A stretch of 64,000 bases of DNA from Candidatus Kaiserbacteria bacterium RIFCSPHIGHO2_01_FULL_54_36 (lineage in GTDB: Bacteria; Patescibacteriota; Minisyncoccia; Phycocordibacterales; UBA2100): NCBI GenBank assembly GCA_001781105.1, contig MFKV01000007.1, positions 4,912 through 68,911 on the forward strand. The letters run 5' to 3'. Within the stretch, counting starts at the first letter, position 1. Each line of letters starts with the position of its first letter. Below the pieces are notes generated by a model. The model made no database searches and had not been told where the DNA came from. It was given only the letters and a program-made list of their open reading frames with translations. Shown here in pieces: positions 1 through 64,000 of the stretch. The translations under genes and the position numbers were made by a program.

Positions 1-189
1 GAGCTCTCGCAAGAACTTACCGAAGCCGACCTCGCGCTTGCGAAAGAGATCTCCAAAGAGCCCGGGGTGACCTCTGGCACGCTCCAGAAACTTCTCGAAG
101 CATACTCACAGACTGCGTACGCCGCCGTGCCGCATCTGCCGCTAGAGCTTGCGATCATAGATATATGCGAAAAAGACAAAAAAGAATAG
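1..189 (+). CDS. 3' end of a gene that starts upstream of the window; product unknown
   Basis: Frame 1 is open from base 1 to TAG at 187-189 (...LELAIIDICEKDKKE*). No domain recognised. Confidence 0.3.
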   Translation, partial: ELSQELTEADLALAKEISKEPGVTSGTLQKLLEAYSQTAYAAVPHLPLELAIIDICEKDKKE

Positions 190-227
190 AGCGAAAAAGA
201 GTAACGCCAGCCGCGAAGCTGGGAAAG

Positions 228-980
228 ATGGAAACAACCTCCTGGGGGCACGTCGCCAATTGGTACCACGACCACGTCTCGGAGAACGACGATACGTACC
301 ACGAGAAGATCATTAAGCCGAATCTCTTGCGCGTGCTCGGAGATGTACGCGGCAAGCACGTGCTTGATGTGGCATGCGGGCAAGGATTTTTCTCGCGCGC
401 CGTTGCTTCTGCAGGCGCGCGCATGACCGGCATCGATATCGCAGCTCCGCTCATCGCACTTGCCAAAAAGCAGGGCCCGCCGGATATTTCCTACATCGTC
501 GCGTCCGCCGAGCGTATTGCTCTTCCGGACACCTCGTTCGACGCAGCGATATGCGTGCTCGCACTGCAGAATATCAAAGACCTCTCCGGCACCTTGGCCC
601 AAATCTCACACTTGCTAAAAAGCGGCGGCTCATTCACGATCGTCCTCAACCATCCTGCCTTCCGCATTCCCCGCCATTCACAGTGGGGTTTCGATCCTGA
701 CGCCAATGTTCAATTCCGGCGACTAGATGCCTATCTTTCTGAAAGTGCCCACCAGATACGCATGCACCCCGGTTCGGCGCCAGACGTCATCACGATGTCG
801 TACCACCGACCGCTGCAGCTCTATATGAAAGAGCTCGCGAAGCACGGCTTCGCATTGTCGGCGCTTGAGGAATGGATCTCGCATCGTATGAGCGAGAAGG
901 GCCCGCGCGCTGCGGCAGAAGACCGCGCGCGCAAAGAATTTCCACTCTTTCTAATGCTCAGTGCGCGCAAAGTAACTTGA
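228..980 (+). CDS. class I SAM-dependent methyltransferase
   Basis: VLDVACGQGFFS glycine-rich SAM motif. Start taken at METTSW after a GGGAAAG RBS; the ORF track begins at 165. Confidence 0.8.
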   Translation: METTSWGHVANWYHDHVSENDDTYHEKIIKPNLLRVLGDVRGKHVLDVACGQGFFSRAVASAGARMTGIDIAAPLIALAKKQGPPDISYIVASAERIALPDTSFDAAICVLALQNIKDLSGTLAQISHLLKSGGSFTIVLNHPAFRIPRHSQWGFDPDANVQFRRLDAYLSESAHQIRMHPGSAPDVITMSYHRPLQLYMKELAKHGFALSALEEWISHRMSEKGPRAAAEDRARKEFPLFLMLSARKVT

Positions 981-986
981 GGGTGT

Positions 987-1604
987 ATGGCGACTTTTCA
1001 TCGTTTGGATCGTCGTCTAGTCCTCAATATATATTTGACGATCGTTGGCATCCTCTTTGTGGCAATCGCCGCGTGGTTTTTGTATGGCGACACGTTTGGG
1101 CGCCAAGAAAGTTTCATTGGTGTTGCAACTACGACTCAAACAGTCATATCCACAGCATCGCACCCCATACAATTAGTTATTCCCGCAGCAGGCGTGGACG
1201 CAGAAGTAGAAGAGGTTGGCGTCACTTCGAGCGGAGCGATGGCAACGGCGAAAAAAATAAAGAACGTCGGGTGGTACAAGTACGGCGTTGTACCCGGGCA
1301 AATGGGAAGCGCGGTCATTGATGGGCACGTGGATGATTGGGTGGGGCTTGCCGGGGTGTTCCGGAATCTCAAGGATCTGAAAGTAGGGGATGATGTGTAT
1401 GTGGATGCTGAGAACGGAGAGCGCCTGCACTTCGTCGTTACCGACATCCGTATCTATCCGTACAAGAGCGTGCCGGTCGAGAAGATCTTCATAAGCAATG
1501 ACGTCCCCCGCCTCAACCTCATCACCTGCACCGGCGCGTGGATCCGCAGCGAGAAGACCTACGACCACCGCCTCGTTGTCTATACGGAATTACGAAACAA
1601 ATAA
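987..1604 (+). CDS. sortase family transpeptidase
   Basis: N-terminal TM anchor, catalytic His region and LITCTG (TLxTC) active-site motif. Confidence 0.85.
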   Translation: MATFHRLDRRLVLNIYLTIVGILFVAIAAWFLYGDTFGRQESFIGVATTTQTVISTASHPIQLVIPAAGVDAEVEEVGVTSSGAMATAKKIKNVGWYKYGVVPGQMGSAVIDGHVDDWVGLAGVFRNLKDLKVGDDVYVDAENGERLHFVVTDIRIYPYKSVPVEKIFISNDVPRLNLITCTGAWIRSEKTYDHRLVVYTELRNK

Positions 1605-1617
1605 ATGCCTTGTTTGT

Positions 1618-1640
1618 TTATTCAATTGAATTAGCAAATA
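1618..1640. promoter_or_regulatory. palindromic operator-like site (TTCAATTGAATTAGCAAATA) downstream of the first ArsR gene
   Basis: TTCAATTGAA palindrome plus a GAATTAGCAAATA motif shared with the site at 1971..1994. Confidence 0.4.
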
Positions 1641-1673
1641 AGGCGGATAGTGACAGATTGGGGTCAGCCTCGT

Positions 1674-1964
1674 CTAGAGCATTTTCAGCGCAGTATCGAG
1701 GCCGGGATGTCGATTTTTTGGCAGTGAATAATTGACGGTAGTATTTACCTGCTCGCTCTCGATAAGATCTACGCCCGCCAGCACACGCAGGTGGCGCGAG
1801 GTTGCTGCAAATGAAAGTCGTATGTGTTCTGCAATTTTACCGACGGATGCTGGGCCTTTTGTGTGGAGAAATTGCACTATCGCAAGACGTCGCCGGTTGG
1901 CCAACGCTTTTAGTACTCGCTCCGACTCAATGATCCGATTGCGTCTCTCGCTCATCAAGCTCAT
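1674..1964 (-). CDS. ArsR/SmtB family transcriptional regulator
   Basis: wHTH core LKALANRRRLAIVQFL...SFAATSRHLRVL. Paralogue of 15079..15345. Confidence 0.8.
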   Translation of the reverse strand: MSLMSERRNRIIESERVLKALANRRRLAIVQFLHTKGPASVGKIAEHIRLSFAATSRHLRVLAGVDLIESEQVNTTVNYSLPKNRHPGLDTALKML

Positions 1965-1970
1965 TATTTG

Positions 1971-1994
1971 TTAATTCAAACGAATTAGCAAATA
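1971..1994. promoter_or_regulatory. palindromic operator-like site (TTAATTCAAACGAATTAGCAAATA) just upstream of the first ArsR gene
   Basis: AATTC-n4-GAATT inverted repeat 7 nt from the ArsR start. Typical position for ArsR autoregulation. Confidence 0.45.
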
Positions 1995-2045
1995 CATTTA
2001 TACACTGGTGGAATATTGTGAGATGTTTGGTATTCTCTAAGTGTT

Positions 2046-2116
2046 TGGGGGATCGTCTAATGGTAGGACATCAGGTTTTGGTCCTGAGTATCTAGGTTCG
2101 AGTCCTAGTCCCCCAG
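2046..2116 (+). tRNA. tRNA-Gln (anticodon TTG)
   Basis: Manual cloverleaf: acceptor TGGGGGA/TCCCCCA, D-arm GTCT/GGAC, anticodon stem TCAGG/CCTGA with loop TTTTGGT, T-arm CTAGG-TTCGAGT-CCTAG, discriminator G. No encoded CCA. Confidence 0.8.
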
Positions 2117-2157
2117 TCAGCTTATGCTAAGTCAGGTGACTGAGGCGAAAAGACAGC

Positions 2158-3855
2158 TCAGGGTAAAAGCTTTTTGAACATCTCGCTGAGTTCTTTGATG
2201 CCGATCGGTTTCGTGAGGTGTGCAGAGAAACCCGCATCGAGGGCTTTTTGTTTGTCTTCGCGAAGACCGTACCCTGTAAGCGCGACCACGGGTGGTGGAG
2301 GTATGCCACGTGCCTTGAGAGCTCGAATAACCTCATACCCATCCATGTTGGGCATGCCGATATCGAGTAGGATGATATCGAAATCCGAAAGTGTCTCGTG
2401 CGCAAGGGCATCAATGCCCGAGTAACGTGCTTCTGCACGACATCCCGACATGTTGAGAAGCTTGACGAGAGAGTCTGCAGCTTGGACGTTGTCGTCCACA
2501 ACGAGCACATGCTGAGTCATTCTCTGCGTACCCGCGTCCGAGCCGGGCTCTGACGCAAAGCTAACGATATCCGTGATGGGAAGCTTGATCACAAATTCGC
2601 TCCCTTTGCCTCTTCCTTCGCTCCGCGCTGCGATAGAGCCTTTATGTAGCTCCACTATTTTCTGCACGAGCGCGAGCCCGATACCCAGCCCGCTCGCATT
2701 GTCCTTGCCGTGCCCTTGAAAATAAATCTCAAAAATATTGGGTAGGTCGGCAGGATCGATGCCTTCGCCATTGTCGCGGATCTTGAGGACAGCGTACTCA
2801 TCTTCCTTCGCGAGGTCGACCCATATGGATCCACCGGAATGGGTAAATTTCACGGCATTGTTGATGAGGTTGCTGGCAGCCTGCTCAAGCCGTGTGTCGT
2901 CCGCCCATACCGGCAGGGGTGTCGAGGGATAGGTAAAATGGAGCGTGATGTCGGATGCACGAAACAAGGCGTCATTGGCTTTCAGTGAGCGCTCGACAAG
3001 CTTACGCAACTCCAGGGTATGGGGTACGATCTCGATCTTTGCCTGAGTGAAGCGGGTTACGTCTAAAAGGTCGCCGAGGAGTTTCGCGAGGTGGTCAAAC
3101 TGATGTTCTATTCCCGCAAGCTCCTCGCGCACATCAGTCGTCATCTCACGAAGTTTCAGAAGTTCAAGAGAGCTCTTAATCGGCGCCAAAGGATTCCGGA
3201 GCTCGTGCGAGAGCGAGGCCAAGAAGAGGTCCTTAGCCGTATCGCGCTTGGCTATTTCGAGAGACAGGCGGCCATTGTCGAGTATGACACCGAGGTCGTT
3301 GCAGAATTCCTGGAAAAATTCGAAAGCGTTCTGCGTGTATACTCTGCCAGACTTCGCGTATCCGAGCGAGAGTGCGCCGAGCGTCTTGCCGTGCGCACAA
3401 ATAGGAATGATCATGAGCGATTTCAGCCCCAGCCTCTGCATCGCCTTCAAATGCTCCGGCGAGCGAGCGCCCTGACGTATCGTCTCGTCGGTAACAACAG
3501 GTACGAATTGTGCTTTCCCGGTCCGGATGACCGCGTAGAGGTCGGCAGAATTTTTCTCGGTGGTGGGAAAACGCTTCTCGAACTCAAAGAGGTAATCGGT
3601 CATTTTCTGGTCCTGATGGATGACCGCGATACGCTCAAGGCCATTGTGCTCGACGAGGACATCGATCGCACACCAGTCGGCGAGCGAGGGCACGGTCAAT
3701 TTGGCTTTTTCGAGAAGCCACGTGCGGAAATCCACCTTCGTCGAAAGGATCTTCGCCGATTCCAGCATGAAACGAAGCTTGTCCTCGCGCGAATTGTTGC
3801 GCGAGACATCCGTTGCACTAATCGTATTTTTCTTCTTAAGGTTGGGTTGGATCAT
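2158..3855 (-). CDS. hybrid sensor histidine kinase (GAF-like sensor, HisKA, HATPase_c, C-terminal REC)
   Basis: H-box SHELRNPLAPI, G-box GLGIGLAL, and a receiver domain with DDNV...LLDIGMPNMDG. Confidence 0.85.
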   Translation of the reverse strand: MIQPNLKKKNTISATDVSRNNSREDKLRFMLESAKILSTKVDFRTWLLEKAKLTVPSLADWCAIDVLVEHNGLERIAVIHQDQKMTDYLFEFEKRFPTTEKNSADLYAVIRTGKAQFVPVVTDETIRQGARSPEHLKAMQRLGLKSLMIIPICAHGKTLGALSLGYAKSGRVYTQNAFEFFQEFCNDLGVILDNGRLSLEIAKRDTAKDLFLASLSHELRNPLAPIKSSLELLKLREMTTDVREELAGIEHQFDHLAKLLGDLLDVTRFTQAKIEIVPHTLELRKLVERSLKANDALFRASDITLHFTYPSTPLPVWADDTRLEQAASNLINNAVKFTHSGGSIWVDLAKEDEYAVLKIRDNGEGIDPADLPNIFEIYFQGHGKDNASGLGIGLALVQKIVELHKGSIAARSEGRGKGSEFVIKLPITDIVSFASEPGSDAGTQRMTQHVLVVDDNVQAADSLVKLLNMSGCRAEARYSGIDALAHETLSDFDIILLDIGMPNMDGYEVIRALKARGIPPPPVVALTGYGLREDKQKALDAGFSAHLTKPIGIKELSEMFKKLLP

Positions 3856-4001
3856 GCATAGTTAGGACTCTGAACCATGCGCAGCACAGTTAGAGGTGCA
3901 GTGTAGCACCCAATCATTAAGGTATGATGAAGACGCGGTGAAGCAGGCTCGAACATCGTACCCTGGCCGGGCAGGCCAAACACCCAGGTCGGTTCTAAAT
4001 A

Positions 4002-5258
4002 TTATGTTGCGGCGGCAGTGCCGGCTACGTAGCCCGTTGTCCAGCACAGCTGCAAGCTGTAGCCTCCCGATGGGCGATTGATATCGAGGATATCGCCGAC
4101 GAGGAAAAGATTTTGATATTTTAGCGAGCGCATCGTTTTGAAATCTATTTCCGTAAGCGCGGCGCCTCCGGCGACGATGACTGCCTTGTCCATGCCGAGC
4201 AGATGTTTGGCATCGAACCCGAGATGTTTGAGCGTTTTCATGAGTCGGATGCGGGCCTCGCGCGTCACGCCGTTGCAAAAAGCCTCTGGATCGATCTGCG
4301 CTTTTTGGAGCACGAGTGGGACGAGCGCCGGTGCGAGAAATTCGCTAAGGGAATTCTTGATCATTTTGTTGCTGTTGTGCTTGAGTGCGTTTTGGAGCAC
4401 GGCATTCACTTTTTCGTATCCCATATCGGGCAGGAGATCGATCTCAAGGTGCACCGCGCCGTATTTTAGAAGCTCACCGATCTCGTGGCTCATATTGAGA
4501 ATGCCGGGGCCACTGAGGCCTACATGCGTAAAAAGTATTTTACCTCGTGCCTGCGCCTGCTGTACCTCATTCTGATAGAGCGTGATCTTGGCATTTTGCA
4601 CGCTCACGCCCGCAGCGCGCTTCGCCGGATCCATGAGTGCGATGGGTACGAGCGCGGCGCTCGCACCTAGCACCGTGTGGCCGAGATCACGCAGCCACGC
4701 ATATCCATCGCCGGTCGATCCTGTCTCTGGATGCGACAGACCGCCGGTCGCGAGGATGAATTTCTTTGCGCGGATCGTCTTACCGCCTTTCAACTCTGCC
4801 TCCGTAATATTGCCACCGCGGTGCTGGAGGCGGACGACTGTGGCGCTTGGCATCACCGTCACGTTCGTCGTTTCCAAATAGTTCACAAGTGTATCCCAGA
4901 CGGATCGAGCGGTATTGGAAAGCGGGAAGACGCGCTGATTTGCCTCCTCTTTGGTGGGCATGTTGCGAGAATGGAAAAATTCGAGGGTTTTGTCCACGCT
5001 CCACTGCGAAAAGGGGGAGAAAAGGAATTTACCGCTGTCTTTAAATTTGGCGAGGAGCTTTTTATTGTCGAGCTCAGCATTGGTCACGTTGCACCTGCCA
5101 CCGCCGGTGATGAGTAGTTTCTTGCCGAGCGACTTGTTCTTTTCGATGAGGATGACCTTAGCCCCTTTTTCGGCCGCCCTGCCGGCTGCCATCATGCCTG
5201 CCGGTCCGCCACCGATGACGGCGACGTCCCAGATCTCTTCCTCGGCCCTTGCTTTCAT
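4002..5258 (-). CDS. NAD(P)/FAD-dependent oxidoreductase, HI0933/BaiN-like flavoprotein family
   Basis: N-terminal VAVIGGGPAGMMAA Rossmann motif and typical length. Confidence 0.75.
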   Translation of the reverse strand: MKARAEEEIWDVAVIGGGPAGMMAAGRAAEKGAKVILIEKNKSLGKKLLITGGGRCNVTNAELDNKKLLAKFKDSGKFLFSPFSQWSVDKTLEFFHSRNMPTKEEANQRVFPLSNTARSVWDTLVNYLETTNVTVMPSATVVRLQHRGGNITEAELKGGKTIRAKKFILATGGLSHPETGSTGDGYAWLRDLGHTVLGASAALVPIALMDPAKRAAGVSVQNAKITLYQNEVQQAQARGKILFTHVGLSGPGILNMSHEIGELLKYGAVHLEIDLLPDMGYEKVNAVLQNALKHNSNKMIKNSLSEFLAPALVPLVLQKAQIDPEAFCNGVTREARIRLMKTLKHLGFDAKHLLGMDKAVIVAGGAALTEIDFKTMRSLKYQNLFLVGDILDINRPSGGYSLQLCWTTGYVAGTAAAT

Positions 5259-5319
5259 AGCAGCATACTATCAGTTCCATTTCTTCGGAGCTTGTATATC
5301 ATTACAGCATTCGTGACGT

Positions 5320-5559
5320 ATGTATTTTGTGTATCTATTGAAGTGCAACGACGGCTCTATTTATACGGGCATAACCAATGATCTGGTAAAACGTTTGCAT
5401 AGCCATAAAACCGGCGTAGGCGGAAATTATACCCGGGCAAAAGGCGCAGTGAAGATCTTGTACTCTGAAAAAGCCTCGGGTCGCGGCGCAGCTCTCAAGC
5501 GTGAGGCCGAGATCAAAAGCTGGACACGACAAAAGAAACTTGCACTTGTCGCGTCCTAA
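5320..5559 (+). CDS. stand-alone GIY-YIG nuclease-domain protein
   Basis: VYLLKC..GSIYTGITNDLVKRLHSHK is a GIY..YIG module with conserved R and H. Paralogue at 51455..51706. Confidence 0.75.
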   Translation: MYFVYLLKCNDGSIYTGITNDLVKRLHSHKTGVGGNYTRAKGAVKILYSEKASGRGAALKREAEIKSWTRQKKLALVAS

Positions 5560-5613
5560 TACTCGACATCGGACCAAACTCGCAGTCAGAACAAAAGAAA
5601 CAGCAGGAACCCG

Positions 5614-6236
5614 TCAGTACGGACTCCTGCTAGTGGTGACGGGGAACCGTTGGATTGTGACCTTAGTGCCGGTGTCGTCGATGATCCTGACCTCTTCGGG
5701 CCATGGAAGTGCTTCGAGATCAAGGCCAATCTGCTGCACCTGGGTGACACTCAGGATGTCGGCGTAGACACTCGACTCGTGCTCGGAGAACTCCGAGCGG
5801 CCATCCCAGTGAGACGCGGTGAACGTGGTGTCGAGCTGGTCACGGCGGATCTGGAGACCGAGCTCTTGGCGAAGGCCGCGGACAGCGGCTTCGACGTCGC
5901 TTTCGCCACGCTTGCGCGTTTCGCTTATCGTCGAGCTCTTGACCTTCGGAATGATGCGCTTCTTGCGCACGTACTCCCGTTGGATCTCACAGTATCTTGC
6001 ATTGCAGCGCAAGACGGTGACAAAGATCGCCACCCCGAGCGCCACACGCACGACGCGTCCGGTGCTGGTGTAGTGCAGCTGCACCTCGCTGCCTCGGATC
6101 TCCGCGAAGAGATCCGCCAGGGTCTTCGTGCTGCGCCGGTCGTACGTCGCGAGGTTGATCTTTCTGCCCGTGGGCCCTCTCCCTTCGGAGAGGAATTCGA
6201 GCATTTGCGCGTAGGTCACGATTTGAATCGTCATGA
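5614..6236 (-). CDS. NUDIX-like protein with a degenerate Nudix box
   Basis: E-x7-R..LRQELGL resembles GX5EX7REUXEEXGU but lacks the first Gly and has EE changed to QE. High GC3 codon usage unlike its neighbours. Start taken at the internal MTIQIV, because the upstream part overlaps the kinase gene. Confidence 0.4.
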
Positions 6237-6319
6237 CCGCTCTCCTCTCTGTTGGGATTTGTGTCTGTGGCTCTATCGCCCAGCGAAAGAGTACTCGGTG
6301 GGCACTATTTTGCAACCCG

Positions 6320-8398
6320 CTACAATTCCGGCAGAACGCGCCGCAGATCGACAAGCCCGGCGGGTTTTACAAGGTAATCGTCGATTCCCGAATTTCTGAA
6401 GTGTTTTTTTGCCTCGCCAGTACTGTAACCCGTAAGCGCGATGATACGCCCTGTAAAACCATGCTTCCTAAGCTTCTTTGCTACTGCATAGCCGTCTTGA
6501 TCAGGCAGACCTATATCCAAGAGGACAGCGGCTGGAGAGAGGCTGAATGTATTTTCGATCGCTTCTTTGCCGTCGTATGCATATGCGACGGAGTAGCCTT
6601 GCAACTCGAGAAGTCGCCCGATACCTGCGGCTGCAGCGTCGTTATCGTCCACGATCAGAACGAGAGGGCCGGGTTTTTTTGGTGCCTTCGCTGGTTTCGA
6701 TCCCTGATGTTCTTCGGTTATCGAGATATCATCAGCAGGCAAAACAGGGAGGCGAACGGTGAAGCGGCTGCCCGCTCCTATGCCCTCACTTTCAGCAGAG
6801 ACGGCACCTCCGTGCATCTCTACAAAATTGCGTACCAGTGCAAGGCCAATGCCAAGTCCTTTCTCGCTGCGTTCGCCCTGTTCGATCTGCTGGAACGGCA
6901 AAAAAATAGTTTCAAGCGCATGAGGACTCAATCCCACGCCTTCGTCGGAGACTTCTATTTCGGCGAGGCCTTGTTCCTCTCGTACGAGAAGGGTAATCGT
7001 GTCACCTGAGTTGGAATACTTCGAAGCGTTCGTAAGGAGATTGGAGAAGATCTGCTCTATCCGTACCGAGTCACCAGCGACATAGAGCGGCCGGTTTGCT
7101 CCCCTGAAGACCAGTGTCTGATGCAATTCCTTACGGTGGTGTTCGGTCGAGAGTATTGCACTTTTGAGCGCTGATTCGAGTTCGACCTGTTCTTTTTTCA
7201 GGCTGATCTTCCCTTCAGAAATGCGCGAGACATCGAGCAGGTCATCGAGAAGTCTGCGCACGGTTGCCATCCGATCCGCCATCATATCGAGCCCTTCCTT
7301 CTCCTCCGCATCGCGCGGACCTTTGAGTTGCAGTAAATCAATCGTGGAAACGATAGGCGCCAGAGGATTGCGGAGCTCGTGTGCGAGAATAGCGATAAAA
7401 TCGTTTTTCGCTCTTGATTCTGAGCTGACACGGGCAAGCATATTCTCAAGCGTCGCAAGTTGGGAGAACATGATATTCCTGTTGACGCGCCTATCTTCCG
7501 CAAGCGAGGAGATAAGGAGAAAGCTTGCGCTGAGCGCGATCAGAAATAACTCCACCTCAAATAAACGCTGTGCAAGCGCGACACTCTCTGTGGATGCGAG
7601 GGTGCCTGCGATGGCGAACAGGGAGGTTATACAGAGAGCTAGAGTCACGAAACGTGGACGGAGCCTGAGCGCTATCACAAAGAGCGGAATGAGAGGGAGA
7701 TACATCAGGTAGATGCCTAGAATAGTCTGCGTGCCATCGACGAACAGCATCCAGTCGATCCCAATAAGGAGGATAAAGATTCCAACTGTTTCGACCGCTT
7801 CCAGCAGAGTGCGGCGAAATCGGGGTTTTGCGGACCAGCGAAGGATGAGCGGCACCACGATAAAGGAAGAGGACAGCGTTGCGACATACCCGTAACCCCA
7901 CATCCCGAGGGTGTACGGAAGCCCTCCTACCGCGCTAGTCGCGGCTTCTACGGTAGGGACAAGCAGGGATACAAACCCCAAGACCGCAAGGGTCGCGAAC
8001 GCATCGCGCATATGTCTGAAAAGCGGATCAAGCCGTACTCTTCGAAGCAGGTACGAGCCCGCGCTTGCAAAGGCGACAGCAATGACCGGTGAGACGACGA
8101 GAGTCTGATCGGGTACCTGTCCGAGCAAGCCGCCGATGAGCGCCGCTCCCAAAACTACTGGCCAAAGTCGTAATCCGCCAAAAAAAAGAGCGCAGAGCGC
8201 GATCATGTTCGCTGGATTGAGAGAAGCGGCTGCGGGCAAAAGAAGGACCGAGCCTACATACACCGCCACATATGATACGAATAGTATGCTGGCAACTCGC
8301 CACTCGTGTTTGCTGTACAACTGGAGGTATGATGAATGAGCACTCAGGGTCATAGCGAAGTTTGCATATAGTATCAGGAATATTGGGTTTTCCTTCAA
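6320..8398 (-). CDS. membrane-bound hybrid sensor histidine kinase (polytopic N-terminal sensor, HisKA, HATPase_c, REC)
   Basis: About 8 TM segments, then H-box AHELRNPLAPI, G-box GLGIGLALV and a receiver LVLIVDDN...LLDIGLPDQDG. Confidence 0.85.
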   Translation of the reverse strand: MKENPIFLILYANFAMTLSAHSSYLQLYSKHEWRVASILFVSYVAVYVGSVLLLPAAASLNPANMIALCALFFGGLRLWPVVLGAALIGGLLGQVPDQTLVVSPVIAVAFASAGSYLLRRVRLDPLFRHMRDAFATLAVLGFVSLLVPTVEAATSAVGGLPYTLGMWGYGYVATLSSSFIVVPLILRWSAKPRFRRTLLEAVETVGIFILLIGIDWMLFVDGTQTILGIYLMYLPLIPLFVIALRLRPRFVTLALCITSLFAIAGTLASTESVALAQRLFEVELFLIALSASFLLISSLAEDRRVNRNIMFSQLATLENMLARVSSESRAKNDFIAILAHELRNPLAPIVSTIDLLQLKGPRDAEEKEGLDMMADRMATVRRLLDDLLDVSRISEGKISLKKEQVELESALKSAILSTEHHRKELHQTLVFRGANRPLYVAGDSVRIEQIFSNLLTNASKYSNSGDTITLLVREEQGLAEIEVSDEGVGLSPHALETIFLPFQQIEQGERSEKGLGIGLALVRNFVEMHGGAVSAESEGIGAGSRFTVRLPVLPADDISITEEHQGSKPAKAPKKPGPLVLIVDDNDAAAAGIGRLLELQGYSVAYAYDGKEAIENTFSLSPAAVLLDIGLPDQDGYAVAKKLRKHGFTGRIIALTGYSTGEAKKHFRNSGIDDYLVKPAGLVDLRRVLPEL

Positions 8399-8503
8399 TG
8401 CATAACGGTTGCCTCTTCATCCTATCTACATCCTATTCTTCATACTCTTAGCTGCACGCCCGCGGCGCGGGATTATAAGATTAATTATTTCTCAACAACA
8501 TTT

Positions 8504-8752
8504 ATGGAACTTATCGCATTTTTGGTGCTCGGAGGTATCGCAGGTTGGCTTGCGTCTCTCTTTATGGGTACCGACGCGCAACAGGGCATTATCCTCAATA
8601 TCGTCGTGGGAGTCGTCGGCGCTTTCTTAGGCGGATGGCTGTTCACAACGTTTGGCTCCGTGGGCGTAACGGGCTTCAACTTCTACAGCCTCATTGTCGC
8701 CGTCATCGGTGCAGTACTTCTGCTCTGGATCGTGCGACTTGTGCGCCGCTAA
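8504..8752 (+). CDS. GlsB/YeaQ/YmgE family small membrane protein
   Basis: 82 aa with two TM helices and the GxxGW pattern typical of the transglycosylase-associated family. Confidence 0.75.
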   Translation: MELIAFLVLGGIAGWLASLFMGTDAQQGIILNIVVGVVGAFLGGWLFTTFGSVGVTGFNFYSLIVAVIGAVLLLWIVRLVRR

Positions 8753-8827
8753 CAGCTCAACGGAACACAAAAGCGCCCTTGATCGCATCTTGGGCGCTTT
8801 TGTCTAAATCCGGTAAGATGAGCGGAT

Positions 8828-9799
8828 ATGCTCGTAGATGACGTTACAGTGCGCCTTGAGGCGGGCGCGGGCGGGCGCGGCTCTGTCGCGTTCAATAAGG
8901 TACGACTCGCGCTTGGCCCCACGGGCGGCGATGGGGGGCAGGGCGGCAGCATCTATTTCGAAGGCGTTACCGACATCAATGCGCTCTCGCGATACGCACA
9001 TAGGCAGCCGATCCTTGCGGAGAAGGGAAAGGACGGCCGCGGGCAATTCCTAGACGGCCGCGGCGGAGAGGACCTCCTGTTGCAAGTGCCCACTGGCACT
9101 ATGATCATCAATACGCAGACCGGTTTTGCGCGCGAAATAGTAAAGGTGGGAGAGCGGATGCTTGCTGCGGGAGGTGGCGAAGGCGGAAGAGGGAATTTCA
9201 AATTCCGCTCCTCGACCAATACATCTCCAAAAGAATACGAAGATGGAAAAGTGGGAGACAGAGCGACGTATCGCCTGGAACTTCGGCTTATCGCTCACGT
9301 GGGGCTTGTGGGTTTGCCGAATGCCGGCAAATCGAGTTTGCTCAACGAGCTCACGGCAGCAAAAAGCCGGGTCGCCAATTACGCGTTTACCACACTCGAG
9401 CCGCACCTCGGCGCGTACTATGAGCTCATACTCGCGGACATTCCAGGGCTCATCGAAGGGGCGTCTGGCGGCAAAGGGCTTGGCTTCAAATTTCTCAAAC
9501 ACATCGAGCGCACCAAAACGATCTTCCACCTTGTCACGAGCGAATCAGACGACCCCGTGCGCGATTACGGAGTAGTTCGCAGCGAACTCACAAGCTACAG
9601 CCCCGCGCTCGCGGACAAGGAAGAACATATTTTTCTTACAAAATCCGACATGGTCACGCCAGAGCGAATTCGCGAAATTGTCGCATCCTTTGCCAAGCTC
9701 GACAAAAAAGTAACACCGATCTCTGTCCTCGATGCGGAAAGTTTGAAAGTGGTGAAAGCAATACTGAATACGATAAAGGACGGGCTCGGAAAGGTTTGA
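8828..9799 (+). CDS. obg: GTPase Obg
   Basis: Gly-rich Obg fold (GGDGGQGGS, GGGEGGRGN) followed by a G domain with GLPNAGKSSLL. Confidence 0.9.
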   Translation: MLVDDVTVRLEAGAGGRGSVAFNKVRLALGPTGGDGGQGGSIYFEGVTDINALSRYAHRQPILAEKGKDGRGQFLDGRGGEDLLLQVPTGTMIINTQTGFAREIVKVGERMLAAGGGEGGRGNFKFRSSTNTSPKEYEDGKVGDRATYRLELRLIAHVGLVGLPNAGKSSLLNELTAAKSRVANYAFTTLEPHLGAYYELILADIPGLIEGASGGKGLGFKFLKHIERTKTIFHLVTSESDDPVRDYGVVRSELTSYSPALADKEEHIFLTKSDMVTPERIREIVASFAKLDKKVTPISVLDAESLKVVKAILNTIKDGLGKV

Positions 9800-9823
9800 A
9801 ACCTTTGCTGCCTGCGTCACTCG

Positions 9824-9851
9824 GAAATGCAAACGCACGCGTTTGCATTTC
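9824..9851. other. 28-nt near-perfect palindrome GAAATGCAAACGC-AC-GCGTTTGCATTTC after obg
   Basis: 13-nt arms seen directly. No U-tract, so it may be a protein-binding site rather than a terminator. Confidence 0.4.
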
Positions 9852-9876
9852 GCTCGCTATCCTCGGCAGATAAAAC

Positions 9877-9901
9877 AAAAGCGCCCCATAAGGGCGCTTT
9901 T
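9877..9901. terminator. bidirectional intrinsic terminator (AAAA-GCGCCC-cataa-GGGCGC-TTTT) between convergent obg and csp
   Basis: GC stem flanked by A- and T-tracts. Confidence 0.7.
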
Positions 9902-9917
9902 GCTCAAACCGTTAGGT

Positions 9918-10121
9918 TTAGGAAACCCGGCTGACCTTGACCGCGTTGGGTCCTTTCGGACTCTCGGCGATCTCAAAGCTGACCTTGTCGCCTTCGCGAA
10001 GCTCATCGAACTGTACGTTCAAGAGCTCGTTGGAGTGGAAAAAGAGATCTTTTTCACGACCTTCGACTTTGATGAACCCGAATCCCTTATCGGTGAGACG
10101 GGCAATAGTTCCTTCTTGCAT
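9918..10121 (-). CDS. cold-shock protein, CspA family
   Basis: RNP motifs KGFGFI and VFFH in a 67-aa protein. Confidence 0.9.
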   Translation of the reverse strand: MQEGTIARLTDKGFGFIKVEGREKDLFFHSNELLNVQFDELREGDKVSFEIAESPKGPNAVKVSRVS

Positions 10122-10275
10122 AGCAATTGAGAAAAAATTTCGTTTGTAATTGTATCAAGACAGGAGACTGGAGTGGAAGCTCGATCCTTACTTCTCTGGA
10201 TCAGGCCCCGGTTTGATGCAGCAAATCTATCATAGGGCTTTTCCCTTGTCAAGCTATTGTACAGATGGTGATAGT

Positions 10276-10512
10276 ATGAGGTTCATGGCGAAGAAAACTG
10301 CTCGTACAAACAAATATACCCATTACCACAAAGATGGGAGTATTTGGGCGAAGGGAAGGACGAAAGGCGGGAAGATGAATGGGTATTGGGAGTGGTTCAG
10401 GAAGGATGGCTCGAAAATGCGCTCAGGATATTTCAAAGGCGGCAAACAAACGGGCAAATGGACGACGTATGACAGGAAGGGGAAGGTTGTAAAGGTCAGT
10501 GATATGAGTTGA
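10276..10512 (+). CDS. MORN-variant repeat protein (YwqK-like immunity/antitoxin family)
   Basis: Repeated G-x-W-x-x-Y/F..G MORN-like units (GSIWAKGRTKGGKMNGYWEWFRKDG...). Start taken at the internal MRFMAKK. Confidence 0.55.
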   Translation: MRFMAKKTARTNKYTHYHKDGSIWAKGRTKGGKMNGYWEWFRKDGSKMRSGYFKGGKQTGKWTTYDRKGKVVKVSDMS

Positions 10513-10568
10513 GAGTTCATGAAGCCGAGGTGAAAGAGTGCCAAGCTGTTGCCGTCTCAAGAATACGA

Positions 10569-11603
10569 ATGCAGTATTTATTTCGTTTTGTAGCTACGTG
10601 GTTTGTTGCTGCGCTGGTACTGGCGCCGGCTTTTGCTTTGGCGCAAGCGACGACCACTGGGCGAGGGGAAGGTGGATGGTGGTATCGCCAGTCCAGCGAA
10701 TTTAAGCAGAAGGTCGCAGCACTCGGCGACGTTGCAGATCCCGTTATCACGATGCCGATACTTTTTGGCGTCGACATCACCAAGCTTTTGCACAATTACG
10801 GCGAAGTGCGCGCGAGCGGGCGCACGCACGAGGGCGAAGATATCATGGCGCTGAAGGGTACCCCGATCGTCTCCCCGACGGCCGCTGTCGTCACGCGCGT
10901 GGATTACGGAGCGGGCGAAGGGAATGCCGTCTACACCGCCAATCCCGGAGGAGAGATATTTATTTATTACCATCTCGATCGCGTCGCAGAAGGCCTCGCT
11001 GCGGGCCAGGTGCTGGAGCGAGGAGCACTCATCGGCTACGTGGGCAATACGGGAGATGCTTCAGGAGGGGCCTCGCACTTGCACTTCGAAGTCCGCAAGA
11101 CCGAAGGCAATACGCCGACCGATCCGTCCGTGCGCCTCACGCGCGAATTTACTCCGGAAGAGAAGATGTTGTATCTATCGAAAATCCTCACGCAGACAAC
11201 CGACCCAGATGCGATGGCGCAATTCCTCGCCTCCAATTTTCGTGGTCCATTTACCGTAGCTCTGGGCAGAGGTGTACCACTGCCGCCCCTTATCGCAGCG
11301 CTGATCAATCCGGCGCCGGTGGATGCCTCTGTCCCTGCGGCGATCCCTCCGAGCGGCTCGCTCACACGCAATCTGTATCGTGGGACACGCGGCGAGGATG
11401 TACGCCTGCTGCAGAAACTTCTCAATCGCAACGGCTTCGCCGTGGCCGCTTCGGGCCCCGGCTCCATAGGAAATGAGACGACATATTTTGGCCCTGCGAC
11501 CCTGGCAGCAGTTATTAGGTTCCAAAGTGCACGCGGGATTTCTCCCACGATTGGCTATGTAGGCCCGCTGACGCGGGCGAGCCTTGCACAGCTTTCAATC
11601 TAA
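10569..11603 (+). CDS. secreted M23 family metallopeptidase with a C-terminal peptidoglycan-binding domain
   Basis: Signal peptide, HEGEDI and HLHFE Zn-binding motifs, and a PG_binding_1-like C-terminus. Confidence 0.8.
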   Translation: MQYLFRFVATWFVAALVLAPAFALAQATTTGRGEGGWWYRQSSEFKQKVAALGDVADPVITMPILFGVDITKLLHNYGEVRASGRTHEGEDIMALKGTPIVSPTAAVVTRVDYGAGEGNAVYTANPGGEIFIYYHLDRVAEGLAAGQVLERGALIGYVGNTGDASGGASHLHFEVRKTEGNTPTDPSVRLTREFTPEEKMLYLSKILTQTTDPDAMAQFLASNFRGPFTVALGRGVPLPPLIAALINPAPVDASVPAAIPPSGSLTRNLYRGTRGEDVRLLQKLLNRNGFAVAASGPGSIGNETTYFGPATLAAVIRFQSARGISPTIGYVGPLTRASLAQLSI

Positions 11604-11696
11604 TGGTGCGCTGTAATCAATCTAAGTCTCATTCGTCCTAGTACTAGCCGTCCAAACACATACAGGGCGGCATCGTTATAAGTTCAAAAAAACATC

Positions 11697-12494
11697 ATGA
11701 AGAAAAGCAATAAGGTAAATAAGTATCTTCTCGCATCTGGTGCTGCAGCACTTGCCCTGCTCGTCGCTTTGCCCGTGCTTGCCGACTCGGATCGCGAGGA
11801 TCGATTACTAAGGGTAAAGGAGAACTTCGGCTTCGGCGCGATGGTCAAGTTGTTCGACAACGATAACGACGGCAACAGTGGCCGTGAGAATCGCGACCGC
11901 AATAATCGCGATGGCCGAAAGGGTGATAATGGCGCCTCCGCACAGGCGTTAAGCTCGTTGAACTCGGTAAAGAGCTCCGCAGCTATCGCTGGCCACATCA
12001 CGGCGATCAACGGCACGCAGATAACAGTCCAGAGTGCCAACGGCACGATCTACACTGTCGACGCTTCGAACACGGGCTTCGCTGGTAACCTCGGCGCGGC
12101 TGTGATCGGCGACCTTCGCGTTGGCGATCGCGTGGTTGTCCGCGGAGAATTGAACGGTACGGTCATGACCGCCAAGAAGATCCATGACTTCTCCCTCATG
12201 CAGCGCACAATCCTCAATGTGGTCGGCGCAGCGGGCGCCGGGGTCGTGTCCTCTATCGACGGGCAGACATTCACGATTCATCCGATCAGTAAGCTGGCTA
12301 CGACGACGGTAACGACGGATGCCACAACGGTCTTCCGTGTGAACGGCGTTGCGACGACATCGGATGCGCTCGATGTGGGCTCGAGAGTCATCGTCTTCGG
12401 CACCTCGACTTCTGACACAAGCATCACTGCTTCGTTCGTAAGCATCTTGAATCACAGCTTCGGCTGGTTCAAGCACTTCTTCCTCTTCCGATAA
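11697..12494 (+). CDS. secreted protein with repeated small beta-domains (DUF5666-like)
   Basis: Signal peptide MKKSNKVNKYLLASGAAALALLVALPVLA and repeats of the form ITAINGTQITVQSANGTIYTVD. Confidence 0.55.
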   Translation: MKKSNKVNKYLLASGAAALALLVALPVLADSDREDRLLRVKENFGFGAMVKLFDNDNDGNSGRENRDRNNRDGRKGDNGASAQALSSLNSVKSSAAIAGHITAINGTQITVQSANGTIYTVDASNTGFAGNLGAAVIGDLRVGDRVVVRGELNGTVMTAKKIHDFSLMQRTILNVVGAAGAGVVSSIDGQTFTIHPISKLATTTVTTDATTVFRVNGVATTSDALDVGSRVIVFGTSTSDTSITASFVSILNHSFGWFKHFFLFR

Positions 12495-12514
12495 GGTAAG
12501 AGTGAAATAGAAAA

Positions 12515-12550
12515 CAGCCCCGACGTTCCGTCGAGGCTGTTTTCTTTCTC
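12515..12550 (+). terminator. intrinsic terminator
   Basis: Bulged hairpin CAGCCCCGACG-ttc-CGTCGAGGCTG followed by TTTTCTTTCTC. Confidence 0.6.
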
Positions 12551-12753
12551 CCATCTCGCCGCCGCACACCCGATCGCTCGTCTCGTCGGGCGGCTCCACC
12601 TTCTTTTCATCATCTGCTTTCTTAGGTGCGGGCTTCTTGACTTTTTCTTTCGCCGCTTTGCGCGCCGCCTCGTCCCGCAGCCATTCCTCGTGCTCGTAGT
12701 CTGGTGCCATGTGCCAATTATACTCCGCGACGCACAATGCTAGAATTGCTGAC

Positions 12754-13542
12754 ATGAGCATTGTGTTCTTGGGACTGCCGGGGCGTGAGCAGCGAGCATT
12801 TGTAAATGCGCTGAACTATGCGACTAGCGGGGCAGTCGAACTCGCGATCATCCGCCACCGGGAACCTCGCACTTTGGCTGATCACTTGAAGCGTGCATGG
12901 GAAGTCGCGAGCGCGCCTGGGCTCCTGCAAGAGCTTTGGTACGCAGTGGCTTTGCGTCTCAGCAAGAAAACACGCCTTGCGCTCAAGTATTTTCGGGGAT
13001 CAAGCCTGAAAGATGGTCCGCCGGAGTTTGACCCACCCAGGCTCGACGTCACCGACATGAATGGGGCCGAAGTGCACGAAATTCTAAAAAAAATCGCGCC
13101 CAAACTTATCGTCGTCTGGTGCAGCGCGATCTTAAAGCCGCACATTCTCGAATGTGCCCCGTACGTCATCAATTTCCACACCGGTATCTTGCCGTACTAC
13201 CGCGGCGCAGTGGCGAACCAGTTCGCAGTATTGCGCCGCGACGAGAAACACATCGGAAGCACTATCCACCTTGTGACACCCGGAGTCGACAGGGGCGACA
13301 TCATCGCGCAAATATATGGCGACACGAATAAGCCGCCGCGTGAAATGTTTCGCGAGGTCAACGACAAGAGTCTCGCGCTATTTATCGAGATCGCGCAAAA
13401 GATTCTTGCAGGCGAAAATGTCCCGCGCCAGCAGCAGGATCAAACCAAGGGCGAATTCTTCCGCCTCAGCCAATGGAGCAACAAACTCCGCTGGATCGTC
13501 GGGCAACAGCTTTTACGGTGGGAAGAGAAGGGCATTTTTTAA
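12754..13542 (+). CDS. formyltransferase-family protein (Fmt/PurN N-terminal fold)
   Basis: Catalytic N/H/D triad context NFHTGILPYYRG...VDRGDII. Confidence 0.65.
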   Translation: MSIVFLGLPGREQRAFVNALNYATSGAVELAIIRHREPRTLADHLKRAWEVASAPGLLQELWYAVALRLSKKTRLALKYFRGSSLKDGPPEFDPPRLDVTDMNGAEVHEILKKIAPKLIVVWCSAILKPHILECAPYVINFHTGILPYYRGAVANQFAVLRRDEKHIGSTIHLVTPGVDRGDIIAQIYGDTNKPPREMFREVNDKSLALFIEIAQKILAGENVPRQQQDQTKGEFFRLSQWSNKLRWIVGQQLLRWEEKGIF

Positions 13543-13543
13543 T

Positions 13544-13876
13544 ATGGCAAAACTAAATAAGATTTTAGAAGAGATTTCAAAAGACCAACTTGGGTTTAAT
13601 ACCAACGATACTATGGGCTTATCTGGCCCGATACATCCCGGAATAATTCATGGGCTCCGACATCCATCCAAAAACGGATTGAGCGGATGGTATGTGTGGC
13701 AAGGTGACTACAAAGAGGATGCCGATTTCTTTAATCCGATTCACATGTCGCATGTAGTACAGGAACATGCAGTACTAGAGAAATACTTTATGCTCCCTCC
13801 CGGTCATCGGTTCTTAATCGATACGACTAATGGCTATGAAGATGTCTGGTACGACGAGAAACTCTTGGATATTTAA
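13544..13876 (+). CDS. hypothetical small protein, possibly DUF2185/Imm33-like, with markedly low GC
   Basis: Starts 1 nt after the formyltransferase stop. About 43% GC against ~57% in flanking genes. W..W.G.Y and LPPGHRF motifs. Family assignment is from memory only. Confidence 0.5.
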   Translation: MAKLNKILEEISKDQLGFNTNDTMGLSGPIHPGIIHGLRHPSKNGLSGWYVWQGDYKEDADFFNPIHMSHVVQEHAVLEKYFMLPPGHRFLIDTTNGYEDVWYDEKLLDI

Positions 13877-13882
13877 TGAGCT

Positions 13883-15025
13883 TCAAAGATCATCGTTTTT
13901 GATGCGTTTGCGAAGTAAGGCGGCTTGGGCGTTGAAGAAATGCAGGTTGTGCAGAGAGCCGAGCTTCATGCCGGTCAATTCCTTCGCGCGCATGAGGTGG
14001 CAGATGTATGCGCGCGTATAGGTGGCGCAGACATCACACACGCACTTTTTGTCGAGCGGCTTCATTTCTTTGAGATAGCGGCGATTGCGGATGTCGAGCC
14101 GGCCTTCTGAGGTGAAGATAATGCCGCGGCGTGCGTAGTGCGTCGGCGCAATGCAATCAAACGTGTCGCCGCCGGCGCTTGCGATGTAGGGAAAATCTTC
14201 GGGGTGCCCGACACCGAGCACATGCCGCGGCTTCTCCTCGGGTAGCGCGTCATGGACTTCACTCAATACCTTCTTGAGCGATTTTTTGTCATAGCCGAAT
14301 TCCCCGCCGATGCCGAATCCTTGAAAGGGAAGCGCACCAATGATGCGCGCGCTCTCGAGCCGCAGGTCCTTGAAGCCGCCGCCTTGCACGATGCCGTAGA
14401 GTGCCTGCTTCGTCTTTTGCGCTTTGAGGCACTCTGTGGCCCAGCGATGCGTGCGCTCAAGCGATCGCTCCATGTAGATGCGATCCGCGAGCGGCGAAGG
14501 GCACTCATCAAGCGCGAATATGATGTCGGCGCCTAGCGCTTCCTGGATGCGAATAGATTCCTTGGGCCCGAGGAAGAGCGGCGTGCCATCGATAGGTGAG
14601 CGGAAGCTCACGCCGTTGTCGGTGATCTTGATGTTGACTGGCTGCGCGCCTTCAGCTATCGAGCGTGCAGGCTCTTTCTTGAGAATTTTTCCGACACCGT
14701 GATCTGTGCCAAAGCCTAAGCTAAATACCTGAAAGCCGCCGGAATCCGTCATGAGCGGCTTTTTCCAACACATGAATTCGTGGAGCCCCCCTGCGCGCTT
14801 CACGATTTTTTCTCCCGGTGCGATGTGCAGGTGATACGTATTGCAGATGAGCACCTGCGAGCCCGCATCTGCTACCTCATCGCTCTCGAGCGTGCGCACC
14901 GTGGCGCGCGTGGCCACAGGGACAAACGCCGGTGTCTCTATCTCACCATGCGGCGTTTTGATAACCCCGAGCCGCGCCCGCGACTTTTTGGAGCGCTTGA
15001 GTATCTTGAACTCGAACATTGGCAA
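13883..15025 (-). CDS. tgt: queuine tRNA-ribosyltransferase (tRNA-guanine transglycosylase)
   Basis: LTDSGGFQVFSL active-site region and C-terminal zinc-binding CxCxxC...H motif. Confidence 0.9.
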   Translation of the reverse strand: MPMFEFKILKRSKKSRARLGVIKTPHGEIETPAFVPVATRATVRTLESDEVADAGSQVLICNTYHLHIAPGEKIVKRAGGLHEFMCWKKPLMTDSGGFQVFSLGFGTDHGVGKILKKEPARSIAEGAQPVNIKITDNGVSFRSPIDGTPLFLGPKESIRIQEALGADIIFALDECPSPLADRIYMERSLERTHRWATECLKAQKTKQALYGIVQGGGFKDLRLESARIIGALPFQGFGIGGEFGYDKKSLKKVLSEVHDALPEEKPRHVLGVGHPEDFPYIASAGGDTFDCIAPTHYARRGIIFTSEGRLDIRNRRYLKEMKPLDKKCVCDVCATYTRAYICHLMRAKELTGMKLGSLHNLHFFNAQAALLRKRIKNDDL

Positions 15026-15060
15026 AGGATACAGGTTCTAAATTCTTCGACAAGCCAATA

Positions 15061-15084
15061 TATGCTAATTCGCGCGAATTAGAA
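15061..15084. promoter_or_regulatory. ArsR-type operator copy between the second ArsR gene and tgt
   Basis: TATGCTAATTCGCGCGAATTAGAA matches the perfect palindrome at 15355..15383 in 22 of 26 positions. Confidence 0.45.
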
Positions 15085-15345
15085 GGTATTGAATACGGCA
15101 GCCAGGATTTTGGGAGCACTTGGGGATAGGTGATAGAACACATTTACACTACGCTGCTCCTTGCCGATGAAACCGGCTCGCTCAAGCATATTTAAATGTT
15201 TGGAGGTCGAGGTAAAAGACAAGCGAATCGCTTGCGAAATTGCCGTTACGTCCGCTTCCTTCTTCCGGCGTAAAAAGTCGAGGATCGCCAGGCGCCTTCT
15301 GTTGGCTAGCACTTTCAGCTCCCGTTCCGCCGCAATACTGTTCAT
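15079..15345 (-). CDS. ArsR/SmtB family transcriptional regulator
   Basis: LKVLANRRRLAILDFL...SFTSTSKHLNML. Start taken at the internal MNSIAAE. Confidence 0.75.
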   Translation of the reverse strand: MNSIAAERELKVLANRRRLAILDFLRRKKEADVTAISQAIRLSFTSTSKHLNMLERAGFIGKEQRSVNVFYHLSPSAPKILAAVFNTF

Positions 15346-15354
15346 CTTCCAACT

Positions 15355-15383
15355 ATATGCTAATTCGCGCGAATTAGCATATA
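15355..15383. promoter_or_regulatory. perfect 26-nt palindromic operator TATGCTAATTCGCGCGAATTAGCATA upstream of the second ArsR gene
   Basis: Perfect inverted repeat about 10 nt upstream of the ArsR start codon. Confidence 0.5.
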
Positions 15384-15647
15384 AGCATGGGGATTGCATT
15401 GCAGGCGCCATTACGGAAGAGTTGATTTTAGAGCTCGGATGTGGTATTGTTGTAACCCATGAATCTTCCCTCGAAAACCTTCCAGCAAAACGGCCGATGG
15501 ATAGAAAAGCCCAACACCACCAAGGTTGATGTCTGCGCCTGCAAGAACAAGTACATCAAAACGCGCAAGAACCAGGAGCAATGCATCAAGTGCATCTACA
15601 AATCCTCTCGGCACTAACCGAGCAACCTTACCCGGATTTTTGCTACA

Positions 15648-16355
15648 GTGGAGGCGATGGAAACCCTAAAAGCATGGGCGAAATATCTGGAGCCGGGGGC
15701 GTTTTATTTCGCGCTCGCGATCGTGTTCACTATTATGACCTTCGTGCGCGAACCACTGGGATTGCCCGGCATTGATACGCTTGCGGATATCGCGAAGGGA
15801 TTTTTTGATCGATACGGTCTCATCGCACTCTACATATCCGCAGTAATCGAGAGCCTCTTTATGATCAGCTTCTACTTCCCCGGTTCACTCGTTGTCATCT
15901 TAGCCATTCTCGTGTCCGACAGAAGTCCCGAGTCGCTAGCGGTTATCGTCATCATCGGATGGGCGAGCGTGCTCACTGCGACCGCGATTAATTACTGGCT
16001 CGGGAGAGAAGGGGGCTACCGCCTGCTCCTGCATCTGGGATCAGAAGAGAGCGTGCAGCGCATGCAGGCGTGGCTCGAGAAGCGTGGTCCCTGGGCGATA
16101 TTTCTCTCCGCCGTGCACCCCAACATCCTCGCCATAACCAATATTTGCATGGGGATCGTGCGTGCGGGCCTACTGAAGACGCTCGCACTCTCATTTGTGG
16201 CAATACTTTTTTGGATCCCTGTGCAGGTCTACATACTTGGATTCGTTTTGCCCGATCCGCACGACAGCACCGCGCTCTTGCAGTGGGTCATCGTCGGCGG
16301 ACTTTTTTTGTGGGGCGTTCATGCAGTGCGGAAAAAACAGACCAATATAGTGTAA
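15648..16355 (+). CDS. DedA/VTT-domain (SNARE-associated) membrane protein
   Basis: Polytopic membrane protein with the conserved F.PG.. VTT motif. Confidence 0.75.
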   Translation: MEAMETLKAWAKYLEPGAFYFALAIVFTIMTFVREPLGLPGIDTLADIAKGFFDRYGLIALYISAVIESLFMISFYFPGSLVVILAILVSDRSPESLAVIVIIGWASVLTATAINYWLGREGGYRLLLHLGSEESVQRMQAWLEKRGPWAIFLSAVHPNILAITNICMGIVRAGLLKTLALSFVAILFWIPVQVYILGFVLPDPHDSTALLQWVIVGGLFLWGVHAVRKKQTNIV

Positions 16356-16364
16356 ACTAAGCCG

Positions 16365-16619
16365 ATGAATAAAGAGCTCAAACGAATACTTCTCATCGCA
16401 GCCGCGGTGATCTTCATCATCCTTGGCCTCATCGGGCTTGCGCTTCCCTTCTTGCAAGGATTTCTTTTTCTCTTTATCGGCGTGGCACTCCTCTCGCTTG
16501 TCTCGAAGCGCATGCGTGAGTGGTTGGAAGTGCACACGCGGCGGTACCCTCGCGCCCACAAGTTTGTCGAGCGCATACACGCCTGGATGATGAAAAATAT
16601 CGGAGATGCAGGGGAGTAA
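16365..16619 (+). CDS. small two-TM membrane protein (YbaN/DUF454-like)
   Basis: 84 aa with a hydrophobic hairpin and a basic C-terminus. Confidence 0.45.
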   Translation: MNKELKRILLIAAAVIFIILGLIGLALPFLQGFLFLFIGVALLSLVSKRMREWLEVHTRRYPRAHKFVERIHAWMMKNIGDAGE

Positions 16620-16620
16620 T

Positions 16621-17901
16621 ATGGAATCAATTCAAAGTCGCCTCGCGATGATGTTCTCGTCGCTCAAGATCCGGAATTACCGGCTCTATTTTATTGGGCA
16701 GGGATTTTCTCACATCGGAAATTGGATGCAGACAGTGGCGCTCGGCTGGCTCGTGCTCGAGCTTACCGGCTCCGGTGCGCAATTGGGTGCAATCCTTGCA
16801 TTCCGGTTCGCGCCACTCCTTCTTGCAAGCCCCATTGCCGGCTCGCTCGTGGATTCTTACGAAAAGCGGAAGCTCTTGTATGCGACACAGTGGATCTCCT
16901 TTGCGCTTGCCCTCGGAATGAGCGCACTCGTCTTTACCGATGCGATCGAGATCTGGATGCTCTACGTTGCCGCGACACTCCTTGGACTAGTGGATGCCGT
17001 TGATCGCCCGCTCCGGCAAACCTTCGTGCACGAGATGGTCGGACGAAAAGAGCTTCGCAACGCCGTCACGCTGAGCTCGACCGAGGCGAATCTTGCGCGA
17101 ACGATCGGGCCGGTCTTTGCCGGTACGCTCATTGCGAGCGTGGGGACCGCATTTTGCTTTTTTGCCAACGCGCTCTCGTTCGTAGTAGTGATCGCAATGC
17201 TCTTGCGACTTCGATCGAGCGAACTTCATCAAGAGGCGGAAGTCTCCGAAGGGCCGAAGGATTGGCTTTCAGGCCTGCGCTACGCAGCATCAGTGCCGAT
17301 GATACGCACCATTCTAATCCTCATGGCTATCATTGGTACGTTCGCGTACGAATTTCAGGTCAGCTTGCCGCTCTTCGCGCAGCAAACCTTTCACGGTTCA
17401 GCAGCGGACTATGCCGCGCTGCTTTCTGCAATGGGCGCAGGCTCCGTCGCCGGCGGGCTTTTTACCGCGAGCCGGCGAGAGGTGACCGCGCTGGAATTCG
17501 CCATATCCGCACTTCTTTTTGGACTAGCGCTGTGCGTGAGCGCCGTGATGCCCACCCTCGCTTTGGCAACCGTCGGGATGATTTTCGTGGGTTTTTTCTC
17601 CATCACGCTCACATCCGTGGGCAATACGATACTCCAGCTCGAATCACCCTCCTACATCCGCGGGCGTGTCATGGCGCTCTGGATGACGGCGCTTTTTGGC
17701 TCGACGCTGATCGGTGCACCTATCATAGGGCTCATCGGGCAATACGCCGGCGCGCGCTGGGGCCTTGCCGTTGGCGGTATCGCAGCGGTAGCCGCAGCTG
17801 CCTTTGGCGCACGGGAGCTTCTTCGCCACGATCGGTTGCGAAGCGTCCCCATAGAGGTGGTTGTAGCAGAAGAAGAGACGGCAGAGAATGCGACACTCTA
17901 G
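16621..17901 (+). CDS. MFS transporter
   Basis: 12 predicted TM segments and an MFS-type loop 2-3 motif. Start taken at MESIQ. Confidence 0.8.
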   Translation: MESIQSRLAMMFSSLKIRNYRLYFIGQGFSHIGNWMQTVALGWLVLELTGSGAQLGAILAFRFAPLLLASPIAGSLVDSYEKRKLLYATQWISFALALGMSALVFTDAIEIWMLYVAATLLGLVDAVDRPLRQTFVHEMVGRKELRNAVTLSSTEANLARTIGPVFAGTLIASVGTAFCFFANALSFVVVIAMLLRLRSSELHQEAEVSEGPKDWLSGLRYAASVPMIRTILILMAIIGTFAYEFQVSLPLFAQQTFHGSAADYAALLSAMGAGSVAGGLFTASRREVTALEFAISALLFGLALCVSAVMPTLALATVGMIFVGFFSITLTSVGNTILQLESPSYIRGRVMALWMTALFGSTLIGAPIIGLIGQYAGARWGLAVGGIAAVAAAAFGARELLRHDRLRSVPIEVVVAEEETAENATL

Positions 17902-18036
17902 GCATGAAAATCTCATCGGTACGCGCGCGCCGTCCGCGGCGCTGCGGGTGGGGGAATTTTGAATGCTGAGCTCGCATATAAAAAAATTTGTTGCAGTAAA
18001 CGGCGCCGAACAAGTCGGCGCCGCAGGCTAATCCGC

Positions 18037-18357
18037 TCAATACCACGCGTGCTTCGTATTCCGAGACCAGCGATGCCATGTGCTGGACGGTTTCTTCTCA
18101 TCATGCTTTTTGACGCTGCACTTAGCATTGAGCTTGAGGGTTGCAAGCACATCCAGAATAGGAGCTATGAGTGGCACGATATCCCGCTTGAGGACTTCAT
18201 TTTCCTCCAGTTCAACCATGACGCTGATCTCGTGTTCGGTGATCGCTGAGCGAACGAACTTTACACGCGAATCGTGAGCTTCCGCGATTGCCGTTAGGAT
18301 ATCTTTCTTGAACATTGCACGTTTGCGGACAGGCACGCCCGCGTAGACGATTCGCAT
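18037..18357 (-). CDS. hypothetical protein
   Basis: GGAGAA RBS 6 nt before the ATG at 18357. The track's longer ORF begins with TTG at 18405. No domain recognised. Confidence 0.4.
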   Translation of the reverse strand: MRIVYAGVPVRKRAMFKKDILTAIAEAHDSRVKFVRSAITEHEISVMVELEENEVLKRDIVPLIAPILDVLATLKLNAKCSVKKHDEKKPSSTWHRWSRNTKHAWY

Positions 18358-18417
18358 GAGAGTTCTCCATTGGGTTGCGAAAAGAGCATGCGGGTTTTTG
18401 CCCAAAACAAAAACTCG

Positions 18418-18450
18418 CCCTTATAACACAAAAGTCTTGTGCTATAAGGG
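18418..18450. other. long hairpin CCCTTATAaCACAA-aagtc-TTGTGcTATAAGGG in the 300-nt zwf upstream region
   Basis: 13-bp-arm inverted repeat. On the minus strand it is followed by a T-rich run. Confidence 0.4.
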
Positions 18451-18676
18451 CGAGTTTCTCGCGGTGCCACCTTGTTTATACTCACCGACGCCGTATACGG
18501 TATCGGTTGCCTCTGTTACGGGAGAATCCCGGGCGTTCACTTTCGCAAAAGCCTGCCTCCCCGGACGGAAATCCGACCAACGTCGGGAACCGGATCAATG
18601 GCTTTCACTATCTTCACAATACCCGGCATACGTTGTTCGTCAAGCGTATCTCTGAGTGGTATATAATGAGCCCGCC

Positions 18677-20116
18677 ATGGCTGCGCCAACCAGTAACATC
18701 CCGACCATTTTTGCGGCCTTCGGGGCAACGGGAGATCTCATGCGGCGCAAGGTATTGCCCGCGCTCTACTATTCGTACAAACACGGCGAGCTACCCACAA
18801 TGTTTAAGGTCGTTGGATTTTCGCGGCGCGAGTGGAGCGATGAGGAATTTCGGGCGTACGTGCAGGAGACGCTTGAGGAACATGCAAAAGGCAAAATCGC
18901 GGATACGACACTCGCGCCGTTCCTTTCGATGTTCAAATTCCAGCGTGGGGAATTCGGCGACAAGTCGAGCTACGACGGATTGAAAAAGACGTTCGATACG
19001 CTCGATACTGAGTGGGGCGTGTGTTCCAACAAACTCTTCTACTTATCGGTCGCCCCGGAATTTTACGAACTGATACTCGGCGAATTATCACGCTCTGGCC
19101 TCACTGACCCATGTGAGCCCGACCAGGGGTGGACACACGTTATCGTCGAGAAGCCTTTTGGGATGGATCTCGGCACCGCCAAGCAGATAGACGAATTTCT
19201 CGCAAAGCTTTTCACTGAGGACCAGATCTACCGGATCGATCATTACCTTGCTAAAGAGATGCTCCAAAACATTTTGACGTTCCGCTTCTCGAATAACCTG
19301 TTCGAGCTTTCGTGGGACAACGGGTTGATCGAGAATATCCACATCAGAGTCCTCGAAAAAATAGGGGTCGAGAAGCGGGGGCCCTTCTACGATGGCGTGG
19401 GGGCATTTCGAGACGTTGGGCAAAACCATCTCCTTCAAATGCTTGCGCTCGTTACCATGGATCATCCGGAGAGCTTTGAGGCAGGCGCGATACAAAAAAA
19501 GCGCGCGGAAATTCTAGAGGCGCTCGAGATTATCCCCGAGAAAGAGATGAAGAGTGCCACATTCCGCGGGCAGTATGAGGGATACCGCGCGATAGTAGGT
19601 GTCGTACCGGATTCTGACACGGAGACCTACTTCAAGGTGCGAGCGACTCTCAATTCGCCGAAATGGAAGGGTGTGCCGATAGTCATGGAAAGCGGGAAGC
19701 GGCTCGGAGCGCCTCTGAAGGAGATCGTCGTTACGTTCAGGCACCCCACTCCTTGCCTGTGCCCACCCGGGGCGCACCATAAAAATGAAGTCATATTCCG
19801 CATGGAACCGCGTGAGGAAATACTCATCGAGTTCTGGTCCAAGAGCCTTGGATTTACCTTTGCGACAGAGCGGCGCGAATTCCATTACATGCTGCGCGAG
19901 CAATCAGAGCACGTGCCGTATGTCGAAGAGTACGCAAAGCTCCTCCTCGACTGCGTGCGCGGCGATCAGACACTTTTTATCGGCACCGAAGAGATCCGCG
20001 CAATGTGGCGCTTCACCGATCCTATACTTGCGGCATGGAAGGATGGTGTCGTACCATTGCAGACATATGCACCTGACAGCAAGGAAGTCCTAAAAAACGC
20101 AGACTATGTCAAATAA
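18677..20116 (+). CDS. zwf: glucose-6-phosphate 1-dehydrogenase
   Basis: GATGDLMRRKVLPAL NADP motif and RIDHYLAKE active-site motif. The first in-frame ATG is at 18677; the track starts at GTG 18656 inside a TATAAT box. Confidence 0.9.
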   Translation: MAAPTSNIPTIFAAFGATGDLMRRKVLPALYYSYKHGELPTMFKVVGFSRREWSDEEFRAYVQETLEEHAKGKIADTTLAPFLSMFKFQRGEFGDKSSYDGLKKTFDTLDTEWGVCSNKLFYLSVAPEFYELILGELSRSGLTDPCEPDQGWTHVIVEKPFGMDLGTAKQIDEFLAKLFTEDQIYRIDHYLAKEMLQNILTFRFSNNLFELSWDNGLIENIHIRVLEKIGVEKRGPFYDGVGAFRDVGQNHLLQMLALVTMDHPESFEAGAIQKKRAEILEALEIIPEKEMKSATFRGQYEGYRAIVGVVPDSDTETYFKVRATLNSPKWKGVPIVMESGKRLGAPLKEIVVTFRHPTPCLCPPGAHHKNEVIFRMEPREEILIEFWSKSLGFTFATERREFHYMLREQSEHVPYVEEYAKLLLDCVRGDQTLFIGTEEIRAMWRFTDPILAAWKDGVVPLQTYAPDSKEVLKNADYVK

Positions 20117-20160
20117 CCCCATTAGAAAGCTGCAACGTTAATCTAAATACTATTTTTGCT

Positions 20161-21090
20161 ATGGCTTCTAACGGGGTAAAAAAAGAGATCGGCATCATAG
20201 GGCTAGGTAAAATGGGAGGCAACATAGCGAGGCGCCTCATAGAGAAAGGATGGAAAGTGAGTGGATACGACCCAGCGGAGGAGGTGATGGAGCAGCTCGC
20301 AGGTGAGGGTATGACCGTGGCCGGCTCTCCGCTTGAATTGGTAGATGCACTCTCCACGCCCCGACTCATATGGGTCATGGTCCCGGCGGGCAAGCCAGTG
20401 GATGAAGTACTCTTTGGGCCGACTGGCATTGTGACCAAGCTCGCCGGACGCGACACCATCGTCGACGGCGGAAATTCGTACTACAAAGACTCGATCGCTC
20501 GCTCGGAGAAGCTCGAGAAGCTAAGCATTCGATTTATCGACGTCGGGTGCTCAGGCGGGCCATTCAGCATTCTTAAAAGCGGCGCCTGCCTGATGATCGG
20601 TGGAAGCGAAGAAGCATTTAAAGAGGATGAGGAGCTGTTTCGAGATCTCTCCCTCAAAGACGGCTATACATTTTTCCCCGGCGCTGGTGCAGGCCACTTC
20701 GTCAAAATGATCCACAACGGAATCGAATACGGCATGATGCAGGCGATCGGAGAGGGGTTCGCCATACTGAAAAAGTCGCCATACCTTTTCTCACTTACGA
20801 AGGTCGCCGACATGTATAACCACGGCAGCATCATCGAATCGCGTCTTGTGGGGTGGATGAGGTCGGCGTTTGAGGAGTATGGTGAGGATCTGGATGCGAT
20901 TTCGGGCTCAGTAGGGCACTCAGGCGAAGGCGAGTGGACGGCAAAAACGGCCAAAGAGCTCGACGTGCCGGCAAAGATAATCGAAGAATCATTCAAGTTC
21001 CGTGTGGCGTCCGCCGAGAATCCCAGCTACATCGGCAAGCTTGTCTCGGCACTGCGTGGGCAGTTTGGCGGGCACGCTATTAAAAAGTAG
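20161..21090 (+). CDS. gnd: 6-phosphogluconate dehydrogenase, decarboxylating (short Gnd/YqeC-like form)
   Basis: IGIIGLGKMGGNIARRL Rossmann motif, a 6PGD catalytic core, and adjacency to zwf. Confidence 0.85.
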   Translation: MASNGVKKEIGIIGLGKMGGNIARRLIEKGWKVSGYDPAEEVMEQLAGEGMTVAGSPLELVDALSTPRLIWVMVPAGKPVDEVLFGPTGIVTKLAGRDTIVDGGNSYYKDSIARSEKLEKLSIRFIDVGCSGGPFSILKSGACLMIGGSEEAFKEDEELFRDLSLKDGYTFFPGAGAGHFVKMIHNGIEYGMMQAIGEGFAILKKSPYLFSLTKVADMYNHGSIIESRLVGWMRSAFEEYGEDLDAISGSVGHSGEGEWTAKTAKELDVPAKIIEESFKFRVASAENPSYIGKLVSALRGQFGGHAIKK

Positions 21091-21106
21091 GTTTATAATC
21101 ACTGGT

Positions 21107-21517
21107 ATGACCAATGTGGACTGGAATCGGGTCGCGATGTTCGTCCTCAGGCTCGGTGTGGCGTTTGCATTCCTCTATCCGGCTATCAATGCGTGGACCA
21201 ATCCATCGGATTGGATAGGGTACTTTCCACCGTTTACGCGCGGGATAGTTGATGACGCAACGCTGCTGCACGCCTTCGGCATTGTTGAGATCGTAATCGC
21301 GGTCTGGATCATCTGGGGCAAGTATATTTTCTGGCCATGCGTTGCCGCGACCGTCATGCTCGTGGGGATAGTCGTGTTCAATATGAACAATTTCGTCGTC
21401 ATCTTCCGCGACCTCTCGATAGCTGCAGCATCCCTTGCGCTCACACTTATGAACCTGCCGCGCTCTGCTCCTCCCTCGTCACATTCAAGCTCAAGATTGC
21501 CACAAGATACTTGGTAA
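21107..21517 (+). CDS. DoxX-family membrane protein
   Basis: 4-TM topology. Start taken at MTNVDWN just after the gnd stop. Confidence 0.55.
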   Translation: MTNVDWNRVAMFVLRLGVAFAFLYPAINAWTNPSDWIGYFPPFTRGIVDDATLLHAFGIVEIVIAVWIIWGKYIFWPCVAATVMLVGIVVFNMNNFVVIFRDLSIAAASLALTLMNLPRSAPPSSHSSSRLPQDTW

Positions 21518-21575
21518 AAAGCTGCTGCTACAGCAGCGTGCTCTTGTACTGGCTTTCTTCGGGGAGCCCATCATT

Positions 21576-21944
21576 TTATTTACTTTTTGAATATTCGAGC
21601 CAATCGCCGGAATCGATTCGTATCGCATCATCAGGCGGAGAGTCTTCACGGTAGAGATATGCCCACGCGACTTTCTTTTCACCCGATTCCGTAGTTACGT
21701 CGATTTGTGCGCGTTTGTATTCGCGGCCCTCGAACGGGTCAAGGATATTAAACGCTTCGGCTTCGTCCACAAGCTCGACAAGTTCGCCGACGATCCTTGT
21801 GCCGCCGGCTTTGAGGAGGAGGGGATATTTGCCCGATAGATATAGTGAGCCTAGGGTCGCTGCGGACTGGGAGGATGAGAGAAGTCCTTTTACTTTGCTC
21901 CTATTTTTCGCGCCCTCGCGTAGCGTCCCGTAGATAAAAAGCAT
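21576..21944 (-). CDS. gamma-glutamyl cyclotransferase-like (AIG2/GGACT family) protein
   Basis: N-terminal YGTLREG motif and conserved catalytic Glu. Confidence 0.7.
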   Translation of the reverse strand: MLFIYGTLREGAKNRSKVKGLLSSSQSAATLGSLYLSGKYPLLLKAGGTRIVGELVELVDEAEAFNILDPFEGREYKRAQIDVTTESGEKKVAWAYLYREDSPPDDAIRIDSGDWLEYSKSK

Positions 21945-22199
21945 AGAGAGGAATAGTAGCAGATGTTGCGAAAAATGAAGGCTATGGTATTCTCAACACA
22001 CATGCTTTCAACGACACATAACGCCCGACGAACAGCTTCTTTTGAGGCTGTTTAGAGCATTTGTAACACTACGAATTTTCCAAACGGCCTCGAAAGGGGT
22101 CGTTTTCGTTAGATGCGTACGAATCAACCGGAACGCATCTGGCGATGCGTTCTTTCACACGACGTTCTCTCGTCGCTACTCAAGTCGAAAGGAAGGGTT

Positions 22200-22520
22200 A
22201 TGGCAGAGAAAAATCGCTGCTCTCGCTGTGGAAGTCCTCTCAAAAGTCTGGATGGTAACGTGATGCACGTTCATCGGGAGGATGAATGTTACGAAATCAC
22301 AGAGCACTACGAGACGAAGGTGCCAAATTCGTTTCGTGACTTGCCATCGTGGCAGGTTCATCAACAGACATGTTCCCTCTGCAGAGCCCCGTTCGTTATT
22401 ACTGACGGACGTGTCCAGGTATGGCTCGGAAAGGATTTTCGTCATTACTACTGCTCACCGGAGCATGCCGCCTTTGGCGTGGAAGGATTACGAAAACTGA
22501 CGAAAGATGGCCTGCGGTAG
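22200..22520 (+). CDS. Cys-rich zinc-finger protein, function unknown
   Basis: CSRCGS...C..H...CSLC motifs. Strong RBS GGAAGGG before the ATG. Confidence 0.45.
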   Translation: MAEKNRCSRCGSPLKSLDGNVMHVHREDECYEITEHYETKVPNSFRDLPSWQVHQQTCSLCRAPFVITDGRVQVWLGKDFRHYYCSPEHAAFGVEGLRKLTKDGLR

Positions 22521-22625
22521 TGAGCGACAACACGGACGCACGCGGTTAACCGCGTGCGTCCACTCTTTATCCACCTATTCCGGACGTTTACGGCGAGGTT
22601 TTTTGTGGTACAATCCCCTTTTCTC

Positions 22626-24095
22626 ATGCAGAACCTCGGAGAAAAATGCGCTGTGTTCGGGGTCTATGGTACAGGCCTCGACGTCGCGCGGCTCTCCTTC
22701 TTCGGGCTCTTCGCGCTCCAGCACCGCGGGCAAGAATCTGCCGGCATCGCCGCAGCCAACGGCGAGACTATTCGGGTGCACAAAGGCATGGGCCTTGTAT
22801 CCCAAGTTTTCACCGATGAGCTCGTCGGGAGCCTCAAGGGCCACATAGCAGTAGGGCACAATCGGTATTCGACGACCGGCGGCTCCAAGGTCAAACATGC
22901 CCAGCCAATGCTTGCGGCCGGCTCCACCTCACTCCAAAAGAAAGACTATGGCGACACTAGCCCCAGCTTGCTAGATTCTGTCTCACTTTCATCGGCTCCA
23001 GATGACGGAGCTATTGCGATCGTGCACAACGGTAATTTGCCGACCACCGAGGCGCTCGACGCTTTCTTGAAGGAAAAGGGAATAGACACCGCCGAATTCT
23101 CAGACTCGCGCATGATGGTTGAAGCGATCGCGGTAGCTATGCGGGAGGGGAGCGAACTTGAGGATGCTATCAAGAAAACCTACTCGCTTTTCACCGGCGC
23201 TTTTTCCGTACTCATTATGTCAAAGGACAAGCTGATCGCCATCCGCGACGAGTGCGGCATACGCCCGCTCTCGCTGGGGGAGATCAATGGCGGATATGTC
23301 ATTGCTTCAGAGACGTGTGCTTTTGCGCCCATCGGTGCCACATTCCTTCGCGATATCGAGGCCGGAGCAATGTTGGTGATAGACGAAAAAGGTGTACGCA
23401 GCGAACAGCTAATACCGGCAAATCCCAAAATGGATATTTTCGAATTCGTGTACTTCGCGCGCCCCGATAGTCAGCTCCTTGGCAAATCGGTCTACGAGGT
23501 ACGGCACAACTTTGGCGTGGAATTGGCCAAAGAGTATCCGCTTGAAGCCGATGTCGTGATCCCCGTGCCTGAAACAGCGATTGCCTCCGCGATAGGCTAC
23601 GCGCGTGAACTTGGTATACCCTTTGAAATGGGCATCGCGAAGAATCGTTACATCCATCGCACCTTCATTACCCCCGAACAGCACGTGCGCGAACAGGGCG
23701 TGAAAGCGAAGCTCTCGCCGATAGTAGAAGCTATCAACGGGAAACGGGTGGTTATTATCGATGACTCAATTGTACGGGGGACAAGTTCGCGCCAGATAGT
23801 AAAAATGCTCTTCGACGCCGGAGCAAAAGAAGTTCACTTCCTCGTCGCTTCGCCGCCAGTCAAGTATCCGGATTTTTATGGCATCGATACCCCGAAGCAG
23901 ACCGACCTTATCGCGGCGACGAAGTCGGTCGAGGAGATAGAGAAGTATCTGGGCGCCACATCACTACGCTACCTCTCATACGAGGGCATGATCCGAGCCA
24001 CGGGCATCTCAGAAGATCTACTTTGCACGTCGTGTTTTACAGGCATATACCCCATAGACATAGGCGATCGGGCCAAGGAGGTGCGGTTGACATAG
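22626..24095 (+). CDS. purF: amidophosphoribosyltransferase
   Basis: N-terminal Ntn nucleophile (M)CAVFGVYG, PRTase motif VVIIDDSIVRGTS, and a lineage-specific insertion of about 45 aa. Confidence 0.9.
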   Translation: MQNLGEKCAVFGVYGTGLDVARLSFFGLFALQHRGQESAGIAAANGETIRVHKGMGLVSQVFTDELVGSLKGHIAVGHNRYSTTGGSKVKHAQPMLAAGSTSLQKKDYGDTSPSLLDSVSLSSAPDDGAIAIVHNGNLPTTEALDAFLKEKGIDTAEFSDSRMMVEAIAVAMREGSELEDAIKKTYSLFTGAFSVLIMSKDKLIAIRDECGIRPLSLGEINGGYVIASETCAFAPIGATFLRDIEAGAMLVIDEKGVRSEQLIPANPKMDIFEFVYFARPDSQLLGKSVYEVRHNFGVELAKEYPLEADVVIPVPETAIASAIGYARELGIPFEMGIAKNRYIHRTFITPEQHVREQGVKAKLSPIVEAINGKRVVIIDDSIVRGTSSRQIVKMLFDAGAKEVHFLVASPPVKYPDFYGIDTPKQTDLIAATKSVEEIEKYLGATSLRYLSYEGMIRATGISEDLLCTSCFTGIYPIDIGDRAKEVRLT

Positions 24096-24215
24096 GGCAA
24101 TATTGCCAGTAAGAGACGCCTATCTAGGCCGTCTTCATGATGTAGGGTCTTACTCTCGAGCATCGAGAATATGGCTCCAGATCAAGCTATTACAAGCCAA
24201 ATCAAGTATTAGATT

Positions 24216-25070
24216 ATGGAAATCATTCGTAAGACAACTGCGGCTATGGCCGCTCTCGTTCTTTCCTTTGGCATCGCGCTTCCAGTCTCCGCACTCGATG
24301 CCTACGGCAACGTGGACTCAGCGACGGAGGGTAGCGTGAACGTCGGTACTGGTAATACTAATGCAGATGTCGGTGTCGACGTTACCGTCGGCTCACAGAC
24401 TTCTGGTTCTGGCACATCCGGCAGTGGCTCGGTAGAAGGTTCCACGAATGTGGACACATCCGTGCAGACATCTGGCAATATCAACGTTGCTGGCGACACG
24501 GTCGTCATTACCCGCGCCGACATCAAAGCGGATACCGTAACCACTTCTTCGGTTGCTCCGGCATCGGTGAAGACCAACGCTGACCTCTCAGGCTATGTCG
24601 CAGCGCAGATGAAAGCTGATGAGAATATCTCAGCTGTAGAATCTGCGTCCGACTCTGTCGCAGTAACGTACAAGCAGAAGGCGAAGCTTTTCGGATTTAT
24701 TCCGGTCAAAGTGAATGCCACCGCGACTGTGGATGCTGCAGGCAACGTAACCGTGCGCTACCCGTGGTACGCCTTCCTCATGGCGACCAACAAGGCTGAT
24801 CTCGAAGCTCGACTTCAGGATCGCGTAGACGCAGTCTTTGCAGCGAACGTTGCAATGAATACCGACGCTTCGGCGAGCGCCAATGCAGCAGCTGACGTCG
24901 CAGCCGATGTGAACGCCACGGCAGAGGCTTCAGGCGAGCTCACCGCCGCTCAGCAAGCTCTCATCGTCCAGGAGATCCGAGGGGCAATGCAGGCTGAGCT
25001 AGAGGCTGCGGTAGATGCTTCCGCGGACGCTCGGGTGAACAAAATCGACGGCATGACGGTCAAGCAATAA
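24216..25070 (+). CDS. secreted low-complexity (Ala/Thr/Ser/Val-rich) protein
   Basis: Signal peptide followed by compositionally biased repeats. Confidence 0.5.
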   Translation: MEIIRKTTAAMAALVLSFGIALPVSALDAYGNVDSATEGSVNVGTGNTNADVGVDVTVGSQTSGSGTSGSGSVEGSTNVDTSVQTSGNINVAGDTVVITRADIKADTVTTSSVAPASVKTNADLSGYVAAQMKADENISAVESASDSVAVTYKQKAKLFGFIPVKVNATATVDAAGNVTVRYPWYAFLMATNKADLEARLQDRVDAVFAANVAMNTDASASANAAADVAADVNATAEASGELTAAQQALIVQEIRGAMQAELEAAVDASADARVNKIDGMTVKQ

Positions 25071-25111
25071 TTCTCAAGCCCACGAAAATCGTGCAGTAGG
25101 TTGCATGACGC

Positions 25112-25136
25112 AAAAAGCCCTATCATAGGGCTTTTT
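25112..25136 (+). terminator. intrinsic terminator AAAAAGCCCTAT-c-ATAGGGCTTTTT
   Basis: Perfect stem flanked by A- and T-runs. Confidence 0.7.
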
Positions 25137-25169
25137 GCGTGTTCGTGTGGGACGTAGTAGGCTAGTGCG

Positions 25170-26420
25170 ATGTCATTCAAACAACCGCATCACCCATCCA
25201 GCGAAATATTAAAAAAGTATGCCGACGTACTCGTGAATTTCGCGCTCGGCGGAGGCAAGGGGATCAAGAAAGGGGAAGTCGTGCGGGTCATGTCGAGCGA
25301 GAGCGGAAAGCGTCTCTTTACTTCCGTGTGCAATGCCATCGTCATGAGCGGGGGCCATGTGATTTCCAATTATTCGCCGGATGACGAGCAGGGCGATAAG
25401 CGTCGCGCCGAGAGCTTCACGCGCTTCTTCTACGAACACGCGCAGCCGCACCAGATCACCTTTTTCCCAAAGAAATACTTGAAGGGCATGGCCGAACAGA
25501 TCGACCACTCAGTCTACATCCTTGCTGATGCCGATCCGCGCGCGCTGCAGGGTGTCGACCCCAAGAAGATCATGCAGCGTGGCAAAACACTGAAGCCTTT
25601 CAAAGATTGGCTCAATAGGAAAGAGTGGGCCGGAAAATTCACGTGGACGATCGCAATGTACGGCACGCCGGCAATGGCGCGCGAGGCAGGGCTCAGCGAG
25701 AGGGAATACTGGCAGCAGATCATCAAGGCGTGCTTCCTCGACCAGAAGAATCCGATCGCCAAATGGAAGCAGGTATACCGAGAGATCGAGAAATATCGCT
25801 CGCGCCTCAATAAGCTCTCGCCCAAGATCGACAAGCTGCACGCGGTCGGGCGCGACATGGACATCTGGTACACGCTTGGAGAGAAACGTGCCTGGCACGC
25901 AGGATCGGGCCGCAACATCCCGAGCTTCGAGATCTTCACTTCACCTGATTGGCGAGGGACCAATGGCTGGATACGGGTCAATCAGCCCCTCTACCGGTAT
26001 GGCAACAAAGTCACGGGCATCGAATTGTGGTTCAAAGACGGGCTCGTGGTGAAGTCGAAGGCGAAGACGAATGAAAAGCTCTTGAAAGAAATGATCGCGA
26101 CACCCGGCGCCAACAAGATCGGTGAATATTCACTTACCGACAAACGGCACTCACGCATCACGAAATTCATGGCAGAGACGCTTTTCGACGAGAATATGGG
26201 CGGACCCTACGGCAACTCCCACATCGCGCTCGGCATGAGCTATCGCGACACCTACGCAGGCGACGTATCCAAGCTTACCGACAAAGAAGCAAAGCGACTT
26301 GGATTCAATGATTCGTCGGTGCATACCGACGTCGTTTCCACCACCAATCGCACCGTTACTGCGCACCTCAAGAACGGGAGCAAGAAGGTGATCTACAAGA
26401 ACGGAATGTTCGTCCTCTAG
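25170..26420 (+). CDS. aminopeptidase, M29 (AmpS/PepS) family
   Basis: Overall length and conserved HE...E metal-ligand context of the thermophilic metalloprotease family. Confidence 0.75.
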   Translation: MSFKQPHHPSSEILKKYADVLVNFALGGGKGIKKGEVVRVMSSESGKRLFTSVCNAIVMSGGHVISNYSPDDEQGDKRRAESFTRFFYEHAQPHQITFFPKKYLKGMAEQIDHSVYILADADPRALQGVDPKKIMQRGKTLKPFKDWLNRKEWAGKFTWTIAMYGTPAMAREAGLSEREYWQQIIKACFLDQKNPIAKWKQVYREIEKYRSRLNKLSPKIDKLHAVGRDMDIWYTLGEKRAWHAGSGRNIPSFEIFTSPDWRGTNGWIRVNQPLYRYGNKVTGIELWFKDGLVVKSKAKTNEKLLKEMIATPGANKIGEYSLTDKRHSRITKFMAETLFDENMGGPYGNSHIALGMSYRDTYAGDVSKLTDKEAKRLGFNDSSVHTDVVSTTNRTVTAHLKNGSKKVIYKNGMFVL

Positions 26421-26421
26421 C

Positions 26422-26772
26422 ATGGATAAGGTCTTCGTCGAGCAACTCAAGCTGCAGGGTAAGCATGGCATTCATGCGCACGAACGTGCGAGTGAGCAAG
26501 AATTCCTGATCGATATCGAGGTGGAGTTCGATACACGGGTCGCAGCAAAATCCGACGACATAGCAGACACGGTCGATTACAGAAAATTCTGCGAGATCGC
26601 GCGCGATGCGGTCGAGGGCAACTCCTTCTACCTGATTGAGAAGCTCGGCGACACGATCGCGCTGAAGATCCTCGAGGATACGCGCATCGCGCGCGTCGAG
26701 GTCGTGATCCGCAAGCCCGCGGCGCTCGAGAGCGGCGTAGCGGGGGTCAAAATTATCCGCACGCAAGAGTAA
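26422..26772 (+). CDS. folB: dihydroneopterin aldolase
   Basis: Conserved IFVEQL..G..G tunnel-fold motif and E..Q/K catalytic residues. 116 aa. Confidence 0.8.
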   Translation: MDKVFVEQLKLQGKHGIHAHERASEQEFLIDIEVEFDTRVAAKSDDIADTVDYRKFCEIARDAVEGNSFYLIEKLGDTIALKILEDTRIARVEVVIRKPAALESGVAGVKIIRTQE

Positions 26773-26776
26773 GCCA

Positions 26777-26817
26777 CCCCGACGTAAAAAGTCGGGGCCC
26801 CGACCAAAGCGTCGGGG
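26777..26817 (+). promoter_or_regulatory. two abutting hairpins with identical arms (CCCCGAC-gtaaaaa-GTCGGGG then CCCCGAC-caaagc-GTCGGGG) between folB and pyrB
   Basis: Seen directly. The arms are interchangeable, so alternative pairings are possible. No U-tract follows. Confidence 0.45.
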
Positions 26818-26854
26818 TTGCGCATCCGGGGAAATACCCTACACTTACTCTTTA

Positions 26855-27766
26855 ATGCGGCATCTTACAAAGACTCAGCAGTTTACCCGAGCCTCCCTCC
26901 AACAGCTTTTCGAGCTTGCCGACCGTCTAGAAAAGGAACCAGATGATTCACTGAAAGGAAAGATCTTGGCATCGCTCTTCTATGAACCGTCCACGAGGAC
27001 GCGTTTTTCTTTTGAGAGCGCCATGATGCGCCTAGGCGGCAATGTGCTTTCGATGGAGAGCGCGAGCCAATCATCATCTGCGAACAAGGGAGAAACTATT
27101 GAAGATACGATACGGGTAGTGAATCACTATGCGGATATCATTGTTCTTCGCCATCCAGAATCGGGCGCTTCAGAACGTGCAGCGAAAGTCTCCAACATAC
27201 CGGTGATAAATGCAGGAGATGGAGCGGGTCAGCATCCCACCCAAGCGCTTCTCGATCTCTATACGATTTACCGAGAGTTGCCCAAGGTAGATGGTATACA
27301 TATGGCCATCATAGGTGATTTGCGATACGGCCGCGCCGCTCGCTCGATCGCGTATCTTCTCGGAAAATACAAAGACATCCACTTTACACTCGTCTCCTCG
27401 CCGGAATTGCGAATGAGCGACGACGTCAAAGACTATTTAAAGCGCCACAACATTACGTTCGAGGAAACCGAGTCACTAGAAAAGGCTATGAAATCAGTTG
27501 ATGTCGTGTATCAAACACGCGTCCAAAAAGAGCGATTTCCCAGCGAAGCAGAATATCTCCGATTCAAAGGTCAATACATTATCGATCGTCGACTTGCTGA
27601 CGGCATGAAAGAAGGCGCTATCATCATTCATCCACTACCCCGAGTAGGCGAGATAGAATCAGAAGTTGATGATTCACCTCACGCTGTCTACTTCAAGCAG
27701 GCATTCTACGGCTTTCTCGTCCGCAAGGCGCTTTTGAAGACAATGCTCAGCGGGAAGAAGTCTTGA
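26855..27766 (+). CDS. pyrB: aspartate carbamoyltransferase catalytic subunit
   Basis: STRTR carbamoyl-phosphate motif, HPLP and HCLP-type motifs. Confidence 0.9.
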   Translation: MRHLTKTQQFTRASLQQLFELADRLEKEPDDSLKGKILASLFYEPSTRTRFSFESAMMRLGGNVLSMESASQSSSANKGETIEDTIRVVNHYADIIVLRHPESGASERAAKVSNIPVINAGDGAGQHPTQALLDLYTIYRELPKVDGIHMAIIGDLRYGRAARSIAYLLGKYKDIHFTLVSSPELRMSDDVKDYLKRHNITFEETESLEKAMKSVDVVYQTRVQKERFPSEAEYLRFKGQYIIDRRLADGMKEGAIIIHPLPRVGEIESEVDDSPHAVYFKQAFYGFLVRKALLKTMLSGKKS

Positions 27767-27767
27767 C

Positions 27768-28304
27768 TCAACGTCTCTCGATTTTTTGTACGACCATAAC
27801 TCCGACCCATGCGCAGAAAGCGCCGAGCGCTAGCCCTGCAATGACGTCACTCGGGTAATGGACTCCCAGATATACGCGACTAAATCCAATTCCTGCGATC
27901 ATGAGAGTGAGGCCTGCCATGGCCAGTGTGCGCCACATCCCTGGAGGTACCGTTCGGTACACGAGATACATGCAAAACCCATAGAAGGCGACCGAGAGCG
28001 CCGCATGCGCACTTGGAAAGGAATACCCGGCCTCCGTATATGCGCGATAGAGATGTTCAGGTCTCGCGCGCTGCACCAATTCTTTGATCATGAGCACCAG
28101 GCTGCCTGTGAGTACGACACTGATGAAAAGTCCGGTCAGGTATGCGTACTTCCGCTGGAGAAAGAAAACAAGACAAAGGCAAAGCGCGAGACCGCCGATA
28201 AGGAGCGCCTCGCCGAGTTCCGTAATGCCGATAAAGATGTCGATGCTCAATGCATTGCGCATTGCTTCAAGCGCCTCGAGGATGCTGATGTCGAGCGCGG
28301 TCAT
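27768..28304 (-). CDS. PAP2-family phosphatase (undecaprenyl-diphosphatase/PgpB-like)
   Basis: KxxxxxxRP, PSAHA and SRVYLGVHYPSD motifs. Confidence 0.8.
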   Translation of the reverse strand: MTALDISILEALEAMRNALSIDIFIGITELGEALLIGGLALCLCLVFFLQRKYAYLTGLFISVVLTGSLVLMIKELVQRARPEHLYRAYTEAGYSFPSAHAALSVAFYGFCMYLVYRTVPPGMWRTLAMAGLTLMIAGIGFSRVYLGVHYPSDVIAGLALGAFCAWVGVMVVQKIERR

Positions 28305-28660
28305 GAGAGCGCTGCAAGATAGGGAATAAATATGATGGCGCCGACGATGAGCGCTACGAATGAGGCGATAAGTACTGCCGCGGCAGCGAGGTCCTTGATC
28401 TTCCCGATGTGCGGATCGGGATCGGCCTTGTACTTATCGCACAGCTCTTCGAGCGCCGTATTAAATACCTCTGCAGAGAGAACAAAACTAATTGTCAAAA
28501 ACAGGAAGAGCCACTCTGTCGTTGTGATACCAAAGTATGCCCCAAACAAAAGGGCAAGCAGCATCGCCACGACCTGTACCCGAAAGCTGAACTCTTCTTG
28601 CCATGCAAGATACAGCCCAGAGAGCGCATAGCGAACGTTGTTGATTTTCTTGTGCAGCAT
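28301..28660 (-). CDS. dgkA: diacylglycerol kinase (DgkA) family protein
   Basis: Three-TM DgkA topology with EVFNTALEEL-like motif. Start taken at MLHKKINN. Confidence 0.65.
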   Translation of the reverse strand: MLHKKINNVRYALSGLYLAWQEEFSFRVQVVAMLLALLFGAYFGITTTEWLFLFLTISFVLSAEVFNTALEELCDKYKADPDPHIGKIKDLAAAAVLIASFVALIVGAIIFIPYLAALS

Positions 28661-28726
28661 GGTATGTACAATAAGTATAGTATGAAATTTCGTAAAGGAC
28701 ATATACTTTGCGTGCCTCGCTGAATT

Positions 28727-29488
28727 ATGCTTGAGATACTCTTGGCTTCTCTCCTCGTCATGCTCGCGTCGCTCTCGGGCAAGCTTGTCACCTCCCGGCA
28801 TGCGGGGCCTCTCATCGAGCGCAATCTGCATTTTTTTGTAAGTTTCGCGGCCGGCGTCCTTCTCTTCACCATCTACAATCTTTCGTCAGAGATCATTGAA
28901 CACTCCGGATCGCTCGCGACCGGCTTGCCATGGATCGTCGTGGGATCGCTCGTTGTGCTTGTGGCGTTCAGATACCTCCCCGATTTCCACCACCACCATG
29001 ATGTGCAAGCTCCTGATCACGCGCACTCTCGTCTTGATGCCAAACGCATTCTTTTGAGCGATGGCATACACAATATTGGCGACGGAGTGGTTATCGTCGC
29101 CGCTTTCGCTGCCTCTCCGCTTCTTGGGATTGCGAGTACTATAAGCATCCTAGTGCACGAAATGCTCCAAGAAATATCAGAATTCTTCGTCTTGCGGCAA
29201 GCGGGGCTCTCCGTACGGACTGCACTTACCTATAACTTTCTTGTGTCCTCGACCATCCTCATCGGCTCGTTGGGCGGTTATTTTCTTCTTGAGCAATTCG
29301 AGGCTCTCGAAATACCGCTCCTCGGCCTTGCTGCGGGAGCGTACCTCATCGTGGTATTCCATGACCTGATCCCGCATTCGATCAGCACGGCTACCGAATG
29401 GGGGCACTACATGAAGCACATTATTTTTTTCGTGGTCGGGCTCGTTCTCATGGCTGCCCTCATCAATGTTCTTCCGCACGCGGAATAA
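28727..29488 (+). CDS. ZIP family metal (zinc) transporter
   Basis: His-rich loop HHHHD..PDHAH and conserved HNIGDG and HE..QE motifs. Confidence 0.8.
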   Translation: MLEILLASLLVMLASLSGKLVTSRHAGPLIERNLHFFVSFAAGVLLFTIYNLSSEIIEHSGSLATGLPWIVVGSLVVLVAFRYLPDFHHHHDVQAPDHAHSRLDAKRILLSDGIHNIGDGVVIVAAFAASPLLGIASTISILVHEMLQEISEFFVLRQAGLSVRTALTYNFLVSSTILIGSLGGYFLLEQFEALEIPLLGLAAGAYLIVVFHDLIPHSISTATEWGHYMKHIIFFVVGLVLMAALINVLPHAE

Positions 29489-29527
29489 TCCTAGTGTATA
29501 AGGGAAGAAGGAGAGCCAAATATTTTT

Positions 29528-30067
29528 TCAAGCTTTAGTGTACACAACCCCAGCTCCAGTTTTGCCGACTCTCCTTACCCGTCCTTCTTTCACGAGGATC
29601 GAGAGGTAGCGTGTAGCCGTTGCATCCGAGACGTGCAAAAGTTTCTCGACATCGTTGTTGGTTACTTGTGGTGAGCTTGTCGAACCATCCTGTTTCTTCT
29701 CTTCGAACATCGCCATGATCCTATCGAGCTTCTTTTGTTTCCGCTCCTGAGTTTTCGCATGGCCTTTCATGAGCAGCTCACGGTTGCGAGTAATGGCGGG
29801 AGTTGAAGCACTCGTTGGCGGAGTGGTAGGCGGCTCCTGCGGTGGGGTAAACGGCTCAGTCTGGATACTCAACGGCTCATCGACCGGTCGATGAGCCGTT
29901 CCCACTTCCGGCTGAGCCGTTTTACCCTGAGCATCGTCGATGGGTTGCTCCGCTGGCTCTGCCGGGGCTTCCTGTGACGGCGTTGCTGGCTCCGACGCGC
30001 CTTGCCCTTCCGTAGCCTCGGGCGAAGGAGGGGTTGCAGCGGGCTGCGATGTATCGTCGTCGGCCAT
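29528..30067 (-). CDS. DNA-binding protein with a Pro/Ala/Glu-rich disordered N-terminus and a C-terminal winged HTH
   Basis: C-terminal VEKLLHVSDATATRYLSILVKEGRVRRVG HTH. Start ambiguous. Confidence 0.5.
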   Translation of the reverse strand: MADDDTSQPAATPPSPEATEGQGASEPATPSQEAPAEPAEQPIDDAQGKTAQPEVGTAHRPVDEPLSIQTEPFTPPQEPPTTPPTSASTPAITRNRELLMKGHAKTQERKQKKLDRIMAMFEEKKQDGSTSSPQVTNNDVEKLLHVSDATATRYLSILVKEGRVRRVGKTGAGVVYTKA

Positions 30068-30220
30068 GACTCAATTCTAACTCGTTAGTTGGCGTACGCG
30101 GTAAGTGTTCAGACATTGTTGCACATTTGACAAAGAGATAGCCGCCACAGCATAGTACGTCGGGCTAATACGTGTTCTCTATCAGCTTGAGTAAGTTCAA
30201 CCAGCGAAGGGAGTCCGATC

Positions 30221-31540
30221 ATGGACCAAGCGATTACGCCTCGGGAGATGTTCGACCTCCCGAATACGGCTCTGCGCTTCCTCTTTGACGAGAGGCAGGC
30301 GCAGACAAGTGCGGTGCTCCTCTTACAATGGTGCATCGACACTGACGCAATGCAGTACCTGCGTGAGCATCAAATCGACGATCCGCTTCTCGTCATCACC
30401 GTCGTCAGTCCGAACGGGAAAGAGAACCGGCAGATCGTCCAGCTCTCGCAGATGCAAGTGATGCTCCAGTTCCATCGGTCCGGCGTTCACAAGATCCTGG
30501 GCCGGATCCTCTGGGGTGTCGACGCGAAGCAGAAGAAGGAAATCCTGAAGTGGTATCGACGGGGCGAATACGAAATGCACCTTGACGCCATCAAGGATCG
30601 CGAAGCCGCGCTCGGCAACGCCGAACTCGAAGTCGACGTGCCGCCCGATTTCTTCGCGAAGGAGCTATCGGCGTGGCACCAGTGGTGGCTCACCCTTTGG
30701 CTCGGCGAGCTCTGGGACGAGTGCAACATGCGTCGGCGATTCGCGTTCGCCTATTTCGTCCAAGGCCCGCTGGTCCTCATCTGGGTCGTCTTCAACTGCT
30801 TCTTCCGCCTCATCGTGGCAGCGAGCCTGACCGGCCTGTTGCTGCAACGGAAGGTGCATTGGGAGGCGGTGCTTCACCCGTTCCAGCACGACTTCGACTG
30901 GGTTTGGGGCGGCGAGTATCACTACGGCCGCACGAAGCAAGACCGAAGCGTCGGCTCACTCATCCGATACGACGACGCCGGACATGAGCGGCACAAGTCG
31001 GCGTGGATCGCCTGGTTGATTTTCCCTCCCATCCACCTGGCGCTTCTGGTCATTGCGGTGCTGTTTTCGCGGTTCCGCGACGTTCCGATTACCGAGAGTG
31101 TGAGCGGAACGTACACGGTGACGACCCTCTTTGCGGTGTCAGTGACGGCTATAATCGGCATCATCGTGCTCGTTCTCGCCGTCGGTGGAGCGGTTCTCAG
31201 TCCGGTGCTCGAACGACGAGCTGCGGAGCGTCAACGAGACCGCGAAGGAAAACAGAAACCCTACGTCCCGAAGCCGCCGAATCGTTTCTACCTGTGGCTG
31301 CAACGCGTCGGCAAGGTAATTTGGACGTTCCTCTACGGCCCGTTCAAGGCATACGGGGAACACCTGGCACATGCCGCCGACGAACGCAGACGGTTGCTGT
31401 ACGAGGAACTCGCGTGCACGAATGCGCCTGAACACGGCATCCGTCCCATGACTTCGATGACGTTCTCGATTTCACGGGCTCGGCGTCTGCTCTACCAGGA
31501 GGTGAAGGCGAAAATCTGCAAGCCAGTGGCCCGAGGCTGA
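30221..31540 (+). CDS. hypothetical polytopic membrane protein with no recognisable domain and atypical codon usage
   Basis: About 170-aa soluble N-domain, then at least 3 TM helices and a basic C-tail. C-ending codons clearly enriched relative to neighbours. Confidence 0.5.
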   Translation: MDQAITPREMFDLPNTALRFLFDERQAQTSAVLLLQWCIDTDAMQYLREHQIDDPLLVITVVSPNGKENRQIVQLSQMQVMLQFHRSGVHKILGRILWGVDAKQKKEILKWYRRGEYEMHLDAIKDREAALGNAELEVDVPPDFFAKELSAWHQWWLTLWLGELWDECNMRRRFAFAYFVQGPLVLIWVVFNCFFRLIVAASLTGLLLQRKVHWEAVLHPFQHDFDWVWGGEYHYGRTKQDRSVGSLIRYDDAGHERHKSAWIAWLIFPPIHLALLVIAVLFSRFRDVPITESVSGTYTVTTLFAVSVTAIIGIIVLVLAVGGAVLSPVLERRAAERQRDREGKQKPYVPKPPNRFYLWLQRVGKVIWTFLYGPFKAYGEHLAHAADERRRLLYEELACTNAPEHGIRPMTSMTFSISRARRLLYQEVKAKICKPVARG

Positions 31541-31568
31541 CGGACCATTCACGATCTTTCCAAGTGGT

Positions 31569-31602
31569 GCCGCGCCGGACATTTCCGGCGCGGTTTTCTT
31601 TA
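31569..31602 (+). terminator. intrinsic terminator GCCGCGCCGGA-cattt-CCGGCGCGG-TTTTCTTT
   Basis: GC-rich stem plus T-tract. Confidence 0.7.
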
Positions 31603-31636
31603 CTTTCGCTAGAAAACGTTGTAAGGTGCGGCCCTT

Positions 31637-32587
31637 ATGGCAGCCTCAGCTATCGCAGTACAGAACATCCAGAAATCATACGGTAATGTCCATGCGTTGC
31701 GCGGAATTGATCTCGAAGTAGAGAAAGGTACCATTCTCGGCCTCCTCGGGCCCAATGGCGCGGGCAAGACCACCTTGGTGCGTATCCTCACGACCTTGCT
31801 GCAGCCAAGCGGCGGAAGTGCATGGGTAGAGAGTTTTAATGTCGTCAAAGATGCGGCATATGTGCGCCAGCTCATCGGTCTCGCTGGCCAGTATGCGGCA
31901 GTCGATGAAAACCTGACTGGACGAGAGAATTTGATAATGGTAGGGAAGCTTTACCATCAAACGCTTCGCGAGGCGGCGGCGCGGGCGCACGAGCTCCTCG
32001 TGCAATTCGGCCTCGAAGACGCTGCTGATCGCAGGCTCAAGACCTACTCCGGTGGCATGCGCCGCCGCCTCGACCTCGCAGCATCATTAGTCAACAAGCC
32101 GCCCGTGCTTTTTCTTGACGAGCCAACGACCGGCCTTGACCCCGGCAGCCGGCTTGCACTCTGGAAAATAATCCGCGACCTGGTGCGCGACGGCACAACG
32201 GTACTCCTCACAACGCAATACATGGAAGAGGCTGATCATTTGGCAGATCGGATCATCGTGATCGACAAAGGAAAGATCGTCGGGAGTGGCACGCCAGCGG
32301 AGCTCAAAAGAATGGTCGGAGGCGACGTCCTTGAGATCCACCTCGTTGATCCATCACGCACAGCAGACGCTGCGATCGCGTTGCGCTCGCTTGAGAACGG
32401 AGCGATCGAAATTGATGCCGAGCAGGGGATCCTCAGGATGCCTGTCGAAGACGGGACGGGAACCTTGCCCAAGGCGATCCGCGCGCTCGATATTTCGCAC
32501 ATTGCGATCGTAGACCTCTCGCTTCGTCGACCGACGCTTGATGAAGCTTTCTTGAAACTGACCGGCCACCGCGCCGACATGATGTAA
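31637..32587 (+). CDS. ABC transporter ATP-binding protein (DrrA-like)
   Basis: Walker A GPNGAGKTT, signature LSGGMRRRL, Walker B LLFLDEPT. Confidence 0.9.
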   Translation: MAASAIAVQNIQKSYGNVHALRGIDLEVEKGTILGLLGPNGAGKTTLVRILTTLLQPSGGSAWVESFNVVKDAAYVRQLIGLAGQYAAVDENLTGRENLIMVGKLYHQTLREAAARAHELLVQFGLEDAADRRLKTYSGGMRRRLDLAASLVNKPPVLFLDEPTTGLDPGSRLALWKIIRDLVRDGTTVLLTTQYMEEADHLADRIIVIDKGKIVGSGTPAELKRMVGGDVLEIHLVDPSRTADAAIALRSLENGAIEIDAEQGILRMPVEDGTGTLPKAIRALDISHIAIVDLSLRRPTLDEAFLKLTGHRADMM

Positions 32588-32589
32588 AT

Positions 32590-32725
32590 ATGCCCGGCAG
32601 GACAATTTCGAATTGCTTTGTATGAATATTCATCAACGTATGAAAGAAAGACTAACCAATGATTTTTGCAAAACGTTCGCAGTTGAAACTGCAGCAGGAA
32701 TTATTCGAAATTGTACTAGCCGGGT
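32590..32725 (+). mobile_element. MITE-like intergenic repeat, copy 1 (136 nt, imperfect ~22-nt terminal inverted repeats)
   Basis: Starts ATGCCCGGCAGGACAATTTCGAAT 2 nt after the ABC ATPase stop. Ends ATTCGAAATTGTACTAGCCGGGT, immediately followed by the permease ATG. Confidence 0.7.
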
Positions 32726-33526
32726 ATGAACAAGCAACTGAAACGCTGGAACCCATGGTGGACACTTACTGACCTCCTCACGATGGTGGAGCGCAACATC
32801 ACCGGCTATCGCCGGGTGCCGCAGCTCCTTATCTTTTCTACCATTCAGCCAGTCATGTTCCTTTTGCTTTTTACCTATGTCTTCGGAGGCGCGATCCGCA
32901 CCGGCGGGAGTAGCTCGTACATCAATTATCTTTTGCCTGGTATCCTTGCGCAAAGTGCGGTCTTCGGAGCGATACAGACGGGTGTGGGCCTCACCGTGGA
33001 TCTCTCACGGGGACTCATCGATCGTTTCCGCTCGCTGCCGATGGCACGAAGTGCCGTCCTTTTGGGCCGCACGATCGCAGACATGCTGCGTAATGTGTTC
33101 GTGATACTCCTCATGCTCCTCGTGGGCTACCTGATAGGTTTTCGACTGGAAGGTACGATTTCAGACGCCGTCTCTGCGATCGCGATCCTGCTTCTCTTTG
33201 GTTTTGCCTTCTCCTGGGTCTCGGCCTGCATCGGCATGGTCGTCAAGAATACAGAGACAGCACAGGTCGCCGGATTCATCTGGGTATTCCCACTCGTTTT
33301 CGCAAGCGCCGTTTTCGTCCCCGTCGAATCTATGCCCGACTGGTTGCAGCATTTTGCAAAGTGGAATCCGGTGACGATCACAGTGAATGTAGTGCGCGCG
33401 CTTCTTCTAGATTCTTCGAGCGCGCAAGACACCGCCACGTACGCGTGGGAAGCACTTGCCTGGATCGCGGTCATACTCATCGTCTTCATGCCTTTGGCAA
33501 TTTGGCTGTATCGCAAAAGTGAATAA
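32726..33526 (+). CDS. ABC-2 type transporter permease
   Basis: Six TM segments and ABC-2 family architecture, directly downstream of the ATPase. Confidence 0.8.
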   Translation: MNKQLKRWNPWWTLTDLLTMVERNITGYRRVPQLLIFSTIQPVMFLLLFTYVFGGAIRTGGSSSYINYLLPGILAQSAVFGAIQTGVGLTVDLSRGLIDRFRSLPMARSAVLLGRTIADMLRNVFVILLMLLVGYLIGFRLEGTISDAVSAIAILLLFGFAFSWVSACIGMVVKNTETAQVAGFIWVFPLVFASAVFVPVESMPDWLQHFAKWNPVTITVNVVRALLLDSSSAQDTATYAWEALAWIAVILIVFMPLAIWLYRKSE

Positions 33527-33669
33527 GCCGGGTGTGCCCGGCAGGACAATTTAGCATAGCTTTTGTCGTGGCCTAGTTCGTACAGCGTTATATCTATTTC
33601 GGTCTCCGGAAATGTAACGTACCGCGAATATCCTGCAGCAGAGACCATGCCAAATTGTACTAGCCGGGT
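33527..33669 (+). mobile_element. MITE-like intergenic repeat, copy 2 (diverged interior, conserved ends)
   Basis: Begins immediately after the permease stop with GCCGGGTGTG-CCCGGCAGGACAATTT. Ends CCAAATTGTACTAGCCGGGT followed by GTG. Confidence 0.6.
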
Positions 33670-33718
33670 GTGCATACTGCCGTTCCCAACAGGGGGGCAG
33701 TTTGGTATTCTTCAGCCC

Positions 33719-33925
33719 ATGTCAGATGACGAGTATCAGGACGATCCCACGCTCCCGCGATTTATAAATAGATTCATCGGCCTCTCCGAGCGCCTGCTCG
33801 CCTCACAAAAGAGCGCCAACCTCTTGATCATCGTGCTTATCCTTCTCACCATTATTCCGGCATTCGGCGTTGGCATACTCGTGACGCGTCTGGCGGCACC
33901 TCACCCAACACAACAATCCAATTAA
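33719..33925 (+). CDS. possible small single-TM protein
   Basis: MSDDEY...LLIIVLILLTIIPAFGVGILV. Weak RBS. Confidence 0.3.
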   Translation: MSDDEYQDDPTLPRFINRFIGLSERLLASQKSANLLIIVLILLTIIPAFGVGILVTRLAAPHPTQQSN

Positions 33926-33968
33926 TTCGGTTCACCATTGTGCGCAGGATTTGGTATCATGAAGCCTC

Positions 33969-35435
33969 ATGTCGGAGCAGGATATACGCGCTGAGCGGCT
34001 GAAGAAGCTCGAACTTCTGAAGGAGGCGGGCATGGAGGCATACCCGACTTCAACCGCGCGCGACGCTTCCATCGCGGATTTTTTGAGCGTTTTCAAGGAA
34101 TTAGAAACAAGCGGCCGGCAATCAGTGATTGCCGGCCGCGTCATGTCTTTGCGCGGGCAGGGCGGTATTACATTTGTTGACCTCTTTGATGGAACAGGTA
34201 AAGTCCAACTTGTTCTCCAAAAGTCCAAATCCGATGAGGTGACACCTCATCGGTTCCAACTGTTTGTAGATGTCGTTGATATGGGAGATCTTATCGAAGC
34301 CGCTGGTGTTGCGTACGTCACGAAGCGCGGAGAGCAATCACTTAAAGTACAGGAGTGGAAAATGCTTGCAAAGTCCCTGTTGCCGATCCCGACAGAGCAT
34401 TTTGGTATCAAAGACGAAGAACTGATCCTGCGCCAGCGATACCTCGACATTCTTCTCAACGAAGACGTGCGCAAAATGTTCGAACGCCGCGCGCGATTCT
34501 GGCAGGCGGCACGAGAGTTCTATCTCTCTCGGGGATTTCTCGAGGTCGAGACGCCGGTTCTCGAAACGACGCCAGGCGGCGCCGACGCGCGTCCATTCAA
34601 GACGCACCACCACGCACTCGATATCGATGTGTACCTGCGCATTTCCGTAGGCGAGCTATGGCAGAAAAAACTCCTCATCGCTGGATTTCCGAAAGTATTC
34701 GAGATCGGGCGCGTATTCCGCAACGAAGGCCAATCCCGCGAGCACTTGCAGGATTACACACAACTTGAATCATATGAGGCATATGCTGATGCGAAAGCAG
34801 GGATAGAATTCCTCAAAGAGTTCTATCGGTATATTGTGAAAGAAACGTACGGGCAGTACACTTTCAAGATAGGCGAGCACGAAGGTGATTTTGCAGCAGA
34901 GTGGCCATCCATTGATTTTTGCGAAACGATACAAAAGGAGTACGGCATAGACCCGGTTACCGTTTCTGAGGACGACGCCATTGCCGCGGCGAAGAGTGCG
35001 GGCGTGCAATTCGGCGAAGCGCCAAATAAACTGCGAGCATTAGACGGATTATGGAAACTCATACGCAAGAAGATCTCTGGCCCGGCATTTCTGACTGGCG
35101 TACCGGTATTCCTCGAGCCTCTGGCAAAGCGCGTTCCAAGCAATCCAAATATCGTGGATCGTATTCAGGTGATCCTCGCTGGCTCCGAAATGGGGAAGGG
35201 GTACAGTGAGCTCAACGACCCGCAGGATCAACGCGCGCGCTTCGAGGAGCAGCAGAAACTGCGCGACGCGGGCGACGACGAAGCGCAGCGCCTCGACGAG
35301 GATTACATTCGGGCGATGGAGTACGGCATGCCGCCAGCTTTCGGTTTCGGCGTCTCTGAGCGACTTTTCTCGTTCCTCGAAAATCGCCCGGCCCACGAGG
35401 CGCAACTGTTCCCACTTGTACGCCCGAAAAAGTAG
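33969..35435 (+). CDS. lysS: lysine--tRNA ligase (class II)
   Basis: N-terminal OB-fold anticodon-binding domain and class II motifs (motif 2 FRNEG, motif 3 GFGxGxxRL). Confidence 0.9.
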   Translation: MSEQDIRAERLKKLELLKEAGMEAYPTSTARDASIADFLSVFKELETSGRQSVIAGRVMSLRGQGGITFVDLFDGTGKVQLVLQKSKSDEVTPHRFQLFVDVVDMGDLIEAAGVAYVTKRGEQSLKVQEWKMLAKSLLPIPTEHFGIKDEELILRQRYLDILLNEDVRKMFERRARFWQAAREFYLSRGFLEVETPVLETTPGGADARPFKTHHHALDIDVYLRISVGELWQKKLLIAGFPKVFEIGRVFRNEGQSREHLQDYTQLESYEAYADAKAGIEFLKEFYRYIVKETYGQYTFKIGEHEGDFAAEWPSIDFCETIQKEYGIDPVTVSEDDAIAAAKSAGVQFGEAPNKLRALDGLWKLIRKKISGPAFLTGVPVFLEPLAKRVPSNPNIVDRIQVILAGSEMGKGYSELNDPQDQRARFEEQQKLRDAGDDEAQRLDEDYIRAMEYGMPPAFGFGVSERLFSFLENRPAHEAQLFPLVRPKK

Positions 35436-35501
35436 CATTGGCACTATTAAATCGATGATGCTATAGTCGCGTTCGTTGCGAGTAGTGTAGGAGTACGCAA
35501 A

Positions 35502-35702
35502 ATGAGCGAAGGATTTCGTGAAGATACGTCGGTAGAAGGGCCCTGCAAGCGTTGCGGAGATGCTGCGCTTAAGGATATGGGTTCTGTGATCCAATGTGGG
35601 GCATGCTTCTCTCTTGTGTGCCTCTCGCCCCTGGAACTTTCTTTGATGGGCGGACGATGGTCGGACGACAATGGAACACCGCCCACGCCCGTAGCGACCT
35701 GA
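35502..35702 (+). CDS. small zinc-ribbon-like protein
   Basis: CKRCG...CGAC motifs. AGGAG RBS 8 nt upstream. A GC hairpin follows at 35701..35725. Confidence 0.45.
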   Translation: MSEGFREDTSVEGPCKRCGDAALKDMGSVIQCGACFSLVCLSPLELSLMGGRWSDDNGTPPTPVAT

Positions 35703-35738
35703 GCCCGCAGCGCAGCTGCGGGCTCAGCACTTATTGAT

Positions 35739-36293
35739 ATGATGTACCTCATGGCCACAGCAATTTTTGGAGGGGGATGTTTTTGGTGTACAGAGGCTGT
35801 ATTTCAGATGCTTAAGGGGGTAGAGAAAGTTGAATCTGGATACGCAGGTGGTTCGACAAGCTCACCACAAGCGGCACCGACGTATGAGCAGGTTAGCTCA
35901 GGAACAACAGGACATGCGGAAGTCATTCGCGTGACGTACGATCCCGCAGTTATTTCATACGAAGATCTGCTCACCGTTTTTTTCGGATCGCACGACCCGA
36001 CGACGCCGAATAGACAGGGCGCTGATGTAGGGGAGCAATACCGGTCCGTAATTTTCTACTCCGATGAACAGGAGAGGCAAGAGGCAGAAGCCAAGATAAA
36101 AGAGATACAGGACAGTCTGACTGACGGTACTCGAGTGGTAACTCAAGTTGTTCCGCTAGAGAAGTTCTTCCCTGCGGAGTCGTACCATCAGAATTACTAC
36201 AAATCCAACACATCGGCACCCTACTGTCAGCTCATCATCGAGCCAAAGATCGAAAAAGTGCGAAAGCGATTTTCCGAACTTGTAAAACAGTAA
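35739..36293 (+). CDS. msrA: peptide-methionine (S)-S-oxide reductase
   Basis: GGGCFWC active-site motif. Confidence 0.9.
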   Translation: MMYLMATAIFGGGCFWCTEAVFQMLKGVEKVESGYAGGSTSSPQAAPTYEQVSSGTTGHAEVIRVTYDPAVISYEDLLTVFFGSHDPTTPNRQGADVGEQYRSVIFYSDEQERQEAEAKIKEIQDSLTDGTRVVTQVVPLEKFFPAESYHQNYYKSNTSAPYCQLIIEPKIEKVRKRFSELVKQ

Positions 36294-36300
36294 TCCTCAT

Positions 36301-36332
36301 CCCGATACTTCACGAGATCGTGAAGTATCGGG
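36301..36332. terminator. perfect 15-bp-arm palindrome CCCGATACTTCACGA-g-TCGTGAAGTATCGGG after msrA
   Basis: Seen directly. Weak T-run follows. Confidence 0.5.
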
Positions 36333-36345
36333 ATTCCTGAAAAAC

Positions 36346-36735
36346 ATGAAGCGTATTGATTTCGAAAAGTTAGTTGCTGAAGGATTCGAGCGCCTGCCCG
36401 AGTGGGTGCGGGAGAAGATAAAGAACGTTGCGCTTTTGGTGGAGGATGAGCCGGCGGGGGAAGATCGCAAGGCAGAAGGGCTTTCGGACGATGAAACACT
36501 ACTGGGGCTCTACAAAGGTATTCCGCTTTCTGCGCGCGGCGATATGTACGGCGTCGGGATGACTATGCCCGATACGATCACGCTCTACCAAATTCCTATC
36601 GAGGAGGCGGCACAAGAAGACGGCAAGGACGTTCGCGATGTCGTCGCCGAGACGATCTGGCACGAATTCGCGCATCATTTTGGTATGGATGAGGGGGAGG
36701 TGAGGGAGCGCGAGCAAAAGCGGGACACGGAGTAG
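36346..36735 (+). CDS. zincin-like metallopeptidase-fold protein (DUF1025-type)
   Basis: HEFAHHFG zinc-binding motif in a 129-aa protein. Confidence 0.65.
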   Translation: MKRIDFEKLVAEGFERLPEWVREKIKNVALLVEDEPAGEDRKAEGLSDDETLLGLYKGIPLSARGDMYGVGMTMPDTITLYQIPIEEAAQEDGKDVRDVVAETIWHEFAHHFGMDEGEVREREQKRDTE

Positions 36736-36747
36736 CGTGGTATAAAG

Positions 36748-38004
36748 GTGGATATGGCAAAATTGTCGGAAATACTGAAGTCGCGCGGTTACATCTATCA
36801 ACACTCTTCCGAGAAACTTTCGGAGATTACCGACGGCGACAAACGGACCGTTTACTTGGGTGTGGATCCGACCGCCGATTCTATACATGTCGGTAACCTG
36901 GCCGTCTATATGCTTTTGCGCCGATTCGCCGAAGCAGGTCACAAAATTATCCTCCTCATCGGCGGGGGGACGGCGCTCGTCGGGGACCCTAAGCCCGACG
37001 CCGAGCGAGCCTTGAATGATGCGTCGGTCGTTGCAGCCCGCGCACAGATGCTGCAGTCGCAAGCCGAGAAACTTCTTGGGGGGGTAGAAGTCAGGGTCGT
37101 CAATAATGCGGATTGGCTCACACAGCTCAATCTTATGGAATTTCTCCGCGACACGGGCAAGCACTTCACCGTCAACAACCTCATAAAGAAAGATGCCATC
37201 AGTGCCCGCATGAAAAGCGACGAAGGGATCTCATACACGGAATTCTCGTATCCGCTTTTGCAGGCCTACGACTATTGGCATCTGTATGATCAGTATGGTT
37301 GCGATGTGCAGATAGGCGGCTCCGACCAGTGGGGCAACATCGTCGCCGGCGTGGATCTCATTCGCCGCAAGGAGAACGCGACCGTCTTTGCGCTCTCGTG
37401 CCCCTTGGTCCTCGATAAAGCTACAGGGAAAAAATTTGGCAAAAGCGAGGACAACGCAGTGTGGATAGATCCGAAGATGACCTCTCCGTATGCCTTCTAC
37501 CAGTTCTGGCTCAATGCGAGCGACGAGAGCGTCGAAGACTACCTTAAGCTCTTTACGCTGCTCGAGGACATGGAGGTCGCCGCGATCATGGAGCTGCAAA
37601 AACGCGATGCCAAGGAACGCCACGCGCAAAAGACACTCGCGCGCGAAGTGACTACGCTTGTGCATGGCACTGATGAAGCGGCAAAAGCCGAGCGCGTCAC
37701 ACAAGTGCTTTTCGGCGAAGCGAGCCTAGCGGAATTGGACAAAGAAGGTACTGCCACATTGAAAGCAGCGGCTCCAACGTGCATGGTGAAAGCAGGAGCG
37801 CTTGTCGCCGACGCTCTGATAGTGAGCAAGCTTGCGACCTCCAAGCGCGAGGCGAAGCAATTTCTCAAAGACAGGGCAGTCATTTTGAATGCCGAAGTGA
37901 TCGCGGATGACAAAAGAAAGCTCGAGGCAAGTGATTTCCACATGGGGCTCGCGCTCCTAAAGCGCGGCAAGCGCAATGTGTGCGTGTTGCAACTAGAAAA
38001 CTAG
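36748..38004 (+). CDS. tyrS: tyrosine--tRNA ligase
   Basis: HIGH motif HVGN, KMSKS variant KFGKS, C-terminal S4-like domain. Confidence 0.9.
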   Translation: MDMAKLSEILKSRGYIYQHSSEKLSEITDGDKRTVYLGVDPTADSIHVGNLAVYMLLRRFAEAGHKIILLIGGGTALVGDPKPDAERALNDASVVAARAQMLQSQAEKLLGGVEVRVVNNADWLTQLNLMEFLRDTGKHFTVNNLIKKDAISARMKSDEGISYTEFSYPLLQAYDYWHLYDQYGCDVQIGGSDQWGNIVAGVDLIRRKENATVFALSCPLVLDKATGKKFGKSEDNAVWIDPKMTSPYAFYQFWLNASDESVEDYLKLFTLLEDMEVAAIMELQKRDAKERHAQKTLAREVTTLVHGTDEAAKAERVTQVLFGEASLAELDKEGTATLKAAAPTCMVKAGALVADALIVSKLATSKREAKQFLKDRAVILNAEVIADDKRKLEASDFHMGLALLKRGKRNVCVLQLEN

Positions 38005-38036
38005 TAAGAGAAGTAGAAAAAGAGTAAAGTAGGCAA

Positions 38037-40055
38037 GTGAAATTTAAGATCAGATCACACTATAAACCCGCCGGCGATCAGCCGACAGCTATTGCTGCAC
38101 TCGTGAAGGGCTTGGAGGGAGGCGTGCGCGATCAGACGCTATTGGGTGTCACCGGCTCGGGCAAGACATTCACTGTGGCCAATGTCATCGCCCAGGTGCA
38201 GCGCCCGACGCTGGTGATCGCGCACAACAAGACGCTCGCGGCGCAGCTCGCTGCCGAGTACCGCGAATTCTTCCCCGATGCAGCCGTACACTACTTCGTT
38301 TCCTACTACGATTACTACCAACCAGAGGCCTATGTGCCCGTTACGGACACGTATATTGAGAAGGAAGCACAGGTCAATGAAGACATCGAGCAGCTGCGGC
38401 ATGCGGCTACGCAGGCCCTGCTCACGCGAAAAGACGTGATCATCGTAGCCTCCGTATCCTGCATCTACGGCCTCGGCAGCCCCGTCGAGTATGAGAAAGT
38501 GAATTTGAAACTGACAAAAAGCGAAGCGATGACTCGCGCCACGCTCACCCGCAAGCTCATTTCTATTTATTTCGATCGAGTGACTGGTGATCTGAAGCCC
38601 GGCACCTTCCGCGCGCTCGGGGCTACTGTAGAGATCATGCCGGCAAGTGAGCGCGTGATATATCGAGTAGATCTGACGGGCGGGAAGATCGCGAAGATAG
38701 AAGAGATCGACGCAACAACGCGTGAAATTCAAGGCAAGCAGGAGGCACTCTTTATTTTCCCGGCACGGCAGTATGTGACGCCAAAAGACGTACAAGATGC
38801 AGCCCTTGCCGATATCGAGCTCGAGCTTGCAGAGCAGCTCAAGAAGTTCGATACACAAGGCAAGATCCTCGAAGCGGAGCGCCTCAAGCGTCGCACGCGC
38901 CAAGATGTCGCGATGATACGCGAGTTCGGCTTCTGCAATGGCATCGAGAACTACTCGCGGCATTTCGATAGGCGAAAGCCCGGCGAGCCGCCGTATACAC
39001 TTCTCTCCTACTTTCCAAGAGATTTCCTGACGGTCATTGATGAGTCGCACGTGACGGTGCCCCAGATCGGCGGCATGTATGCCGGCGATCGCTCGCGCAA
39101 GAACACGCTCGTCGAGCACGGCTTTCGCCTGCCAAGCGCCGTAGACAATCGACCCCTGCAGTTTGAAGAATTCCGGGAGCGGACAGGGCAGACGCTTTAT
39201 ACCTCGGCGACACCCGCACAGTTTGAGCTCGAGAAGAGCGGCGTGCCTGTGTCACAAGTTATTCGCCCGACCGGGCTCATAGACCCCGAGATCATCGTTC
39301 GCCCAATAGTCAGCGGTTCAAAATATGGACACGGCGTGTCCATATTTCCTGGACAAGTGAAAGATTTTATCGCCGAGGCAGAGGCGGTAACGAAGAAAGG
39401 CACTCGCTCGATGGTGACGGTGCTTACCAAGAAAATGGCGGAAGACCTGACGGCGTTCCTCGTAGAAAAACACATCAAGGCGCGGTATGTGCACAGCGAT
39501 GTTCTCACTATCGAGCGCATTGAGATATTGCGCGATTTCCGCAAAGGGGTCTTCGATGTCTTGGTAGGGGTCAACCTCTTGCGCGAAGGACTCGACTTGC
39601 CGGAAGTTGAGCTAGTGGGAATTCTCGATGCCGACAAAGAAGGCTTCCTGCGTTCTGAGACATCGCTCATCCAGACTATAGGGCGGGCGGCGCGCAACGT
39701 GCATGGCCGCGTCATACTGTATGCAGATCAGATGACGGGCTCGATGGAGCGTGCGATTGGCGAGACCAATCGCCGTAGGGTTATTCAGGTAGCGTACAAC
39801 AAAAAGCACAAGATAACGCCAAAGACGATCATAAAGCGCATCCACGACATCGTGGGCGATATCGAACGTGCCCGCAAGCGCGCAGTCGCCGATCTGGTAG
39901 CCTTGGATAAAGCAGCCTTCGGTGGCGACACGGCGAAGCTTCTTCGCGAAAAGCGCCGCCAAATGCACGACGCAGCGGATCGGCTCGACTTTGAGACTGC
40001 AGCGCTCCTGCGGGATGAGATACTTACCCTTGAGAAGGGTGTGAAGAAGAAATAG
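38037..40055 (+). CDS. uvrB: excinuclease ABC subunit B
   Basis: GVTGSGKT Walker A, helicase motifs, and a C-terminal UVR domain. GTG start. Confidence 0.95.
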   Translation: MKFKIRSHYKPAGDQPTAIAALVKGLEGGVRDQTLLGVTGSGKTFTVANVIAQVQRPTLVIAHNKTLAAQLAAEYREFFPDAAVHYFVSYYDYYQPEAYVPVTDTYIEKEAQVNEDIEQLRHAATQALLTRKDVIIVASVSCIYGLGSPVEYEKVNLKLTKSEAMTRATLTRKLISIYFDRVTGDLKPGTFRALGATVEIMPASERVIYRVDLTGGKIAKIEEIDATTREIQGKQEALFIFPARQYVTPKDVQDAALADIELELAEQLKKFDTQGKILEAERLKRRTRQDVAMIREFGFCNGIENYSRHFDRRKPGEPPYTLLSYFPRDFLTVIDESHVTVPQIGGMYAGDRSRKNTLVEHGFRLPSAVDNRPLQFEEFRERTGQTLYTSATPAQFELEKSGVPVSQVIRPTGLIDPEIIVRPIVSGSKYGHGVSIFPGQVKDFIAEAEAVTKKGTRSMVTVLTKKMAEDLTAFLVEKHIKARYVHSDVLTIERIEILRDFRKGVFDVLVGVNLLREGLDLPEVELVGILDADKEGFLRSETSLIQTIGRAARNVHGRVILYADQMTGSMERAIGETNRRRVIQVAYNKKHKITPKTIIKRIHDIVGDIERARKRAVADLVALDKAAFGGDTAKLLREKRRQMHDAADRLDFETAALLRDEILTLEKGVKKK

Positions 40056-40056
40056 T

Positions 40057-40980
40057 ATGGCACTCCAAGTAAAAGAAAACGTTCCGCTTGCGCCACTCAC
40101 GACCTTTGAGATAGGCGGGTCGGCAAAGTATTTTGTTGATGTAAAGACCGAAGATGAAATTCGCGAAGCGCTCGCGTGGGCGAAAGAAAAGGGAATCAAG
40201 TTTGTAGTACTTGCTGGCGGGAGTAATGTGCTGGTGCCGGATGAAGGACTCAATGCGCTTGTCATTCATATTGCCGGCGGCGAGCACTCGTTTGCCGAGT
40301 GCGAACTTATTGCTGATGCCGGCTGCGATCTTTTGGAGCTCATCAAAACGGCCGGAAAAAGGGGATTGGGCGGATGGGAGAAACTCTCGGGCATTCCAGG
40401 CACTATCGGAGGCGCGGTACGAGGCAATGCGGGAGCATTTGGGCCGGAGATAAGGGATTTTGTCGTAAGTGTTGACGCTCTCAACGCCGAAACAGGAGAG
40501 ACGAAAGAATTCTCAAATTCGGAATGTGATTTCTCATACCGCCACAGCTTTTTCAAAGATCATCCTGAGTGGATAATCACGAAGGTTCAACTTCGACTCA
40601 CTCCCATTTCTATCGATATATCGATACATTTGGTCGAAGAAACAATTCGAGAACGAGAAAAAAGGCATATTCAAAACGTGCGCGCTGCGGGATCGTACTT
40701 CGTAAATCCTGTTGCGCCAAAAGAGATCCAGGAGATGTTTGAAAAAGAGAAGGGAATGAAATCGCGTGAAGGTCGCGTGCCCGCGGGGTGGCTCATCGAG
40801 AAAGCTGGTATGAAAGGAGCAACGGTGGGTGGCGCCATCGCCTCGCTCCAGCACCCCAACTACATCGTCAATCAGGGAGGCGCGACCTCACATGACGTTT
40901 TGAATCTCGCGCAAACGATACTGTCGCAAATAGAAACCCAGTTCGGTGTCGAGCTTCACGAAGAGGCTGCAATTCTGTGA
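40057..40980 (+). CDS. murB: UDP-N-acetylenolpyruvoylglucosamine reductase
   Basis: FAD-binding PCMH domain (GGGSN) and MurB C-terminal domain. Confidence 0.9.
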   Translation: MALQVKENVPLAPLTTFEIGGSAKYFVDVKTEDEIREALAWAKEKGIKFVVLAGGSNVLVPDEGLNALVIHIAGGEHSFAECELIADAGCDLLELIKTAGKRGLGGWEKLSGIPGTIGGAVRGNAGAFGPEIRDFVVSVDALNAETGETKEFSNSECDFSYRHSFFKDHPEWIITKVQLRLTPISIDISIHLVEETIREREKRHIQNVRAAGSYFVNPVAPKEIQEMFEKEKGMKSREGRVPAGWLIEKAGMKGATVGGAIASLQHPNYIVNQGGATSHDVLNLAQTILSQIETQFGVELHEEAAIL

Positions 40981-41040
40981 CTGTGATATACTGCCCATAC
41001 CAACCCCTAGCGCAAAGCGGGGGTCGGAACTATTTGCGAT

Positions 41041-43683
41041 ATGGCAGAAAAAGATATAGGGGCAGATAAGATCGTCATAAAAGGCGCACGGACACATAAT
41101 TTGAAAAATGTGTCAGTGGAGATTCCGCGCAATAAAATGGTGGTGTTTACGGGACTTTCAGGCAGCGGCAAGTCCTCGCTTGCGTTCGACACGATCTTTG
41201 CCGAAGGGCAACGAAAGTACGTTGAGTCTCTTTCAGCATACGCGCGACAATTTTTGCGCCAAATGCAAAAGCCCGATGTTGACGAGATATCCGGCCTCTC
41301 ACCGGCAATTTCTATCGACCAAAAGAGCCGCTCCAACAATCCTCGCTCCACCGTCGCGACCATAACTGAGATCTACGACTACCTGCGTGTCCTCTACGCT
41401 CGCGTCGGGAAGCCGCACTGCATAGAGTGTGGGCGAGAAGTGCGAAAGCTTTCCAACGAGGAAATCCTGGAGTCTGTGCTAAGCATCGTTGAAGGCGCGA
41501 GAAAGGGCGATGGTCGACCTCGTAGGTCGACCATGCTGACGAAAGGAGTTTCGAATGCGAAGATCCGCATCAGTGCTCCGGTCGTGGTGGGCCGCAAGGG
41601 CGAGTACTACCAGCTCCTCTACGACATGCTCAATAAAGGATTTGAGAAAGTTATTATTGATGGACAAGAAACGTCACTACGCACACGAATAGATCTCAAG
41701 AAACATTTCAAGCACGACATAGATATTGTGGTAGACGAAATATTCATCTCTGAGTTTACCGATGATGCAAAAGCCGCACACGAGCGCGCCAGCGAGGCTA
41801 TTGAGCGGGCGCTGCATGAAGCGGGCGGCCTGGTAAAAATTACCGACGCAGAAGGGCAATCACGCATCGTATCCGCAAAATTCATGTGCCCGTACGACGG
41901 GTTCTCGTTCCCCGAGATAGAGCCGCGGCTCTTTTCCTTCAACTCGCCATACGGCGCGTGCCCGGAGTGCAAAGGCTTGGGCACGAAGTATTTTTTCGGC
42001 GATGAGCCGTGCGATATATGCCAGGGCGCCCGCTTGCGTCCCGAGGCGCTCAATGTGTTTCTGGGCAAAGTGGAGGAGCCGGCAGAGCACAATGGTCCAG
42101 CCATAGGGACCAATATCGTACATCTTTCGTCGCTTTCGATTGAGGACGCGATGGATTTCTTCAACGGGCTGAAGCTCACCAAGAAAGAACAAGAGATCTC
42201 AAAGGCCGTCATCAAAGAGATCACGAGCCGCCTCCAATTCATGCTCAATGTCGGTATCGAGTACCTAACGCTCGATCGTAAGGCCAATACGCTCTCAGGG
42301 GGTGAGGCGCAGCGCATTCGGCTTGCTTCTCAACTCGGTAGCGGGCTTGTGGGTGCCTTGTACGTGCTCGATGAGCCCACCATAGGACTTCACCAACGCG
42401 ACAACGACAAGCTCATACAGACCCTTCAGCGCCTGCGCGATCTCGGCAACACCGTGCTCGTCGTCGAACACGACGAAGACACGATATTCGCTTCTGATTA
42501 CATCGTGGATCTTGGCCCCGGTGCCGGTGTACACGGCGGTGAGATCGTCGTGTCGGGATGGCTAGACGATCTTTTGACCGCGAAAACCAATAAGTCGGGC
42601 TCTCGAACGCTCGGATATTTGCGCGAAGAGGAAGCCATTCCTATACCGGAGAAACGTCGCACCGCCGACCGAGGGAAGATAAAAATACGCGGCGCTTCCA
42701 AATTCAATATCCAGAATATGAATATTGATGTACCACTCGCGAAGTTCGTCGCCGTTTCGGGAGTTTCCGGCTCGGGCAAGTCCACATTTCTGTATGAAAT
42801 TCTCCATCGCAACCTGCAAGCACGCTTCGACAAGCGTTATCGAACTGCGAAAACCTACAATGCAAAAGAATTTTCCGGCACCGAGTATCTCGGCCGGGCG
42901 ATATTGATAGATCAATCGCCGATCGGGCGCACGCCCCGCTCGAATCCTGCCACCTACACGGGAGCCTGGACCCACATCCGCGATATGTTCGCGATGTCGG
43001 AAGAGGCCCGAGCGCGCGGTTGGGGCCCCGGGCGCTTCTCGTTCAACGTGAAAGGTGGGCGCTGCGAAGCGTGCCAGGGCAACGGCCTCATTGCCGTAGA
43101 GATGCACTTCTTGCCGACCGTGTATGTCACCTGCGACGTGTGCAACGGCAAGCGATTCATGAAAGAAACACTGGAGGTCAAATTCAAGAACAAAAACATT
43201 CACCAGATACTTTCGATGACCGTCGAAGAAGCGCGAGCATTCTTCGATGATATTCCCGCAATCGCAGACCGCCTGCAGAGCTTATCTGACGTTGGGCTCG
43301 ATTACCTTGAGCTCGGGCAAAGCGCGACAACGCTTTCCGGCGGGGAAGCACAGCGCGTGAAGATCGCCTCAGAGCTGTATCGCCCACTCATCCAGAAGAG
43401 CATCTACTTGCTCGATGAGCCGACGGTCGGCTTGCACTACGACGACGTCGCGAAGCTTATCCAAATACTGCAGAAGCTTGTCGAGCGTGGCAACACGGTC
43501 GTCACGATCGAGCACAACCTAGATGTCTTGAAATCCGCGGATTACATCATTGATATGGGCCCGGAAGGCGGATCCGCGGGCGGCGACATCGTCGCGAAGG
43601 GGACTCCTGAAGAAGTTTCTAAAACTGATGGTTCGCACACAGGCTATTACTTGAAACGAGTTTTGAAAAAATCCCGCAGGTAG
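41041..43683 (+). CDS. uvrA: excinuclease ABC subunit A
   Basis: Two ABC ATPase modules ([18 protein letters not shown]), zinc-finger CxxC pairs, LSGGE signatures. Contains the in-frame 25-nt palindrome at 41510..41534. Confidence 0.95.
41510..41534. repeat. 25-nt perfect palindrome ATGGTCGACCTCGTAGGTCGACCAT, in-frame inside uvrA (encodes DGRPRRSTM)
   Basis: 10-nt arms containing two SalI-type GTCGAC cores. Identical copies at 47670 and 60160; a compensatory variant at 45770. Confidence 0.85.
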
Positions 43684-43835
43684 TGTATATTCAGTGGGAC
43701 CTGTTCTCCTAGCCAGAGACACGTCTCCCGCGTAGCGTTTGGGAAGCTGTTGTTCTGTAGCGTTTGTTCGTTGCGTCTGTCAGTAGTAGCCCCGATCAGT
43801 AGCGTCAGTTGTTGGCGTAGATCGGGGTTTGTTGT

Positions 43836-46800
43836 TTATGAACGATACTCCTCCCACGACTTCGCTTTCAACCCATTGCCTTTCTGTTCCGCAAGCGCTG
43901 TCACGAAGGCCTCTGCGAGCTGGCGGTTGGTGATGAGCGGAATGTTCATATCTACCGCTTTGCGGCGGATGATGGAGCCGTCGGTCGTCTCGCCGGCGAA
44001 GGCACGCGTCGGGATATTGATGATGAGATCCATTCTACCGAGCGCCTCGGAGACATTGGGCGCTTTTTTACTGCTGATCTTGTAGAGCTTTTCACATGGC
44101 AGGCCAGACTCATGCAAATATTCTGCAGTATGCTCTGTCGCAAAGAGTTTGAATTTCGTATTAGAAAGCAGTTTCATCGTTTCCAGTAGCTTCACCTTGC
44201 TCTCCTCGCCGCCGATTGAGACGAGGATATTTTTGCGCGGCAAGCGAAAGCCGGCAGCCATCATGGACTTGAGGAGTGCTTCAGAGTAGGAATCCCCGAA
44301 ACAGGCGACTTCGCCTGTGGACGCCATTTCTACACCTGTCCGTGGGTCAGCGCCTTTGATGCGGCTGTATGAAAATTGTGGCGATTTGACTGCAACACAA
44401 TCGAGTTCGACCGTGCGGTAGTTGCCCGAGACATCCTTGCCAAGCATTGCACGCGTAGCAATGTCAATGAAATTGTGTCCGGTGACTTTGGAAACGAAGG
44501 GGAAGCTGCGCGAGGCGCGCACGTTGCATTCGATGACTTGCAAGCGATTATCCTTTGCTATGAACTGCATGTTGAAGGGCCCGGTGATCTTGAGGGCTTT
44601 GATAATTGCTTTGGTGATCTCTTTGGCACGGCGGATAGTCTCCAGATACGTGCGCTGCGGAGGAAGCACTACCGTAGCGTCACCAGAGTGCGTGCCGGCA
44701 TTCTCCACGTGTTCGGTAATGGCATAGATAGCGAGTGTGCCGCGAGAAGCGACGCCATCGATCTCGATCTCCCGCGCGTTCTCTATGAATTTGGATATGA
44801 CGACCGGATGTTCAGGCGACATGATGGCCGCGCGGTCCAAAAAATTCTGAAGCGTTTTCCTGTCGTACGCGACCTTCATTGCCGCGCCTGACAGGACGTA
44901 TGACGGGCGCACGAGTACGGGGTACCCGATTGTCTCAGCGACAGCTGCTGCCTGTGAGGGAGAGGTGACTTCCGTCCATGCCGGCTGCTCTACTCCGAGC
45001 GTATCGAGAAGCTTGGAGAACACATGCCTGTCTTCCGCGCGGTCGATATCCTCCGGATTCGTGCCGAGAATTTTGATCTTGTTCTTATGGAGTTTAAGCG
45101 CAAGATTGTTGGGGATCTGGCCGCCGGTCGAGACCACGACCCCCTCGGGCTTTTCGAATTCCACGATATCGAGAATGCGCTCGAGCGTAAGCTCTTCGAA
45201 GTAGAGCCGATCCGACATGTCGTAGTCGGTCGAGACAGTCTCCGGATTCGAATTGATCATAATGGTGCGCTTACCGCAGGCCTTCAGCGTCTTCAGCGCC
45301 TGCACGCACGACCAGTCGAACTCGACCGATGACCCGATGCAGTATGGGCCCGAACCCAGCACTGCAACCTGCTTTTTTCCCGGGATGACGTCGTGTTCAG
45401 TGCCATGATAGGTGAGATACAGATAGTTCGTCTGCGCGGGGAATTCGCCTGCGAGCGTATCGATCTGTTTGACTACCGGCAGAATCCTTAGCTTTTTGCG
45501 CAGTGCGCGTACAGACTCTTCGTTAATCTTTTTTATCACTGCAATTTGCGCATCAGAAAATCCGAGCTTCTTTGCTGCTTGCATCGTTTGCTTATTGAGG
45601 CGGTTCTTCGAGATGTGACGCTCGAACTCTACGATGTTGCGCATCTTCTCCAAAAACCACCGATCGATCCCCGAAAGTTTGTGAATCTTCTCTACCGACG
45701 TTCTTCTACGAAATGCCGCTGCGATCGCAAAAATTCTTCGGGTCGTAGGTATCCTGACCTCTTTTTCGCATGATGGACCTCGTAGGTCCATCATTGTTGC
45801 CGGAAGCGAGAATCCACTCGCACCTACATTTAGCATGCGAAGCGCTTTTTGCAGCACCTCTTCGAACGAGCGGCCGATCGCCATCACTTCGCCTACGCTT
45901 TTCATTTCTGTCCCGATACGTTGTGCGGCATTCTCAAATTTGCCCAAGTCCCAACGCGGCATCTTGAGCACCAAATAATCGAGCGCTGGCTCGAAGCAGG
46001 CGGTCGTGATACCCGTGACGGAATTTTTGATCTCGGGCAGCGTGTAGCCGAGTGCGAGTTTGGCCGCGACGAACGCCAACGGATAGCCGGTCGCCTTCGA
46101 AGCGAGTGCCGATGAGCGGCTTAGGCGCGCATTGACCTCGATGACGCGGTAATCTGCTGTCTCGGGGTGCAGTGCATATTGGATATTGCACTCGCCGACG
46201 ATTCCCAAGTGTCGAATGGTCCTGATAGAAATTTCGCGCAGCCGATGGTATTCCTCATTGGAGAGTGTTTGAGAAGGAGCGACTACCATGCTCTCGCCTG
46301 TATGTATTCCCATCGGATCGATGTTTTCCATGTTGCACACGGTGATGCAGTTATCGGCCCTGTCGCGCACGACTTCGTATTCGACCTCCTTCCAGCCGCT
46401 TAGGTTTTCCTCGATGAGTACTTGCGGAGTCGACCTGAATACTTCCGAAAGCTTCGCGGACAGTTCCTCCGTATTTTTTACCATTCCCGACCCTTCACCA
46501 CCGAGAGCAAATCCCGCGCGCATCATGACGGGGTAGCCAATGTCCGCCGCGGCTGCGAGTGCCTCTTTCGTATTTTTTGCAGCGCGGCTGCGAGCAGTCT
46601 TTACTTCTATCTCATGGAGGCGCTTCACGAAAAGGTCGCGATCTTCCGTGTCGCGAATCACCGATACAGGCGTACCAAGTACGCGCACGCCGAATTTCCT
46701 GAGAGTGCCACTTTTCTCGAGCGCGAGGCCGAGGTTGAGCGCTGTCTGGCCACCGAATGAGAGAAGGATCGCGTCAGGCTTTTCTTTCTTGATCACCTGC

Positions 46801-47018
46801 GTTGCGAAGTGCTCGGTAAGGGGAAGGAAGTACACGGTATCTGCCAGGCCTTGGTCGGTTTGCACGGTCGCGATGTTGGGATTCATGAGCACTACCTCGA
46901 TCTTTTCTTCCTTCAGTGCCTTGATCGCTTGTGAGCCGCTGTAGTCGAATTCTCCCGCCTGGCCGATCTTCAGACCACCGCTGCCAAGCAATAATACTTT
47001 TTTGAGTTTATGCTTCAT
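43836..47018 (-). CDS. carB: carbamoyl-phosphate synthase large subunit
   Basis: Duplicated ATP-grasp halves, oligomerisation domain and MGS-like domain. 1060 aa. Confidence 0.95.
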   Translation of the reverse strand: MKHKLKKVLLLGSGGLKIGQAGEFDYSGSQAIKALKEEKIEVVLMNPNIATVQTDQGLADTVYFLPLTEHFATQVIKKEKPDAILLSFGGQTALNLGLALEKSGTLRKFGVRVLGTPVSVIRDTEDRDLFVKRLHEIEVKTARSRAAKNTKEALAAAADIGYPVMMRAGFALGGEGSGMVKNTEELSAKLSEVFRSTPQVLIEENLSGWKEVEYEVVRDRADNCITVCNMENIDPMGIHTGESMVVAPSQTLSNEEYHRLREISIRTIRHLGIVGECNIQYALHPETADYRVIEVNARLSRSSALASKATGYPLAFVAAKLALGYTLPEIKNSVTGITTACFEPALDYLVLKMPRWDLGKFENAAQRIGTEMKSVGEVMAIGRSFEEVLQKALRMLNVGASGFSLPATMMDLRGPSCEKEVRIPTTRRIFAIAAAFRRRTSVEKIHKLSGIDRWFLEKMRNIVEFERHISKNRLNKQTMQAAKKLGFSDAQIAVIKKINEESVRALRKKLRILPVVKQIDTLAGEFPAQTNYLYLTYHGTEHDVIPGKKQVAVLGSGPYCIGSSVEFDWSCVQALKTLKACGKRTIMINSNPETVSTDYDMSDRLYFEELTLERILDIVEFEKPEGVVVSTGGQIPNNLALKLHKNKIKILGTNPEDIDRAEDRHVFSKLLDTLGVEQPAWTEVTSPSQAAAVAETIGYPVLVRPSYVLSGAAMKVAYDRKTLQNFLDRAAIMSPEHPVVISKFIENAREIEIDGVASRGTLAIYAITEHVENAGTHSGDATVVLPPQRTYLETIRRAKEITKAIIKALKITGPFNMQFIAKDNRLQVIECNVRASRSFPFVSKVTGHNFIDIATRAMLGKDVSGNYRTVELDCVAVKSPQFSYSRIKGADPRTGVEMASTGEVACFGDSYSEALLKSMMAAGFRLPRKNILVSIGGEESKVKLLETMKLLSNTKFKLFATEHTAEYLHESGLPCEKLYKISSKKAPNVSEALGRMDLIINIPTRAFAGETTDGSIIRRKAVDMNIPLITNRQLAEAFVTALAEQKGNGLKAKSWEEYRS
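45770..45794. repeat. variant 25-nt palindrome ATGATGGACCTCGTAGGTCCATCAT, in-frame inside carB (encodes MMDLRGPS)
   Basis: Same central CCTCGTAGG. Arm changes are compensatory (G-to-A with C-to-T, and C-to-G with G-to-C), so the palindrome is preserved. Confidence 0.8.
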
Positions 47019-48112
47019 ACCTTCTTCAATGAGCGGATGAAGTCGTCGAAGATCCAGGCGGTATCTGTGGGGCCGGGCGAGGCCTCGGGGTGGAATTGCA
47101 CCGAGCGCCAGGGCTTGCTCTTGTGCCGTATCCCTTCGTTGGAGCCGTCATTGGCGTTCACAAACCACTCTTCCCACCCTTCGGGAAGCGTTTTTCCGTC
47201 TACGGCGAAGCCGTGATTTTGGGAGGTGATGTAGCATTTACCCTGAGCGGAGTCGAAGGGCCGGCCACCCTTTAGTTCAATGCATGGCTGGTTTTGGGAG
47301 CGATGGCCGTATGTAAGCTTGTACGTCGAGGCACCCGCCGCGAGCGCCAAGAGCTGGTTGCCAAGGCACACTCCCAGTATCGGTTTGTTGTCCTTCATAG
47401 CTGCGCGAATATGCCCTATCGGGATGCCGCACTGCGTCGGATCACCAGGGCCGTTGGAGAGAACGAGCGCATCGTACTTATCGGAAGTGAAGTCGTAATC
47501 CCACGGTACTCGCGTCACGGTGGTTTCGGGTCGTATGAGCGAGCGGACGATGTTCTCTTTCATTCCGCAATCGAGCGCAATTATTTTGATCGGGCCAGTA
47601 CCGTATGTCTTCTTTTTCCTCGGACTGACTTTTGCAACAAGATTTTCGTCGTTTGGATCCTTGAACTCCATGGTCGACCTCGTAGGTCGACCATGCTCCA
47701 ATCGCCCCAGCATTACCCCGTGTTCGCGGAGCTTCTTCGTAAGTGCGCGGGTGTCTACTCCAGTGATCGCCGGCACACCGGAGGCTTTGAGCCATTCGGC
47801 AAGTGAGTGCTTGGCATCGTGATGAGAATAGTTCTCCGAGTATTCCGAAACGACGAGCCCTGCTATTTGTATCTTGGACGACTCGAAGTTTTTGTCGGGC
47901 TTGCCCTTCGAAGCCTTGGCGAAGGAGGGCACGCCGTAGTTGCCGACCAGCGGATAAGTGAGTACTACGATCTGACCGGCGTATGAAGGATCTGAAAGAC
48001 TTTCAACGTAACCCGTCATCCCAGTGTTGAAAACGACCTCACCAGGGACGTTCTTCGGAGCACCAAAGCTCTGGCCCTCGAACACTGAACCGTCTTTGAG
48101 AATCAATTTCAT
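47015..48112 (-). CDS. carA: carbamoyl-phosphate synthase small subunit
   Basis: CPSase small-chain N-domain plus class I GATase (Cys-His-Glu triad context GVCLGNQLL). Overlaps the carB start by 4 nt. Confidence 0.95.
   Translation of the reverse strand: MKLILKDGSVFEGQSFGAPKNVPGEVVFNTGMTGYVESLSDPSYAGQIVVLTYPLVGNYGVPSFAKASKGKPDKNFESSKIQIAGLVVSEYSENYSHHDAKHSLAEWLKASGVPAITGVDTRALTKKLREHGVMLGRLEHGRPTRSTMEFKDPNDENLVAKVSPRKKKTYGTGPIKIIALDCGMKENIVRSLIRPETTVTRVPWDYDFTSDKYDALVLSNGPGDPTQCGIPIGHIRAAMKDNKPILGVCLGNQLLALAAGASTYKLTYGHRSQNQPCIELKGGRPFDSAQGKCYITSQNHGFAVDGKTLPEGWEEWFVNANDGSNEGIRHKSKPWRSVQFHPEASPGPTDTAWIFDDFIRSLKKV
47670..47694. repeat. 25-nt palindrome ATGGTCGACCTCGTAGGTCGACCAT, in-frame inside carA (encodes HGRPTRSTM on the gene strand)
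   Basis: Identical to the uvrA copy. Lies in the linker between the CarA N-domain and the GATase domain. Confidence 0.85.
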
Positions 48113-48140
48113 AGTAAGGACCCTTCGACTACGCTCAGGG

Positions 48141-48268
48141 CAAGAAAAAGCCCGCTTTGGGCGGGCTCAAAATCGAGATAAAAAAATGCACCCTCGTGGG
48201 TGTTCTTTGTTGCAAACTTCTTGGAGGCCATTAAAGCTGAATTATAACCGATTGAAGTCCACTGTCAA
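48141..48268 (-). promoter_or_regulatory. carA promoter and leader: -35 TTGACA (48263..48268), 16-nt spacer, -10 TATAAT (48241..48246), then two hairpin+U-tract terminator-like structures before the carA ATG
   Basis: Reverse complement reads TTGACAgtggacttcaatcggtTATAAT. Leader hairpins are CACCC-acga-GGGTG+UUUUUUU (48179..48202) and AGCCCGC-ccaaa-GCGGGCU+UUUUUCUU (48141..48167). Confidence 0.55.
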
Positions 48269-48306
48269 CTCTGCTATTGTCTCGCTGGGACTAGTCGGAG
48301 GTTATC

Positions 48307-48615
48307 ATGAAAAAGCACTATCCTGTCGGCCCGTGGATGATCACGGGATTCGCCTCGGTCGGCTTCGAATACGAACCTCGTGTCGTTATCGAAGCCTTGC
48401 GTAGGCGCTTTAGAATACCGCGGCAGGGTACCGGGGAAACGGTATTCAAGGCAGTAGTCCAATGTTGCGTGAGGCGGGAATTCCCGAAAAGAAACAAGCG
48501 CCTTCGAAAGAAGGCCGTCAACAGGGCGCTACGCCTCTACGAGCGGTACAACACGCTGCCCCAGTACGTCATGGCGATTTACTGGGGCAAACCCGCGAAG
48601 CTCATCGACCACTGA
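48307..48615 (+). CDS. hypothetical basic protein
   Basis: GGAGGT RBS 6 nt before the ATG. An intrinsic terminator follows at 48629..48665. Confidence 0.5.
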   Translation: MKKHYPVGPWMITGFASVGFEYEPRVVIEALRRRFRIPRQGTGETVFKAVVQCCVRREFPKRNKRLRKKAVNRALRLYERYNTLPQYVMAIYWGKPAKLIDH

Positions 48616-48628
48616 AGTTTTGTGTGCT

Positions 48629-48665
48629 CGTGCCGCGATCGGTTGGTCGCGGCACGTTTTTTTTG
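48629..48665 (+). terminator. intrinsic terminator CGTGCCGCGA-tcggttgg-TCGCGGCACG-TTTTTTTT
   Basis: Perfect 10-bp stem plus T8. Confidence 0.75.
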
Positions 48666-48677
48666 TATGGTTAGGGG

Positions 48678-49946
48678 ATGCAGCGGGATCATCTCAAAAA
48701 ATCCAAATTGCCGGATGAGCCGGGAGTTTATATGTTTAAGAAAGGGAAGAAAATACTCTACATCGGCAAAGCGGCGAGCTTGCGCGACCGGGTACGAAGC
48801 TACTTTTCTTCGGATCTGGGCAAAGGCCGCGCGCCCACTATTGTGAAAATGGTCGAGGATGCCGATTCGGTCGACTGGCAGACGACTGATTCGGTCCTCG
48901 AAGCCCTAATCGTTGAGGCCAATCTCATCAAGCGACACCAGCCACCCGCCAATGTGGATGAGAAGGACAACAAGAGTTTCAACTATCTTGTCATCACCAA
49001 AGAAAGTCCGCCAGCCGGCGGATTCCCTCGCGTACTTATCGTTCGCGGTCGGGAACTGTTTCAGGGATGGAAGGAGGCAGACATCAAAAATCTGTTCGGA
49101 CCGTTCCCGGGCGGCTTGAGCCTCAAGGAAGCGATCAAGATCGTCCGTAAGATCTTCCCGTTTCGCGACTCCAAGTGCATTCCTTGTATTGACCAACTAA
49201 AAACTAAAAACTTGAAACTCAAAACTGCTTGTAAGCCGTGTTTCAATCGTCAGATCGGGTTGTGCCCGGGAGTTTGTACGGGCGAGATAACAGCACAGGA
49301 GTACAGAAAAGTTGTTCGCAACATTTGTGAACTGTTCTCGGGCAATTTCCACGGGCTCAAGCGGCGCCTGGTAAGCGAAATGAAAGCAGCGTCCGAAGGT
49401 GAAAGATACGAACAAGCAGCGAGATTGCGCTCACAAGTACATGCGCTCGAGCACATCCGCGACGTCTCTCTAATCAAAGATGAACTTCGTGTGGCGCCGG
49501 GTGGCGGAGTGCGCATCGAAGCATTCGACGTCGCGCATACCTCGGGCACTGAGACCGTGGCGGTGATGACGGTTGCCAACAACGGGGAGATGGTCAAGGC
49601 GGCGTACCGCATGTTCAAGATCAGAAGCGCAACCAACGATGACGTCGGCGCGCTCGCAGAAGCCCTCTCCCGCAGGCTCAACCACCCAGAGTGGCCATTA
49701 CCGAGGGTATTTGTCGTCGATGGCGGTAAAGGGCAGATGAATGCCGCGAGAAAAATACTGCAAGAAGCGGGCATCGAAGTACCGCTTGTAGGCGTCGTAA
49801 AGAACGAATTTCACAAGCCTGAGCGATTGATTGGAGATGAGCGCGCGATCGTAGCGTATGAGAAAGATATTCTGCTTGCCAACTCTGAGGCGCATAGATT
49901 TGGTATAACGTGGCACCGGAAACGCAGAACACACGCCTTGTTCTAA
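48678..49946 (+). CDS. uvrC: excinuclease ABC subunit C, short form without the C-terminal HhH domain
   Basis: N-terminal GIY-YIG (GVYMF..GKKILYIGKA), UVR domain (ERYEQAARLRSQVHALE), and RNase H-like endonuclease domain (FDVAHTSG). Ends at 422 aa with no (HhH)2. Confidence 0.85.
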   Translation: MQRDHLKKSKLPDEPGVYMFKKGKKILYIGKAASLRDRVRSYFSSDLGKGRAPTIVKMVEDADSVDWQTTDSVLEALIVEANLIKRHQPPANVDEKDNKSFNYLVITKESPPAGGFPRVLIVRGRELFQGWKEADIKNLFGPFPGGLSLKEAIKIVRKIFPFRDSKCIPCIDQLKTKNLKLKTACKPCFNRQIGLCPGVCTGEITAQEYRKVVRNICELFSGNFHGLKRRLVSEMKAASEGERYEQAARLRSQVHALEHIRDVSLIKDELRVAPGGGVRIEAFDVAHTSGTETVAVMTVANNGEMVKAAYRMFKIRSATNDDVGALAEALSRRLNHPEWPLPRVFVVDGGKGQMNAARKILQEAGIEVPLVGVVKNEFHKPERLIGDERAIVAYEKDILLANSEAHRFGITWHRKRRTHALF

Positions 49947-49972
49947 CGTTCGTTGGTATACTGGAGAGCGAT

Positions 49973-50428
49973 ATGCGCAGTACACTGTATACGTTTCTAG
50001 TTGTGGGAATCATCCTGTTGTGCGCGGGGGCCTACTACTTCCACCGGACTGCACAAGCCAATAAGCTCTCGCACATCGAATCTCTTGCCGCTACGCGGAA
50101 TGTTCCAGCAACCGTATGCGAGTTTACGGAGGGAGATTTTGAAGGCGCCCGTGGGGGACTATTGTATGTGCGCAATGCACGCATCGTGTTGCACACGATG
50201 TACGTCGAAGGTAATTACGCGGGACGTCTCCACGTCTTGATCGAACCCGACAGTACGTACTTTATCGATCCTGCGACCATGGACACGATACCGATCGGTT
50301 TGAGTGCCGAAGAACAGATCACACTGATCAACGATGAGATCTTAAGACCCACGTGGAAATGCTCACCGTGGTGGTTTCCCGACGATTCAATATTTGATAT
50401 CCCGAAACCAGCACCCGAAGAAGAGTGA
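49973..50428 (+). CDS. hypothetical membrane-anchored protein
   Basis: N-terminal TM helix LYTFLVVGIILLCAGAYYF. No domain recognised. Confidence 0.45.
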   Translation: MRSTLYTFLVVGIILLCAGAYYFHRTAQANKLSHIESLAATRNVPATVCEFTEGDFEGARGGLLYVRNARIVLHTMYVEGNYAGRLHVLIEPDSTYFIDPATMDTIPIGLSAEEQITLINDEILRPTWKCSPWWFPDDSIFDIPKPAPEEE

Positions 50429-50440
50429 TATAATTTTGGT

Positions 50441-51412
50441 ATGACACGCACGAGCGTCGGCATTTTGCGCGGCGGGACATCGAGCGAATACAACCTCTCG
50501 CTCAAATCCGGCGCTGCGATGATGGCGGCGCTTCCTGAGGATCGCTTCGACACGCGCGATATTTTCATAGACAAGCGAGGGTACTGGCACATGAGAGGCC
50601 AGCCCGTGGACGCTGCCCGCGCGCTTTCGCAAATTGACGTCGTTCTCAATGCACTTCACGGCGGAGTGGGCGAAGATGGCACAGTACAGCGCATCGTGGA
50701 GCGCGCGGGCGTCGCTCACGCCGGCGCCTCACCCCTTGCCTCGGCCATTGCCCTAAATAAGATCCGCGCTCGCGAGATCTTGCAAAGAGCTGGCATTCGT
50801 ATGCCACGCGCTGTCTCATTTTCATTGAACAATGACCTCGACACCGGAGAGATGGCACGTTTTGTGTTCTCCCAATTTGGCCCGCCGTATGTCGTGAAGC
50901 CCGCAAGCGAAGGTGCATCATTTGGCATCCGGATCGCCATGACGCCGCTCGAATTACCCGATACCTTGGGTGACACGCTCGATGCATATGGCTCCGCGCT
51001 CGTCGAAGAATACATGCGCGGGCAAGAGGCGAGCGTGGGCGTTATCGAGAATTTCCGCGGAGAAGATCTCTACGCGCTTCCGCCGGCGCACGTCATCGCT
51101 CCCGAGGGCGCTTGGATGCTACACCCGATCCATCACGAAGAGGGAACGTTACGCCACCTGGTCCCGAGCCAATTTTCCCACTCGGAGAAACAGGCGCTTG
51201 CCGACCTCGCGCGCGCGGCACACCGCGTGCTCGGCCTCGGGCATTTCTCTCGCGCTGACATCATCCTCACCCCGCGTGCCCCGTACCTTTTGGAAATGAA
51301 CGCCATACCCGGCCTTTACCCAGGCGCATCATTCCCGCCAATGCTCGAATCGGTCGGCTCCTCCGTGCGCGAATTCCTAGAACATGCTATAAGTCTTGCG
51401 AAGGGTAGATGA
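50441..51412 (+). CDS. ddl: D-alanine--D-alanine ligase
   Basis: ATP-grasp fold with the Ddl N-domain and conserved E..G.E...N motifs. Confidence 0.9.
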   Translation: MTRTSVGILRGGTSSEYNLSLKSGAAMMAALPEDRFDTRDIFIDKRGYWHMRGQPVDAARALSQIDVVLNALHGGVGEDGTVQRIVERAGVAHAGASPLASAIALNKIRAREILQRAGIRMPRAVSFSLNNDLDTGEMARFVFSQFGPPYVVKPASEGASFGIRIAMTPLELPDTLGDTLDAYGSALVEEYMRGQEASVGVIENFRGEDLYALPPAHVIAPEGAWMLHPIHHEEGTLRHLVPSQFSHSEKQALADLARAAHRVLGLGHFSRADIILTPRAPYLLEMNAIPGLYPGASFPPMLESVGSSVREFLEHAISLAKGR

Positions 51413-51454
51413 GAGGGGTCAGCCCCCGTCACCAGAAAAGCTCTTGTGATTTGT

Positions 51455-51706
51455 ATGCACTACGTGTATCTTCTCAAGAGTGAGAAAGACGGTCTGCTGT
51501 ATATTGGTTATACAAATGATCTGAAAAGGCGTTTCGCGGAGCACAACAGTGGCCTCAGCAAGGCAACAAAACCGAGAGCACCTTTTCAGCTCGTTTATTA
51601 CGAAGCATACAAATCACGGGCTGATGCATTGTTTAGAGAGAAAAATCTGAAACGATACTCCAGAAGCTATCAAGAGTTGAAAAAGCGAGTAAAGGGTAGC
51701 ATCTAG
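51455..51706 (+). CDS. stand-alone GIY-YIG nuclease-domain protein (second paralogue)
   Basis: VYLLKSEKDGLLYIGYTNDLKRRFAEHN motif. Confidence 0.7.
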   Translation: MHYVYLLKSEKDGLLYIGYTNDLKRRFAEHNSGLSKATKPRAPFQLVYYEAYKSRADALFREKNLKRYSRSYQELKKRVKGSI

Positions 51707-51722
51707 AGCTTTTCAGGTGAGG

Positions 51723-51794
51723 GGGCCAGTAGTTCAGTGGTAGAACGTCTCATTTGCAATGAGAAGGTCGGGGGTTCGATTCCTCTCTGGTCCA
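51723..51794 (+). tRNA. tRNA-Ala (anticodon TGC)
   Basis: Manual cloverleaf: acceptor GGGCCAG/CUGGUCC with the G3:U70 alanine identity pair, anticodon loop TTTGCAA, T-loop TTCGATT, discriminator A. No encoded CCA. Confidence 0.8.
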
Positions 51795-51797
51795 CAA

Positions 51798-54032
51798 ATG
51801 AAAAATCTCTACGAGCATATCGCAACCGTTGCGAAAGCTGAGCCGAAAAAGGTAGCATTGATTGGAACAGATGAGAAGGGAAATAGCGTCGAGGAGATCA
51901 CGTATGCAGAACTGCTAGAGAAAATACAGGCAGCGGCGGCAGAGCTAAAAGAGTTAGGACTTGAAAGAGGTGACAGGATAGCGCTCGCATTTCGTAATTC
52001 CCCCGTGCTCCTTATATGGAGCTGGGCGGCTTGGGCGAGTGGGATCGTGACGGTGCCAATGGATACCAAGCGCGATACTCCCGAACTTTACGAATACAAG
52101 ATTAATCTCAACAAAGCCAAAGTCCTTATCCTCGAGCGCGGCATCCAGGCAGTGAAGCTCCCCGGCGTCCGCATCAAAGTCCATACTGAATTTGATTCAC
52201 GGCAAGGCAAGGCCTTGCCGTACCCTGTTGGCTGGGAAGGGGGGCTTGGGCATCAGGCGCTTGTTCTTTTCACTTCTGGCACGACCGGACACCCGAAAGG
52301 TGCCATGCTTTCGCTTGAGAATCTCATTGTGAACGCCGAGGGAATCCGTGAATGGCTGCGCATCACGGGCGACGATACATTTCTCGTCAACCTTCCGCTC
52401 CACCACATCAACTCCACCACCTTTTGTCTTTCTGTACTCCTCGCGGGAGGCACCATCGCTATTCCGCCCAACTATTCCAATTCGCATTTTTGGCATCAGA
52501 TGGGAAAGACAGGTGCGACTATCTCGTCGGTCGTGCAATCGATTGTATTCGACCAGCTCCACCGCAAGGCGGAGTTCGAGGCCCTGAAAGACAAGATCAA
52601 ACTCAACAGGATCCAGATCGGTTCGGCGCCGGTCGTCGCGCAATCGGTGCAAGAATTCAAAAAGCAATTCGGCATCCCGCTTTATCAAGGTTACGGTCAG
52701 ACGGAAACAGCGCTTCGCGTCACGGGCGTACCCATGGACATTCCGGATCCACTGTATGCGCAGTTGGTTGACGAGAATTCGATAGGTACTCCGATGGCAT
52801 GGGCAGACCTGCAAATCACCGATGACGAAGGCAAGATACTGGGCGAGGGCGGTGAGGGTGAGCTGGTGGTGAAAGGCCCTGCGGTGATGGAAGGATATCT
52901 CGGGCGCGAGCCGGCGTTCCGCGACGGATATTTTCTCACGGGCGATATCGGCTACTACAAAACAATTGATGGCAGGAAATACTTTTATCTCAAGGGCCGG
53001 AAGCGCGAGATCATCATCAAGGGCGGCGTCAATATTTCACCGGTTGCGGTAGAGAACTCCCTGAAGCGAATTTCCCCGGACATCGAGCAAGTCCACGTGG
53101 TTGCTGTGCCAGATGAGCGCTACGGTGAGGAAGCCGGTGCTGTCATCTCGTGGAAAGAGGGAATTGACGAAGATCGTGCGAAGCGGCAGCTCAAAACTGC
53201 GCTTCTACTCGGCTCTCCATATATCAGTGCATACGAGACGCCCAAGTACATTACCTCGCTTCCAGTCGCAGAGCTCCCGATGACTTCCACAGGCAAAGTC
53301 CAGCGCAGCGTCCTCAAAACACAGCTTCCATACGAAAAATTCGAATCGATCTACGGCCTCCTCAAGACTACTGACTATCGCTTCACGGTTTTGCATCGCT
53401 ATTCGAGGTGGCAACAAGCGTCCCTCGATCTCCACAACCAATGTTGGGCGCCGCTTAGAATGGACAAAGGGGAATATGACAAATTCATAACCCGCCCACT
53501 GACTATTCTTGCCGCCAATCCCGATGAGTCTCTTGCCGGACAGATCGCCGTTGTTCGTACCAATCTTTCCGAAGCAGAGATCCTCAAGAAAACATATTCA
53601 GAGTTGGTTGCCGAAAGCTTCGACAGGACAGGCAATACGCTTGTGTGTGTTTCTATTTGCAGCGCCGACTATTCGCCAAAGACAATTCCTGATGTAACTA
53701 AGCATCCAAGCGCAGACGACGTTCGCGCGTATGTAGAAGCAGGCACCGACCCAGTAATGAAATTCCATCAGAAGCCAAAAGGTGGGCTCTCGGAAGGTGC
53801 GAAACTTATAGATGTTATCGAAAATGGCCGGCCGGAAGACAGAAGCTCGCTGGGGTACAACATGCTCCTCAAATATCCTGAGCCCTCGGATAACGTTGCG
53901 ATAACTCCCGGGGCCCCGATCTCCAACCAGCTTATCGAAATCGTTTTGCTCATCGCGCGCGATCTCGGCATCAAAAACGTCTACGCCTACTCTCGCCCCG
54001 GTGGCTTGGCTGCGTATTTATCCCGAGCGTAG
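51798..54032 (+). CDS. AMP-dependent synthetase/ligase (adenylate-forming) fused to a ~240-aa C-terminal domain of unknown function
   Basis: TSGTTGHPKG and YGQTE adenylation motifs in the first ~500 aa; the C-terminal part has no recognised motif. The ATG lies 3 nt after the tRNA-Ala discriminator. Confidence 0.75.
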   Translation: MKNLYEHIATVAKAEPKKVALIGTDEKGNSVEEITYAELLEKIQAAAAELKELGLERGDRIALAFRNSPVLLIWSWAAWASGIVTVPMDTKRDTPELYEYKINLNKAKVLILERGIQAVKLPGVRIKVHTEFDSRQGKALPYPVGWEGGLGHQALVLFTSGTTGHPKGAMLSLENLIVNAEGIREWLRITGDDTFLVNLPLHHINSTTFCLSVLLAGGTIAIPPNYSNSHFWHQMGKTGATISSVVQSIVFDQLHRKAEFEALKDKIKLNRIQIGSAPVVAQSVQEFKKQFGIPLYQGYGQTETALRVTGVPMDIPDPLYAQLVDENSIGTPMAWADLQITDDEGKILGEGGEGELVVKGPAVMEGYLGREPAFRDGYFLTGDIGYYKTIDGRKYFYLKGRKREIIIKGGVNISPVAVENSLKRISPDIEQVHVVAVPDERYGEEAGAVISWKEGIDEDRAKRQLKTALLLGSPYISAYETPKYITSLPVAELPMTSTGKVQRSVLKTQLPYEKFESIYGLLKTTDYRFTVLHRYSRWQQASLDLHNQCWAPLRMDKGEYDKFITRPLTILAANPDESLAGQIAVVRTNLSEAEILKKTYSELVAESFDRTGNTLVCVSICSADYSPKTIPDVTKHPSADDVRAYVEAGTDPVMKFHQKPKGGLSEGAKLIDVIENGRPEDRSSLGYNMLLKYPEPSDNVAITPGAPISNQLIEIVLLIARDLGIKNVYAYSRPGGLAAYLSRA

Positions 54033-54146
54033 TCGAGGGATTTGTCCACAAAGAAAGATTGAAGCTTTTGATGCGTCTGGTATATTGAAAGCACCTAGAG
54101 TTCCTTAATCAGCTTGATAGCTGGTCAACCCACAAGGAGGCCCAAG

Positions 54147-54332
54147 ATGGCCCAAGCCCCCACACGTACCCCACCATGCGCCGATTCGGCAGTTCCCGGC
54201 ATCTACGGGAGAACTTCCGGTGACGCCAAAAACTCGCAGGCAAATACACCTACAGCGAGCCCATCGTCCGTTGTTCCTCACGTTGAGGACGTCAACCAAA
54301 TGGACCCTAAAGCCAGGGCCGACCTTTGCTGA
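54147..54332 (+). CDS. small Pro/Thr/Ala/Ser-rich ORF (61 codons) with a near-perfect Shine-Dalgarno
   Basis: AGGAGG at 54135..54140 followed by cccaag and ATG. Low-complexity peptide ending ...ARADLC. Confidence 0.35.
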   Translation: MAQAPTRTPPCADSAVPGIYGRTSGDAKNSQANTPTASPSSVVPHVEDVNQMDPKARADLC

Positions 54333-54572
54333 GCACTGTTGCTCGGCCTTGCACCTTCTGTACCTTCATCAACGCCACCATTTGCTTTTTGCTTATGGTG
54401 GTGTTCATTTTTCCATATTTTGAGCCATTTTTGCCGATGTCCACCTACATCATGAAAATGTGTTGCGTATTTTCATGGATGCGATAGGATTGCCGCGAAT
54501 GTAAGTTTTCCATATTAAAACACGTGGAAAGGTTGGTTTACATCATTTTAGACGAACACACACAAAAGGATC

Positions 54573-54917
54573 ATGGCTAAGAAGCTATACGTCGGAGGAT
54601 TGCCTTACGCAACGACCGACTCTGAGCTCAAAGACGCTTTCTCGCAAGCGGGAGCCGTCGAGTCTGCCGTTATCATCATGGATAAGATGAGCGGCCGATC
54701 GAAGGGTTTCGGCTTCGTCGAGATGTCTTCCGACGAGGATGCACAGAAGGCGATTGAGATGTGGAATGGAAAAGATTTCGGCGGACGCTCCCTCACGGTA
54801 AATGAGGCGCGCCCGATGGAAGAGCGCCCACGACGCGATTTCCGCGGCGGTGGAGGCGGGGGTGGTGGTGGATACGGTGGCGGACGCGGCGGAAACGGCG
54901 GCGGACGCAGCTGGTAA
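54573..54917 (+). CDS. RNA-binding protein with an RRM domain and a Gly-rich tail
   Basis: RNP2 LYVGGL, RNP1 KGFGFVEM, and a C-terminal RGG/GGGYGGG tail. Confidence 0.9.
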   Translation: MAKKLYVGGLPYATTDSELKDAFSQAGAVESAVIIMDKMSGRSKGFGFVEMSSDEDAQKAIEMWNGKDFGGRSLTVNEARPMEERPRRDFRGGGGGGGGGYGGGRGGNGGGRSW

Positions 54918-54941
54918 CATCCCACTCAGGATTTGAGTGAC

Positions 54942-54976
54942 AGCCCCGCCTTTGGCGGGGCCGTTTCGTTTGTCGC
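54942..54976 (+). terminator. intrinsic terminator GCCCCGCC-tttg-GCGGGGC followed by a CGTTTCGTTTGTC T-rich tail
   Basis: GC stem followed by a U-rich tail. Confidence 0.7.
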
Positions 54977-55030
54977 ATACATATCCACACGATCGCGCAT
55001 TTAATCGCAATTTTGGGTGATAATAGATGA

Positions 55031-55396
55031 ATGAAATACGCGGCACTCCTCGGATGGGGTATTTGTATATATGCGGTCATGACGCTCGCATGGGCAGGGA
55101 TCGCGCTCTATGGGCTCGGAGGCACATTGACCGGCCGTATACTCGGGCTCATTGTGCTCATAGTCACGCTCACTATCGCCGGGCGCTCGCTCAAATTCCA
55201 TTCGTGGAAAGACATCGTGCCATATTCGCTGCTGTGGGTCGTCATCATGGCCTTATTTGACGCGGTCTATAGCGTGCCGTTTGGCGGGTGGGGGATCTAT
55301 GCCGATTGGAACTTGTGGGTGGGCTATGCGCTCGTGGCGGCAGTCCCGATGCTTGCACCCCTAACGAGAATAGTGCCAGACGGGAGCAGGGCCTGA
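55031..55396 (+). CDS. hypothetical 4-TM membrane protein
   Basis: Hydrophobic profile only. Its stop TGA is immediately followed by MITE-like copy 3. Confidence 0.45.
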   Translation: MKYAALLGWGICIYAVMTLAWAGIALYGLGGTLTGRILGLIVLIVTLTIAGRSLKFHSWKDIVPYSLLWVVIMALFDAVYSVPFGGWGIYADWNLWVGYALVAAVPMLAPLTRIVPDGSRA

Positions 55397-55397
55397 C

Positions 55398-55534
55398 ATG
55401 CCCGGCAGGACAATTTCGAATCGCCTTGTATGAATATTCACCAGCGTGTGATGGAAAAAAGTGCGACAGTTATTTTGCAAACCAGAAATAGTCGAATCTG
55501 CGGCAGGAATTATTCGAAATTGTACTAGCCGGGT
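55398..55534 (+). mobile_element. MITE-like intergenic repeat, copy 3 (137 nt)
   Basis: Starts ATGCCCGGCAGGACAATTTCGAAT and ends ATTCGAAATTGTACTAGCCGGGT, followed by the ATG of the next gene. About 85% identical to copy 1. Confidence 0.7.
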
Positions 55535-56689
55535 ATGCGCTCGCTCGCACTTCACAGGTTCCTTTTACGCTTCGCACTCGCGGGGGCAAATGTCTTTGCC
55601 TGGATATTCATATTTCAATTTTTCTACCTCATCGAGCCCGATATCGGGCACGCGCTCGCGCGCGTCGCGCTGCTCTACGCGCTTTCGCAGGTGATCACCT
55701 GCCTTTTGACGCCCTATGCCGTGCAAACGCTCCGCGACGGAGCCCGCCCGCTTTTGCTTATCGCCGTTCTTTTCGCGTCGTCTGCGCTGGTCCTTCTTGG
55801 AGGCACCTTCGCAGCGTATTGGAATGCTTCTTACGCGTCGGTGGGTATCGCGGCGTATGCTATAGCGCTTGGCGCGTACCGTGCGTTCTATTTCGTCCCG
55901 TATGAGATAGAAGTGCGTGGGAATGCTAAGCGACCCCGCAGCAGATCCGCAGCTTCGGAACTTCTCATCGCTCTCGCACCGTTCATCGCAGGCATTTTTA
56001 TTGTAAGCACAACACATGGCCCCGTCTGGGTCTTGTATATAGCCGCCGGGCTCATTGCGCTTTCCGCTATCCCACTGCTATACCTGCGCGATATACACGA
56101 AGGCTTTACTTGGGGGTATCGCGAAACGTTCGAGCGACTTTTCCTTCCGTCGCATCGCCCGCTCCTTCGCGAGGCCATTATGGAGGGAATTTCAGGCGCG
56201 GCGTTGCTCCTCTTCTGGCCTATCGCCGTGTTCCTCATTGCAGGATGGTCATATGGGATGGTCGGCATAATTCTCTCACTCACCTTTCTCATCGCGATCC
56301 TGGGCCGCAAACTTGTGCGCAGAGGTATCCGCCGAGCCGGTTTACATCGATCACAGATCCTGAACGCGACCTTCGCCGCCACTCCATGGTTGTTCCGCAT
56401 CGTCGTCGGCAACCCGTTGGGTGTCATATTTGCCGACTCGTATTTCTATACGACGACGCCCCGGCGCATAGGCGTTGATGCCCTTGTATTCGAGCAGGCC
56501 GCCGACGCAGGCTCATACGTGGATGAATACACTGCGCTGAAAGAGATGGGGCTAGCGCTCGGAAGGATCGCGGCATGTATCCTCGTTGCAGTGGTTTCTC
56601 TCTATGTATCGCTCCCGATCGCGCTCGTCGCAGTATTTCTCTTGGCAGCACTCGCCTCCGTCGTCGTCGCTCTGCGCCCGCGTTCATAA
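55535..56689 (+). CDS. hypothetical polytopic membrane protein (about 10-12 TM, transporter-like)
   Basis: Hydrophobicity pattern. Its start codon is supplied at the end of the repeat. Confidence 0.5.
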   Translation: MRSLALHRFLLRFALAGANVFAWIFIFQFFYLIEPDIGHALARVALLYALSQVITCLLTPYAVQTLRDGARPLLLIAVLFASSALVLLGGTFAAYWNASYASVGIAAYAIALGAYRAFYFVPYEIEVRGNAKRPRSRSAASELLIALAPFIAGIFIVSTTHGPVWVLYIAAGLIALSAIPLLYLRDIHEGFTWGYRETFERLFLPSHRPLLREAIMEGISGAALLLFWPIAVFLIAGWSYGMVGIILSLTFLIAILGRKLVRRGIRRAGLHRSQILNATFAATPWLFRIVVGNPLGVIFADSYFYTTTPRRIGVDALVFEQAADAGSYVDEYTALKEMGLALGRIAACILVAVVSLYVSLPIALVAVFLLAALASVVVALRPRS

Positions 56690-56695
56690 AAAACA

Positions 56696-56736
56696 AAACC
56701 GCCCGGTACTTACGCAACATTCCGGGGCGGTTTTTG
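56696..56736. terminator. bidirectional intrinsic terminator AAAACCGCCCGG-loop-CCGGGGCGGTTTTT
   Basis: GC stem with flanking A- and T-tracts between convergent genes. Confidence 0.7.
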
Positions 56737-57084
56737 GTGGACGGGGAGGTCCAGCGGTAAGAGCGGGCGACGCTTGGCTCTTCGGCGAGCTTCGGCTCGC
56801 TCGATCTTTCGCGCAAGCAGCCGCTTCCGAAGGGCTTTATTGCGCTTCTTGGTCTTCGCAGCTTTCTTGCCCCACTTTGAGCGGATAGCAGACTCCATTC
56901 TCCCCGCACGCAACACGATCTCGAGGGGTGCCTGGTCTTCCTCAGGTACCTTCGCGAAACGTCGCAGGTATCGAACGAGGACCTTGAAGAGTCCGCGCTT
57001 GTGCTTGAACGCTTCTTTGTCTCGCGCTTCCTGCCACTCAGGGCTTGCGAAAAACTGCGCGATAAAGTTCGCATCGTCATGCAT
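56710..57084 (-). CDS. hypothetical protein with a very basic C-terminus
   Basis: GGAGG RBS 8 nt before the ATG at 57084. KR-rich tail. No domain recognised. Confidence 0.45.
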   Translation of the reverse strand: MHDDANFIAQFFASPEWQEARDKEAFKHKRGLFKVLVRYLRRFAKVPEEDQAPLEIVLRAGRMESAIRSKWGKKAAKTKKRNKALRKRLLARKIERAEARRRAKRRPLLPLDLPVHQKPPRNVA

Positions 57085-57430
57085 GACGCGAACCTCCTTG
57101 CTCTGCTACCCGACGCTCTTTACACTTAACCCTCGAATCGTCCCCGAAGATGAAGAAGTGAAAGAGCATGTGGTGATACGCCCGGTACTCCCCAGGCGTT
57201 CGATCCTCGATACCGCACTCCCGCAACGTACGCGGCACGGTACCGTCGATGAGCCCATTGCCTGTGCGAATGCGCTCGGCGTGTTGCATCACACTGTACC
57301 AATCAGCTCTGATGCGAGAGCTGTAAGGCTCCGGCAGGCCCTTGAAGGTCCGCCAAGCGTGAAGGGAAATGACCTGCATGCGCCACCTGTGGGTGTGCGT
57401 TGTAGGGAACGCGGTTCTACTCCGGATACT

Positions 57431-57886
57431 CTACGAGGAAACTACACTTTGCACAACCTCTTTCACAAGATTTCCGTCGGCTTGCCCGGCGAGCTCTTTC
57501 ATCACGGCGCCCGTGAGTTTACCTGCGCCTGAGGCATCGGTGATGCCAAGCTCTTCTTTCTTCGCGCGCGCGACTTTTTCTATCTCTTCACGACTGGCAC
57601 CTTGTGGCAAATATTCCTCGATGATCTTCAGCTCGTTCAGTTCTTTTTCCGCCAGCTCTACGCGGTTGCCTTTTGTGTACACATCGGCAGCTTCCTTACG
57701 TTGTTTCGCCAGCCGTTTCAAGACCGTAATCGCGTCAGCGTCGGCGATCTCTTCGGTAGGCTTTCTGCCTTTAGCAACGAGCTCGTTGGTAAACGCAGCT
57801 AGCGCCCCGCGGAGCGTGTCTACTCGTAGCGAGTCCCGCGCTTTCATCGCAGCGGTCATGTCGGTACGGATAGTTTGGTTTAGCAT
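57431..57886 (-). CDS. GatB/YqeY domain-containing protein
   Basis: Full-length similarity to the YqeY fold (MKARD...LRGALAAF...). Confidence 0.85.
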   Translation of the reverse strand: MLNQTIRTDMTAAMKARDSLRVDTLRGALAAFTNELVAKGRKPTEEIADADAITVLKRLAKQRKEAADVYTKGNRVELAEKELNELKIIEEYLPQGASREEIEKVARAKKEELGITDASGAGKLTGAVMKELAGQADGNLVKEVVQSVVSS

Positions 57887-57943
57887 TCGGACAGTATATC
57901 AAAAATTATTACCGCCGGGTTGGCCCCGGCGGCGTTTTCTTGG

Positions 57944-58033
57944 CTACCACCCGAAGGCAGTAGCGATAGATGGCCCCCAGCTGATGACGAGAACGAACAC
58001 GAACGTTGCCGCCACCATCAGCGGGTAATGCAT
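57944..58033 (-). CDS. possible 29-aa hydrophobic micro-protein
   Basis: GGAGA RBS, single TM segment, followed by a GC hairpin at 57911..57936. Short and unconserved, so speculative. Confidence 0.2.
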   Translation of the reverse strand: MHYPLMVAATFVFVLVISWGPSIATAFGW

Positions 58034-58189
58034 CGCTGTTTCTCCCTGATTGCGTTCCCCGATGTTGGGTGTACAGCCCGCGATTTTTCTTGTGTGAGTC
58101 TGCGTCAAACGCTAACAGTCGAAAGATGAACGAATTATGAATTATTTAGTGGATAAAACAGCAGAGTAGCGGTGTGATAGAATCCGCAC

Positions 58190-59230
58190 ATGGAATGGCT
58201 CGTGATCGCACTTCTTGTGGCAAATTTGGCGCTCTTGGCGTTCCTTTTTATGCGCAAACCTGCTGCACCCCTACAAGATCAGAGTGGGATGATTATGTTG
58301 CAGCAGCAGATGCAGGATCTTTCAAAGACACTCGACGCGCGAGTCGCAGAATCTTCAAAAACCATGCAAGAGAATTCTCATCGGCAATTCTCTGAGTCCG
58401 CTCGTCTTATTAAGGAAATCACCCAAGAAGTCACTTCGGTAAAGGAGATCGGGAGACAGACGGGAAAATTTGCTGAGCAACTTCAAAACTTACAAGATAT
58501 CCTCAAGAACCCGAAACAACGTGGCATCCTCGGCGAATATTACCTCGAGACCGTGCTCAAAAATGTCCTCCCTCCCGGCATGTACCAAATGCAGTACCCC
58601 TTCAAAAACGGCGAGATTGTCGACGCCGCCGTCTTTATCAACGAGAAAATTGTCCCTATCGATTCCAAGTTCTCACTTGATAACTACAACCGTCTTGTCC
58701 ATGCTCCCGATGCGGAGAGACCTGCATTTGAAAAAGCTTTCGTGAACGATCTCAAGCTTCGCATTCAGGAAACGGCTAAATACATTCGACCAGAGGAGAA
58801 TACAATGGACTTCGCCTTCATGTTTATCCCATCGGAAGGTATCTATTACGATTTGCTCACCAATCAGGTGGGTGCAGGCGAGGAAGAAAACCTTATCCAA
58901 CGTGCGGCCGGGAAGTACAAGGTCATCATTGTTTCGCCGACGTCATTCCTAGCCTACCTTCAGACGGTCATGCAGGGCTTAAAGGCTCTTCAAATAGAGA
59001 AACGCGCCGAAGAGATCCAAAAGCGTATAGGTGAACTCGTTAAACACATCGAATCCACGAACTCTTTCTATATAAAATTAGGTGCGGCGCTTGTAACTGT
59101 TGTATCTCATTATAATTCTGGCCACAAAGAACTTGCAAAAATCGACAAGGACGTTTATCGGATATCAGGTGACAGGGCAGAAGTTGAGCCCATCCTTCTA
59201 GAGAAGCCCAACCTCTCAATCGACGATTAA
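58190..59230 (+). CDS. rmuC: DNA recombination protein RmuC
   Basis: N-terminal TM helix, coiled-coil, and RmuC nuclease-like C-domain. Confidence 0.85.
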   Translation: MEWLVIALLVANLALLAFLFMRKPAAPLQDQSGMIMLQQQMQDLSKTLDARVAESSKTMQENSHRQFSESARLIKEITQEVTSVKEIGRQTGKFAEQLQNLQDILKNPKQRGILGEYYLETVLKNVLPPGMYQMQYPFKNGEIVDAAVFINEKIVPIDSKFSLDNYNRLVHAPDAERPAFEKAFVNDLKLRIQETAKYIRPEENTMDFAFMFIPSEGIYYDLLTNQVGAGEEENLIQRAAGKYKVIIVSPTSFLAYLQTVMQGLKALQIEKRAEEIQKRIGELVKHIESTNSFYIKLGAALVTVVSHYNSGHKELAKIDKDVYRISGDRAEVEPILLEKPNLSIDD

Positions 59231-59275
59231 AAAGAGTGCCCGCGCACGCGCGAGGGCAGTTGTCGGGAGGACCGG

Positions 59276-59389
59276 CTATTTGAATTGTTTGTACCAGGGG
59301 TTCACCCAATTGTGCGTCAAGTCATGGCCGATCACGGCAACGACGTAGACGACGGCGAGTGCCCCCAGGCCATACCCGAGGACGTTCAT
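59276..59389 (-). CDS. possible 37-aa single-TM micro-protein
   Basis: GGGAG RBS 8 nt before the ATG. Hydrophobic core GLGALAVVYVVAVIG. Confidence 0.3.
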   Translation of the reverse strand: MNVLGYGLGALAVVYVVAVIGHDLTHNWVNPWYKQFK

Positions 59390-59499
59390 GGCATTCTCCC
59401 TGCCTTGCCCCAACCGCGAGCATAATGGCTCAGGGTAGAAAAAGTGCAAGTGGCAATTGCGTAAATGGTGGATATCCGGTATAGTGCGCCGACAAATAT

Positions 59500-59818
59500 G
59501 GCTAAAATAGCTATCATCGAGACAGGTGGCAAACAATACGTTGTCGCAAAGGACAGCGTTCTCTACATTGAGAAATTGCCTGGCGAGCACAAAGTTGGAG
59601 CGAAGCTCACGTTCGACAAGGTTTTGCTTACTGATGACGGGAAAGCGACTCTGTTGGGCGCGCCATACGTCTCAGGCGCCAAAGTTTCTGCTGAGCTCGT
59701 GGAGGAAGGCCGCGACAAAAAAGTGACCGTCATCCGCTATCGCCCCAAAAGCCGCTATTTCAAAAAGAAAGGGCACCGCCAACCGTACGCGAAAGTGAAG
59801 ATCACGGCTTTGTCATAG
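59500..59818 (+). CDS. rplU: 50S ribosomal protein bL21
   Basis: MAKIAIIETGGKQYVV.. N-terminus and length diagnostic for bL21. Start taken at the internal MAKIAII. Confidence 0.9.
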
Positions 59819-59858
59819 TTTGATAAGAGGGAACCCCTGGCCGTGTACGACGAGGGGC

Positions 59859-60017
59859 TTAGGCGAGCAATCGAAGGAGCCATACTGTGCAGTACACGCC
59901 GGTGAAAAGCCACACAATGGCAAAACCCCGATTGCCTTGATCTATATTTTTTGTGAACATATATACACAGAAGCAACCCACCGCGAAGTAGACGTAAACG
60001 ATCGTCGGGTTGTACAT
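59859..60017 (-). CDS. possible 52-aa two-TM micro-protein
   Basis: GGAGGTG RBS 5 nt before the ATG. Hydrophobic hairpin. Confidence 0.4.
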   Translation of the reverse strand: MYNPTIVYVYFAVGCFCVYMFTKNIDQGNRGFAIVWLFTGVYCTVWLLRLLA

Positions 60018-60061
60018 GGTGCACCTCCGACCTTTGAGAGTAGACCTGTCCAACTCTAACG

Positions 60062-60664
60062 TCAACGCCTGCTTTCTATCGCGCTCTTGATGGTGTCGGG
60101 ATCTGCGTATTCCAATTCGCTGCCGGTCGAGAGCCCGCGGCCCAGCGCCGTAATCTTCAATGGTCGACCTCGTAGGTCGACCATTTTCTTTCTGACTTGT
60201 TCTGCAGTCGCGTCGCCCTCGGGATTCGCAGGGAATGCGAGTATGATTTCCATTAATCCCGCTTTTGTTCGAGCGGGCACGGCCTCAAGAAGCTGCTTCA
60301 TGCGCAAATTGTTGCCCGTATCGCTTGCGAGCGAGACAGTACCGCCGAGTACAAAGTAGTGCCCGCGGAAATTATGCGAATGTTCGAGGGCGGCAAGGTC
60401 CGCGTCACTTGCGACGACAGCGAGAAGTGAGGCATCACGTCCAGGATCCGTACAGATCGCGCAGACTTTCTCTTTTCCGCTAAAGAAGCGCATGCACTCT
60501 GCACACTGGTGCACCGAGCCGCCAAGCGATTGCACCGCATCCATTAGTTCGCGACGCGTCGCAGCGGAGGAGCGCAGCAAAAATTGCACGAATCGTTGCG
60601 CTTGGCGCGGACCGATACCGGGAAATCTTTCGAATAATTGAGTCAGTCGTTCTATCGAGTCCAT
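60062..60664 (-). CDS. recR: recombination protein RecR
   Basis: HhH motif FPGIGPRQAQR, C4 zinc finger CAECMRFFSGKEKVCAIC, Toprim domain. Contains the in-frame 25-nt palindrome at 60160..60184. Confidence 0.9.
   Translation of the reverse strand: MDSIERLTQLFERFPGIGPRQAQRFVQFLLRSSAATRRELMDAVQSLGGSVHQCAECMRFFSGKEKVCAICTDPGRDASLLAVVASDADLAALEHSHNFRGHYFVLGGTVSLASDTGNNLRMKQLLEAVPARTKAGLMEIILAFPANPEGDATAEQVRKKMVDLRGRPLKITALGRGLSTGSELEYADPDTIKSAIESRR
60160..60184. repeat. 25-nt palindrome ATGGTCGACCTCGTAGGTCGACCAT, in-frame inside recR (encodes MVDLRGRP)
   Basis: Identical to the uvrA and carA copies but read in a different frame. Confidence 0.85.
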
Positions 60665-60671
60665 ATATATG

Positions 60672-60761
60672 CCAATCTACGAATCATACGAATTCTACGA
60701 ATAACTACAAATGAACTACTATTCGTAGCCATTGGTAGATTGGAATTCATTTGTAAATTGG
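60672..60761 (+). repeat. composite inverted-repeat unit A (~90 nt) filling the recR-dnaB intergenic gap
   Basis: Ends CCAATCTACGAAT ... ATTTGTAAATTGG are inverted repeats. Internal 9-mers TCTACGAAT and ATTCGTAG are reiterated in both orientations. Confidence 0.65.
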
Positions 60762-60765
60762 AACT

Positions 60766-62160
60766 TCAAAACGGCGATTCGCCAGAGCCTGCAACTTCCG
60801 TTTCTTCAGGTTTGTAATCGCCGAAGTCGCTCCTATCAATAGAGAGGAAGGTCGTCTTTTCTTCGTCGAAGCGGAGCTCCACTTTGCCGACCGGCCCGTT
60901 GCGATGTTTTTCTACCAAGATCTCGGCAATGCCGGGCCGGTCGGAATTCTCATTCATCTTGTCGTCACGATGGATGAACATTACGACATCGGCGTCTTGT
61001 TCGATGGAGCCCGAATCGCGAAGATCCGATAGCCGTGGGCGGCCTCGTCGTTGCTCAACCGCGCGTGATAACTGCGAAAGTGCCAAGACGGGGATCTCAA
61101 GCTCGCGCGCCATAGCCTTGAGTGAGCGGGAGATCTCAGTGATCTGCTGTACCAGATTGTCGCTCGAGCGCGAATAGGTGGGGGTGATGAGTTGCAGATA
61201 ATCCACGATGATGAGCCCGAGGTCTTTTTCCATTTTGAGCCGGCGCGCGACACTACGCATTGCAAGGACGGTCGTCGAAGCCTTGTCGTCAATATAGATC
61301 GGTGCCTCAGCCAAAACTCCCATACCTGACTGCAATCGCTCGAATTCGTCTTCATCTTTTATCTTGCCGGTGCGAAGCCGCCATGAGTTGACGCCGGCCT
61401 GCGCGGCAAGCATGCGATCCACAAGCTGCTGGGAGCTCATCTCGAGCGAGAAGATGCCGACGGGCACGTTGTACTTCGTTGCGCTCTGGCGTGCGATGTC
61501 GAGCGCAAGGGCGGTTTTGCCCATTGAGGGGCGGGCGGCGAGTATGACGAGGTCGGATTTTTGGAAGCCGGCGAGCAAATTGTCGAGCTGAGGAAAGCCC
61601 GATGGCACGCCGCGAATGGAGCCGCTGTGCTTCTGGAGTCCCTCAAGCCGCTCCCATGCTTCAGCGAGCTCGTCTTTGATGGCAGTGAAAGAGCGCAGCA
61701 TCGGCGTCTGCGTCACGGAGAAAACTGCAGACTGTGCCTCGTCGAGGATCGTCTCGATATCCCGGTCCTCTTCAAAGCCCAGTTCTCCGACCTTCGCCGC
61801 GGCATCAATAAGGCTGCGCAATACGAATTTCGTCTGCACCCCTTGCGCATAATGCCGTGCCGAGCCGGGGCTCGCGGCTGCACCAACCATCTCGGAGAGG
61901 TATGCCGCCCCACCGATCTCGTTCAAGAGTTTGCGCTCCTTGAGCTTGCTAGAAAGCGTTACGACATCGATCGGTTCACCCTTCGCAAAAAGCGCAAGCA
62001 TGGCGTCGTATATAGTGCGATGTTTGCCGGCATAGAAGGAGTCCACGCCGACCAAGTCTGCGACCTCGTAGATCGCATTTTGGTTGAGCATGAGAGCTCC
62101 AAGGAGAGCTCGCTCCATTTCTATGTCTTGCGGCGGCGCTTTTACGCTGCTGGTTCCCAT
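60766..62160 (-). CDS. dnaB: replicative DNA helicase
   Basis: Walker A GARPSMGKT and DnaB N- and C-domains. 464 aa with no intein. Confidence 0.95.
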   Translation of the reverse strand: MGTSSVKAPPQDIEMERALLGALMLNQNAIYEVADLVGVDSFYAGKHRTIYDAMLALFAKGEPIDVVTLSSKLKERKLLNEIGGAAYLSEMVGAAASPGSARHYAQGVQTKFVLRSLIDAAAKVGELGFEEDRDIETILDEAQSAVFSVTQTPMLRSFTAIKDELAEAWERLEGLQKHSGSIRGVPSGFPQLDNLLAGFQKSDLVILAARPSMGKTALALDIARQSATKYNVPVGIFSLEMSSQQLVDRMLAAQAGVNSWRLRTGKIKDEDEFERLQSGMGVLAEAPIYIDDKASTTVLAMRSVARRLKMEKDLGLIIVDYLQLITPTYSRSSDNLVQQITEISRSLKAMARELEIPVLALSQLSRAVEQRRGRPRLSDLRDSGSIEQDADVVMFIHRDDKMNENSDRPGIAEILVEKHRNGPVGKVELRFDEEKTTFLSIDRSDFGDYKPEETEVAGSGESPF

Positions 62161-62241
62161 TGGTCCATCCTATCACGGTCGACTTTCCACGTTGCCGTGA
62201 GGCCGGGTCTAATATGTGTCTTTCGTGGGGACAATGAAGTC

Positions 62242-62337
62242 CTAATCTACGAATCATACGAATTCTACGAATGTCTACAAATTCGCGTGTATTTCATTCG
62301 TAGCTATTCGTAGATTGGCATCCATTTGTAGATTCGG
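62242..62337 (+). repeat. composite inverted-repeat unit B, upstream of dnaB and of the divergent HTH gene
   Basis: 29 nt identical to unit A (AATCTACGAATCATACGAATTCTACGAAT), then the same 9-mer motifs. Confidence 0.65.
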
Positions 62338-62424
62338 ACACATGGCTTGACTCTAGGCCATATCTTTGATAAAACGAAGCCACATTGGCTGAAATAGTCA
62401 ATATACCCAAAAAGACTACTGAAT

Positions 62425-63447
62425 ATGCTTTCATTTTCACCTAAGTCCGCCGCCAAAGACCTCCTCGCGGGGCTTCCTGAGCGATCCCGCCGGGTACTCG
62501 TTGATCGCTTTGGCCTGGGCACAAAGGGCGAGCGCCGCACCCTTGATGCGATCGGCCAGGAGTACGGGATAACCCGCGAACGCATCCGCCAGATCGAGAA
62601 TCACAGCATTACCTCGGTACGGGATTCCGATGCGTACGCTGCCCTCGTTCAGAACTGGGAGAATTTGAAAGCGGCCGTTGCCGCGCTTGGCGGTGTGCTC
62701 TCTGAAGAGACGATCCTTCACGAGCTTGCCAAAAATGAAGCCGACCGCAACCACCTTCTGTTCCTTCTCAGCGTCGGTCACCAATTCGACAACCGCCGTG
62801 AAGATGCGGATTACAAGGCTCGCTGGCACGTTGACGAGCAACTGGCAGAGGCGGTGGAAACGGCACTTTCCAATTTGTATGAATCGATCGAACCCAACAA
62901 GCTCACCGGGGAAGAGGAGTTCCTCGACCTGTTCGGCAAGCACTTGAAGCAAGAGGGCGTAAAGAACAAAGCACCGGAGATGCTCCCGCGCTGGCTTCAG
63001 ATCTCGAAGCGCATCGGGCGCAATCCGCTTGGCGAATGGGGCAGGCAAGATTCTCCGCACGTGCGCATCAAGAACACCCGCGATTTCGCGTATCTCACGC
63101 TCAAACGCCACGGCTCGCCGATGCACTTCACCGAGGTCGCAAAAAATATAGAAAAATTGTTCGGGCGCAAGACGCATCCTGCAACGACCCACAACGAGCT
63201 CATCAAAGACGGCCGATTCGTGCTCGTAGGCCGCGGGCTCTATGCGCTCAAGGAGTGGGGGTACGAGCCGGGCGTCGTGCGGGATGTCATTTCCGGGATA
63301 CTCAAGCGTGAAGGCCCCCTCTCGCGCGAAGAGATCGTCGAGCGCGTAAAGCGCGAGCGCTACGTGAAGGACGCGACCATCGCGGTCAATCTCCAGAACC
63401 CAATGTTCACTCGCACTTCGGAAGGGAAGTACTCGCTTTCAAAGTAA
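62425..63447 (+). CDS. DNA-binding protein with an N-terminal sigma-70 region-4-like HTH and a C-terminal HARE-HTH-like domain
   Basis: RRVLVDRFGLG...RTLDAIGQEYGITRERIRQIE is a region-4 signature. C-terminal ...RFVLVGRGLYALKEWGY matches the HARE-HTH pattern. Confidence 0.65.
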   Translation: MLSFSPKSAAKDLLAGLPERSRRVLVDRFGLGTKGERRTLDAIGQEYGITRERIRQIENHSITSVRDSDAYAALVQNWENLKAAVAALGGVLSEETILHELAKNEADRNHLLFLLSVGHQFDNRREDADYKARWHVDEQLAEAVETALSNLYESIEPNKLTGEEEFLDLFGKHLKQEGVKNKAPEMLPRWLQISKRIGRNPLGEWGRQDSPHVRIKNTRDFAYLTLKRHGSPMHFTEVAKNIEKLFGRKTHPATTHNELIKDGRFVLVGRGLYALKEWGYEPGVVRDVISGILKREGPLSREEIVERVKRERYVKDATIAVNLQNPMFTRTSEGKYSLSK

Positions 63448-63539
63448 GTTCCAATCTACAAATAACACCAATCTACCAATGGCTACGAATAGTGGCTCAT
63501 TTGTAGTTATTCGTAGTATTCGAATGATTCGTAGATTGG
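63448..63539 (-). repeat. composite inverted-repeat unit C (reverse-complement orientation), immediately after the HTH gene stop
   Basis: The reverse complement is about 90% identical to unit A over ~90 nt. Confidence 0.65.
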
Positions 63540-63744
63540 TACATGCTAAAATTAGCATGTGATCCATGAACACGAACAGACCGGTATCACGAGCGGGTCG
63601 AGATTGAAAGGATCATTTCTTGGCCCCCTTTTTAGTTTCAATCTACACTCGTTCGTAGACGACTTTTGGGGCAATGGGTGGGGTATTTCCCGATGCCTCA
63701 TTCTGAGCATCATTTTCTGGGGACTTTTTGCAGTCCTTGGGAAC

Positions 63745-64000
63745 ATGATCCCAAATCTTCCGCTTTTCGCCTTCGAGTGGCTCCTCGGCACGGCGCCTAT
63801 ATGGCTTCCCGTCGTACTACTGGTGAGTGCCTGGAAGATCTGGATGTGGTACATACACAGCAACTACATCTTCAAGCGCGATACGATGCTTCTCGAGGTA
63901 AAGATGCCCCGCGAGATCACCCGCTCGCCGCGCGCCATGGAGAACGCTTTGTCCAAGTTATGGACGGACTCAGGCGAGACAACGTTTTTCAATACCGCGT
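63745..64000 (+). CDS. 5' part of a hydrophobic-protein gene running off the window end
   Basis: Open frame MIPNLPLFAFEWLLGTAPIWLPVVLLVSAWKIWMWY... with no stop before the window edge. Alternative TTG/GTG starts lie upstream. Confidence 0.35.
   Translation, partial: MIPNLPLFAFEWLLGTAPIWLPVVLLVSAWKIWMWYIHSNYIFKRDTMLLEVKMPREITRSPRAMENALSKLWTDSGETTFFNTA

Follow-up and report, generated by a model that had tools for sequence, protein, structure and literature searches.

Introduction

Correia/NEMIS elements of Neisseria, ERIC/IRU elements of enterobacteria and RUP elements of pneumococcus are bacterial MITEs that are co-transcribed with their flanking genes; they originate from or are mobilised by insertion sequences of the DDE type, and they occupy TA or AT-rich intergenic targets in both orientations. 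The repeat family that we describe here from Candidatus Kaiserbacteria resembles all three in size (100–150 nt), in its terminal inverted repeats and short flanking duplications, and in its many intergenic copies within operons, each with the potential to form a long hairpin in the mRNA. In contrast to them, it appears to derive from a GIY-YIG cassette, sits exactly on start codons in a single orientation, and has reading frames that look tuned to the ATG that follows.

Free-standing GIY-YIG homing endonuclease genes (e.g., seg and mob of T4, and relatives of I-TevI) are likewise selfish, placed between host genes and co-expressed with them. Homing endonucleases, however, possess DNA-binding domains (about 250 aa), act at one long cognate site, move only from allele to allele, and have neither inverted ends nor a target duplication, whereas in the candidate parent of the Kaiserbacteria family the protein amounts to no more than a 99-aa catalytic domain, the ends are inverted and the ATG is duplicated; derivatives of this parent lie at more than 60 different loci. 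We rejected a free-standing homing endonuclease gene as an explanation on three grounds: the same ends recur at more than 60 unrelated loci, the target is duplicated, and a DNA-binding module is lacking.

The best matches to the parent ORF in both sequence and fold are SLX1-like/UPF0213 proteins (BH0048, PDB 1zg2; EF2693, PDB 1ywl), and prokaryotic proteins of this type share its minimal domain, in which the C-terminal Asn is missing. A 2006 phylogenomic study described the UPF0213/SLX1-like family as vertically inherited, predicted repair proteins (PMC1564403). The Kaiserbacteria members depart from that description in that they are bounded by inverted repeats, carry N- and C-terminal residues that those repeats encode, and behave like mobile DNA.

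IS200/IS605 elements and their PATE derivatives offer a further parallel, as they too are tiny, with structured ends, a fixed orientation of insertion next to a short specific sequence, and miniature forms derived from them. IS200/IS605 elements nevertheless use an HUH TnpA, form a separate hairpin at each end and make no target duplication, whereas the Kaiserbacteria family has one end-to-end inverted repeat. By analogy only, introns and inteins are also selfish insertions in essential gene regions whose effect on the phenotype is masked by a built-in rescue of expression; theirs operates by RNA or protein splicing, while the one that we propose for the Kaiserbacteria element would operate in translation, with ribosomes terminating and then reinitiating at the duplicated start codon.

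Three copies of the repeat in the window

We analysed a 64,000-nt stretch of Candidatus Kaiserbacteria contig MFKV01000007.1, hereafter the window. An earlier note on this DNA had reported three copies of an inverted-repeat element, and all three were found where it placed them, on the + strand (Table 1). Their imperfect inverted ends are near-invariant: with up to three mismatches allowed, the window contains exactly three occurrences each of the end motifs TGCCCGGCAGGACAATTT and AAATTGTACTAGCCGGGT, against shuffle expectations of 0.16 and 0.04, respectively, and the two motifs are spaced 99, 99 and 100 nt apart in copies 1, 2 and 3. Despite this equal spacing, the interior of copy 2 is only ~63% identical to that of copy 1. 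The long hairpin that had been suspected was recovered by RNA folding of the + strand, with z-scores of −5.3, −3.8 and −3.5 for the three closed structures. Rfam 15 at gathering thresholds returned only two tRNAs across the window and no match to the repeat, nor was there any match at E ≤ 1 between positions 32560 and 33720.

Table 1 Features of the three copies and their surroundings in the window
Feature	Position	Strand	Remark
ABC ATPase gene upstream of copy 1, stop codon	32585-32587	+	TAA
Copy 1, left duplicate of target	32589..32592	+	(T)ATG; same direct repeat family-wide
Copy 1, core	32593..32725	+	CCCGGC...GCCGGGT; 133 nt; non-autonomous short element
Copy 1, terminal stem arms	about 32593-32613 and 32703-32724	+	
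Copy 1, relay ORF 1	32590..32625	+	MPGRTISNCFV*; left ATG to TGA of internal GTATGA
Copy 1, relay ORF 2	32622..32729	+	ATG overlaps ORF 1 stop (ATGA)
ABC-2 type permease gene, host gene 3' of copy 1	32726..33526	+	ATG is right target duplicate
Permease gene, stop codon before copy 2	33524-33526	+	TAA
GCCGGGTGTG, directly 3' of permease stop	33527..33536	+	Remnant GCCGGGT 33527-33533, GTG 33534-33536
Copy 2, core	33537..33669	+	TGTG on both flanks; interior diverged, ORF path broken
Copy 3, left duplicate of target	55397..55400	+	(C)ATG; 1 nt past TGA stop (55394-55396) of 121-aa gene
Copy 3, core	55401..55534	+	134 nt; orthologous copies in L019 (MFKT01) and L030 (MFKY01)
Copy 3, relay ORF 1	55398..55433	+	MPGRTISNRLV*
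Copy 3, relay ORF 2	55430..55528	+	Host-gene frame; ends at TAG of TACTAG 55526-55528
Membrane protein gene, host gene 3' of copy 3	55535..56689	+	384 aa; without Pfam match

To the left of copy 1 stands an ATG, 2 nt past the TAA of the ABC ATPase gene, that marks the original position of the host start codon, and the copy is orthologous to one in another Kaiserbacteria genome (L021, MFKT01) whose flanking genes share only ~76% DNA identity with those in the window. All three copies had been said to fill their intergenic gaps up to the next gene, which stands for copies 1 and 3 (ATG at 32726 and 55535) and falls for copy 2: the GTG at 33670 opens only 19 codons and the next gene probably starts at the ATG at 33719, with its own −10 box (TGGTATTCT) upstream, so that copy 2 is a rare copy located off a start codon. 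The GCCGGGTGTG stretch at the left of copy 2 is identical to the right junction of the same copy (33663-33672) and is probably the remnant of an earlier tandem copy at this site. A tandem origin, as first suggested from the fused end motifs, is plausible, since the target is restored at the right junction and L032 holds a solo remnant of a right end.

A dispersed family on duplicated start codons

Scans of genome and metagenome collections (at least 29 and 87 loci, respectively) yielded at least 72 distinct short copies, with cores of 131–138 nt, at ~61 loci in more than 10 MAGs of Candidatus Kaiserbacteria and other Patescibacteria (CPR), at least 20 of them within one MAG. This distribution upholds the earlier proposal that the repeat is MITE-like and dispersed, with terminal inverted repeats; that proposal had been made subject to further copies and empty sites being found, and we found 72 short copies and five presence/absence differences. 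Searching with nhmmer over ~260 kb revealed no degraded or partial copies, all being intact, and viral contigs gave no match to the element.

An ATG directly follows the element in 70 of the 72 short copies, the downstream frame remains open for at least 40 codons in 68 of 72, and every copy has the orientation of its downstream gene (binomial p ~1e-15 over 61 sites). Downstream genes include rplB, rplV, rplX, ftsZ, pgk and a class II aminoacyl-tRNA synthetase; directly downstream of one copy lies an asparagine synthase, in which Cys is needed as the first mature residue.

The left flank among the 72 copies is TATG in 46, CATG in 15 and (T)ATGA in 5, and left and right flanks co-vary (TATC/TATC, TGTG/TGTG, ATGA/ATGA), which favours a target duplication and disfavours an IS200/IS605-like insertion 3' of an element-borne TATG. 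The site preferred is a pyrimidine followed by ATG, and the duplication is ATG itself, extended to ATGA or ATGG in six copies. Duplication of four bp, TATG, does not suffice as the sole parse, since 15 copies have CATG as their left flank but TATG as their right one, and A or G never occurs at −1; a better parse is a YATG target of which ATG is duplicated, with the 3' T brought by the element. A TA duplication of the IS630/mariner type was discarded because it leaves the ends asymmetric.

Five pairs of filled and empty orthologous sites were identified (L022/L026, L028/L008, L020/L017, L008/L028 and L002/L028), the clean one among them being L022/L026, where the sequence is CGCCTATGAAAAC at the empty site (L026), while at the filled site (L022) the element is preceded by CGCGTATGA and followed by TATGAAAGG. 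The element had been thought to donate the start codon of the downstream gene; this comparison shows instead that the host's own ATG has been duplicated.

The family therefore combines the features by which MITEs are recognised, namely terminal inverted repeats, small size, target duplication, dispersed polymorphic copies and a longer coding relative. Its short cores hold only ORFs of 11–47 codons, not conserved in sequence and none of transposase length. The best model for the three window repeats is that they are MITE-like, internally deleted, non-autonomous copies of a small mobile element of Kaiserbacteria and other Patescibacteria.

A 303-bp GIY-YIG cassette with the same ends

The candidate parent is 303 bp long and consists of imperfect inverted ends of ~22 bp (CCCGGCAGGACAATTTCGAAT ... 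ATTCGAAATTGTACTAGCCGGG) around a single ORF. Three 303-bp copies (L082, L085 and L115) have ends identical to those of the short form and a GIY-YIG ORF; in L082 and L085 this ORF is intact and runs from the left duplicated ATG to the right-arm TAG, which lies 6 nt short of the host ATG. Judged from sequence, the short repeats are deletion derivatives of this cassette. Diverged relatives (L124, L125, L129 and L134) retain the same layout, with ends that co-vary. No element longer than the 303-bp form was found with these ends in the 877 kb of DNA searched.

The predicted product is a 99-aa GIY-YIG nuclease of the SLX1/UPF0213 type, which matches Pfam GIY-YIG (PF01541) with 62.8 bits (cut-off 22.6; E = 4e-17) and, in the PDB, 1zg2 (3e-12) and 1ywl (5e-11), both UPF0213, ahead of SLX1 (6e-6 or weaker). 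Dozens of 99-aa homologues retain the termini encoded by the inverted ends (MPGRTISN...NNSKLY), and Y14, Y25, G27, R35, H39, E59 and E71 are invariant across 36 homologues, with the conserved Tyr, Tyr, Arg, His and Glu being residues that we take to be catalytic. A predicted structure (pLDDT 74) has disordered N and C termini where the inverted repeats encode them, and its closest folds are 1zg2 and the Slx1 nuclease domains (TM ~0.6, rmsd 1.6–3 Å over 71–78 residues).

This GIY-YIG ORF is the sole ORF of the parent, which encodes no DDE, HUH, serine or tyrosine transposase. We infer that the putative nuclease drives mobility. Two points count against such a role: to our knowledge, no GIY-YIG enzyme acts as a prokaryotic transposase, and the 99-aa protein is the catalytic domain alone, with no obvious DNA-binding module. 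We nonetheless propose, as a tentative possibility, that the 303-bp parent is the smallest known autonomous DNA transposon and the first prokaryotic transposon class driven by a GIY-YIG (SLX1-like) nuclease, one that would cut with a stagger at ATG, excise precisely and return the ribosome to the host gene. Such an element would borrow the host start codon and initiation signals for its own expression, and a short non-palindromic stagger cut at ATG would account for both directional insertion and precise excision.

Literature searches on GIY-YIG proteins in CPR/Parcubacteria, on UPF0213 and on reinitiation with transposable elements found no description of such an element. The parent is hence without precedent in the searchable literature, whereas the window copies alone could pass as a new MITE variant. 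If the proposal is correct, prokaryotic transposition would gain a further class of enzyme, encoded in an element that scarcely exceeds its own inverted repeats in size, and many bacterial minimal UPF0213/GIY-YIG proteins would be selfish elements instead of repair enzymes. A UPF0213 gene of the window itself (51455-51706) and L129 hint that inverted ends and a duplicated ATG may be widespread around such genes.

Reading frames through the element

Genes in the window mostly have TGnTAnnnT 6–8 nt before their ATG and almost no Shine-Dalgarno motifs. Across 75 copies, 52 left flanks are coupled to an upstream stop codon, an SD-like motif accompanying only 3 of these, and a further 10 resemble leaderless starts. 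Initiation in these genomes thus appears to be mostly leaderless or stop-start-coupled.

We put a probability of about two in three on the reading that the window repeats are MITE-like relics of a start-codon-hijacking element, tolerated because ribosomes translate through it and reinitiate. The parent element would insert exactly at the ATG of a host gene and duplicate that ATG. The left ATG would retain the host context—either a stop codon 1–5 nt upstream (coupling) or a TAnnnT −10 box 6–9 nt upstream (leaderless mRNA)—and would start the element's own ORF, the nuclease in the long form and short relay ORFs in the short form. This ORF would end beside the right ATG, either at the right-arm TAG (TAC TAG CCG GGT ATG) or at a TGA overlapping the host start (ATGA), so that ribosomes could reinitiate on the host gene. 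Both endings occur in the window: relay ORF 2 of copy 1 has 35 open codons and a TGA that overlaps the permease ATG (ATGA, 32726-32729), and that of copy 3 stops 6 nt before the host ATG at 55535. Such tight stop-start proximity is not obligatory, as the ORF stops 27 nt before the ATG in a long-form subfamily (P0008, P0010 and L115).

In 61 of 69 short copies the ORF path is complete, opening at the left ATG and closing with a stop codon at −9 (TAG) or +1 (ATGA), compared with 11.2 copies predicted by interior shuffles. Weighting by interior cluster gives 13.9/18 observed against 3.4 expected, with clusters set at 65–70% identity (60–62% merged almost everything and was uninformative). Paths arriving in the +1 frame meet ATGA in 25 of 26 cases, whereas of the 36 that arrive in frame only 6 carry A at +4; arrival frame thus predicts the +4 base of the host gene (Fisher p = 2e-10 by copy, 2e-9 by site). 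Open stretches of 42–47 codons persist in diverged interiors, and a reversed element would read ATG CCC GGC TAG, a dead end. As read from the DNA, the frames of the short copies are tuned to the host ATG, which suggests that ribosomes translate through the element and reinitiate there. The open frame could in part be inherited from an ancestral coding sequence, although this does not extend to the +1 frame or to the diverged interiors, and the 100% orientation could reflect a directional insertion mechanism instead of selection.

Inheritance is central to the alternative that the repeat is a purely selfish MITE, in which translation of the host gene begins at the right ATG without any contribution from the element, the open frames being left over from the ancestral nuclease. 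The short copies do derive from coding sequence, the ORF path is broken in 8 of 69 copies (stops 85–93 nt before the host ATG) that precede apparently intact genes, and copy 2 persists in the window without a gene start. Yet this explanation would leave unaccounted for the contrast at +4 between the two arrival frames and the openness of the diverged interiors, as well as how a ribosome gains access to the ATG of a ribosomal protein gene at the foot of a 21-bp stem with no Shine-Dalgarno motif. We regard it as unlikely.

If translation-through and reinitiation are correct, the element would represent a new route to parasite harmlessness, whereby it lands on a trinucleotide common to every gene, duplicates that ATG, exploits the initiation context of the host to express its own ORF and returns the ribosome. 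Its frames would also constitute sequence-level evidence for the dominance of leaderless or coupled initiation and reinitiation in Kaiserbacteria, organisms not yet growable alone.

The terminal stem and alternative functions

Across 71–72 copies the terminal stem of 21 bp, interrupted by a single bulge and a single mismatch, is all but invariant. Its arms differ by a bulged A and a G·A mismatch, and exactly these create the in-frame TAG. Compensatory changes occur at six pairs, some in an inner helix specific to the short form. The stem and this inner helix are unexplained by the translation model and point to an additional structural requirement at the DNA or RNA level. Two roles suggested for the repeat in the earlier note fit its sequence poorly: it has no terminator-like U run, and its right arm lacks the Shine-Dalgarno motif expected of a translation-initiation region.

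The hairpin might instead serve as a substrate for RNA processing, by RNase III for instance, with cleavage freeing the downstream cistron as a leaderless-type mRNA. Correia elements of Neisseria are RNase III substrates, and the long, nearly perfect stem, its good folding on the + strand and the six compensated pairs are consistent with processing in genomes that use leaderless starts and encode RNase III (L118). However, the stem is also the inverted repeat of the DNA element and pair counts show no asymmetry between G·U and A·C, so strand-specific RNA selection is not supported; the association between frame and +4 base and the uniform orientation would also go unexplained. Processing could coexist with translation through the element, while as a replacement for it we find it rather improbable.

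Another possibility is an outward promoter, in which the right-arm TACTAG-N6-ATG mimics the native TAnnnT-N6-8-ATG leaderless geometry and drives the downstream gene. The spacing from TACTAG to ATG is indeed that of the native promoters in the window, and the asymmetry between the arms falls exactly in this hexamer. TACTAG nevertheless lacks the −7 T present in every native −10 box of the window, its TG lies in the wrong place for an extended −10, a −35 element is absent, and a promoter would be needless for the 52 of 75 copies inside operons; the hexamer is better explained as the Tyr-stop of the nuclease ORF. On the −7 T and the TGn spacing we rejected a right-arm promoter as the main function, and consider the promoter reading very improbable overall.

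Three copies within a single window, lying as attC sites would between the stop of one gene and the start of the next, might have pointed to a local segmental duplication or an integron-like attC array. This reading is already refuted: the family occupies more than 60 unrelated loci spread over more than 10 genomes, all copies have CCCGGC / GCCGGG ends in place of GTTRRRY/RYYYAAC cores, the neighbours are housekeeping genes, ribosomal protein operons among them, and flanking duplications and empty sites are present.

Annotation of the repeats

Short copies break assemblies and yield false ORF calls, so recognising them should improve annotation, and, if our reading is correct, the very common small hypothetical GIY-YIG genes and intergenic repeats of CPR genomes would be re-labelled. 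For instance, the opposite-strand ORFs of the window that share the peptide HTRLVQFRIIPAA are, as had been supposed, artefacts of the repeat: the peptide can be read directly from the DNA as the reverse-complement translation of the right arm.

A dispersed family of elements inserted at start codons

The three ~137-nt repeats that the earlier note had described are present in the window, all on the forward strand. The window derives from an ENA contig of groundwater-type metagenomic origin. With up to 3 mismatches allowed, it contains exactly three occurrences of each end motif (<0.2 expected), at spacings of 99, 99 and 100 nt in copies 1–3; copies 1 and 2, despite their equal spacing, are only ~63% identical in their interiors. 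A local segmental duplication is dismissed by scans of other genomes and of metagenomes, which found many further copies. Requiring both element ends, a scan of GTDB species genomes gave 29 loci among the matches listed, most of them from Candidatus Kaiserbacteria RIFCSPHIGHO2_01_FULL_53_29, which carries at least 20 copies, and the remainder from other Kaiserbacteria and Patescibacteria MAGs; a metagenome scan with the right end only as query, leaving the left end unconstrained, gave 87 loci. After de-duplication there were 72 distinct short copies (core 131–138 nt) at ~61 host loci, and the left end, though unconstrained in the metagenome scan, was invariant in 71–72 of the 72. A profile search of ~260 kb of DNA found no degraded copies.

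T+ATG directly follows 70 of the 72 short copies, this host ATG opens at least 40 codons in 68, and the orientation is that of the downstream gene in all copies. Among the genes that follow are rplB, rplV, rplX, ftsZ, pgk, a class II aminoacyl-tRNA synthetase and an asparagine synthase, the start codon of which is fixed by its mature N-terminal Cys; since essential genes lie downstream, insertion must permit their good expression. Left flanks read TATG (46 of 72), CATG (15), (T)ATGA (5), TGTG (2), TAAG (2), ATGG (1) and TATC (1). Deviant flanks often deviate on both sides (TATC/TATC at locus L017, TGTG/TGTG at window copy 2), and ATGA or ATGG left flanks match host base +4. The best parse of these sequences is a pyrimidine+ATG target with duplication of ATG, sometimes ATGN, the 3' T being the element's own.

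When loci were compared between genomes, some insertions proved to be shared and others polymorphic. A copy in L021 (assembly MFKT01, also Kaiserbacteria) is the ortholog of window copy 1, and copies in L019 (MFKT01) and L030 (MFKY01) are orthologs of copy 3; DNA identity of the flanking genes is only 64–77%, which means that some insertions are old. The empty sites that the earlier note had proposed looking for exist: the insertion in L022 (CGCGTATGA[element]TATGAAAGG) faces the empty sequence CGCCTATGAAAAC in L026, those in L028 and L020 correspond to ATAGACATATGGCA in L008 and GGTCATGAAAAAA in L017, respectively, and L028 lacks counterparts of two MFKT01 copies. Separately, L032 holds a right end without a left end (TAAATTGTACTAGCCGGGT, then ATG) that directly abuts a stop codon on one side and a start codon on the other, which looks like the deletion footprint of an element.

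Coordinates of features in the window and, where named, in other loci
Feature	Position	Strand	Remark
Copy 1, core	32593-32725	+	
Copy 2, core	33537-33669	+	
Copy 3, core	55401-55534	+	
Opposite-strand ORFs	32633-32953, 33127-33675		
Small ORF as called	33647-33925		called ATG 33647 inside right arm of copy 2
Likely true start of small ORF	33719		7 nt after TGGTATTCT
Example operon-first genes with -10 box upstream	4002(-), 8828, 20161, 29528(-), 33969, 50441, 55031, 58190, 60766(-)		
323-aa gene	50441-51412		
Left inverted repeat	51432-51446		CCAGAAAAGCTCTTG
Stand-alone GIY-YIG gene	51455-51706	+	83 aa
Right inverted repeat	51703-51717		CTAGAGCTTTTCAGG
tRNA	51723-51794		
RmuC-family gene	58190-59230		58174-59230 aligned with L019 6786-7842
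TACGAAT/ATTCGTA-rich repeats	60667-60743, 62239-62330, 63468-63544		e.g. CCAATCTACGAATCATACGAATTCTACGAAT...ATTCGTAGCCATTGGTAGATTGG
Related element, L028	~30-145		~115 nt
Cassette before rnc, L118-L123	1501-2494		
Solo right end, L032	~431 of reversed locus	-	

A parent cassette encoding a GIY-YIG nuclease

Four right-end matches lacked a nearby left end, and in three of them the left end lies 303–304 nt upstream. In two such long forms (L082 and L085), a single ORF fills the element from the left ATG to a TAG inside the right arm, beginning ATG CCC GGC AGG ACA ATT TCG AAT (MPGRTISN) and ending AAT TCG AAA TTG TAC TAG (NSKLY*), after which come CCGGGT and the host ATG. Its product is a 99-aa GIY-YIG nuclease (PF01541, E = 4e-17) of the minimal prokaryotic SLX1/UPF0213 type (matches to PDB 1zg2, 1ywl and SLX1), modeled with a pLDDT of 74 and with both termini, which the inverted ends encode, predicted to be disordered. 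Homologue searches returned dozens of 99-aa proteins at 65–99% identity that retain MPGRTISN...NNSKLY. Distant members keep the layout while their ends co-vary: CCCGGTAGGAC...GTACTAACCGGGT before ATG TGC (L134), CCCGGTAGTACAACTTTAAAT...ATTTAAAGTTGTACTAACCGGGT before ATG (L124), CCCAGTAGTACAACTTCGAG...CTCGAAGTTGTACTACTGGGT before ATG (L125, marine) and CCTGTAGTAGAATTTTGAC...GTCAAAATTTCACTACGGG before ATGA (L129).

Short copies have the first ~30 and last ~65 nt in common with the long form and a common interior absent from it, so a single deletion derivative, spreading as a short element, gave rise to them. We read the repeats as deletion derivatives of a start-codon-targeting GIY-YIG cassette (probability roughly 0.9). 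The MITE label in the earlier note is correct, agreeing with every MITE property tested, but incomplete, as it takes in neither the parent cassette nor the tuning of the reading frames to the host ATG; the family works as a MITE with its parent element does. The element belongs to no transposase class of known insertion sequences, and a usual homing endonuclease gene is ruled out by the many loci, inverted ends, target duplication and lack of a DNA-binding domain. That the nuclease is itself the mobility enzyme we consider slightly favored. Its closest structures are structure-specific nucleases (SLX1), a lead consistent with recognition of the hairpin ends, and, speculatively, a staggered cut at the ATG followed by ligation would account for the duplicated target, the precision of the empty sites and the constant orientation.

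A 2006 phylogenomic study of the GIY-YIG superfamily treated minimal prokaryotic SLX1-like proteins as vertically inherited, with a predicted repair role (PMC1564403). Neither GIY-YIG cassettes with inverted ends nor start-codon targeting nor a translational relay is described in the open-access papers and preprints searched, although an earlier account may exist. The window also holds a separate stand-alone 83-aa GIY-YIG protein (PF01541, E = 1.6e-18), 54% identical to the element's nuclease, neighbored by a 323-aa gene and a tRNA and bracketed by its own 13-of-15 inverted repeat; the unit at 51432-51717 probably represents another family of such cassettes.

Proposed translation through the element

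Most operon-first genes in the window have an extended -10 box, TGnTAnnnT, ending 6–8 nt before the ATG, whereas a Shine-Dalgarno motif is almost always absent. This arrangement is the signature of leaderless mRNAs, which thus seem to predominate in this genome of Kaiserbacteria. A same-strand stop lies within 20 nt upstream of the left ATG in 52 of 75 copies, usually 1–5 nt away (SD-like motif in only 3 of the 52), and TAnnnT lies 6–9 nt before it in 10 of 75; the left ATG therefore retains its native initiation context. Host Shine-Dalgarno motifs precede the left ATG, i.e., the nuclease ORF, in L118 and L134. The right ATG, by contrast, lies at the base of a 21-bp stem and lacks any ribosome-binding signal.

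Read from the left ATG, the copies show four patterns of ORF path. With an A-to-A distance of 136 nt (as in window copy 1), a first ORF of 11 codons terminates within an internal GTATGA, at its TGA, and the overlapping ATG opens a second ORF ending at a TGA that overlaps the host ATG (ATGA). At 137 nt (copy 3), the second ORF of the same relay shares the frame of the host gene and terminates 6 nt before the host ATG, at the right-arm TAG. At 135, 138 or 141 nt, the first ORF reaches that TAG without interruption, and where the left ATG is already in the +1 frame (mostly 137 nt, including copies with an extra A) it runs straight to ATGA. Complete paths occur in 61 of the 69 copies with a left start codon, against 11.2 expected from shuffled interiors (13.9 of 18 against 3.4 when weighted by interior-sequence cluster). 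A reversed element would read ATG CCC GGC TAG, and the right arm owes its TAC TAG precisely to the bulge and the mismatch by which the two arms differ.

Of the tests made, the most telling is the association between arrival frame and host base +4, which must be A for a stop in the +1 frame: it is A in 25 of 26 +1-frame arrivals and in only 6 of 36 in-frame arrivals (Fisher p = 2e-10 by copy, 2e-9 by site). We see no explanation for this pattern other than selection on translation that crosses the element and ends at the host start codon. Judged from sequence, it is fairly probable that translation-through with reinitiation keeps host genes expressed, making the element self-neutralizing, as introns and inteins are.

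The translation model does not account for the eight broken paths, for one long-form subfamily with a stop 27 nt before the host ATG, or for compensatory pairing. In the folding check that the earlier note suggested, every window copy forms a closed hairpin, stabler than shuffled sequence (z -3.5 to -5.3); an Rfam search at these copies gave no match. Six pairs, in the terminal stem and in a 3-bp inner helix that only the short form has, show compensatory changes on both sides. There is no preference for G·U over A·C pairs, so pairing of DNA (enzyme recognition, cruciform) is indistinguishable from pairing of RNA. RNase III processing of the hairpin is compatible with translation-through and could coexist with it. 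One full-length cassette lies immediately upstream of the RNase III gene (rnc), with a host GGAGG ribosome-binding site now preceding the nuclease ORF; this placement is probably coincidental, yet relevant to such processing.

Other repeats and genes in the window

The opposite-strand ORFs, as the earlier note had it, are repeat-induced mis-annotation, like the extension by gene callers of a small ORF into the right arm of copy 2. A second repeat family, rich in TACGAAT/ATTCGTA units, flanks recR, dnaB and sigma-factor genes. A related element occupies a stop-to-ATG gap in L028, and L002 has a GIY-YIG-derived element at that same site. Finally, the RmuC-family gene shares 95% DNA identity with its MFKT01 counterpart, against 68–80% for its neighbors, which suggests recent exchange or conversion of this single gene.

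Follow-up and report, generated by a model that had tools for sequence, protein, structure and literature searches.

Four copies of a 25-nt palindrome lie in the 64,000-nucleotide stretch of DNA analysed here (the window), inside the long, intact open reading frames of uvrA, carB, carA, and recR. An exact-match search of the window places ATGGTCGACCTCGTAGGTCGACCAT at 41510-41534, 47670-47694, and 60160-60184, where 100 shuffles give a chance expectation of 0 matches, and an arm-compensated variant, ATGATGGACCTCGTAGGTCCATCAT, at 45770-45794 inside carB; the loop has the same orientation (+ strand) in all four. The positions, the encoded peptides, the retention of the host reading frame, and the view that such a recurrence is essentially impossible by chance had all been given in an earlier note on this DNA, and all held up when the sequence was searched. 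A further match, GTCTGCGACCTCGTAGATCGCATTT at 62056, scores 17/22, which is borderline given that shuffles yield about 0.1 such matches per window. The features, with the hairpins named for their stem variant and likeness to repetitive extragenic palindromes (REPs), are:

41041-43683, + strand: uvrA, hairpin host, 880 aa, product 100% identical to UvrA of Ca. Kaiserbacteria RIFCSPHIGHO2_01_FULL_54_36
41510-41534, + strand: REP-like hairpin, 'GTC' stem variant, loop CGT on the + strand, in-frame in uvrA, encodes (D)GRPRRST(M)
43836-47018, - strand: carB, hairpin host, 1060 aa
45770-45794, + strand: REP-like hairpin, 'ATG' stem variant with two compensatory pair changes, in-frame in carB (- strand), encodes MMDLRGPS
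47015-48112, - strand: carA, hairpin host, 365 aa
47670-47694, + strand: REP-like hairpin, 'GTC' variant, in-frame in carA (- strand), encodes (H)GRPTRST(M)
60062-60664, - strand: recR, hairpin host, 200 aa, locus tag A2763_02575
60160-60184, + strand: REP-like hairpin, 'GTC' variant, in-frame in recR (- strand), encodes MVDLRGRP
62056-62080, + strand: possible decayed hairpin copy, low confidence, within the dnaB ORF, 8/11 stem pairs

The 25-mer folds into a perfect 11-bp stem with a 3-nt loop (CGT), because T11 pairs with A15; the palindrome described earlier is real, but its arms are 11 bp long around a CGT loop, not 10 nt around a TCGTA centre. As single-stranded DNA, the best folding free energy is -11.5 kcal/mol (z = -6.7), and the copies range from -9.5 to -11.5 kcal/mol. 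The changes that distinguish ATGATGGACCTCGTAGGTCCATCAT from ATGGTCGACCTCGTAGGTCGACCAT, at positions 4/22 and 6/20, are both compensatory, and 7 of the 11 stem pairs covary with 96.8% of cells paired, a result matched by none of 500 shuffles. Because the arm changes are compensatory, these data show that selection acts on the nucleic-acid hairpin and not on the peptide, as the earlier note had proposed. The upper stem (GACCT/AGGTC) and T-CGT-A loop are invariant, and stem positions 4-6/20-22 drift by compensatory change. The termini of the hairpin read ATG...CAT; no terminal GTAG or CGTC tag was found at either end of the 25-mer, GTAG occurring only across the loop-stem junction. A search of the window against Rfam at gathering thresholds returned just two tRNAs and no match to the hairpin, ruling out a known RNA family as its identity.

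What had been described as a four-copy family is not confined to the window: in a scan of one genome per species the motif occurs across Patescibacteria, and is restricted to them, in 39 DNA stretches. The loci examined were stretches of at most 8-11 kb around motif matches, and a representative genome holds roughly 4-8 exact copies, a figure that takes in neither degenerate copies nor whole genomes. About two-thirds of the copies are intragenic (31 of 48 lie inside ORFs of at least 200 aa); others occur between genes or in unrelated genes. The housekeeping genes that host in-frame copies are of at least 18 kinds, with repair genes over-represented (uvrA and recR; elsewhere uvrB, a glycosylase, and a helicase). 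Such copies lie in frames 0 and 1 only (frame 2, 0/35) and, in the CarA, UvrA, and RecR homologue sets, reside in length-variable linkers; the linker that holds the uvrA copy differs greatly in length across 120 UvrA homologues. Many types of insert occupy the uvrA and carA linkers, and the analysis revealed at least three other palindrome families, at 39321, 52199, and 34111. Stem variants are for the most part particular to one genome. Where orthologous positions of carA, uvrA, murD, and a PIF1-like helicase are occupied, the stem variant is that of the genome concerned, in either loop orientation, and the CarA linker element recurs, likewise in either orientation, in L007, L026, and L031.

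A single 220-230-aa gene adjoins copies in many of these loci (tblastn: L012, L017, L019, L021, L024, L028, L041), and the same gene stands beside the window's exact 25-mer in 3 of 3 metagenome matches (L046-L048). Hairpin copies lie both upstream and downstream of the gene in L017, L021, L024, L028, L041, L046, and L047, and on one side and internally in L012, L019, L048, L051, and L052; the layout is stereotyped, with a single copy at each of three places: 0-25 nt before the ATG, in-frame inside the gene, and 0-71 nt past the stop codon. All copies of a given locus have the same stem variant, including the divergent stems of L017 and L048, whose loop is unchanged. The hairpin-coded segment occupies the same ORF position in 120 of 120 homologues of the gene, and in an AlphaFold model (pLDDT 85.5) it lies in a disordered loop, as in other hosts.

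The product is a predicted Y1 HUH transposase, judged from its sequence and modelled fold. It scores 23.4 and 24.1 bits against Pfam PF01797 (Y1_Tnp), above the cut-off of 23, and 32.4 bits (E = 7e-8) against NCBIfam REP_Tyr_transpos (NF047646), below the equivalog cut-off of 80; it is thus a distant relative of the REP-associated tyrosine transposases (RAYTs) and no equivalog. H82-Y83-H84 and Y142 (in HY[IV]HLNP) are invariant in 70 homologues. Searching PDB sequences with phmmer and with a profile of these 70 sequences gave no match, so that a link to solved RAYT structures could be made by fold comparison alone: the best structural match of the model is 4ER8_A, the complex of E. coli RAYT with a REP hairpin (E = 3e-5, probability 1.0), and the next are the TnpA proteins of IS608, ISDra2, and IS200 (probability 1.0). 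The window's own genome encodes this transposase (A2763_04250, OGG50062.1, 227 aa; its A2763 locus-tag prefix is that of the window's RecR, A2763_02575), and the start codon of the gene is preceded, at a distance of 5 nt, by the exact GTC 25-mer (L051/L052). Transposase and dispersed copies also occur together in genomes JBBUAA, DATDXU, LCQW, and CAZNVT. On all this evidence we consider it very probable that the 25-mers are REP-type hairpin repeats of a REPtron, that is, a RAYT/IS200-IS605 superfamily transposase and its cognate hairpin. The dispersed stem variant is uniform within a genome (the window's carB copy differs) and is that of the transposase-flanking copies, a pattern which shows that the copies derive from the local REPtron or have evolved together with it. 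The earlier suggestion of a mobile hairpin that colonises genes in the manner of the Rickettsia palindromic elements (RPEs) was essentially right, the element being a transposase-linked repeat family in coding sequence.

Several features are those of the REP/RAYT systems of Escherichia coli, Pseudomonas, and Stenotrophomonas: i) a short palindrome is dispersed (PMC2817692, PMC3479197, PMC5581495); ii) it is able to fold and, at 25 nt, falls in the 20-40-nt range; and iii) a Y1 HUH gene is bracketed by repeat copies with covarying stems, and its product has a fold closest to 4ER8. Other features differ. Classical REPs carry a GTAG or CGTC tetranucleotide at one end (PMC3733652), are extragenic, and number more than 100 per genome (PMC2817692), while low-copy RAYT groups 1 and 4 have about 12-14 occurrences of the flanking 16-mer per replicon (PMC2817692, PMC3479197, PMC5581495). 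The Patescibacteria hairpin has a perfect 11-bp stem, a 3-nt loop, and no terminal GTAG or CGTC; about two-thirds of its copies lie inside ORFs, with a handful of exact copies per genome; its copies are singlets rather than REPIN doublets; and its transposase is some 60 aa longer, has in every case a hairpin-coded segment within its ORF, and scores under the NCBIfam RAYT equivalog cut-off.

In-frame REPs are themselves not new, and the novelty claimed in the earlier note was overstated: REPs lying in-frame within uvrA, uvrB, recBCD, and other genes have been published (PMC3733652). Di Nocera et al. (2013) described them in proteins of Opitutus terrae, Thioalkalivibrio, and Xanthomonas, many of these repair proteins including those of uvrA and uvrB, with recB of two Xanthomonas species carrying REPs at about the same site, and read them as tolerated in flexible linkers (PMC3733652). 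The Patescibacteria copies are similar in lying in-frame in repair genes and in flexible linkers; the repeats of Di Nocera et al., however, form a large extragenic family in which intragenic copies are the exception, over half of these being dimers that encode 20-30 aa, whereas the copies of Patescibacteria, a lineage outside that study, are mostly single 25-nt units and mostly intragenic (PMC3733652).

The RPEs, too, are palindromic repeats found in-frame at permissive positions of functional genes, but they are longer, specific to Rickettsia, and without an associated transposase. RPE-1 is 100-150 nt long. RPEs have been described as 'longer palindromic insertions' (PMC3733652). The IS200/IS605 elements IS608 and ISDra2 share the transposase fold and catalytic motifs, and recognise hairpins in single-stranded DNA; there, however, the whole unit moves (the transposase gene with two different end hairpins) beside a specific 4-5-nt target, whereas the Patescibacteria system disperses a 25-nt hairpin alone, with no flank consensus among 63 copies. 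Similar in their very small size, and different in lineage and sequence, are the small dispersed repeats (SDR) of cyanobacteria, which Elhai et al. (2008) reportedly found to be 21-27 nt long, hairpin-forming, and inserted into other sequences, conserved genes among them; we know of no cognate transposase identified for them.

By analogy with E. coli RAYT and IS608 TnpA, the enzyme would recognise the hairpin when folded in single-stranded DNA such as that of replication forks, with the invariant upper stem and T-CGT-A loop as the likely recognition element, and its catalytic tyrosine would cleave and rejoin DNA, copying or renewing hairpins around the chromosome. Patescibacteria genomes are about 90% coding, and many copies would therefore land in genes, where they would be expected to persist only if i) the net length change preserves the reading frame, ii) translation runs through the hairpin in either of the two frames yielding peptides rich in G/R/P/S/T, and iii) the site is a flexible, length-variable linker.

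How the copies enter their hosts is less simple. Compared codon by codon with the syntenic sibling L049, which lacks the uvrA, carA, and carB copies and whose genes are intact, uvrA has 10 codons where the sibling has 7, carA has 11 where the sibling has 7, and carB has a net gain of 1; the RecR linker with its copy is 19 aa long, within the native range of 16-20 among 78 RecR homologues. Each window copy displaces 5-8 native codons, with a net change of +3 (uvrA), +1 (carB), +4 (carA), or about 0 (recR). These alignments, together with PDB homologues and 120 CarA, 120 UvrA, and 78 RecR homologues, give a gain of only +0 to +4 codons and rule out clean insertion of the hairpin, hence the clean 8-9-aa insertions of the earlier note. 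Nor could the 2-nt target duplication suggested there be found: in the 12 nt on each side of 63 copies, neither a target duplication nor a flank consensus was detected, and the flanking base composition, with only a weak A(-1)/T(+1) preference, rules out a specific target site. The 90%-identity clusters of RecR, CarA, and CarB yielded no REP-free member, and because the nearest empty alleles are just 72-90% identical in protein, the junctions are unreadable at the DNA level. Displacement of 5-8 codons, instead of a plain gain of 25 nt, is something that the IS200/IS605 insertion model does not predict.

It is conceivable, though we think it unlikely, that the family is of the REP/RAYT type but that copies are written over existing linker DNA with no simple 25-nt insertion, either through an exchange of the hairpin segment catalysed by the transposase or through template switching or gene conversion in which a master copy in the transposase gene is the donor. 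The displaced codons at all four window sites, the absence of both target duplication and flank consensus, the sites in carA, uvrA, murD, and the PIF1-like helicase that bear the stem variant of their own genome in either orientation, and the fixed position of the hairpin-coded segment in every transposase homologue all fit such overwriting; insertion followed by deletion and filtered by selection could however give the same picture, because host linkers vary freely in length, and the distance of the nearest empty alleles keeps the DNA junctions from deciding the matter. To our knowledge, no overwriting mechanism exists for Y1 transposases, which also counts against it, and we know of no HUH transposase that performs templated 'linker-rewriting'. 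We put forward only as a doubtful proposal that a RAYT-type transposase uses its internal (master) or a flanking hairpin to overwrite the linkers of housekeeping proteins in Patescibacteria; if true, overwriting would keep the copies identical within a genome, repeatedly rewriting the carA, uvrA, murD, and helicase linkers across classes.

Much less probable than overwriting is a selfish hairpin that lacks an enzyme of its own, as do the RPEs and the CGTC-type REPs, and to which the transposase gene offers just one more permissive site. The repeat does land in many genes, the internal copy of the transposase lies in a disordered loop like those of other hosts, and CGTC REPs without a dedicated transposase are known (PMC3733652); but the transposase gene has its three-copy bracket, with matching and in some cases highly divergent stems, at more than 10 loci that belong to different classes, all 3 metagenome matches to the window's variant are at the transposase gene, and no homologue among the 120 lacks the internal segment. 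A host cis-acting signal (for DNA uptake, for binding of a nucleoid or repair protein, or as a regulatory mRNA hairpin) rather than a mobile repeat seems similarly remote. The common loop orientation in the window, the over-representation of repair genes, and the host roles gained by E. coli REPs would suit a signal, whereas i) the density, 4 copies in the 64-kb window and 4-8 exact ones in a representative genome, is much too low for uptake, DNA uptake sequences occurring about once per kb; ii) the sibling L049 has intact genes and none of the three copies at the syntenic sites; iii) copies are also found in intergenic DNA and unrelated genes; iv) loop orientation flips freely across loci; and v) Rfam has no match. 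That the window's stand-alone GIY-YIG nuclease genes drive the repeat, a link raised in the earlier note, has shared presence in the window and nothing more in its favour and is scarcely credible, as tblastn finds no homologue of the 86-aa GIY-YIG ORF (51446-51706) at any other repeat locus, ruling out the association at locus level, and it is the Y1 HUH gene that is associated instead. Finally, all four copies start at multiples of 10 (41510, 45770, 47670, 60160) and a planted sequence was therefore suspected at first, but an assembly error, adapter remnant, or planted sequence can be dismissed: JGI and ENA assemblies from three samples independently reproduce window positions 39836-51018, including three copies, with 0-1 mismatch; the exact host proteins are found in NCBI, JGI, ENA, and Logan; more than 20 public contigs encode the identical RecR protein, 25-mer included; and the motif is seen in 39 DNA stretches from many studies.

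We conclude that the hairpin is a known kind of element in a new lineage, a REP/RAYT-type system widespread in the candidate phyla radiation, with unusual features: it is mostly intragenic, low in copy number, without a terminal tag, and represented by a hairpin-coded segment within the transposase gene. Full-text literature searches found no description of REP/RAYT systems or in-frame palindromes in Patescibacteria or the candidate phyla radiation; the present analysis places a REP/RAYT-type system there. Transposase-linked hairpins account for a group of small and peculiar insertions found in housekeeping proteins of Patescibacteria, and in annotation these 8-aa segments should be treated as derived from the repeat, not as lineage-specific functional motifs. 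Consisting of a perfect 25-nt hairpin and a 227-aa enzyme, with the predicted substrate sequence contained in the enzyme's own gene, the system is very compact and as such could help settle how RAYTs move REPs.

Four copies of a 25-nt hairpin lie in the window, all within long, intact host ORFs (UvrA, CarB, CarA and RecR), together with one candidate:

41510, exact 25-mer ATGGTCGACCTCGTAGGTCGACCAT, in uvrA, coded peptide (D)GRPRRST(M)
45770, variant 25-mer ATGATGGACCTCGTAGGTCCATCAT, in carB, coded peptide MMDLRGPS
47670, exact 25-mer ATGGTCGACCTCGTAGGTCGACCAT, in carA, coded peptide (H)GRPTRST(M)
60160, exact 25-mer ATGGTCGACCTCGTAGGTCGACCAT, in recR, coded peptide MVDLRGRP
62056-62080, possible decayed copy GTCTGCGACCTCGTAGATCGCATTT, in the dnaB ORF, borderline significance

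The feature is real and non-random, no 25-mer matches being expected by chance in the window, and the four peptides quoted in the earlier note are correct. ATGATGGACCTCGTAGGTCCATCAT differs from ATGGTCGACCTCGTAGGTCGACCAT at positions 4/22 and 6/20, compensatorily in both pairs; T11 pairs with A15, giving an 11-bp stem and a 3-nt loop (CGT), and the single-stranded DNA folds with a free energy of -11.5 kcal/mol (z = -6.7). The four copies are read in just two of the palindrome's frames; the dnaB candidate is read in the third, otherwise unused. Since the four copies all start at multiples of 10 (spacings 4260, 1900 and 12490), a planted or artefactual sequence was tested first, and is ruled out: the exact RecR protein, along with its 25-mer, is present on more than 20 public contigs, and window positions 39836-51018 are recovered with 0-1 mismatch in three assemblies from different samples, with three copies at unchanged spacing. 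The feature is natural, and because public assemblies keep identical spacing, the round start positions appear to be a coincidence. The window's UvrA matches that of its source, Candidatus Kaiserbacteria bacterium RIFCSPHIGHO2_01_FULL_54_36 (locus-tag prefix A2763), with 100% identity.

A motif scan with ATGNTNGACCTCGTAGGTCNANCAT, using one genome per species, returned 39 DNA stretches, every one from Patescibacteria (Kaiserbacteria, Paceibacterota, Saccharibacteria, Nomurabacteria, Taylorbacteria and Parcubacteria). Stem positions 4-6 read GTC, TTC, ATG, ATT or TTG, with the right arm (20-22) complementary, and the variant is mostly uniform inside one genome. Two-sided changes occur in 7 of the 11 stem pairs, and 96.8% of cells pair (14 distinct variants); neither shuffles nor slid registers come close. 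Selection therefore acts on the nucleic-acid hairpin.

Where a locus has two or three copies, these cluster around one gene of 220-230 aa (adjoining them by tblastn in L012, L017, L019, L021, L024, L028 and L041), and all three metagenome loci with the window's exact 25-mer carry it too. The layout is stereotyped: i) an upstream copy lies 0-25 nt before the start codon; ii) an internal copy lies in-frame near residue 50; iii) a downstream copy lies 0-71 nt past the stop; and iv) all copies of one locus have a common stem variant. The T-CGT-A loop is kept despite strongly diverged stems in L017 (GACTT/AAGTC) and L048 (TATCTGGATTT...AAATCCAGATA). The protein matches Pfam Y1_Tnp (PF01797) just over threshold and NCBIfam REP_Tyr_transpos at E = 7e-8, under that equivalog's cut-off; PDB sequence searches gave no match. 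Across 70 homologues neither the HUH motif (H82-Y83-H84) nor the Y142 of HY[IV]HLNP ever varies. The best PDB match of an AlphaFold model (pLDDT 85.5, pTM 0.82) is 4ER8, a complex of the E. coli REP-associated tyrosine transposase with a REP hairpin, followed by IS608, ISDra2 and IS200 transposases. At E < 1e-10 the family numbers 5550 members, the named ones among the 120 matches listed being Patescibacteria. No gene of this family was found in the window by tblastn; A2763_04250, a transposase flanked by the window's GTC variant, has the same locus-tag prefix as the window's RecR (A2763_02575), and the window's genome thus encodes the enzyme.

All 120 closest homologues carry, at a fixed position, the segment M-x-[DE]-[LI]-[RV]-[GSN]-x-[ST], which is what a hairpin of this family encodes when read in frame 0; its R/V alternation corresponds to loop orientation (ACG vs CGT), and MIEIRSQS and similar peptides are compatible on back-translation with a perfect palindrome. 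The model leaves this segment disordered (residues 46-57, pLDDT < 50).

Element and gene thus form the architecture of a REP/RAYT system, or REPtron: a covarying hairpin family linked physically and genomically to a Y1 HUH transposase. We consider it very probable that the 25-mers are REP-type hairpins of a Patescibacteria REPtron; the link to GIY-YIG genes suggested in the earlier note was not borne out. By analogy with E. coli RAYT and IS608 TnpA biochemistry, the transposase would bind single-stranded DNA at the folded hairpin, and cleavage and rejoining through Tyr142 may spread or renew copies, of which selection would retain only those preserving frame and function.

Of 48 copies, 31 (about two-thirds) fall inside ORFs 200 aa or longer, and always in palindrome frame 0 or 1. 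The hosts are ordinary housekeeping genes, including a MurD-like ligase and a PIF1-like helicase (each with two copies at an identical site), HhH-GPD glycosylase, PheT, a DNA polymerase III delta-like subunit, ATP synthase gamma, TyrRS, UvrB, asparagine synthase, CarB, TrmD, MnmA and surface proteins. The CarA linker that holds the window's copy also has the element in L007, L026 and L031, and the corresponding UvrA linker has it in L037 and several further homologues; where a site is shared in this way, the stem variant is each genome's own, and the loop is oriented either way. In an MnmA-like ORF (L042, 7906-7953) two copies, their loops in opposite orientation, share a 2-nt overlap. Copies nested in longer palindromes (L041 2097-2151, within the transposase gene; L025, L039, L016) suggest either insertion into existing hairpins or a palindrome growing outward.

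The syntenic sibling L049 (uvrB-murB-uvrA-carB-carA-uvrC; UvrA 90% identical) has no copy at the uvrA, carB or carA sites. The uvrA site has 10 codons in the window vs 7 in L049, the carA site 11 vs 7, and the carB site one extra; the RecR linker, at 19 aa, falls within the 16-20 aa of 78 homologues. Each window copy therefore displaces 5-8 native codons, and the insertions of 8-9 aa proposed earlier shrink to net gains of 3, 4 and 1 codons at the uvrA, carA and carB sites and about 0 in recR. Copies are confined to frame-compatible sites in variable linkers. Their flanks showed neither a consensus nor a duplication, including the 2-nt target duplication that had been postulated. Insertion plus deletion in linkers of freely varying length fits the data, as does a genuine overwrite or conversion step; CarA and UvrA linker lengths do vary freely among homologues. 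These linkers hold many other 8-17-aa inserts in Patescibacteria, e.g. GPSTSLRAG, KGLTMSFKGHRKS/KGHRKSFQGLTMS, REPTSGKSTEVGSR and RDFVNPDISGFTKSRH (homologues P0011, P0014, P0055, P0078, P0256, P0272, P0275, P0281, P0287, P0288, P0110 and others); some homologues have a tandem pair of REP units, and some 10-aa "empty" UvrA linkers (SNPPTKSEKS) resemble decayed REPs.

About 19 distinct perfect hairpins (stem at least 9 bp, loop 3-6 nt) occur in the window vs about 1 in mononucleotide shuffles. Several lie within long ORFs (34111-34139 and 34231-34253 in ORF 33963-35435); those at 9876, 25108 and 36299 are terminator-like or intergenic. AAATATGGACACGGCGTGTCCATATTT (39321-39347; perfect palindrome, 12-bp stem, loop GGC), coding KYGHGVSI in-frame in a uvrB-like ORF (38037-40055), is a second in-frame palindrome family, across classes: the DNA element recurs in Saccharibacteria, in the carA linker of one genome (L045, 7194-7220), and the peptide in the CarA linkers of P0010, P0061, P0082, P0091 and P0114. 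A third family, xxGGCAAGGC-NNN-GCCTTGCCxx, occurs at 52199-52221 (in-frame in AMP-binding ORF 51759-54032, coding RQGKALP) and in L009, L027, L031, L046 and L048; a fourth, CGGAGCTTCCGGAGGAAGCTCCG, recurs in L027, L048 and L051. The UvrC-like protein (48678-49946, 422 aa) has UvrC_M, UVR and RNaseH-like domains, with no Pfam GIY-YIG match on record; a stand-alone 86-aa GIY-YIG ORF (51446-51706) lies 1.5 kb downstream, adjoining a tRNA gene (51723-51794), and no gene is called at the corresponding position in the sibling.

Much is already published on REPs and RAYTs (PMC2817692, PMC3479197, PMC5581495). REPs within coding regions were described by Di Nocera et al. 2013 (PMC3733652): many fall in replication/repair genes, with uvrA and uvrB named explicitly, and the authors argued that they occupy flexible linkers. 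The general idea of the earlier note was right; the degree of novelty it claimed was overstated. Compared with known REP/RAYT systems, the element has neither a GTAG nor a CGTC tag at an end, and its copies are few and occur as singlets. Literature searches on Patescibacteria found nothing for REP/RAYT systems or in-frame palindromes. The finding adds a large new lineage, the Patescibacteria, to the range of a known system, and what is notable in it is the obligatory hairpin-coded segment within the transposase gene, together with the systematic displacement of linker codons.

Follow-up and report, generated by a model that had tools for sequence, protein, structure and literature searches.

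The four palindromes carried within genes of the window (the whole stretch of DNA analysed here, 64,000 nt in length) are probably REP-like hairpins that go with a Y1 HUH transposase gene of the REP-associated type located elsewhere in the same genome, the host genome being Kaiserbacteria-like and thus of the Patescibacteria/CPR. The hairpin family is tied to the transposase gene, with co-location and co-variation of the two suggesting a link between the hairpin and the enzyme itself. Most hairpin copies lie in frame within genes and are predicted to be read through as protein loops. The copy in carB, in which both arms have changed in step, appears from its sequence to be a member of a recurrent subfamily rather than a one-off.

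Hairpin copies in the window and covariation of their arms

A search of the window located the exact sequence ATGGTCGACCTCGTAGGTCGACCAT at 41510-41534, 47670-47694 and 60160-60184, with 0 expected by chance (100 shuffles), and a variant, ATGATGGACCTCGTAGGTCCATCAT, at 45770-45794. In keeping with a preliminary description of this DNA, the carA copy is identical to those in uvrA and recR, and the carA and carB copies are in frame within minus-strand genes. The features are as follows, the hairpins being given no strand.

41041..43683, plus strand: uvrA, 880 aa; host gene
41510..41534: master-type hairpin in uvrA, identical to the carA copy; reading (D)GRPRRST(M)
43836..47018, minus strand: carB, carbamoyl-phosphate synthase large subunit, 1060 aa; host of the variant copy
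45741..45759, minus strand: native carB coding sequence, V-R-I-P-T-T, outside the element (orthologue alignment, fold test)
45770..45794: variant hairpin ATGATGGACCT-CGT-AGGTCCATCAT in carB; minus-strand reading MMDLRGPS, CarB residues 409-416
47015..48112, minus strand: carA, carbamoyl-phosphate synthase small subunit, 365 aa; host gene
47670..47694: master-type hairpin ATGGTCGACCT-CGT-AGGTCGACCAT in carA; minus-strand reading (H)GRPTRST(M), CarA residues 140-148
60062..60664, minus strand: recR, 200 aa; host gene
60160..60184: master-type hairpin in recR, identical to the carA copy; reading MVDLRGRP

Both forms of the 25-nt hairpin fold into an 11-bp stem with a 3-nt CGT loop, rather than the 10-bp stem and 5-nt loop first described, with computed DNA stabilities of -11.5 kcal/mol for the GTCGAC type and -10.3 kcal/mol for the carB variant (z about -7). 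The carB variant differs from the other three copies at position 4 (G>A) and position 6 (C>G), with positions 22 and 20 changed to the exact complements of positions 4 and 6, such that pairing is preserved as had been claimed. The stretch at 45741-45759, previously taken for a decayed partial copy, is instead native CarB sequence (V-R-I-P-T-T-R) forming part of the CarB PTTRRIF motif. A PTxxR-type motif is present here in nearly all of 120 CarB orthologues, and also in the 117 that lack the palindrome, the stretch folds no better than shuffles (z = -1.25), and its 8-base palindrome match arises because of the reverse complement of the P-T-T codons.

The palindrome pattern, with four positions left free, was used to scan genomes (39 loci with 52 matches, the window's own included) and metagenomes (91 copies). 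All genome hits (39/39) were to Patescibacteria MAGs, and viral contigs scanned for the pattern gave no matches. Exact relatives of the carB variant were found among 10 of the 52 genome matches and 15 of the 91 metagenome copies, refuting the idea that it is a unique sequence with coincidental compensation, and its 25-mer is identical at 25/25 positions to the dominant type of MFLV, CAZNVT, MHRI and H51-041. Covariation is strong across the family: at the four free positions 45 of 48 cells pair in the genome scan compared to 20.3 when shuffled, with 0 of 20,000 shuffles matching the observed value, and 178/182 cells pair in the metagenome set. Along the stem 8 of 11 pairs are changed on both sides with 96% of cells pairing, a figure that falls to 27-35% once the partner is displaced by 1-3 columns. 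The invariant parts are the apex T-CGT-A, in which the asymmetric CGT centre flips as a unit, and the stem pairs G7-A8/T18-C19, the remaining stem pairs being free. About six arm types occur at the four free positions and these are largely genome-specific. The apex of the main subfamily contains GTAG, with GTAA or GTAT in other subfamilies. The flanks of 112 distinct copies hold no signal and no target motif (≤0.18 bit per position).

The transposase gene and its hairpins

Hairpin copies cluster around a gene encoding a Y1/HUH transposase-like protein of ~220 aa. With the L015 ORF as tblastn query, 8 of the 39 loci, which had been fetched by the palindrome pattern alone, were matched, compared to the roughly 0.3 loci that, by our estimate, a single-copy gene in a ~1 Mb genome would yield. 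The L015 ORF (25.9 bits) and P0259 (27.2 bits) score above the Pfam Y1_Tnp cut-off of 23 bits, with P0313 scoring only 19.7, and the N-H-Y-H and Y-I-H-L-N-P motifs are invariant among 48 homologues. The best PDB match of the structure model (pLDDT 73) is 4ER8 (E = 3.4e-6), in which the E. coli REP-associated tyrosine transposase is complexed with a REP hairpin, followed by the ISDra2 and IS608 TnpA proteins, the match to 4ER8 being moderate (TM 0.45/0.59). No sequence-level match to the PDB transposases was obtained with either a single sequence or a profile, and the NCBIfam equivalog REP_Tyr_transpos (NF047646) gave 30.2 bits, below its cut-off of 80.

The RecR encoded in the window is A2763_02575 and the transposase homologue P0259 is A2763_04250, placing the transposase gene in the same genome but outside the window. 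This gene, found in L045, is preceded by an exact ATGGTCGACCTCGTAGGTCGACCAT at a distance of 5 nt from its start codon, contains a degenerate hairpin, and is followed ~16 nt past its stop codon by a flipped copy mutated at one loop position. Hairpins lie within ~5-35 nt of the transposase start and stop codons in L045, L044, L047, L048, L049, L015, L018 and L013. In each of the protein-fetched loci L047, L048 and L049, hairpins of that locus's own arm type lie both within the gene and on either side of it, and L044 carries a mixture of two arm types. A hairpin is encoded at one fixed loop of the transposase ORF in 120/120 homologues among the matches listed, and within some transposase genes it is of the carB type (MMDLRGPS/MMDLVGPS). 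The gene for GAPDH adjoins the transposase gene in L018, L044, L045 and L049, with other contexts in L047 and L048, and this conserved neighbourhood suggests that the transposase gene may be vertically inherited, as has been described for RAYTs (bioRxiv 10.1101/2021.07.10.451892).

Covarying arms could also arise without any hairpin if a homodimeric protein (a regulator, a restriction-modification enzyme or a transposase acting on duplex DNA) were to read half-sites in the duplex, since half-site recognition predicts symmetric arm changes; genome-specific arm types would be in keeping with this, as would the restriction-type palindromes that form some arm cores (GTCGAC, TTCGAA). Such a reader is improbable, however, in that the cores ATGGAC/GTCCAT and ATTGAC/GTCAAT are not palindromic hexamers, the conserved CGT centre that flips as a unit is asymmetric, and the protein has the fold of enzymes acting on single-stranded hairpins, its top matches being the 4ER8 and IS608 complexes; an unsystematic look at the neighbourhoods saw no methyltransferase or endonuclease beside the copies. 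We infer that the enzyme recognises the folded single-stranded hairpin, and with the stem pairs free outside the invariant apex and G7-A8/T18-C19 a change in one arm would then persist only with a change in the partner arm, template switching within the palindrome being another possible route back to perfect pairing.

As the three GTCGAC-type copies in the window match the hairpins flanking the transposase gene of their own genome, they would represent the current type of that genome. The carB copy would belong to a different arm subfamily (ATGGAC type) cognate in other genomes, and is most likely older or imported and no longer homogenised by the resident enzyme. Alternatively, it may have evolved in place from a GTCGAC-type master through two rounds of compensatory substitution or through template-switch correction, with no separately derived subfamily. 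The difference amounts to two base pairs only, template switching at quasi-palindromes is an established way of copying a change from arm to arm, and with about six arm types a chance match to one that already exists has to be reckoned with. This origin is nonetheless unlikely given the 25/25 identity to the dominant type of other genomes and to some transposase-gene hairpins, the rarity of intermediates with one arm changed (3/52 in the genome set and 4/91 in the metagenome set), and the other arm types that occupy the carB register elsewhere (TTCGAA type in L054/P0006, a degenerate hairpin in P0034).

Translated copies and their sites in host proteins

Open frames of at least 150 codons contain 44/62 copies from the window and genome scan and 59/91 from the metagenome scan, such that ~65-70% of hairpin copies sit in long ORFs, the four window copies (4/4) all being within genes. 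Four reading frames are in use; the frame with TAG never interrupts a gene, and the third reading frame is depleted in both loop orientations. With hardly any intergenic space in the genome, the copies that survive after being spread, exchanged or flipped by the enzyme would be those that fall in surface linkers able to tolerate them and that are read without a stop, to be translated as loop segments of 8-9 residues.

The alternative that the primary function lies at the RNA level, with an mRNA stem-loop modulating translation, pausing or decay of the host message and the transposase link being secondary, draws on the near-perfect palindrome giving the same stem from either strand, such that orientation is no obstacle, and on many classical REPs acting as RNA elements (PMC3733652). 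We regard it as hardly likely: the window copies matched no Rfam family, the host genes are mutually unrelated, intergenic copies flank the transposase gene, arm types track genomes rather than genes, and translation by itself suffices to explain why the stop-containing frame is depleted. Selection on the encoded peptides themselves, for example as a shared binding or modification motif on several enzymes, would be consistent with the placement of copies in surface linkers and with the recurrence of basic, Pro/Arg-rich peptides. It is most improbable, however, as the four frame and orientation readings of the same DNA give unrelated peptides (GRPRRST among them), conservation is at the nucleotide level with synonymous positions included, and non-coding flanks also hold copies.

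The full-length alignment of the four host proteins to solved structures is retained. The preliminary description placed the carA copy in an inter-domain linker and the carB copy around residue 409, and both placements agree with the structures, models and orthologues, which support location in variable inter-domain linkers: the former is a coil between two domains, with a mean pLDDT of 62 over CarA residues 141-150 in the structure model (hairpin peptide HGRPTRSTM at 140-148), and the latter is where the first ATP-grasp half meets the oligomerisation domain. The picture of an inserted octapeptide does not hold, there being no clean 8-codon insertion but a hairpin that replaces a similar length of native linker. 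Net gains relative to hairpin-free close orthologues are +1 (carB), +3 (carA) and +2 (uvrA) codons, with +3 codons for recR in comparison with a distant Thermus structure only. A second palindrome family is hosted by uvrB.

The carA, carB and uvrA linker sites are occupied in scattered lineages and in either loop orientation. The carA site is occupied in 12/120 CarA orthologues, and in UvrA a flipped-loop copy fills the site in L031, the site being empty in L016, L039 and L019. Loop orientation at the same codon splits 60:58, and there are orientation differences between proteins that are 97-98% identical. Since a 25-nt element gives no in-frame insertion on its own, and the observed net gains are of 3-9 nt with unrelated native sequence in the hairpin's place, simple transposition is no explanation, and the exact-register recurrence in carA, carB and uvrA needs targeting, inter-lineage recombination or in-place exchange. 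One speculative proposal, to which we give only a modest chance, is that the enzyme acts time and again on fixed sites, one in its own ORF included, to excise, flip or swap the hairpin cassettes there, such that linkers of the essential CarA, CarB and UvrA would be rewritten where they stand and made uniform with the genome's current type, with occupied alleles spreading between lineages in a homing-like manner. Such a mechanism would account for the 60:58 split, the flips between near-identical proteins, the exact-register recurrence and the genome-specific arm types at orthologous sites, and also for the depletion of the third frame, because a flip there creates a TAG stop.

Relation to known systems and significance

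The system is best classed as being of the REP/RAYT type. As in REP/REPIN-RAYT systems (E. coli RayT 4ER8, Pseudomonas), a short dispersed hairpin is accompanied by a Y1 HUH gene flanked by its own hairpin, with the hairpin sequence genome-specific and co-varying with the gene. In classical REPs the hairpin is imperfect and its 5′ foot bears a conserved tetranucleotide, GTAG or CGTC (PMC6006769, PMC3733652), whereas here the 11-bp stem is perfect with a 3-nt loop, conservation is at the apex and within the stem, and there is no foot tag. Unlike REPINs the copies are singletons rather than inverted doublets, and unlike REPs, which are predominantly extragenic, most are intragenic and translated. 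The hairpin within the transposase ORF is a further difference, and the transposase is ~60 residues longer than the 165-residue 4ER8 chain, as well as falling below the NCBIfam equivalog cut-off. Our searches gave no description of REP/RAYT in Patescibacteria.

Intragenic REPs have already been reported, GTAG/CGTC REPs being found within genes (Di Nocera et al., 2013; PMC3733652), often those of replication and repair with uvrA and uvrB named, and flexible linkers or loops have been suggested as their location (PMC3733652). These, and the Rickettsia palindromic elements (RPE), share with the present family in-frame palindromes in functional genes, here uvrA, recR, carA, carB and, for the second family, uvrB. 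Among the GTAG/CGTC REPs only a minority of copies lie within genes, and these are often dimers that encode 20-30 residues, whereas here single 25-nt units dominate and intragenic location is the rule; unlike in either group, linker sites recur across lineages with a net change of 1-3 codons. RPE are confined to Rickettsia, the longest class being roughly 100-150 bp, and are not known to have a dedicated transposase, in contrast to a 25-nt element restricted in the genome scan to Patescibacteria MAGs. With IS200/IS605 elements (IS608 and ISDra2 TnpA) the present system has in common the Y1 HUH fold (ranks 2-13 of the fold search), a hairpin lying a short way beyond either end of the transposase gene and an expected chemistry of single-stranded hairpin recognition. 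In those elements, however, the two subterminal hairpins are imperfect and differ from each other, a specific tetranucleotide is targeted and the entire IS is present in multiple copies, where here the same perfect hairpin lies on both sides, only the hairpin is dispersed and no target motif is visible.

REP-RAYT are the best-studied long-lived, vertically inherited bacterial replicators and have been described as extragenic and mainly from Proteobacteria. The same kind of partnership is seen here in Patescibacteria, with genomes of ~1 Mb and almost no non-coding space, where the repeats reside in essential genes and would be translated, including a case of a mobile-element hairpin within the reading frame of its own enzyme. 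The covariation data would define what the enzyme must recognise, and the hairpin sites chart, as a natural experiment, which linkers of conserved enzymes tolerate insertion. When CPR proteins are annotated, short basic peptides like GRPTRST and MFDLRGRT are to be read as repeat-derived rather than as conserved functional motifs.

The palindrome and its copies in the window

The window has three exact copies of the 25-mer ATGGTCGACCTCGTAGGTCGACCAT (41510, 47670 and 60160), none being expected by chance from shuffled sequence, which confirms that the copy in carA is the same as those in uvrA and recR. The hairpin comprises an 11-bp stem and a 3-nt CGT loop with the palindrome broken by the central bases only. 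The carB copy, ATGATGGACCTCGTAGGTCCATCAT (45770-45794), differs from the other three at position 4 (G to A) and position 6 (C to G) with exactly complementary changes at positions 22 and 20, such that the arm changes are compensatory, as was first proposed. Folded as single-stranded DNA, the predicted energies are -11.5 kcal/mol for the GTCGAC type (the arms of the three identical copies) and -10.3 kcal/mol for the carB type (z ~ -7). An origin of the palindromes by chance or artefact is ruled out by the shuffles and by their presence in independent assemblies from several projects, and the feature in the window is real. The host genes are as follows.

41041-43683, plus strand: uvrA, hairpin read as DGRPRRSTM
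43836-47018, minus strand: carB, hairpin read as MMDLRGPS (CarB 409-416)
47015-48112, minus strand: carA, hairpin read as HGRPTRSTM (CarA 140-148)
60062-60664, minus strand: recR, hairpin read as MVDLRGRP

UvrA, CarB, CarA and RecR each align full-length to solved homologues, with the carB copy placed where the oligomerisation domain begins and the carA copy in the coil between the two domains, in keeping with the placement given by the preliminary description. The same description took 45741-45759 for a decayed partial copy, a claim that was not upheld. The stretch is native CarB coding sequence (V-R-I-P-T-T-R / PTTRRIF) folding no better than shuffled sequence, with a PTxxR-type motif at this position in nearly all of 120 CarB orthologues, including 117 without the palindrome. 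A 13-mer with one mismatch at 62062 was rejected as a further copy, having no flanking arms and lying inside the N-terminal part of ORF 60766-62160, a 464-aa frame read from its sequence as a putative DnaB-type replicative helicase.

The CGT form of the loop lies on the plus strand in all four window copies (41522, 45782, 47682 and 60172) whatever the strand of the host gene, which with n=4 is not significant (p = 0.125). GC skew is positive across most of the window, and a replication-strand bias, were there one, would fit single-strand transposases.

Other palindromes and inserts were noted nearby. In uvrB (38037-40055, plus strand) a second in-frame palindrome, AAATATGGACAC-GGC-GTGTCCATATTT at 39321-39347, is read as KYGHGVSIF and has a centre (GGC) unlike that of the CGT family. 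An identical copy of this 27-mer lies in the carA linker of a locus from another genome (L039, 7194-7220), and KYGH[AGS][VMT]SIF was found in the carA linker of 5 of 120 CarA orthologues. CarA of the window carries a second extra segment, GGRPFDSAQGK (47216-47287), which human and E. coli CPSase lack and which is modelled as coil at low confidence. About 20 of the 120 orthologues have related inserts here (FDxAQGK, LRQxSGQV, PSFAKASKG), which seem to be another repeat family read in different frames. More perfect palindromes, with 11-16 bp stems and none repeated within the window, may include some terminators and members of other repeat families.

9824-9851, further palindrome
9876-9902, further palindrome
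15354-15383, further palindrome
22534-22561, further palindrome
25108-25140, further palindrome
29871-29900, further palindrome
34111-34139, further palindrome
35699-35727, further palindrome
36299-36334, further palindrome

Covariation of the arms across genomes

A scan of one genome per species with the pattern ATGNTNGACCTCGTAGGTCNANCAT, in which two variable positions per arm were left free, returned 52 matches at 39 loci, all 39 from Patescibacteria MAGs. Five paired arm types were found among the matches (TTC/GAA, ATG/CAT, ATT/AAT, TTG/CAA and GTC/GAC), with one unpaired position in just three copies, while a relaxed scan added a sixth (AAC/GTT). The arm types are largely genome-specific. 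The carB variant is not a unique sequence, its type accounting for 10 of the 52 matches with the window copy counted, and the condition named in the preliminary description as refuting the compensation does not hold. The arms covary. With each arm type counted once per genome, 45 of 48 cells were paired compared to 20.3 after shuffling, and none of 20,000 shuffles paired as many. Pairing was likewise seen in 178 of 182 cells among the 91 distinct copies of an independent metagenome scan. When hairpins adjacent to a transposase gene (see below) were added, 8 of the 11 stem pairs were changed on both sides and 96% of cells paired, against 27-35% with the partner column slid by 1-3 positions. As part of this enlarged set was selected by pairing, the pattern-defined test (45/48) is the unbiased one. 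The G7-A8/T18-C19 stem positions and the apex T-CGT-A are invariant in the family.

A phage origin was considered and viral contigs were scanned for the hairpin with no match. No Rfam family matched the window's copies and no conserved target or guide motif was found in the flanks of the hairpin. Longer perfect palindromes surround some copies, which lie at their centre (L035 at 2097-2151, L010, L012, L019 and L033), the L035 copy having as many as 15 additional paired bases per side, and at the first flanking position 50% of 112 copies pair compared to 25% expected. Either outward growth or insertion of the hairpin into existing hairpins would account for these. Several of the MAGs (L016 and L039, also L007, L010, L020 and L035) are labelled 'uncultured Candidatus Saccharibacteria', with UvrA 80-89% (two MAGs) and CarA/CarB 72-74% identical to those of the window and the same uvrA-carB-carA order. 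These labels are probably wrong, such that the taxonomic spread of the hairpin family may be narrower than the record titles imply.

Reading frames and replacement of native linkers

Most copies lie in frame inside genes: open frames of at least 150 codons contain 44 of the 62 in the window and genome-scan loci and 59 of the 91 from the metagenomes, two sets that overlap in part. Four frame and orientation combinations are in use and no gene is split by the TAG-reading frame, while the opposite orientation is hardly ever read in its third frame (W/C-S-T-Y-E-V; 1 and 2 copies). This usage fits translation of the copies, and the near absence of the opposite third frame would follow from flipping of the loop between CGT and ACG, a flip there creating a stop codon.

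The same sites recur in other lineages. In CarA, the hairpin was found at exactly the window's site in 12 of 120 orthologues in either orientation (RPRRS or RPTRS). The nearest neighbours of these occupied alleles are 85-92% identical and mostly without the hairpin, and monophyly of the occupied alleles was rejected, as a neighbour-joining tree computed without the linker columns shows them scattered. At the DNA level the carA site holds 45 nt in L025 and 36 unrelated nt in its neighbour L040. In CarB, copies in the same register were found in 3 of 120 orthologues, namely the window, P0006 (locus L054) with other arms and a flipped loop, and P0034 with a degenerate copy; the net gain is one codon. 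A flipped copy is present at the window's UvrA site in L031, while UvrA of L016 (89% identical) has QKVAAGGK where the window has ten residues. In RecR, the net gain is three residues compared with a Thermus structure, a distant comparison. The similar native length at empty sites in these comparisons indicates that the hairpin was not simply inserted as 24 or 25 nt and that it occupies the place of a native linker of similar length. A search for close strains with the sites empty gave none. The four host proteins showed no length variants within their 90% clusters, a gapped metagenome scan using the uvrA flanks found nothing, and no fetched locus exceeds 76% identity to the window at the DNA level. 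Replacement of the linker could have come about by insertion and deletion under selection, by recombination between lineages or by exchange of a cassette in place.

A REP-type transposase gene and the origin of the carB copy

The hairpin family is associated with a REP-type Y1 transposase gene. At several loci, clusters of copies surround a ~220-aa ORF that matches Pfam Y1_Tnp above the cut-off of 23 bits (25.9 bits; 27.2 for the homologue in the window's genome) and, weakly, the NCBIfam REP-associated tyrosine transposase at 30 bits (cut-off 80). Sequence-level searches of the PDB with the transposase, as a single sequence and as a profile, gave no match. A fold search with a structure model built from 48 homologues (pLDDT 73) put 4ER8 first, a complex of the E. 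coli REP-associated transposase with a REP hairpin, followed by ISDra2 and IS608 TnpA. N-H-Y-H and Y-I-H-L-N-P are invariant in the 48 homologues. By tblastn, the gene was present in 8 of the 39 loci fetched by the palindrome alone.

In the window's genome the gene lies outside the window (protein P0259, tag A2763_04250; RecR, tag A2763_02575). L045, the locus of this gene, has an exact GTCGAC-type 25-mer 5 nt upstream of the start codon, a degenerate copy within the gene and a flipped copy with one loop mutation 3′ of the stop codon. Gene-proximal and dispersed copies have common genome-specific arm types. The three-copy layout recurs, with arms particular to each locus, at three loci fetched via other homologues.

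L047: ATGATGGAGAT-CGT-ATCTCCATCAT
L048: ATGAACGACTT-CGT-AAGTCGTTCAT
L049: GTCGGGAGAT-CGT-ATCTCCCGAC

Two arm types are mixed in L044 (MFKT01000009.1, a related genome; 2966-2990 and 3151-3175), where ATATCTGGATTT-CGT-AAATCCAGATAT lies upstream of and inside the gene and the copy downstream is of the GTCGAC type. L044 and L045 are nearly identical at the 3′ end of the gene and in the flank beyond it, with different 5′ halves, and L044 looks like a recombinant locus.

All 120 homologues listed carry an 8-residue peptide, M-x-[DE]-[LIF]-[RV]-x-x-[ST], in one fixed loop before the HUH motif, and this peptide is the translated hairpin; it falls in a low-confidence segment of the model (residues 40-54). 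At the centre of the peptide 60 homologues have V (CGT) and 58 have R (ACG), and homologues 97-98% identical differ at this residue, indicating that the 3-nt loop is flipped whole, and frequently. A GAPDH gene adjoins the transposase gene in four loci (L018, L044, L045 and L049), which suggests vertical inheritance. A large gene nearby (L018, 73-5277; L045, 4067-6684) codes for a giant protein of surface type; in L045 it matches Intein_splicing (PF14890), and in L018 it bears two hairpin copies ~100 nt apart (MFDLVDRT and MFDLRGRT).

Among known systems REP/REPIN-RAYT comes closest, and intragenic copies have already been reported for it, including ones in uvrA and uvrB proposed to lie in linkers (Di Nocera et al., PMC3733652). 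The present family differs in having perfect, apex-conserved hairpins with no 5′ GTAG/CGTC tag, in single units rather than doublets, in copies that are mostly intragenic, in a hairpin within the transposase ORF, in sites recurring across lineages and in its Patescibacteria hosts. The literature searched gave no description of the hairpin sequence and nothing on REP/RAYT in Patescibacteria beyond an incidental KEGG annotation.

The three GTCGAC-type copies are of the current type of the window's genome. Since its type is cognate in other genomes, the carB copy is probably older or imported, though it may have evolved in place by compensatory change. Pairing of the arms would be enforced if the folded single strand is recognised by the enzyme, to which template switching within the palindrome may add. 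Copies would be spread or exchanged by the enzyme, with selection retaining only those in tolerant linkers and stop-free frames.
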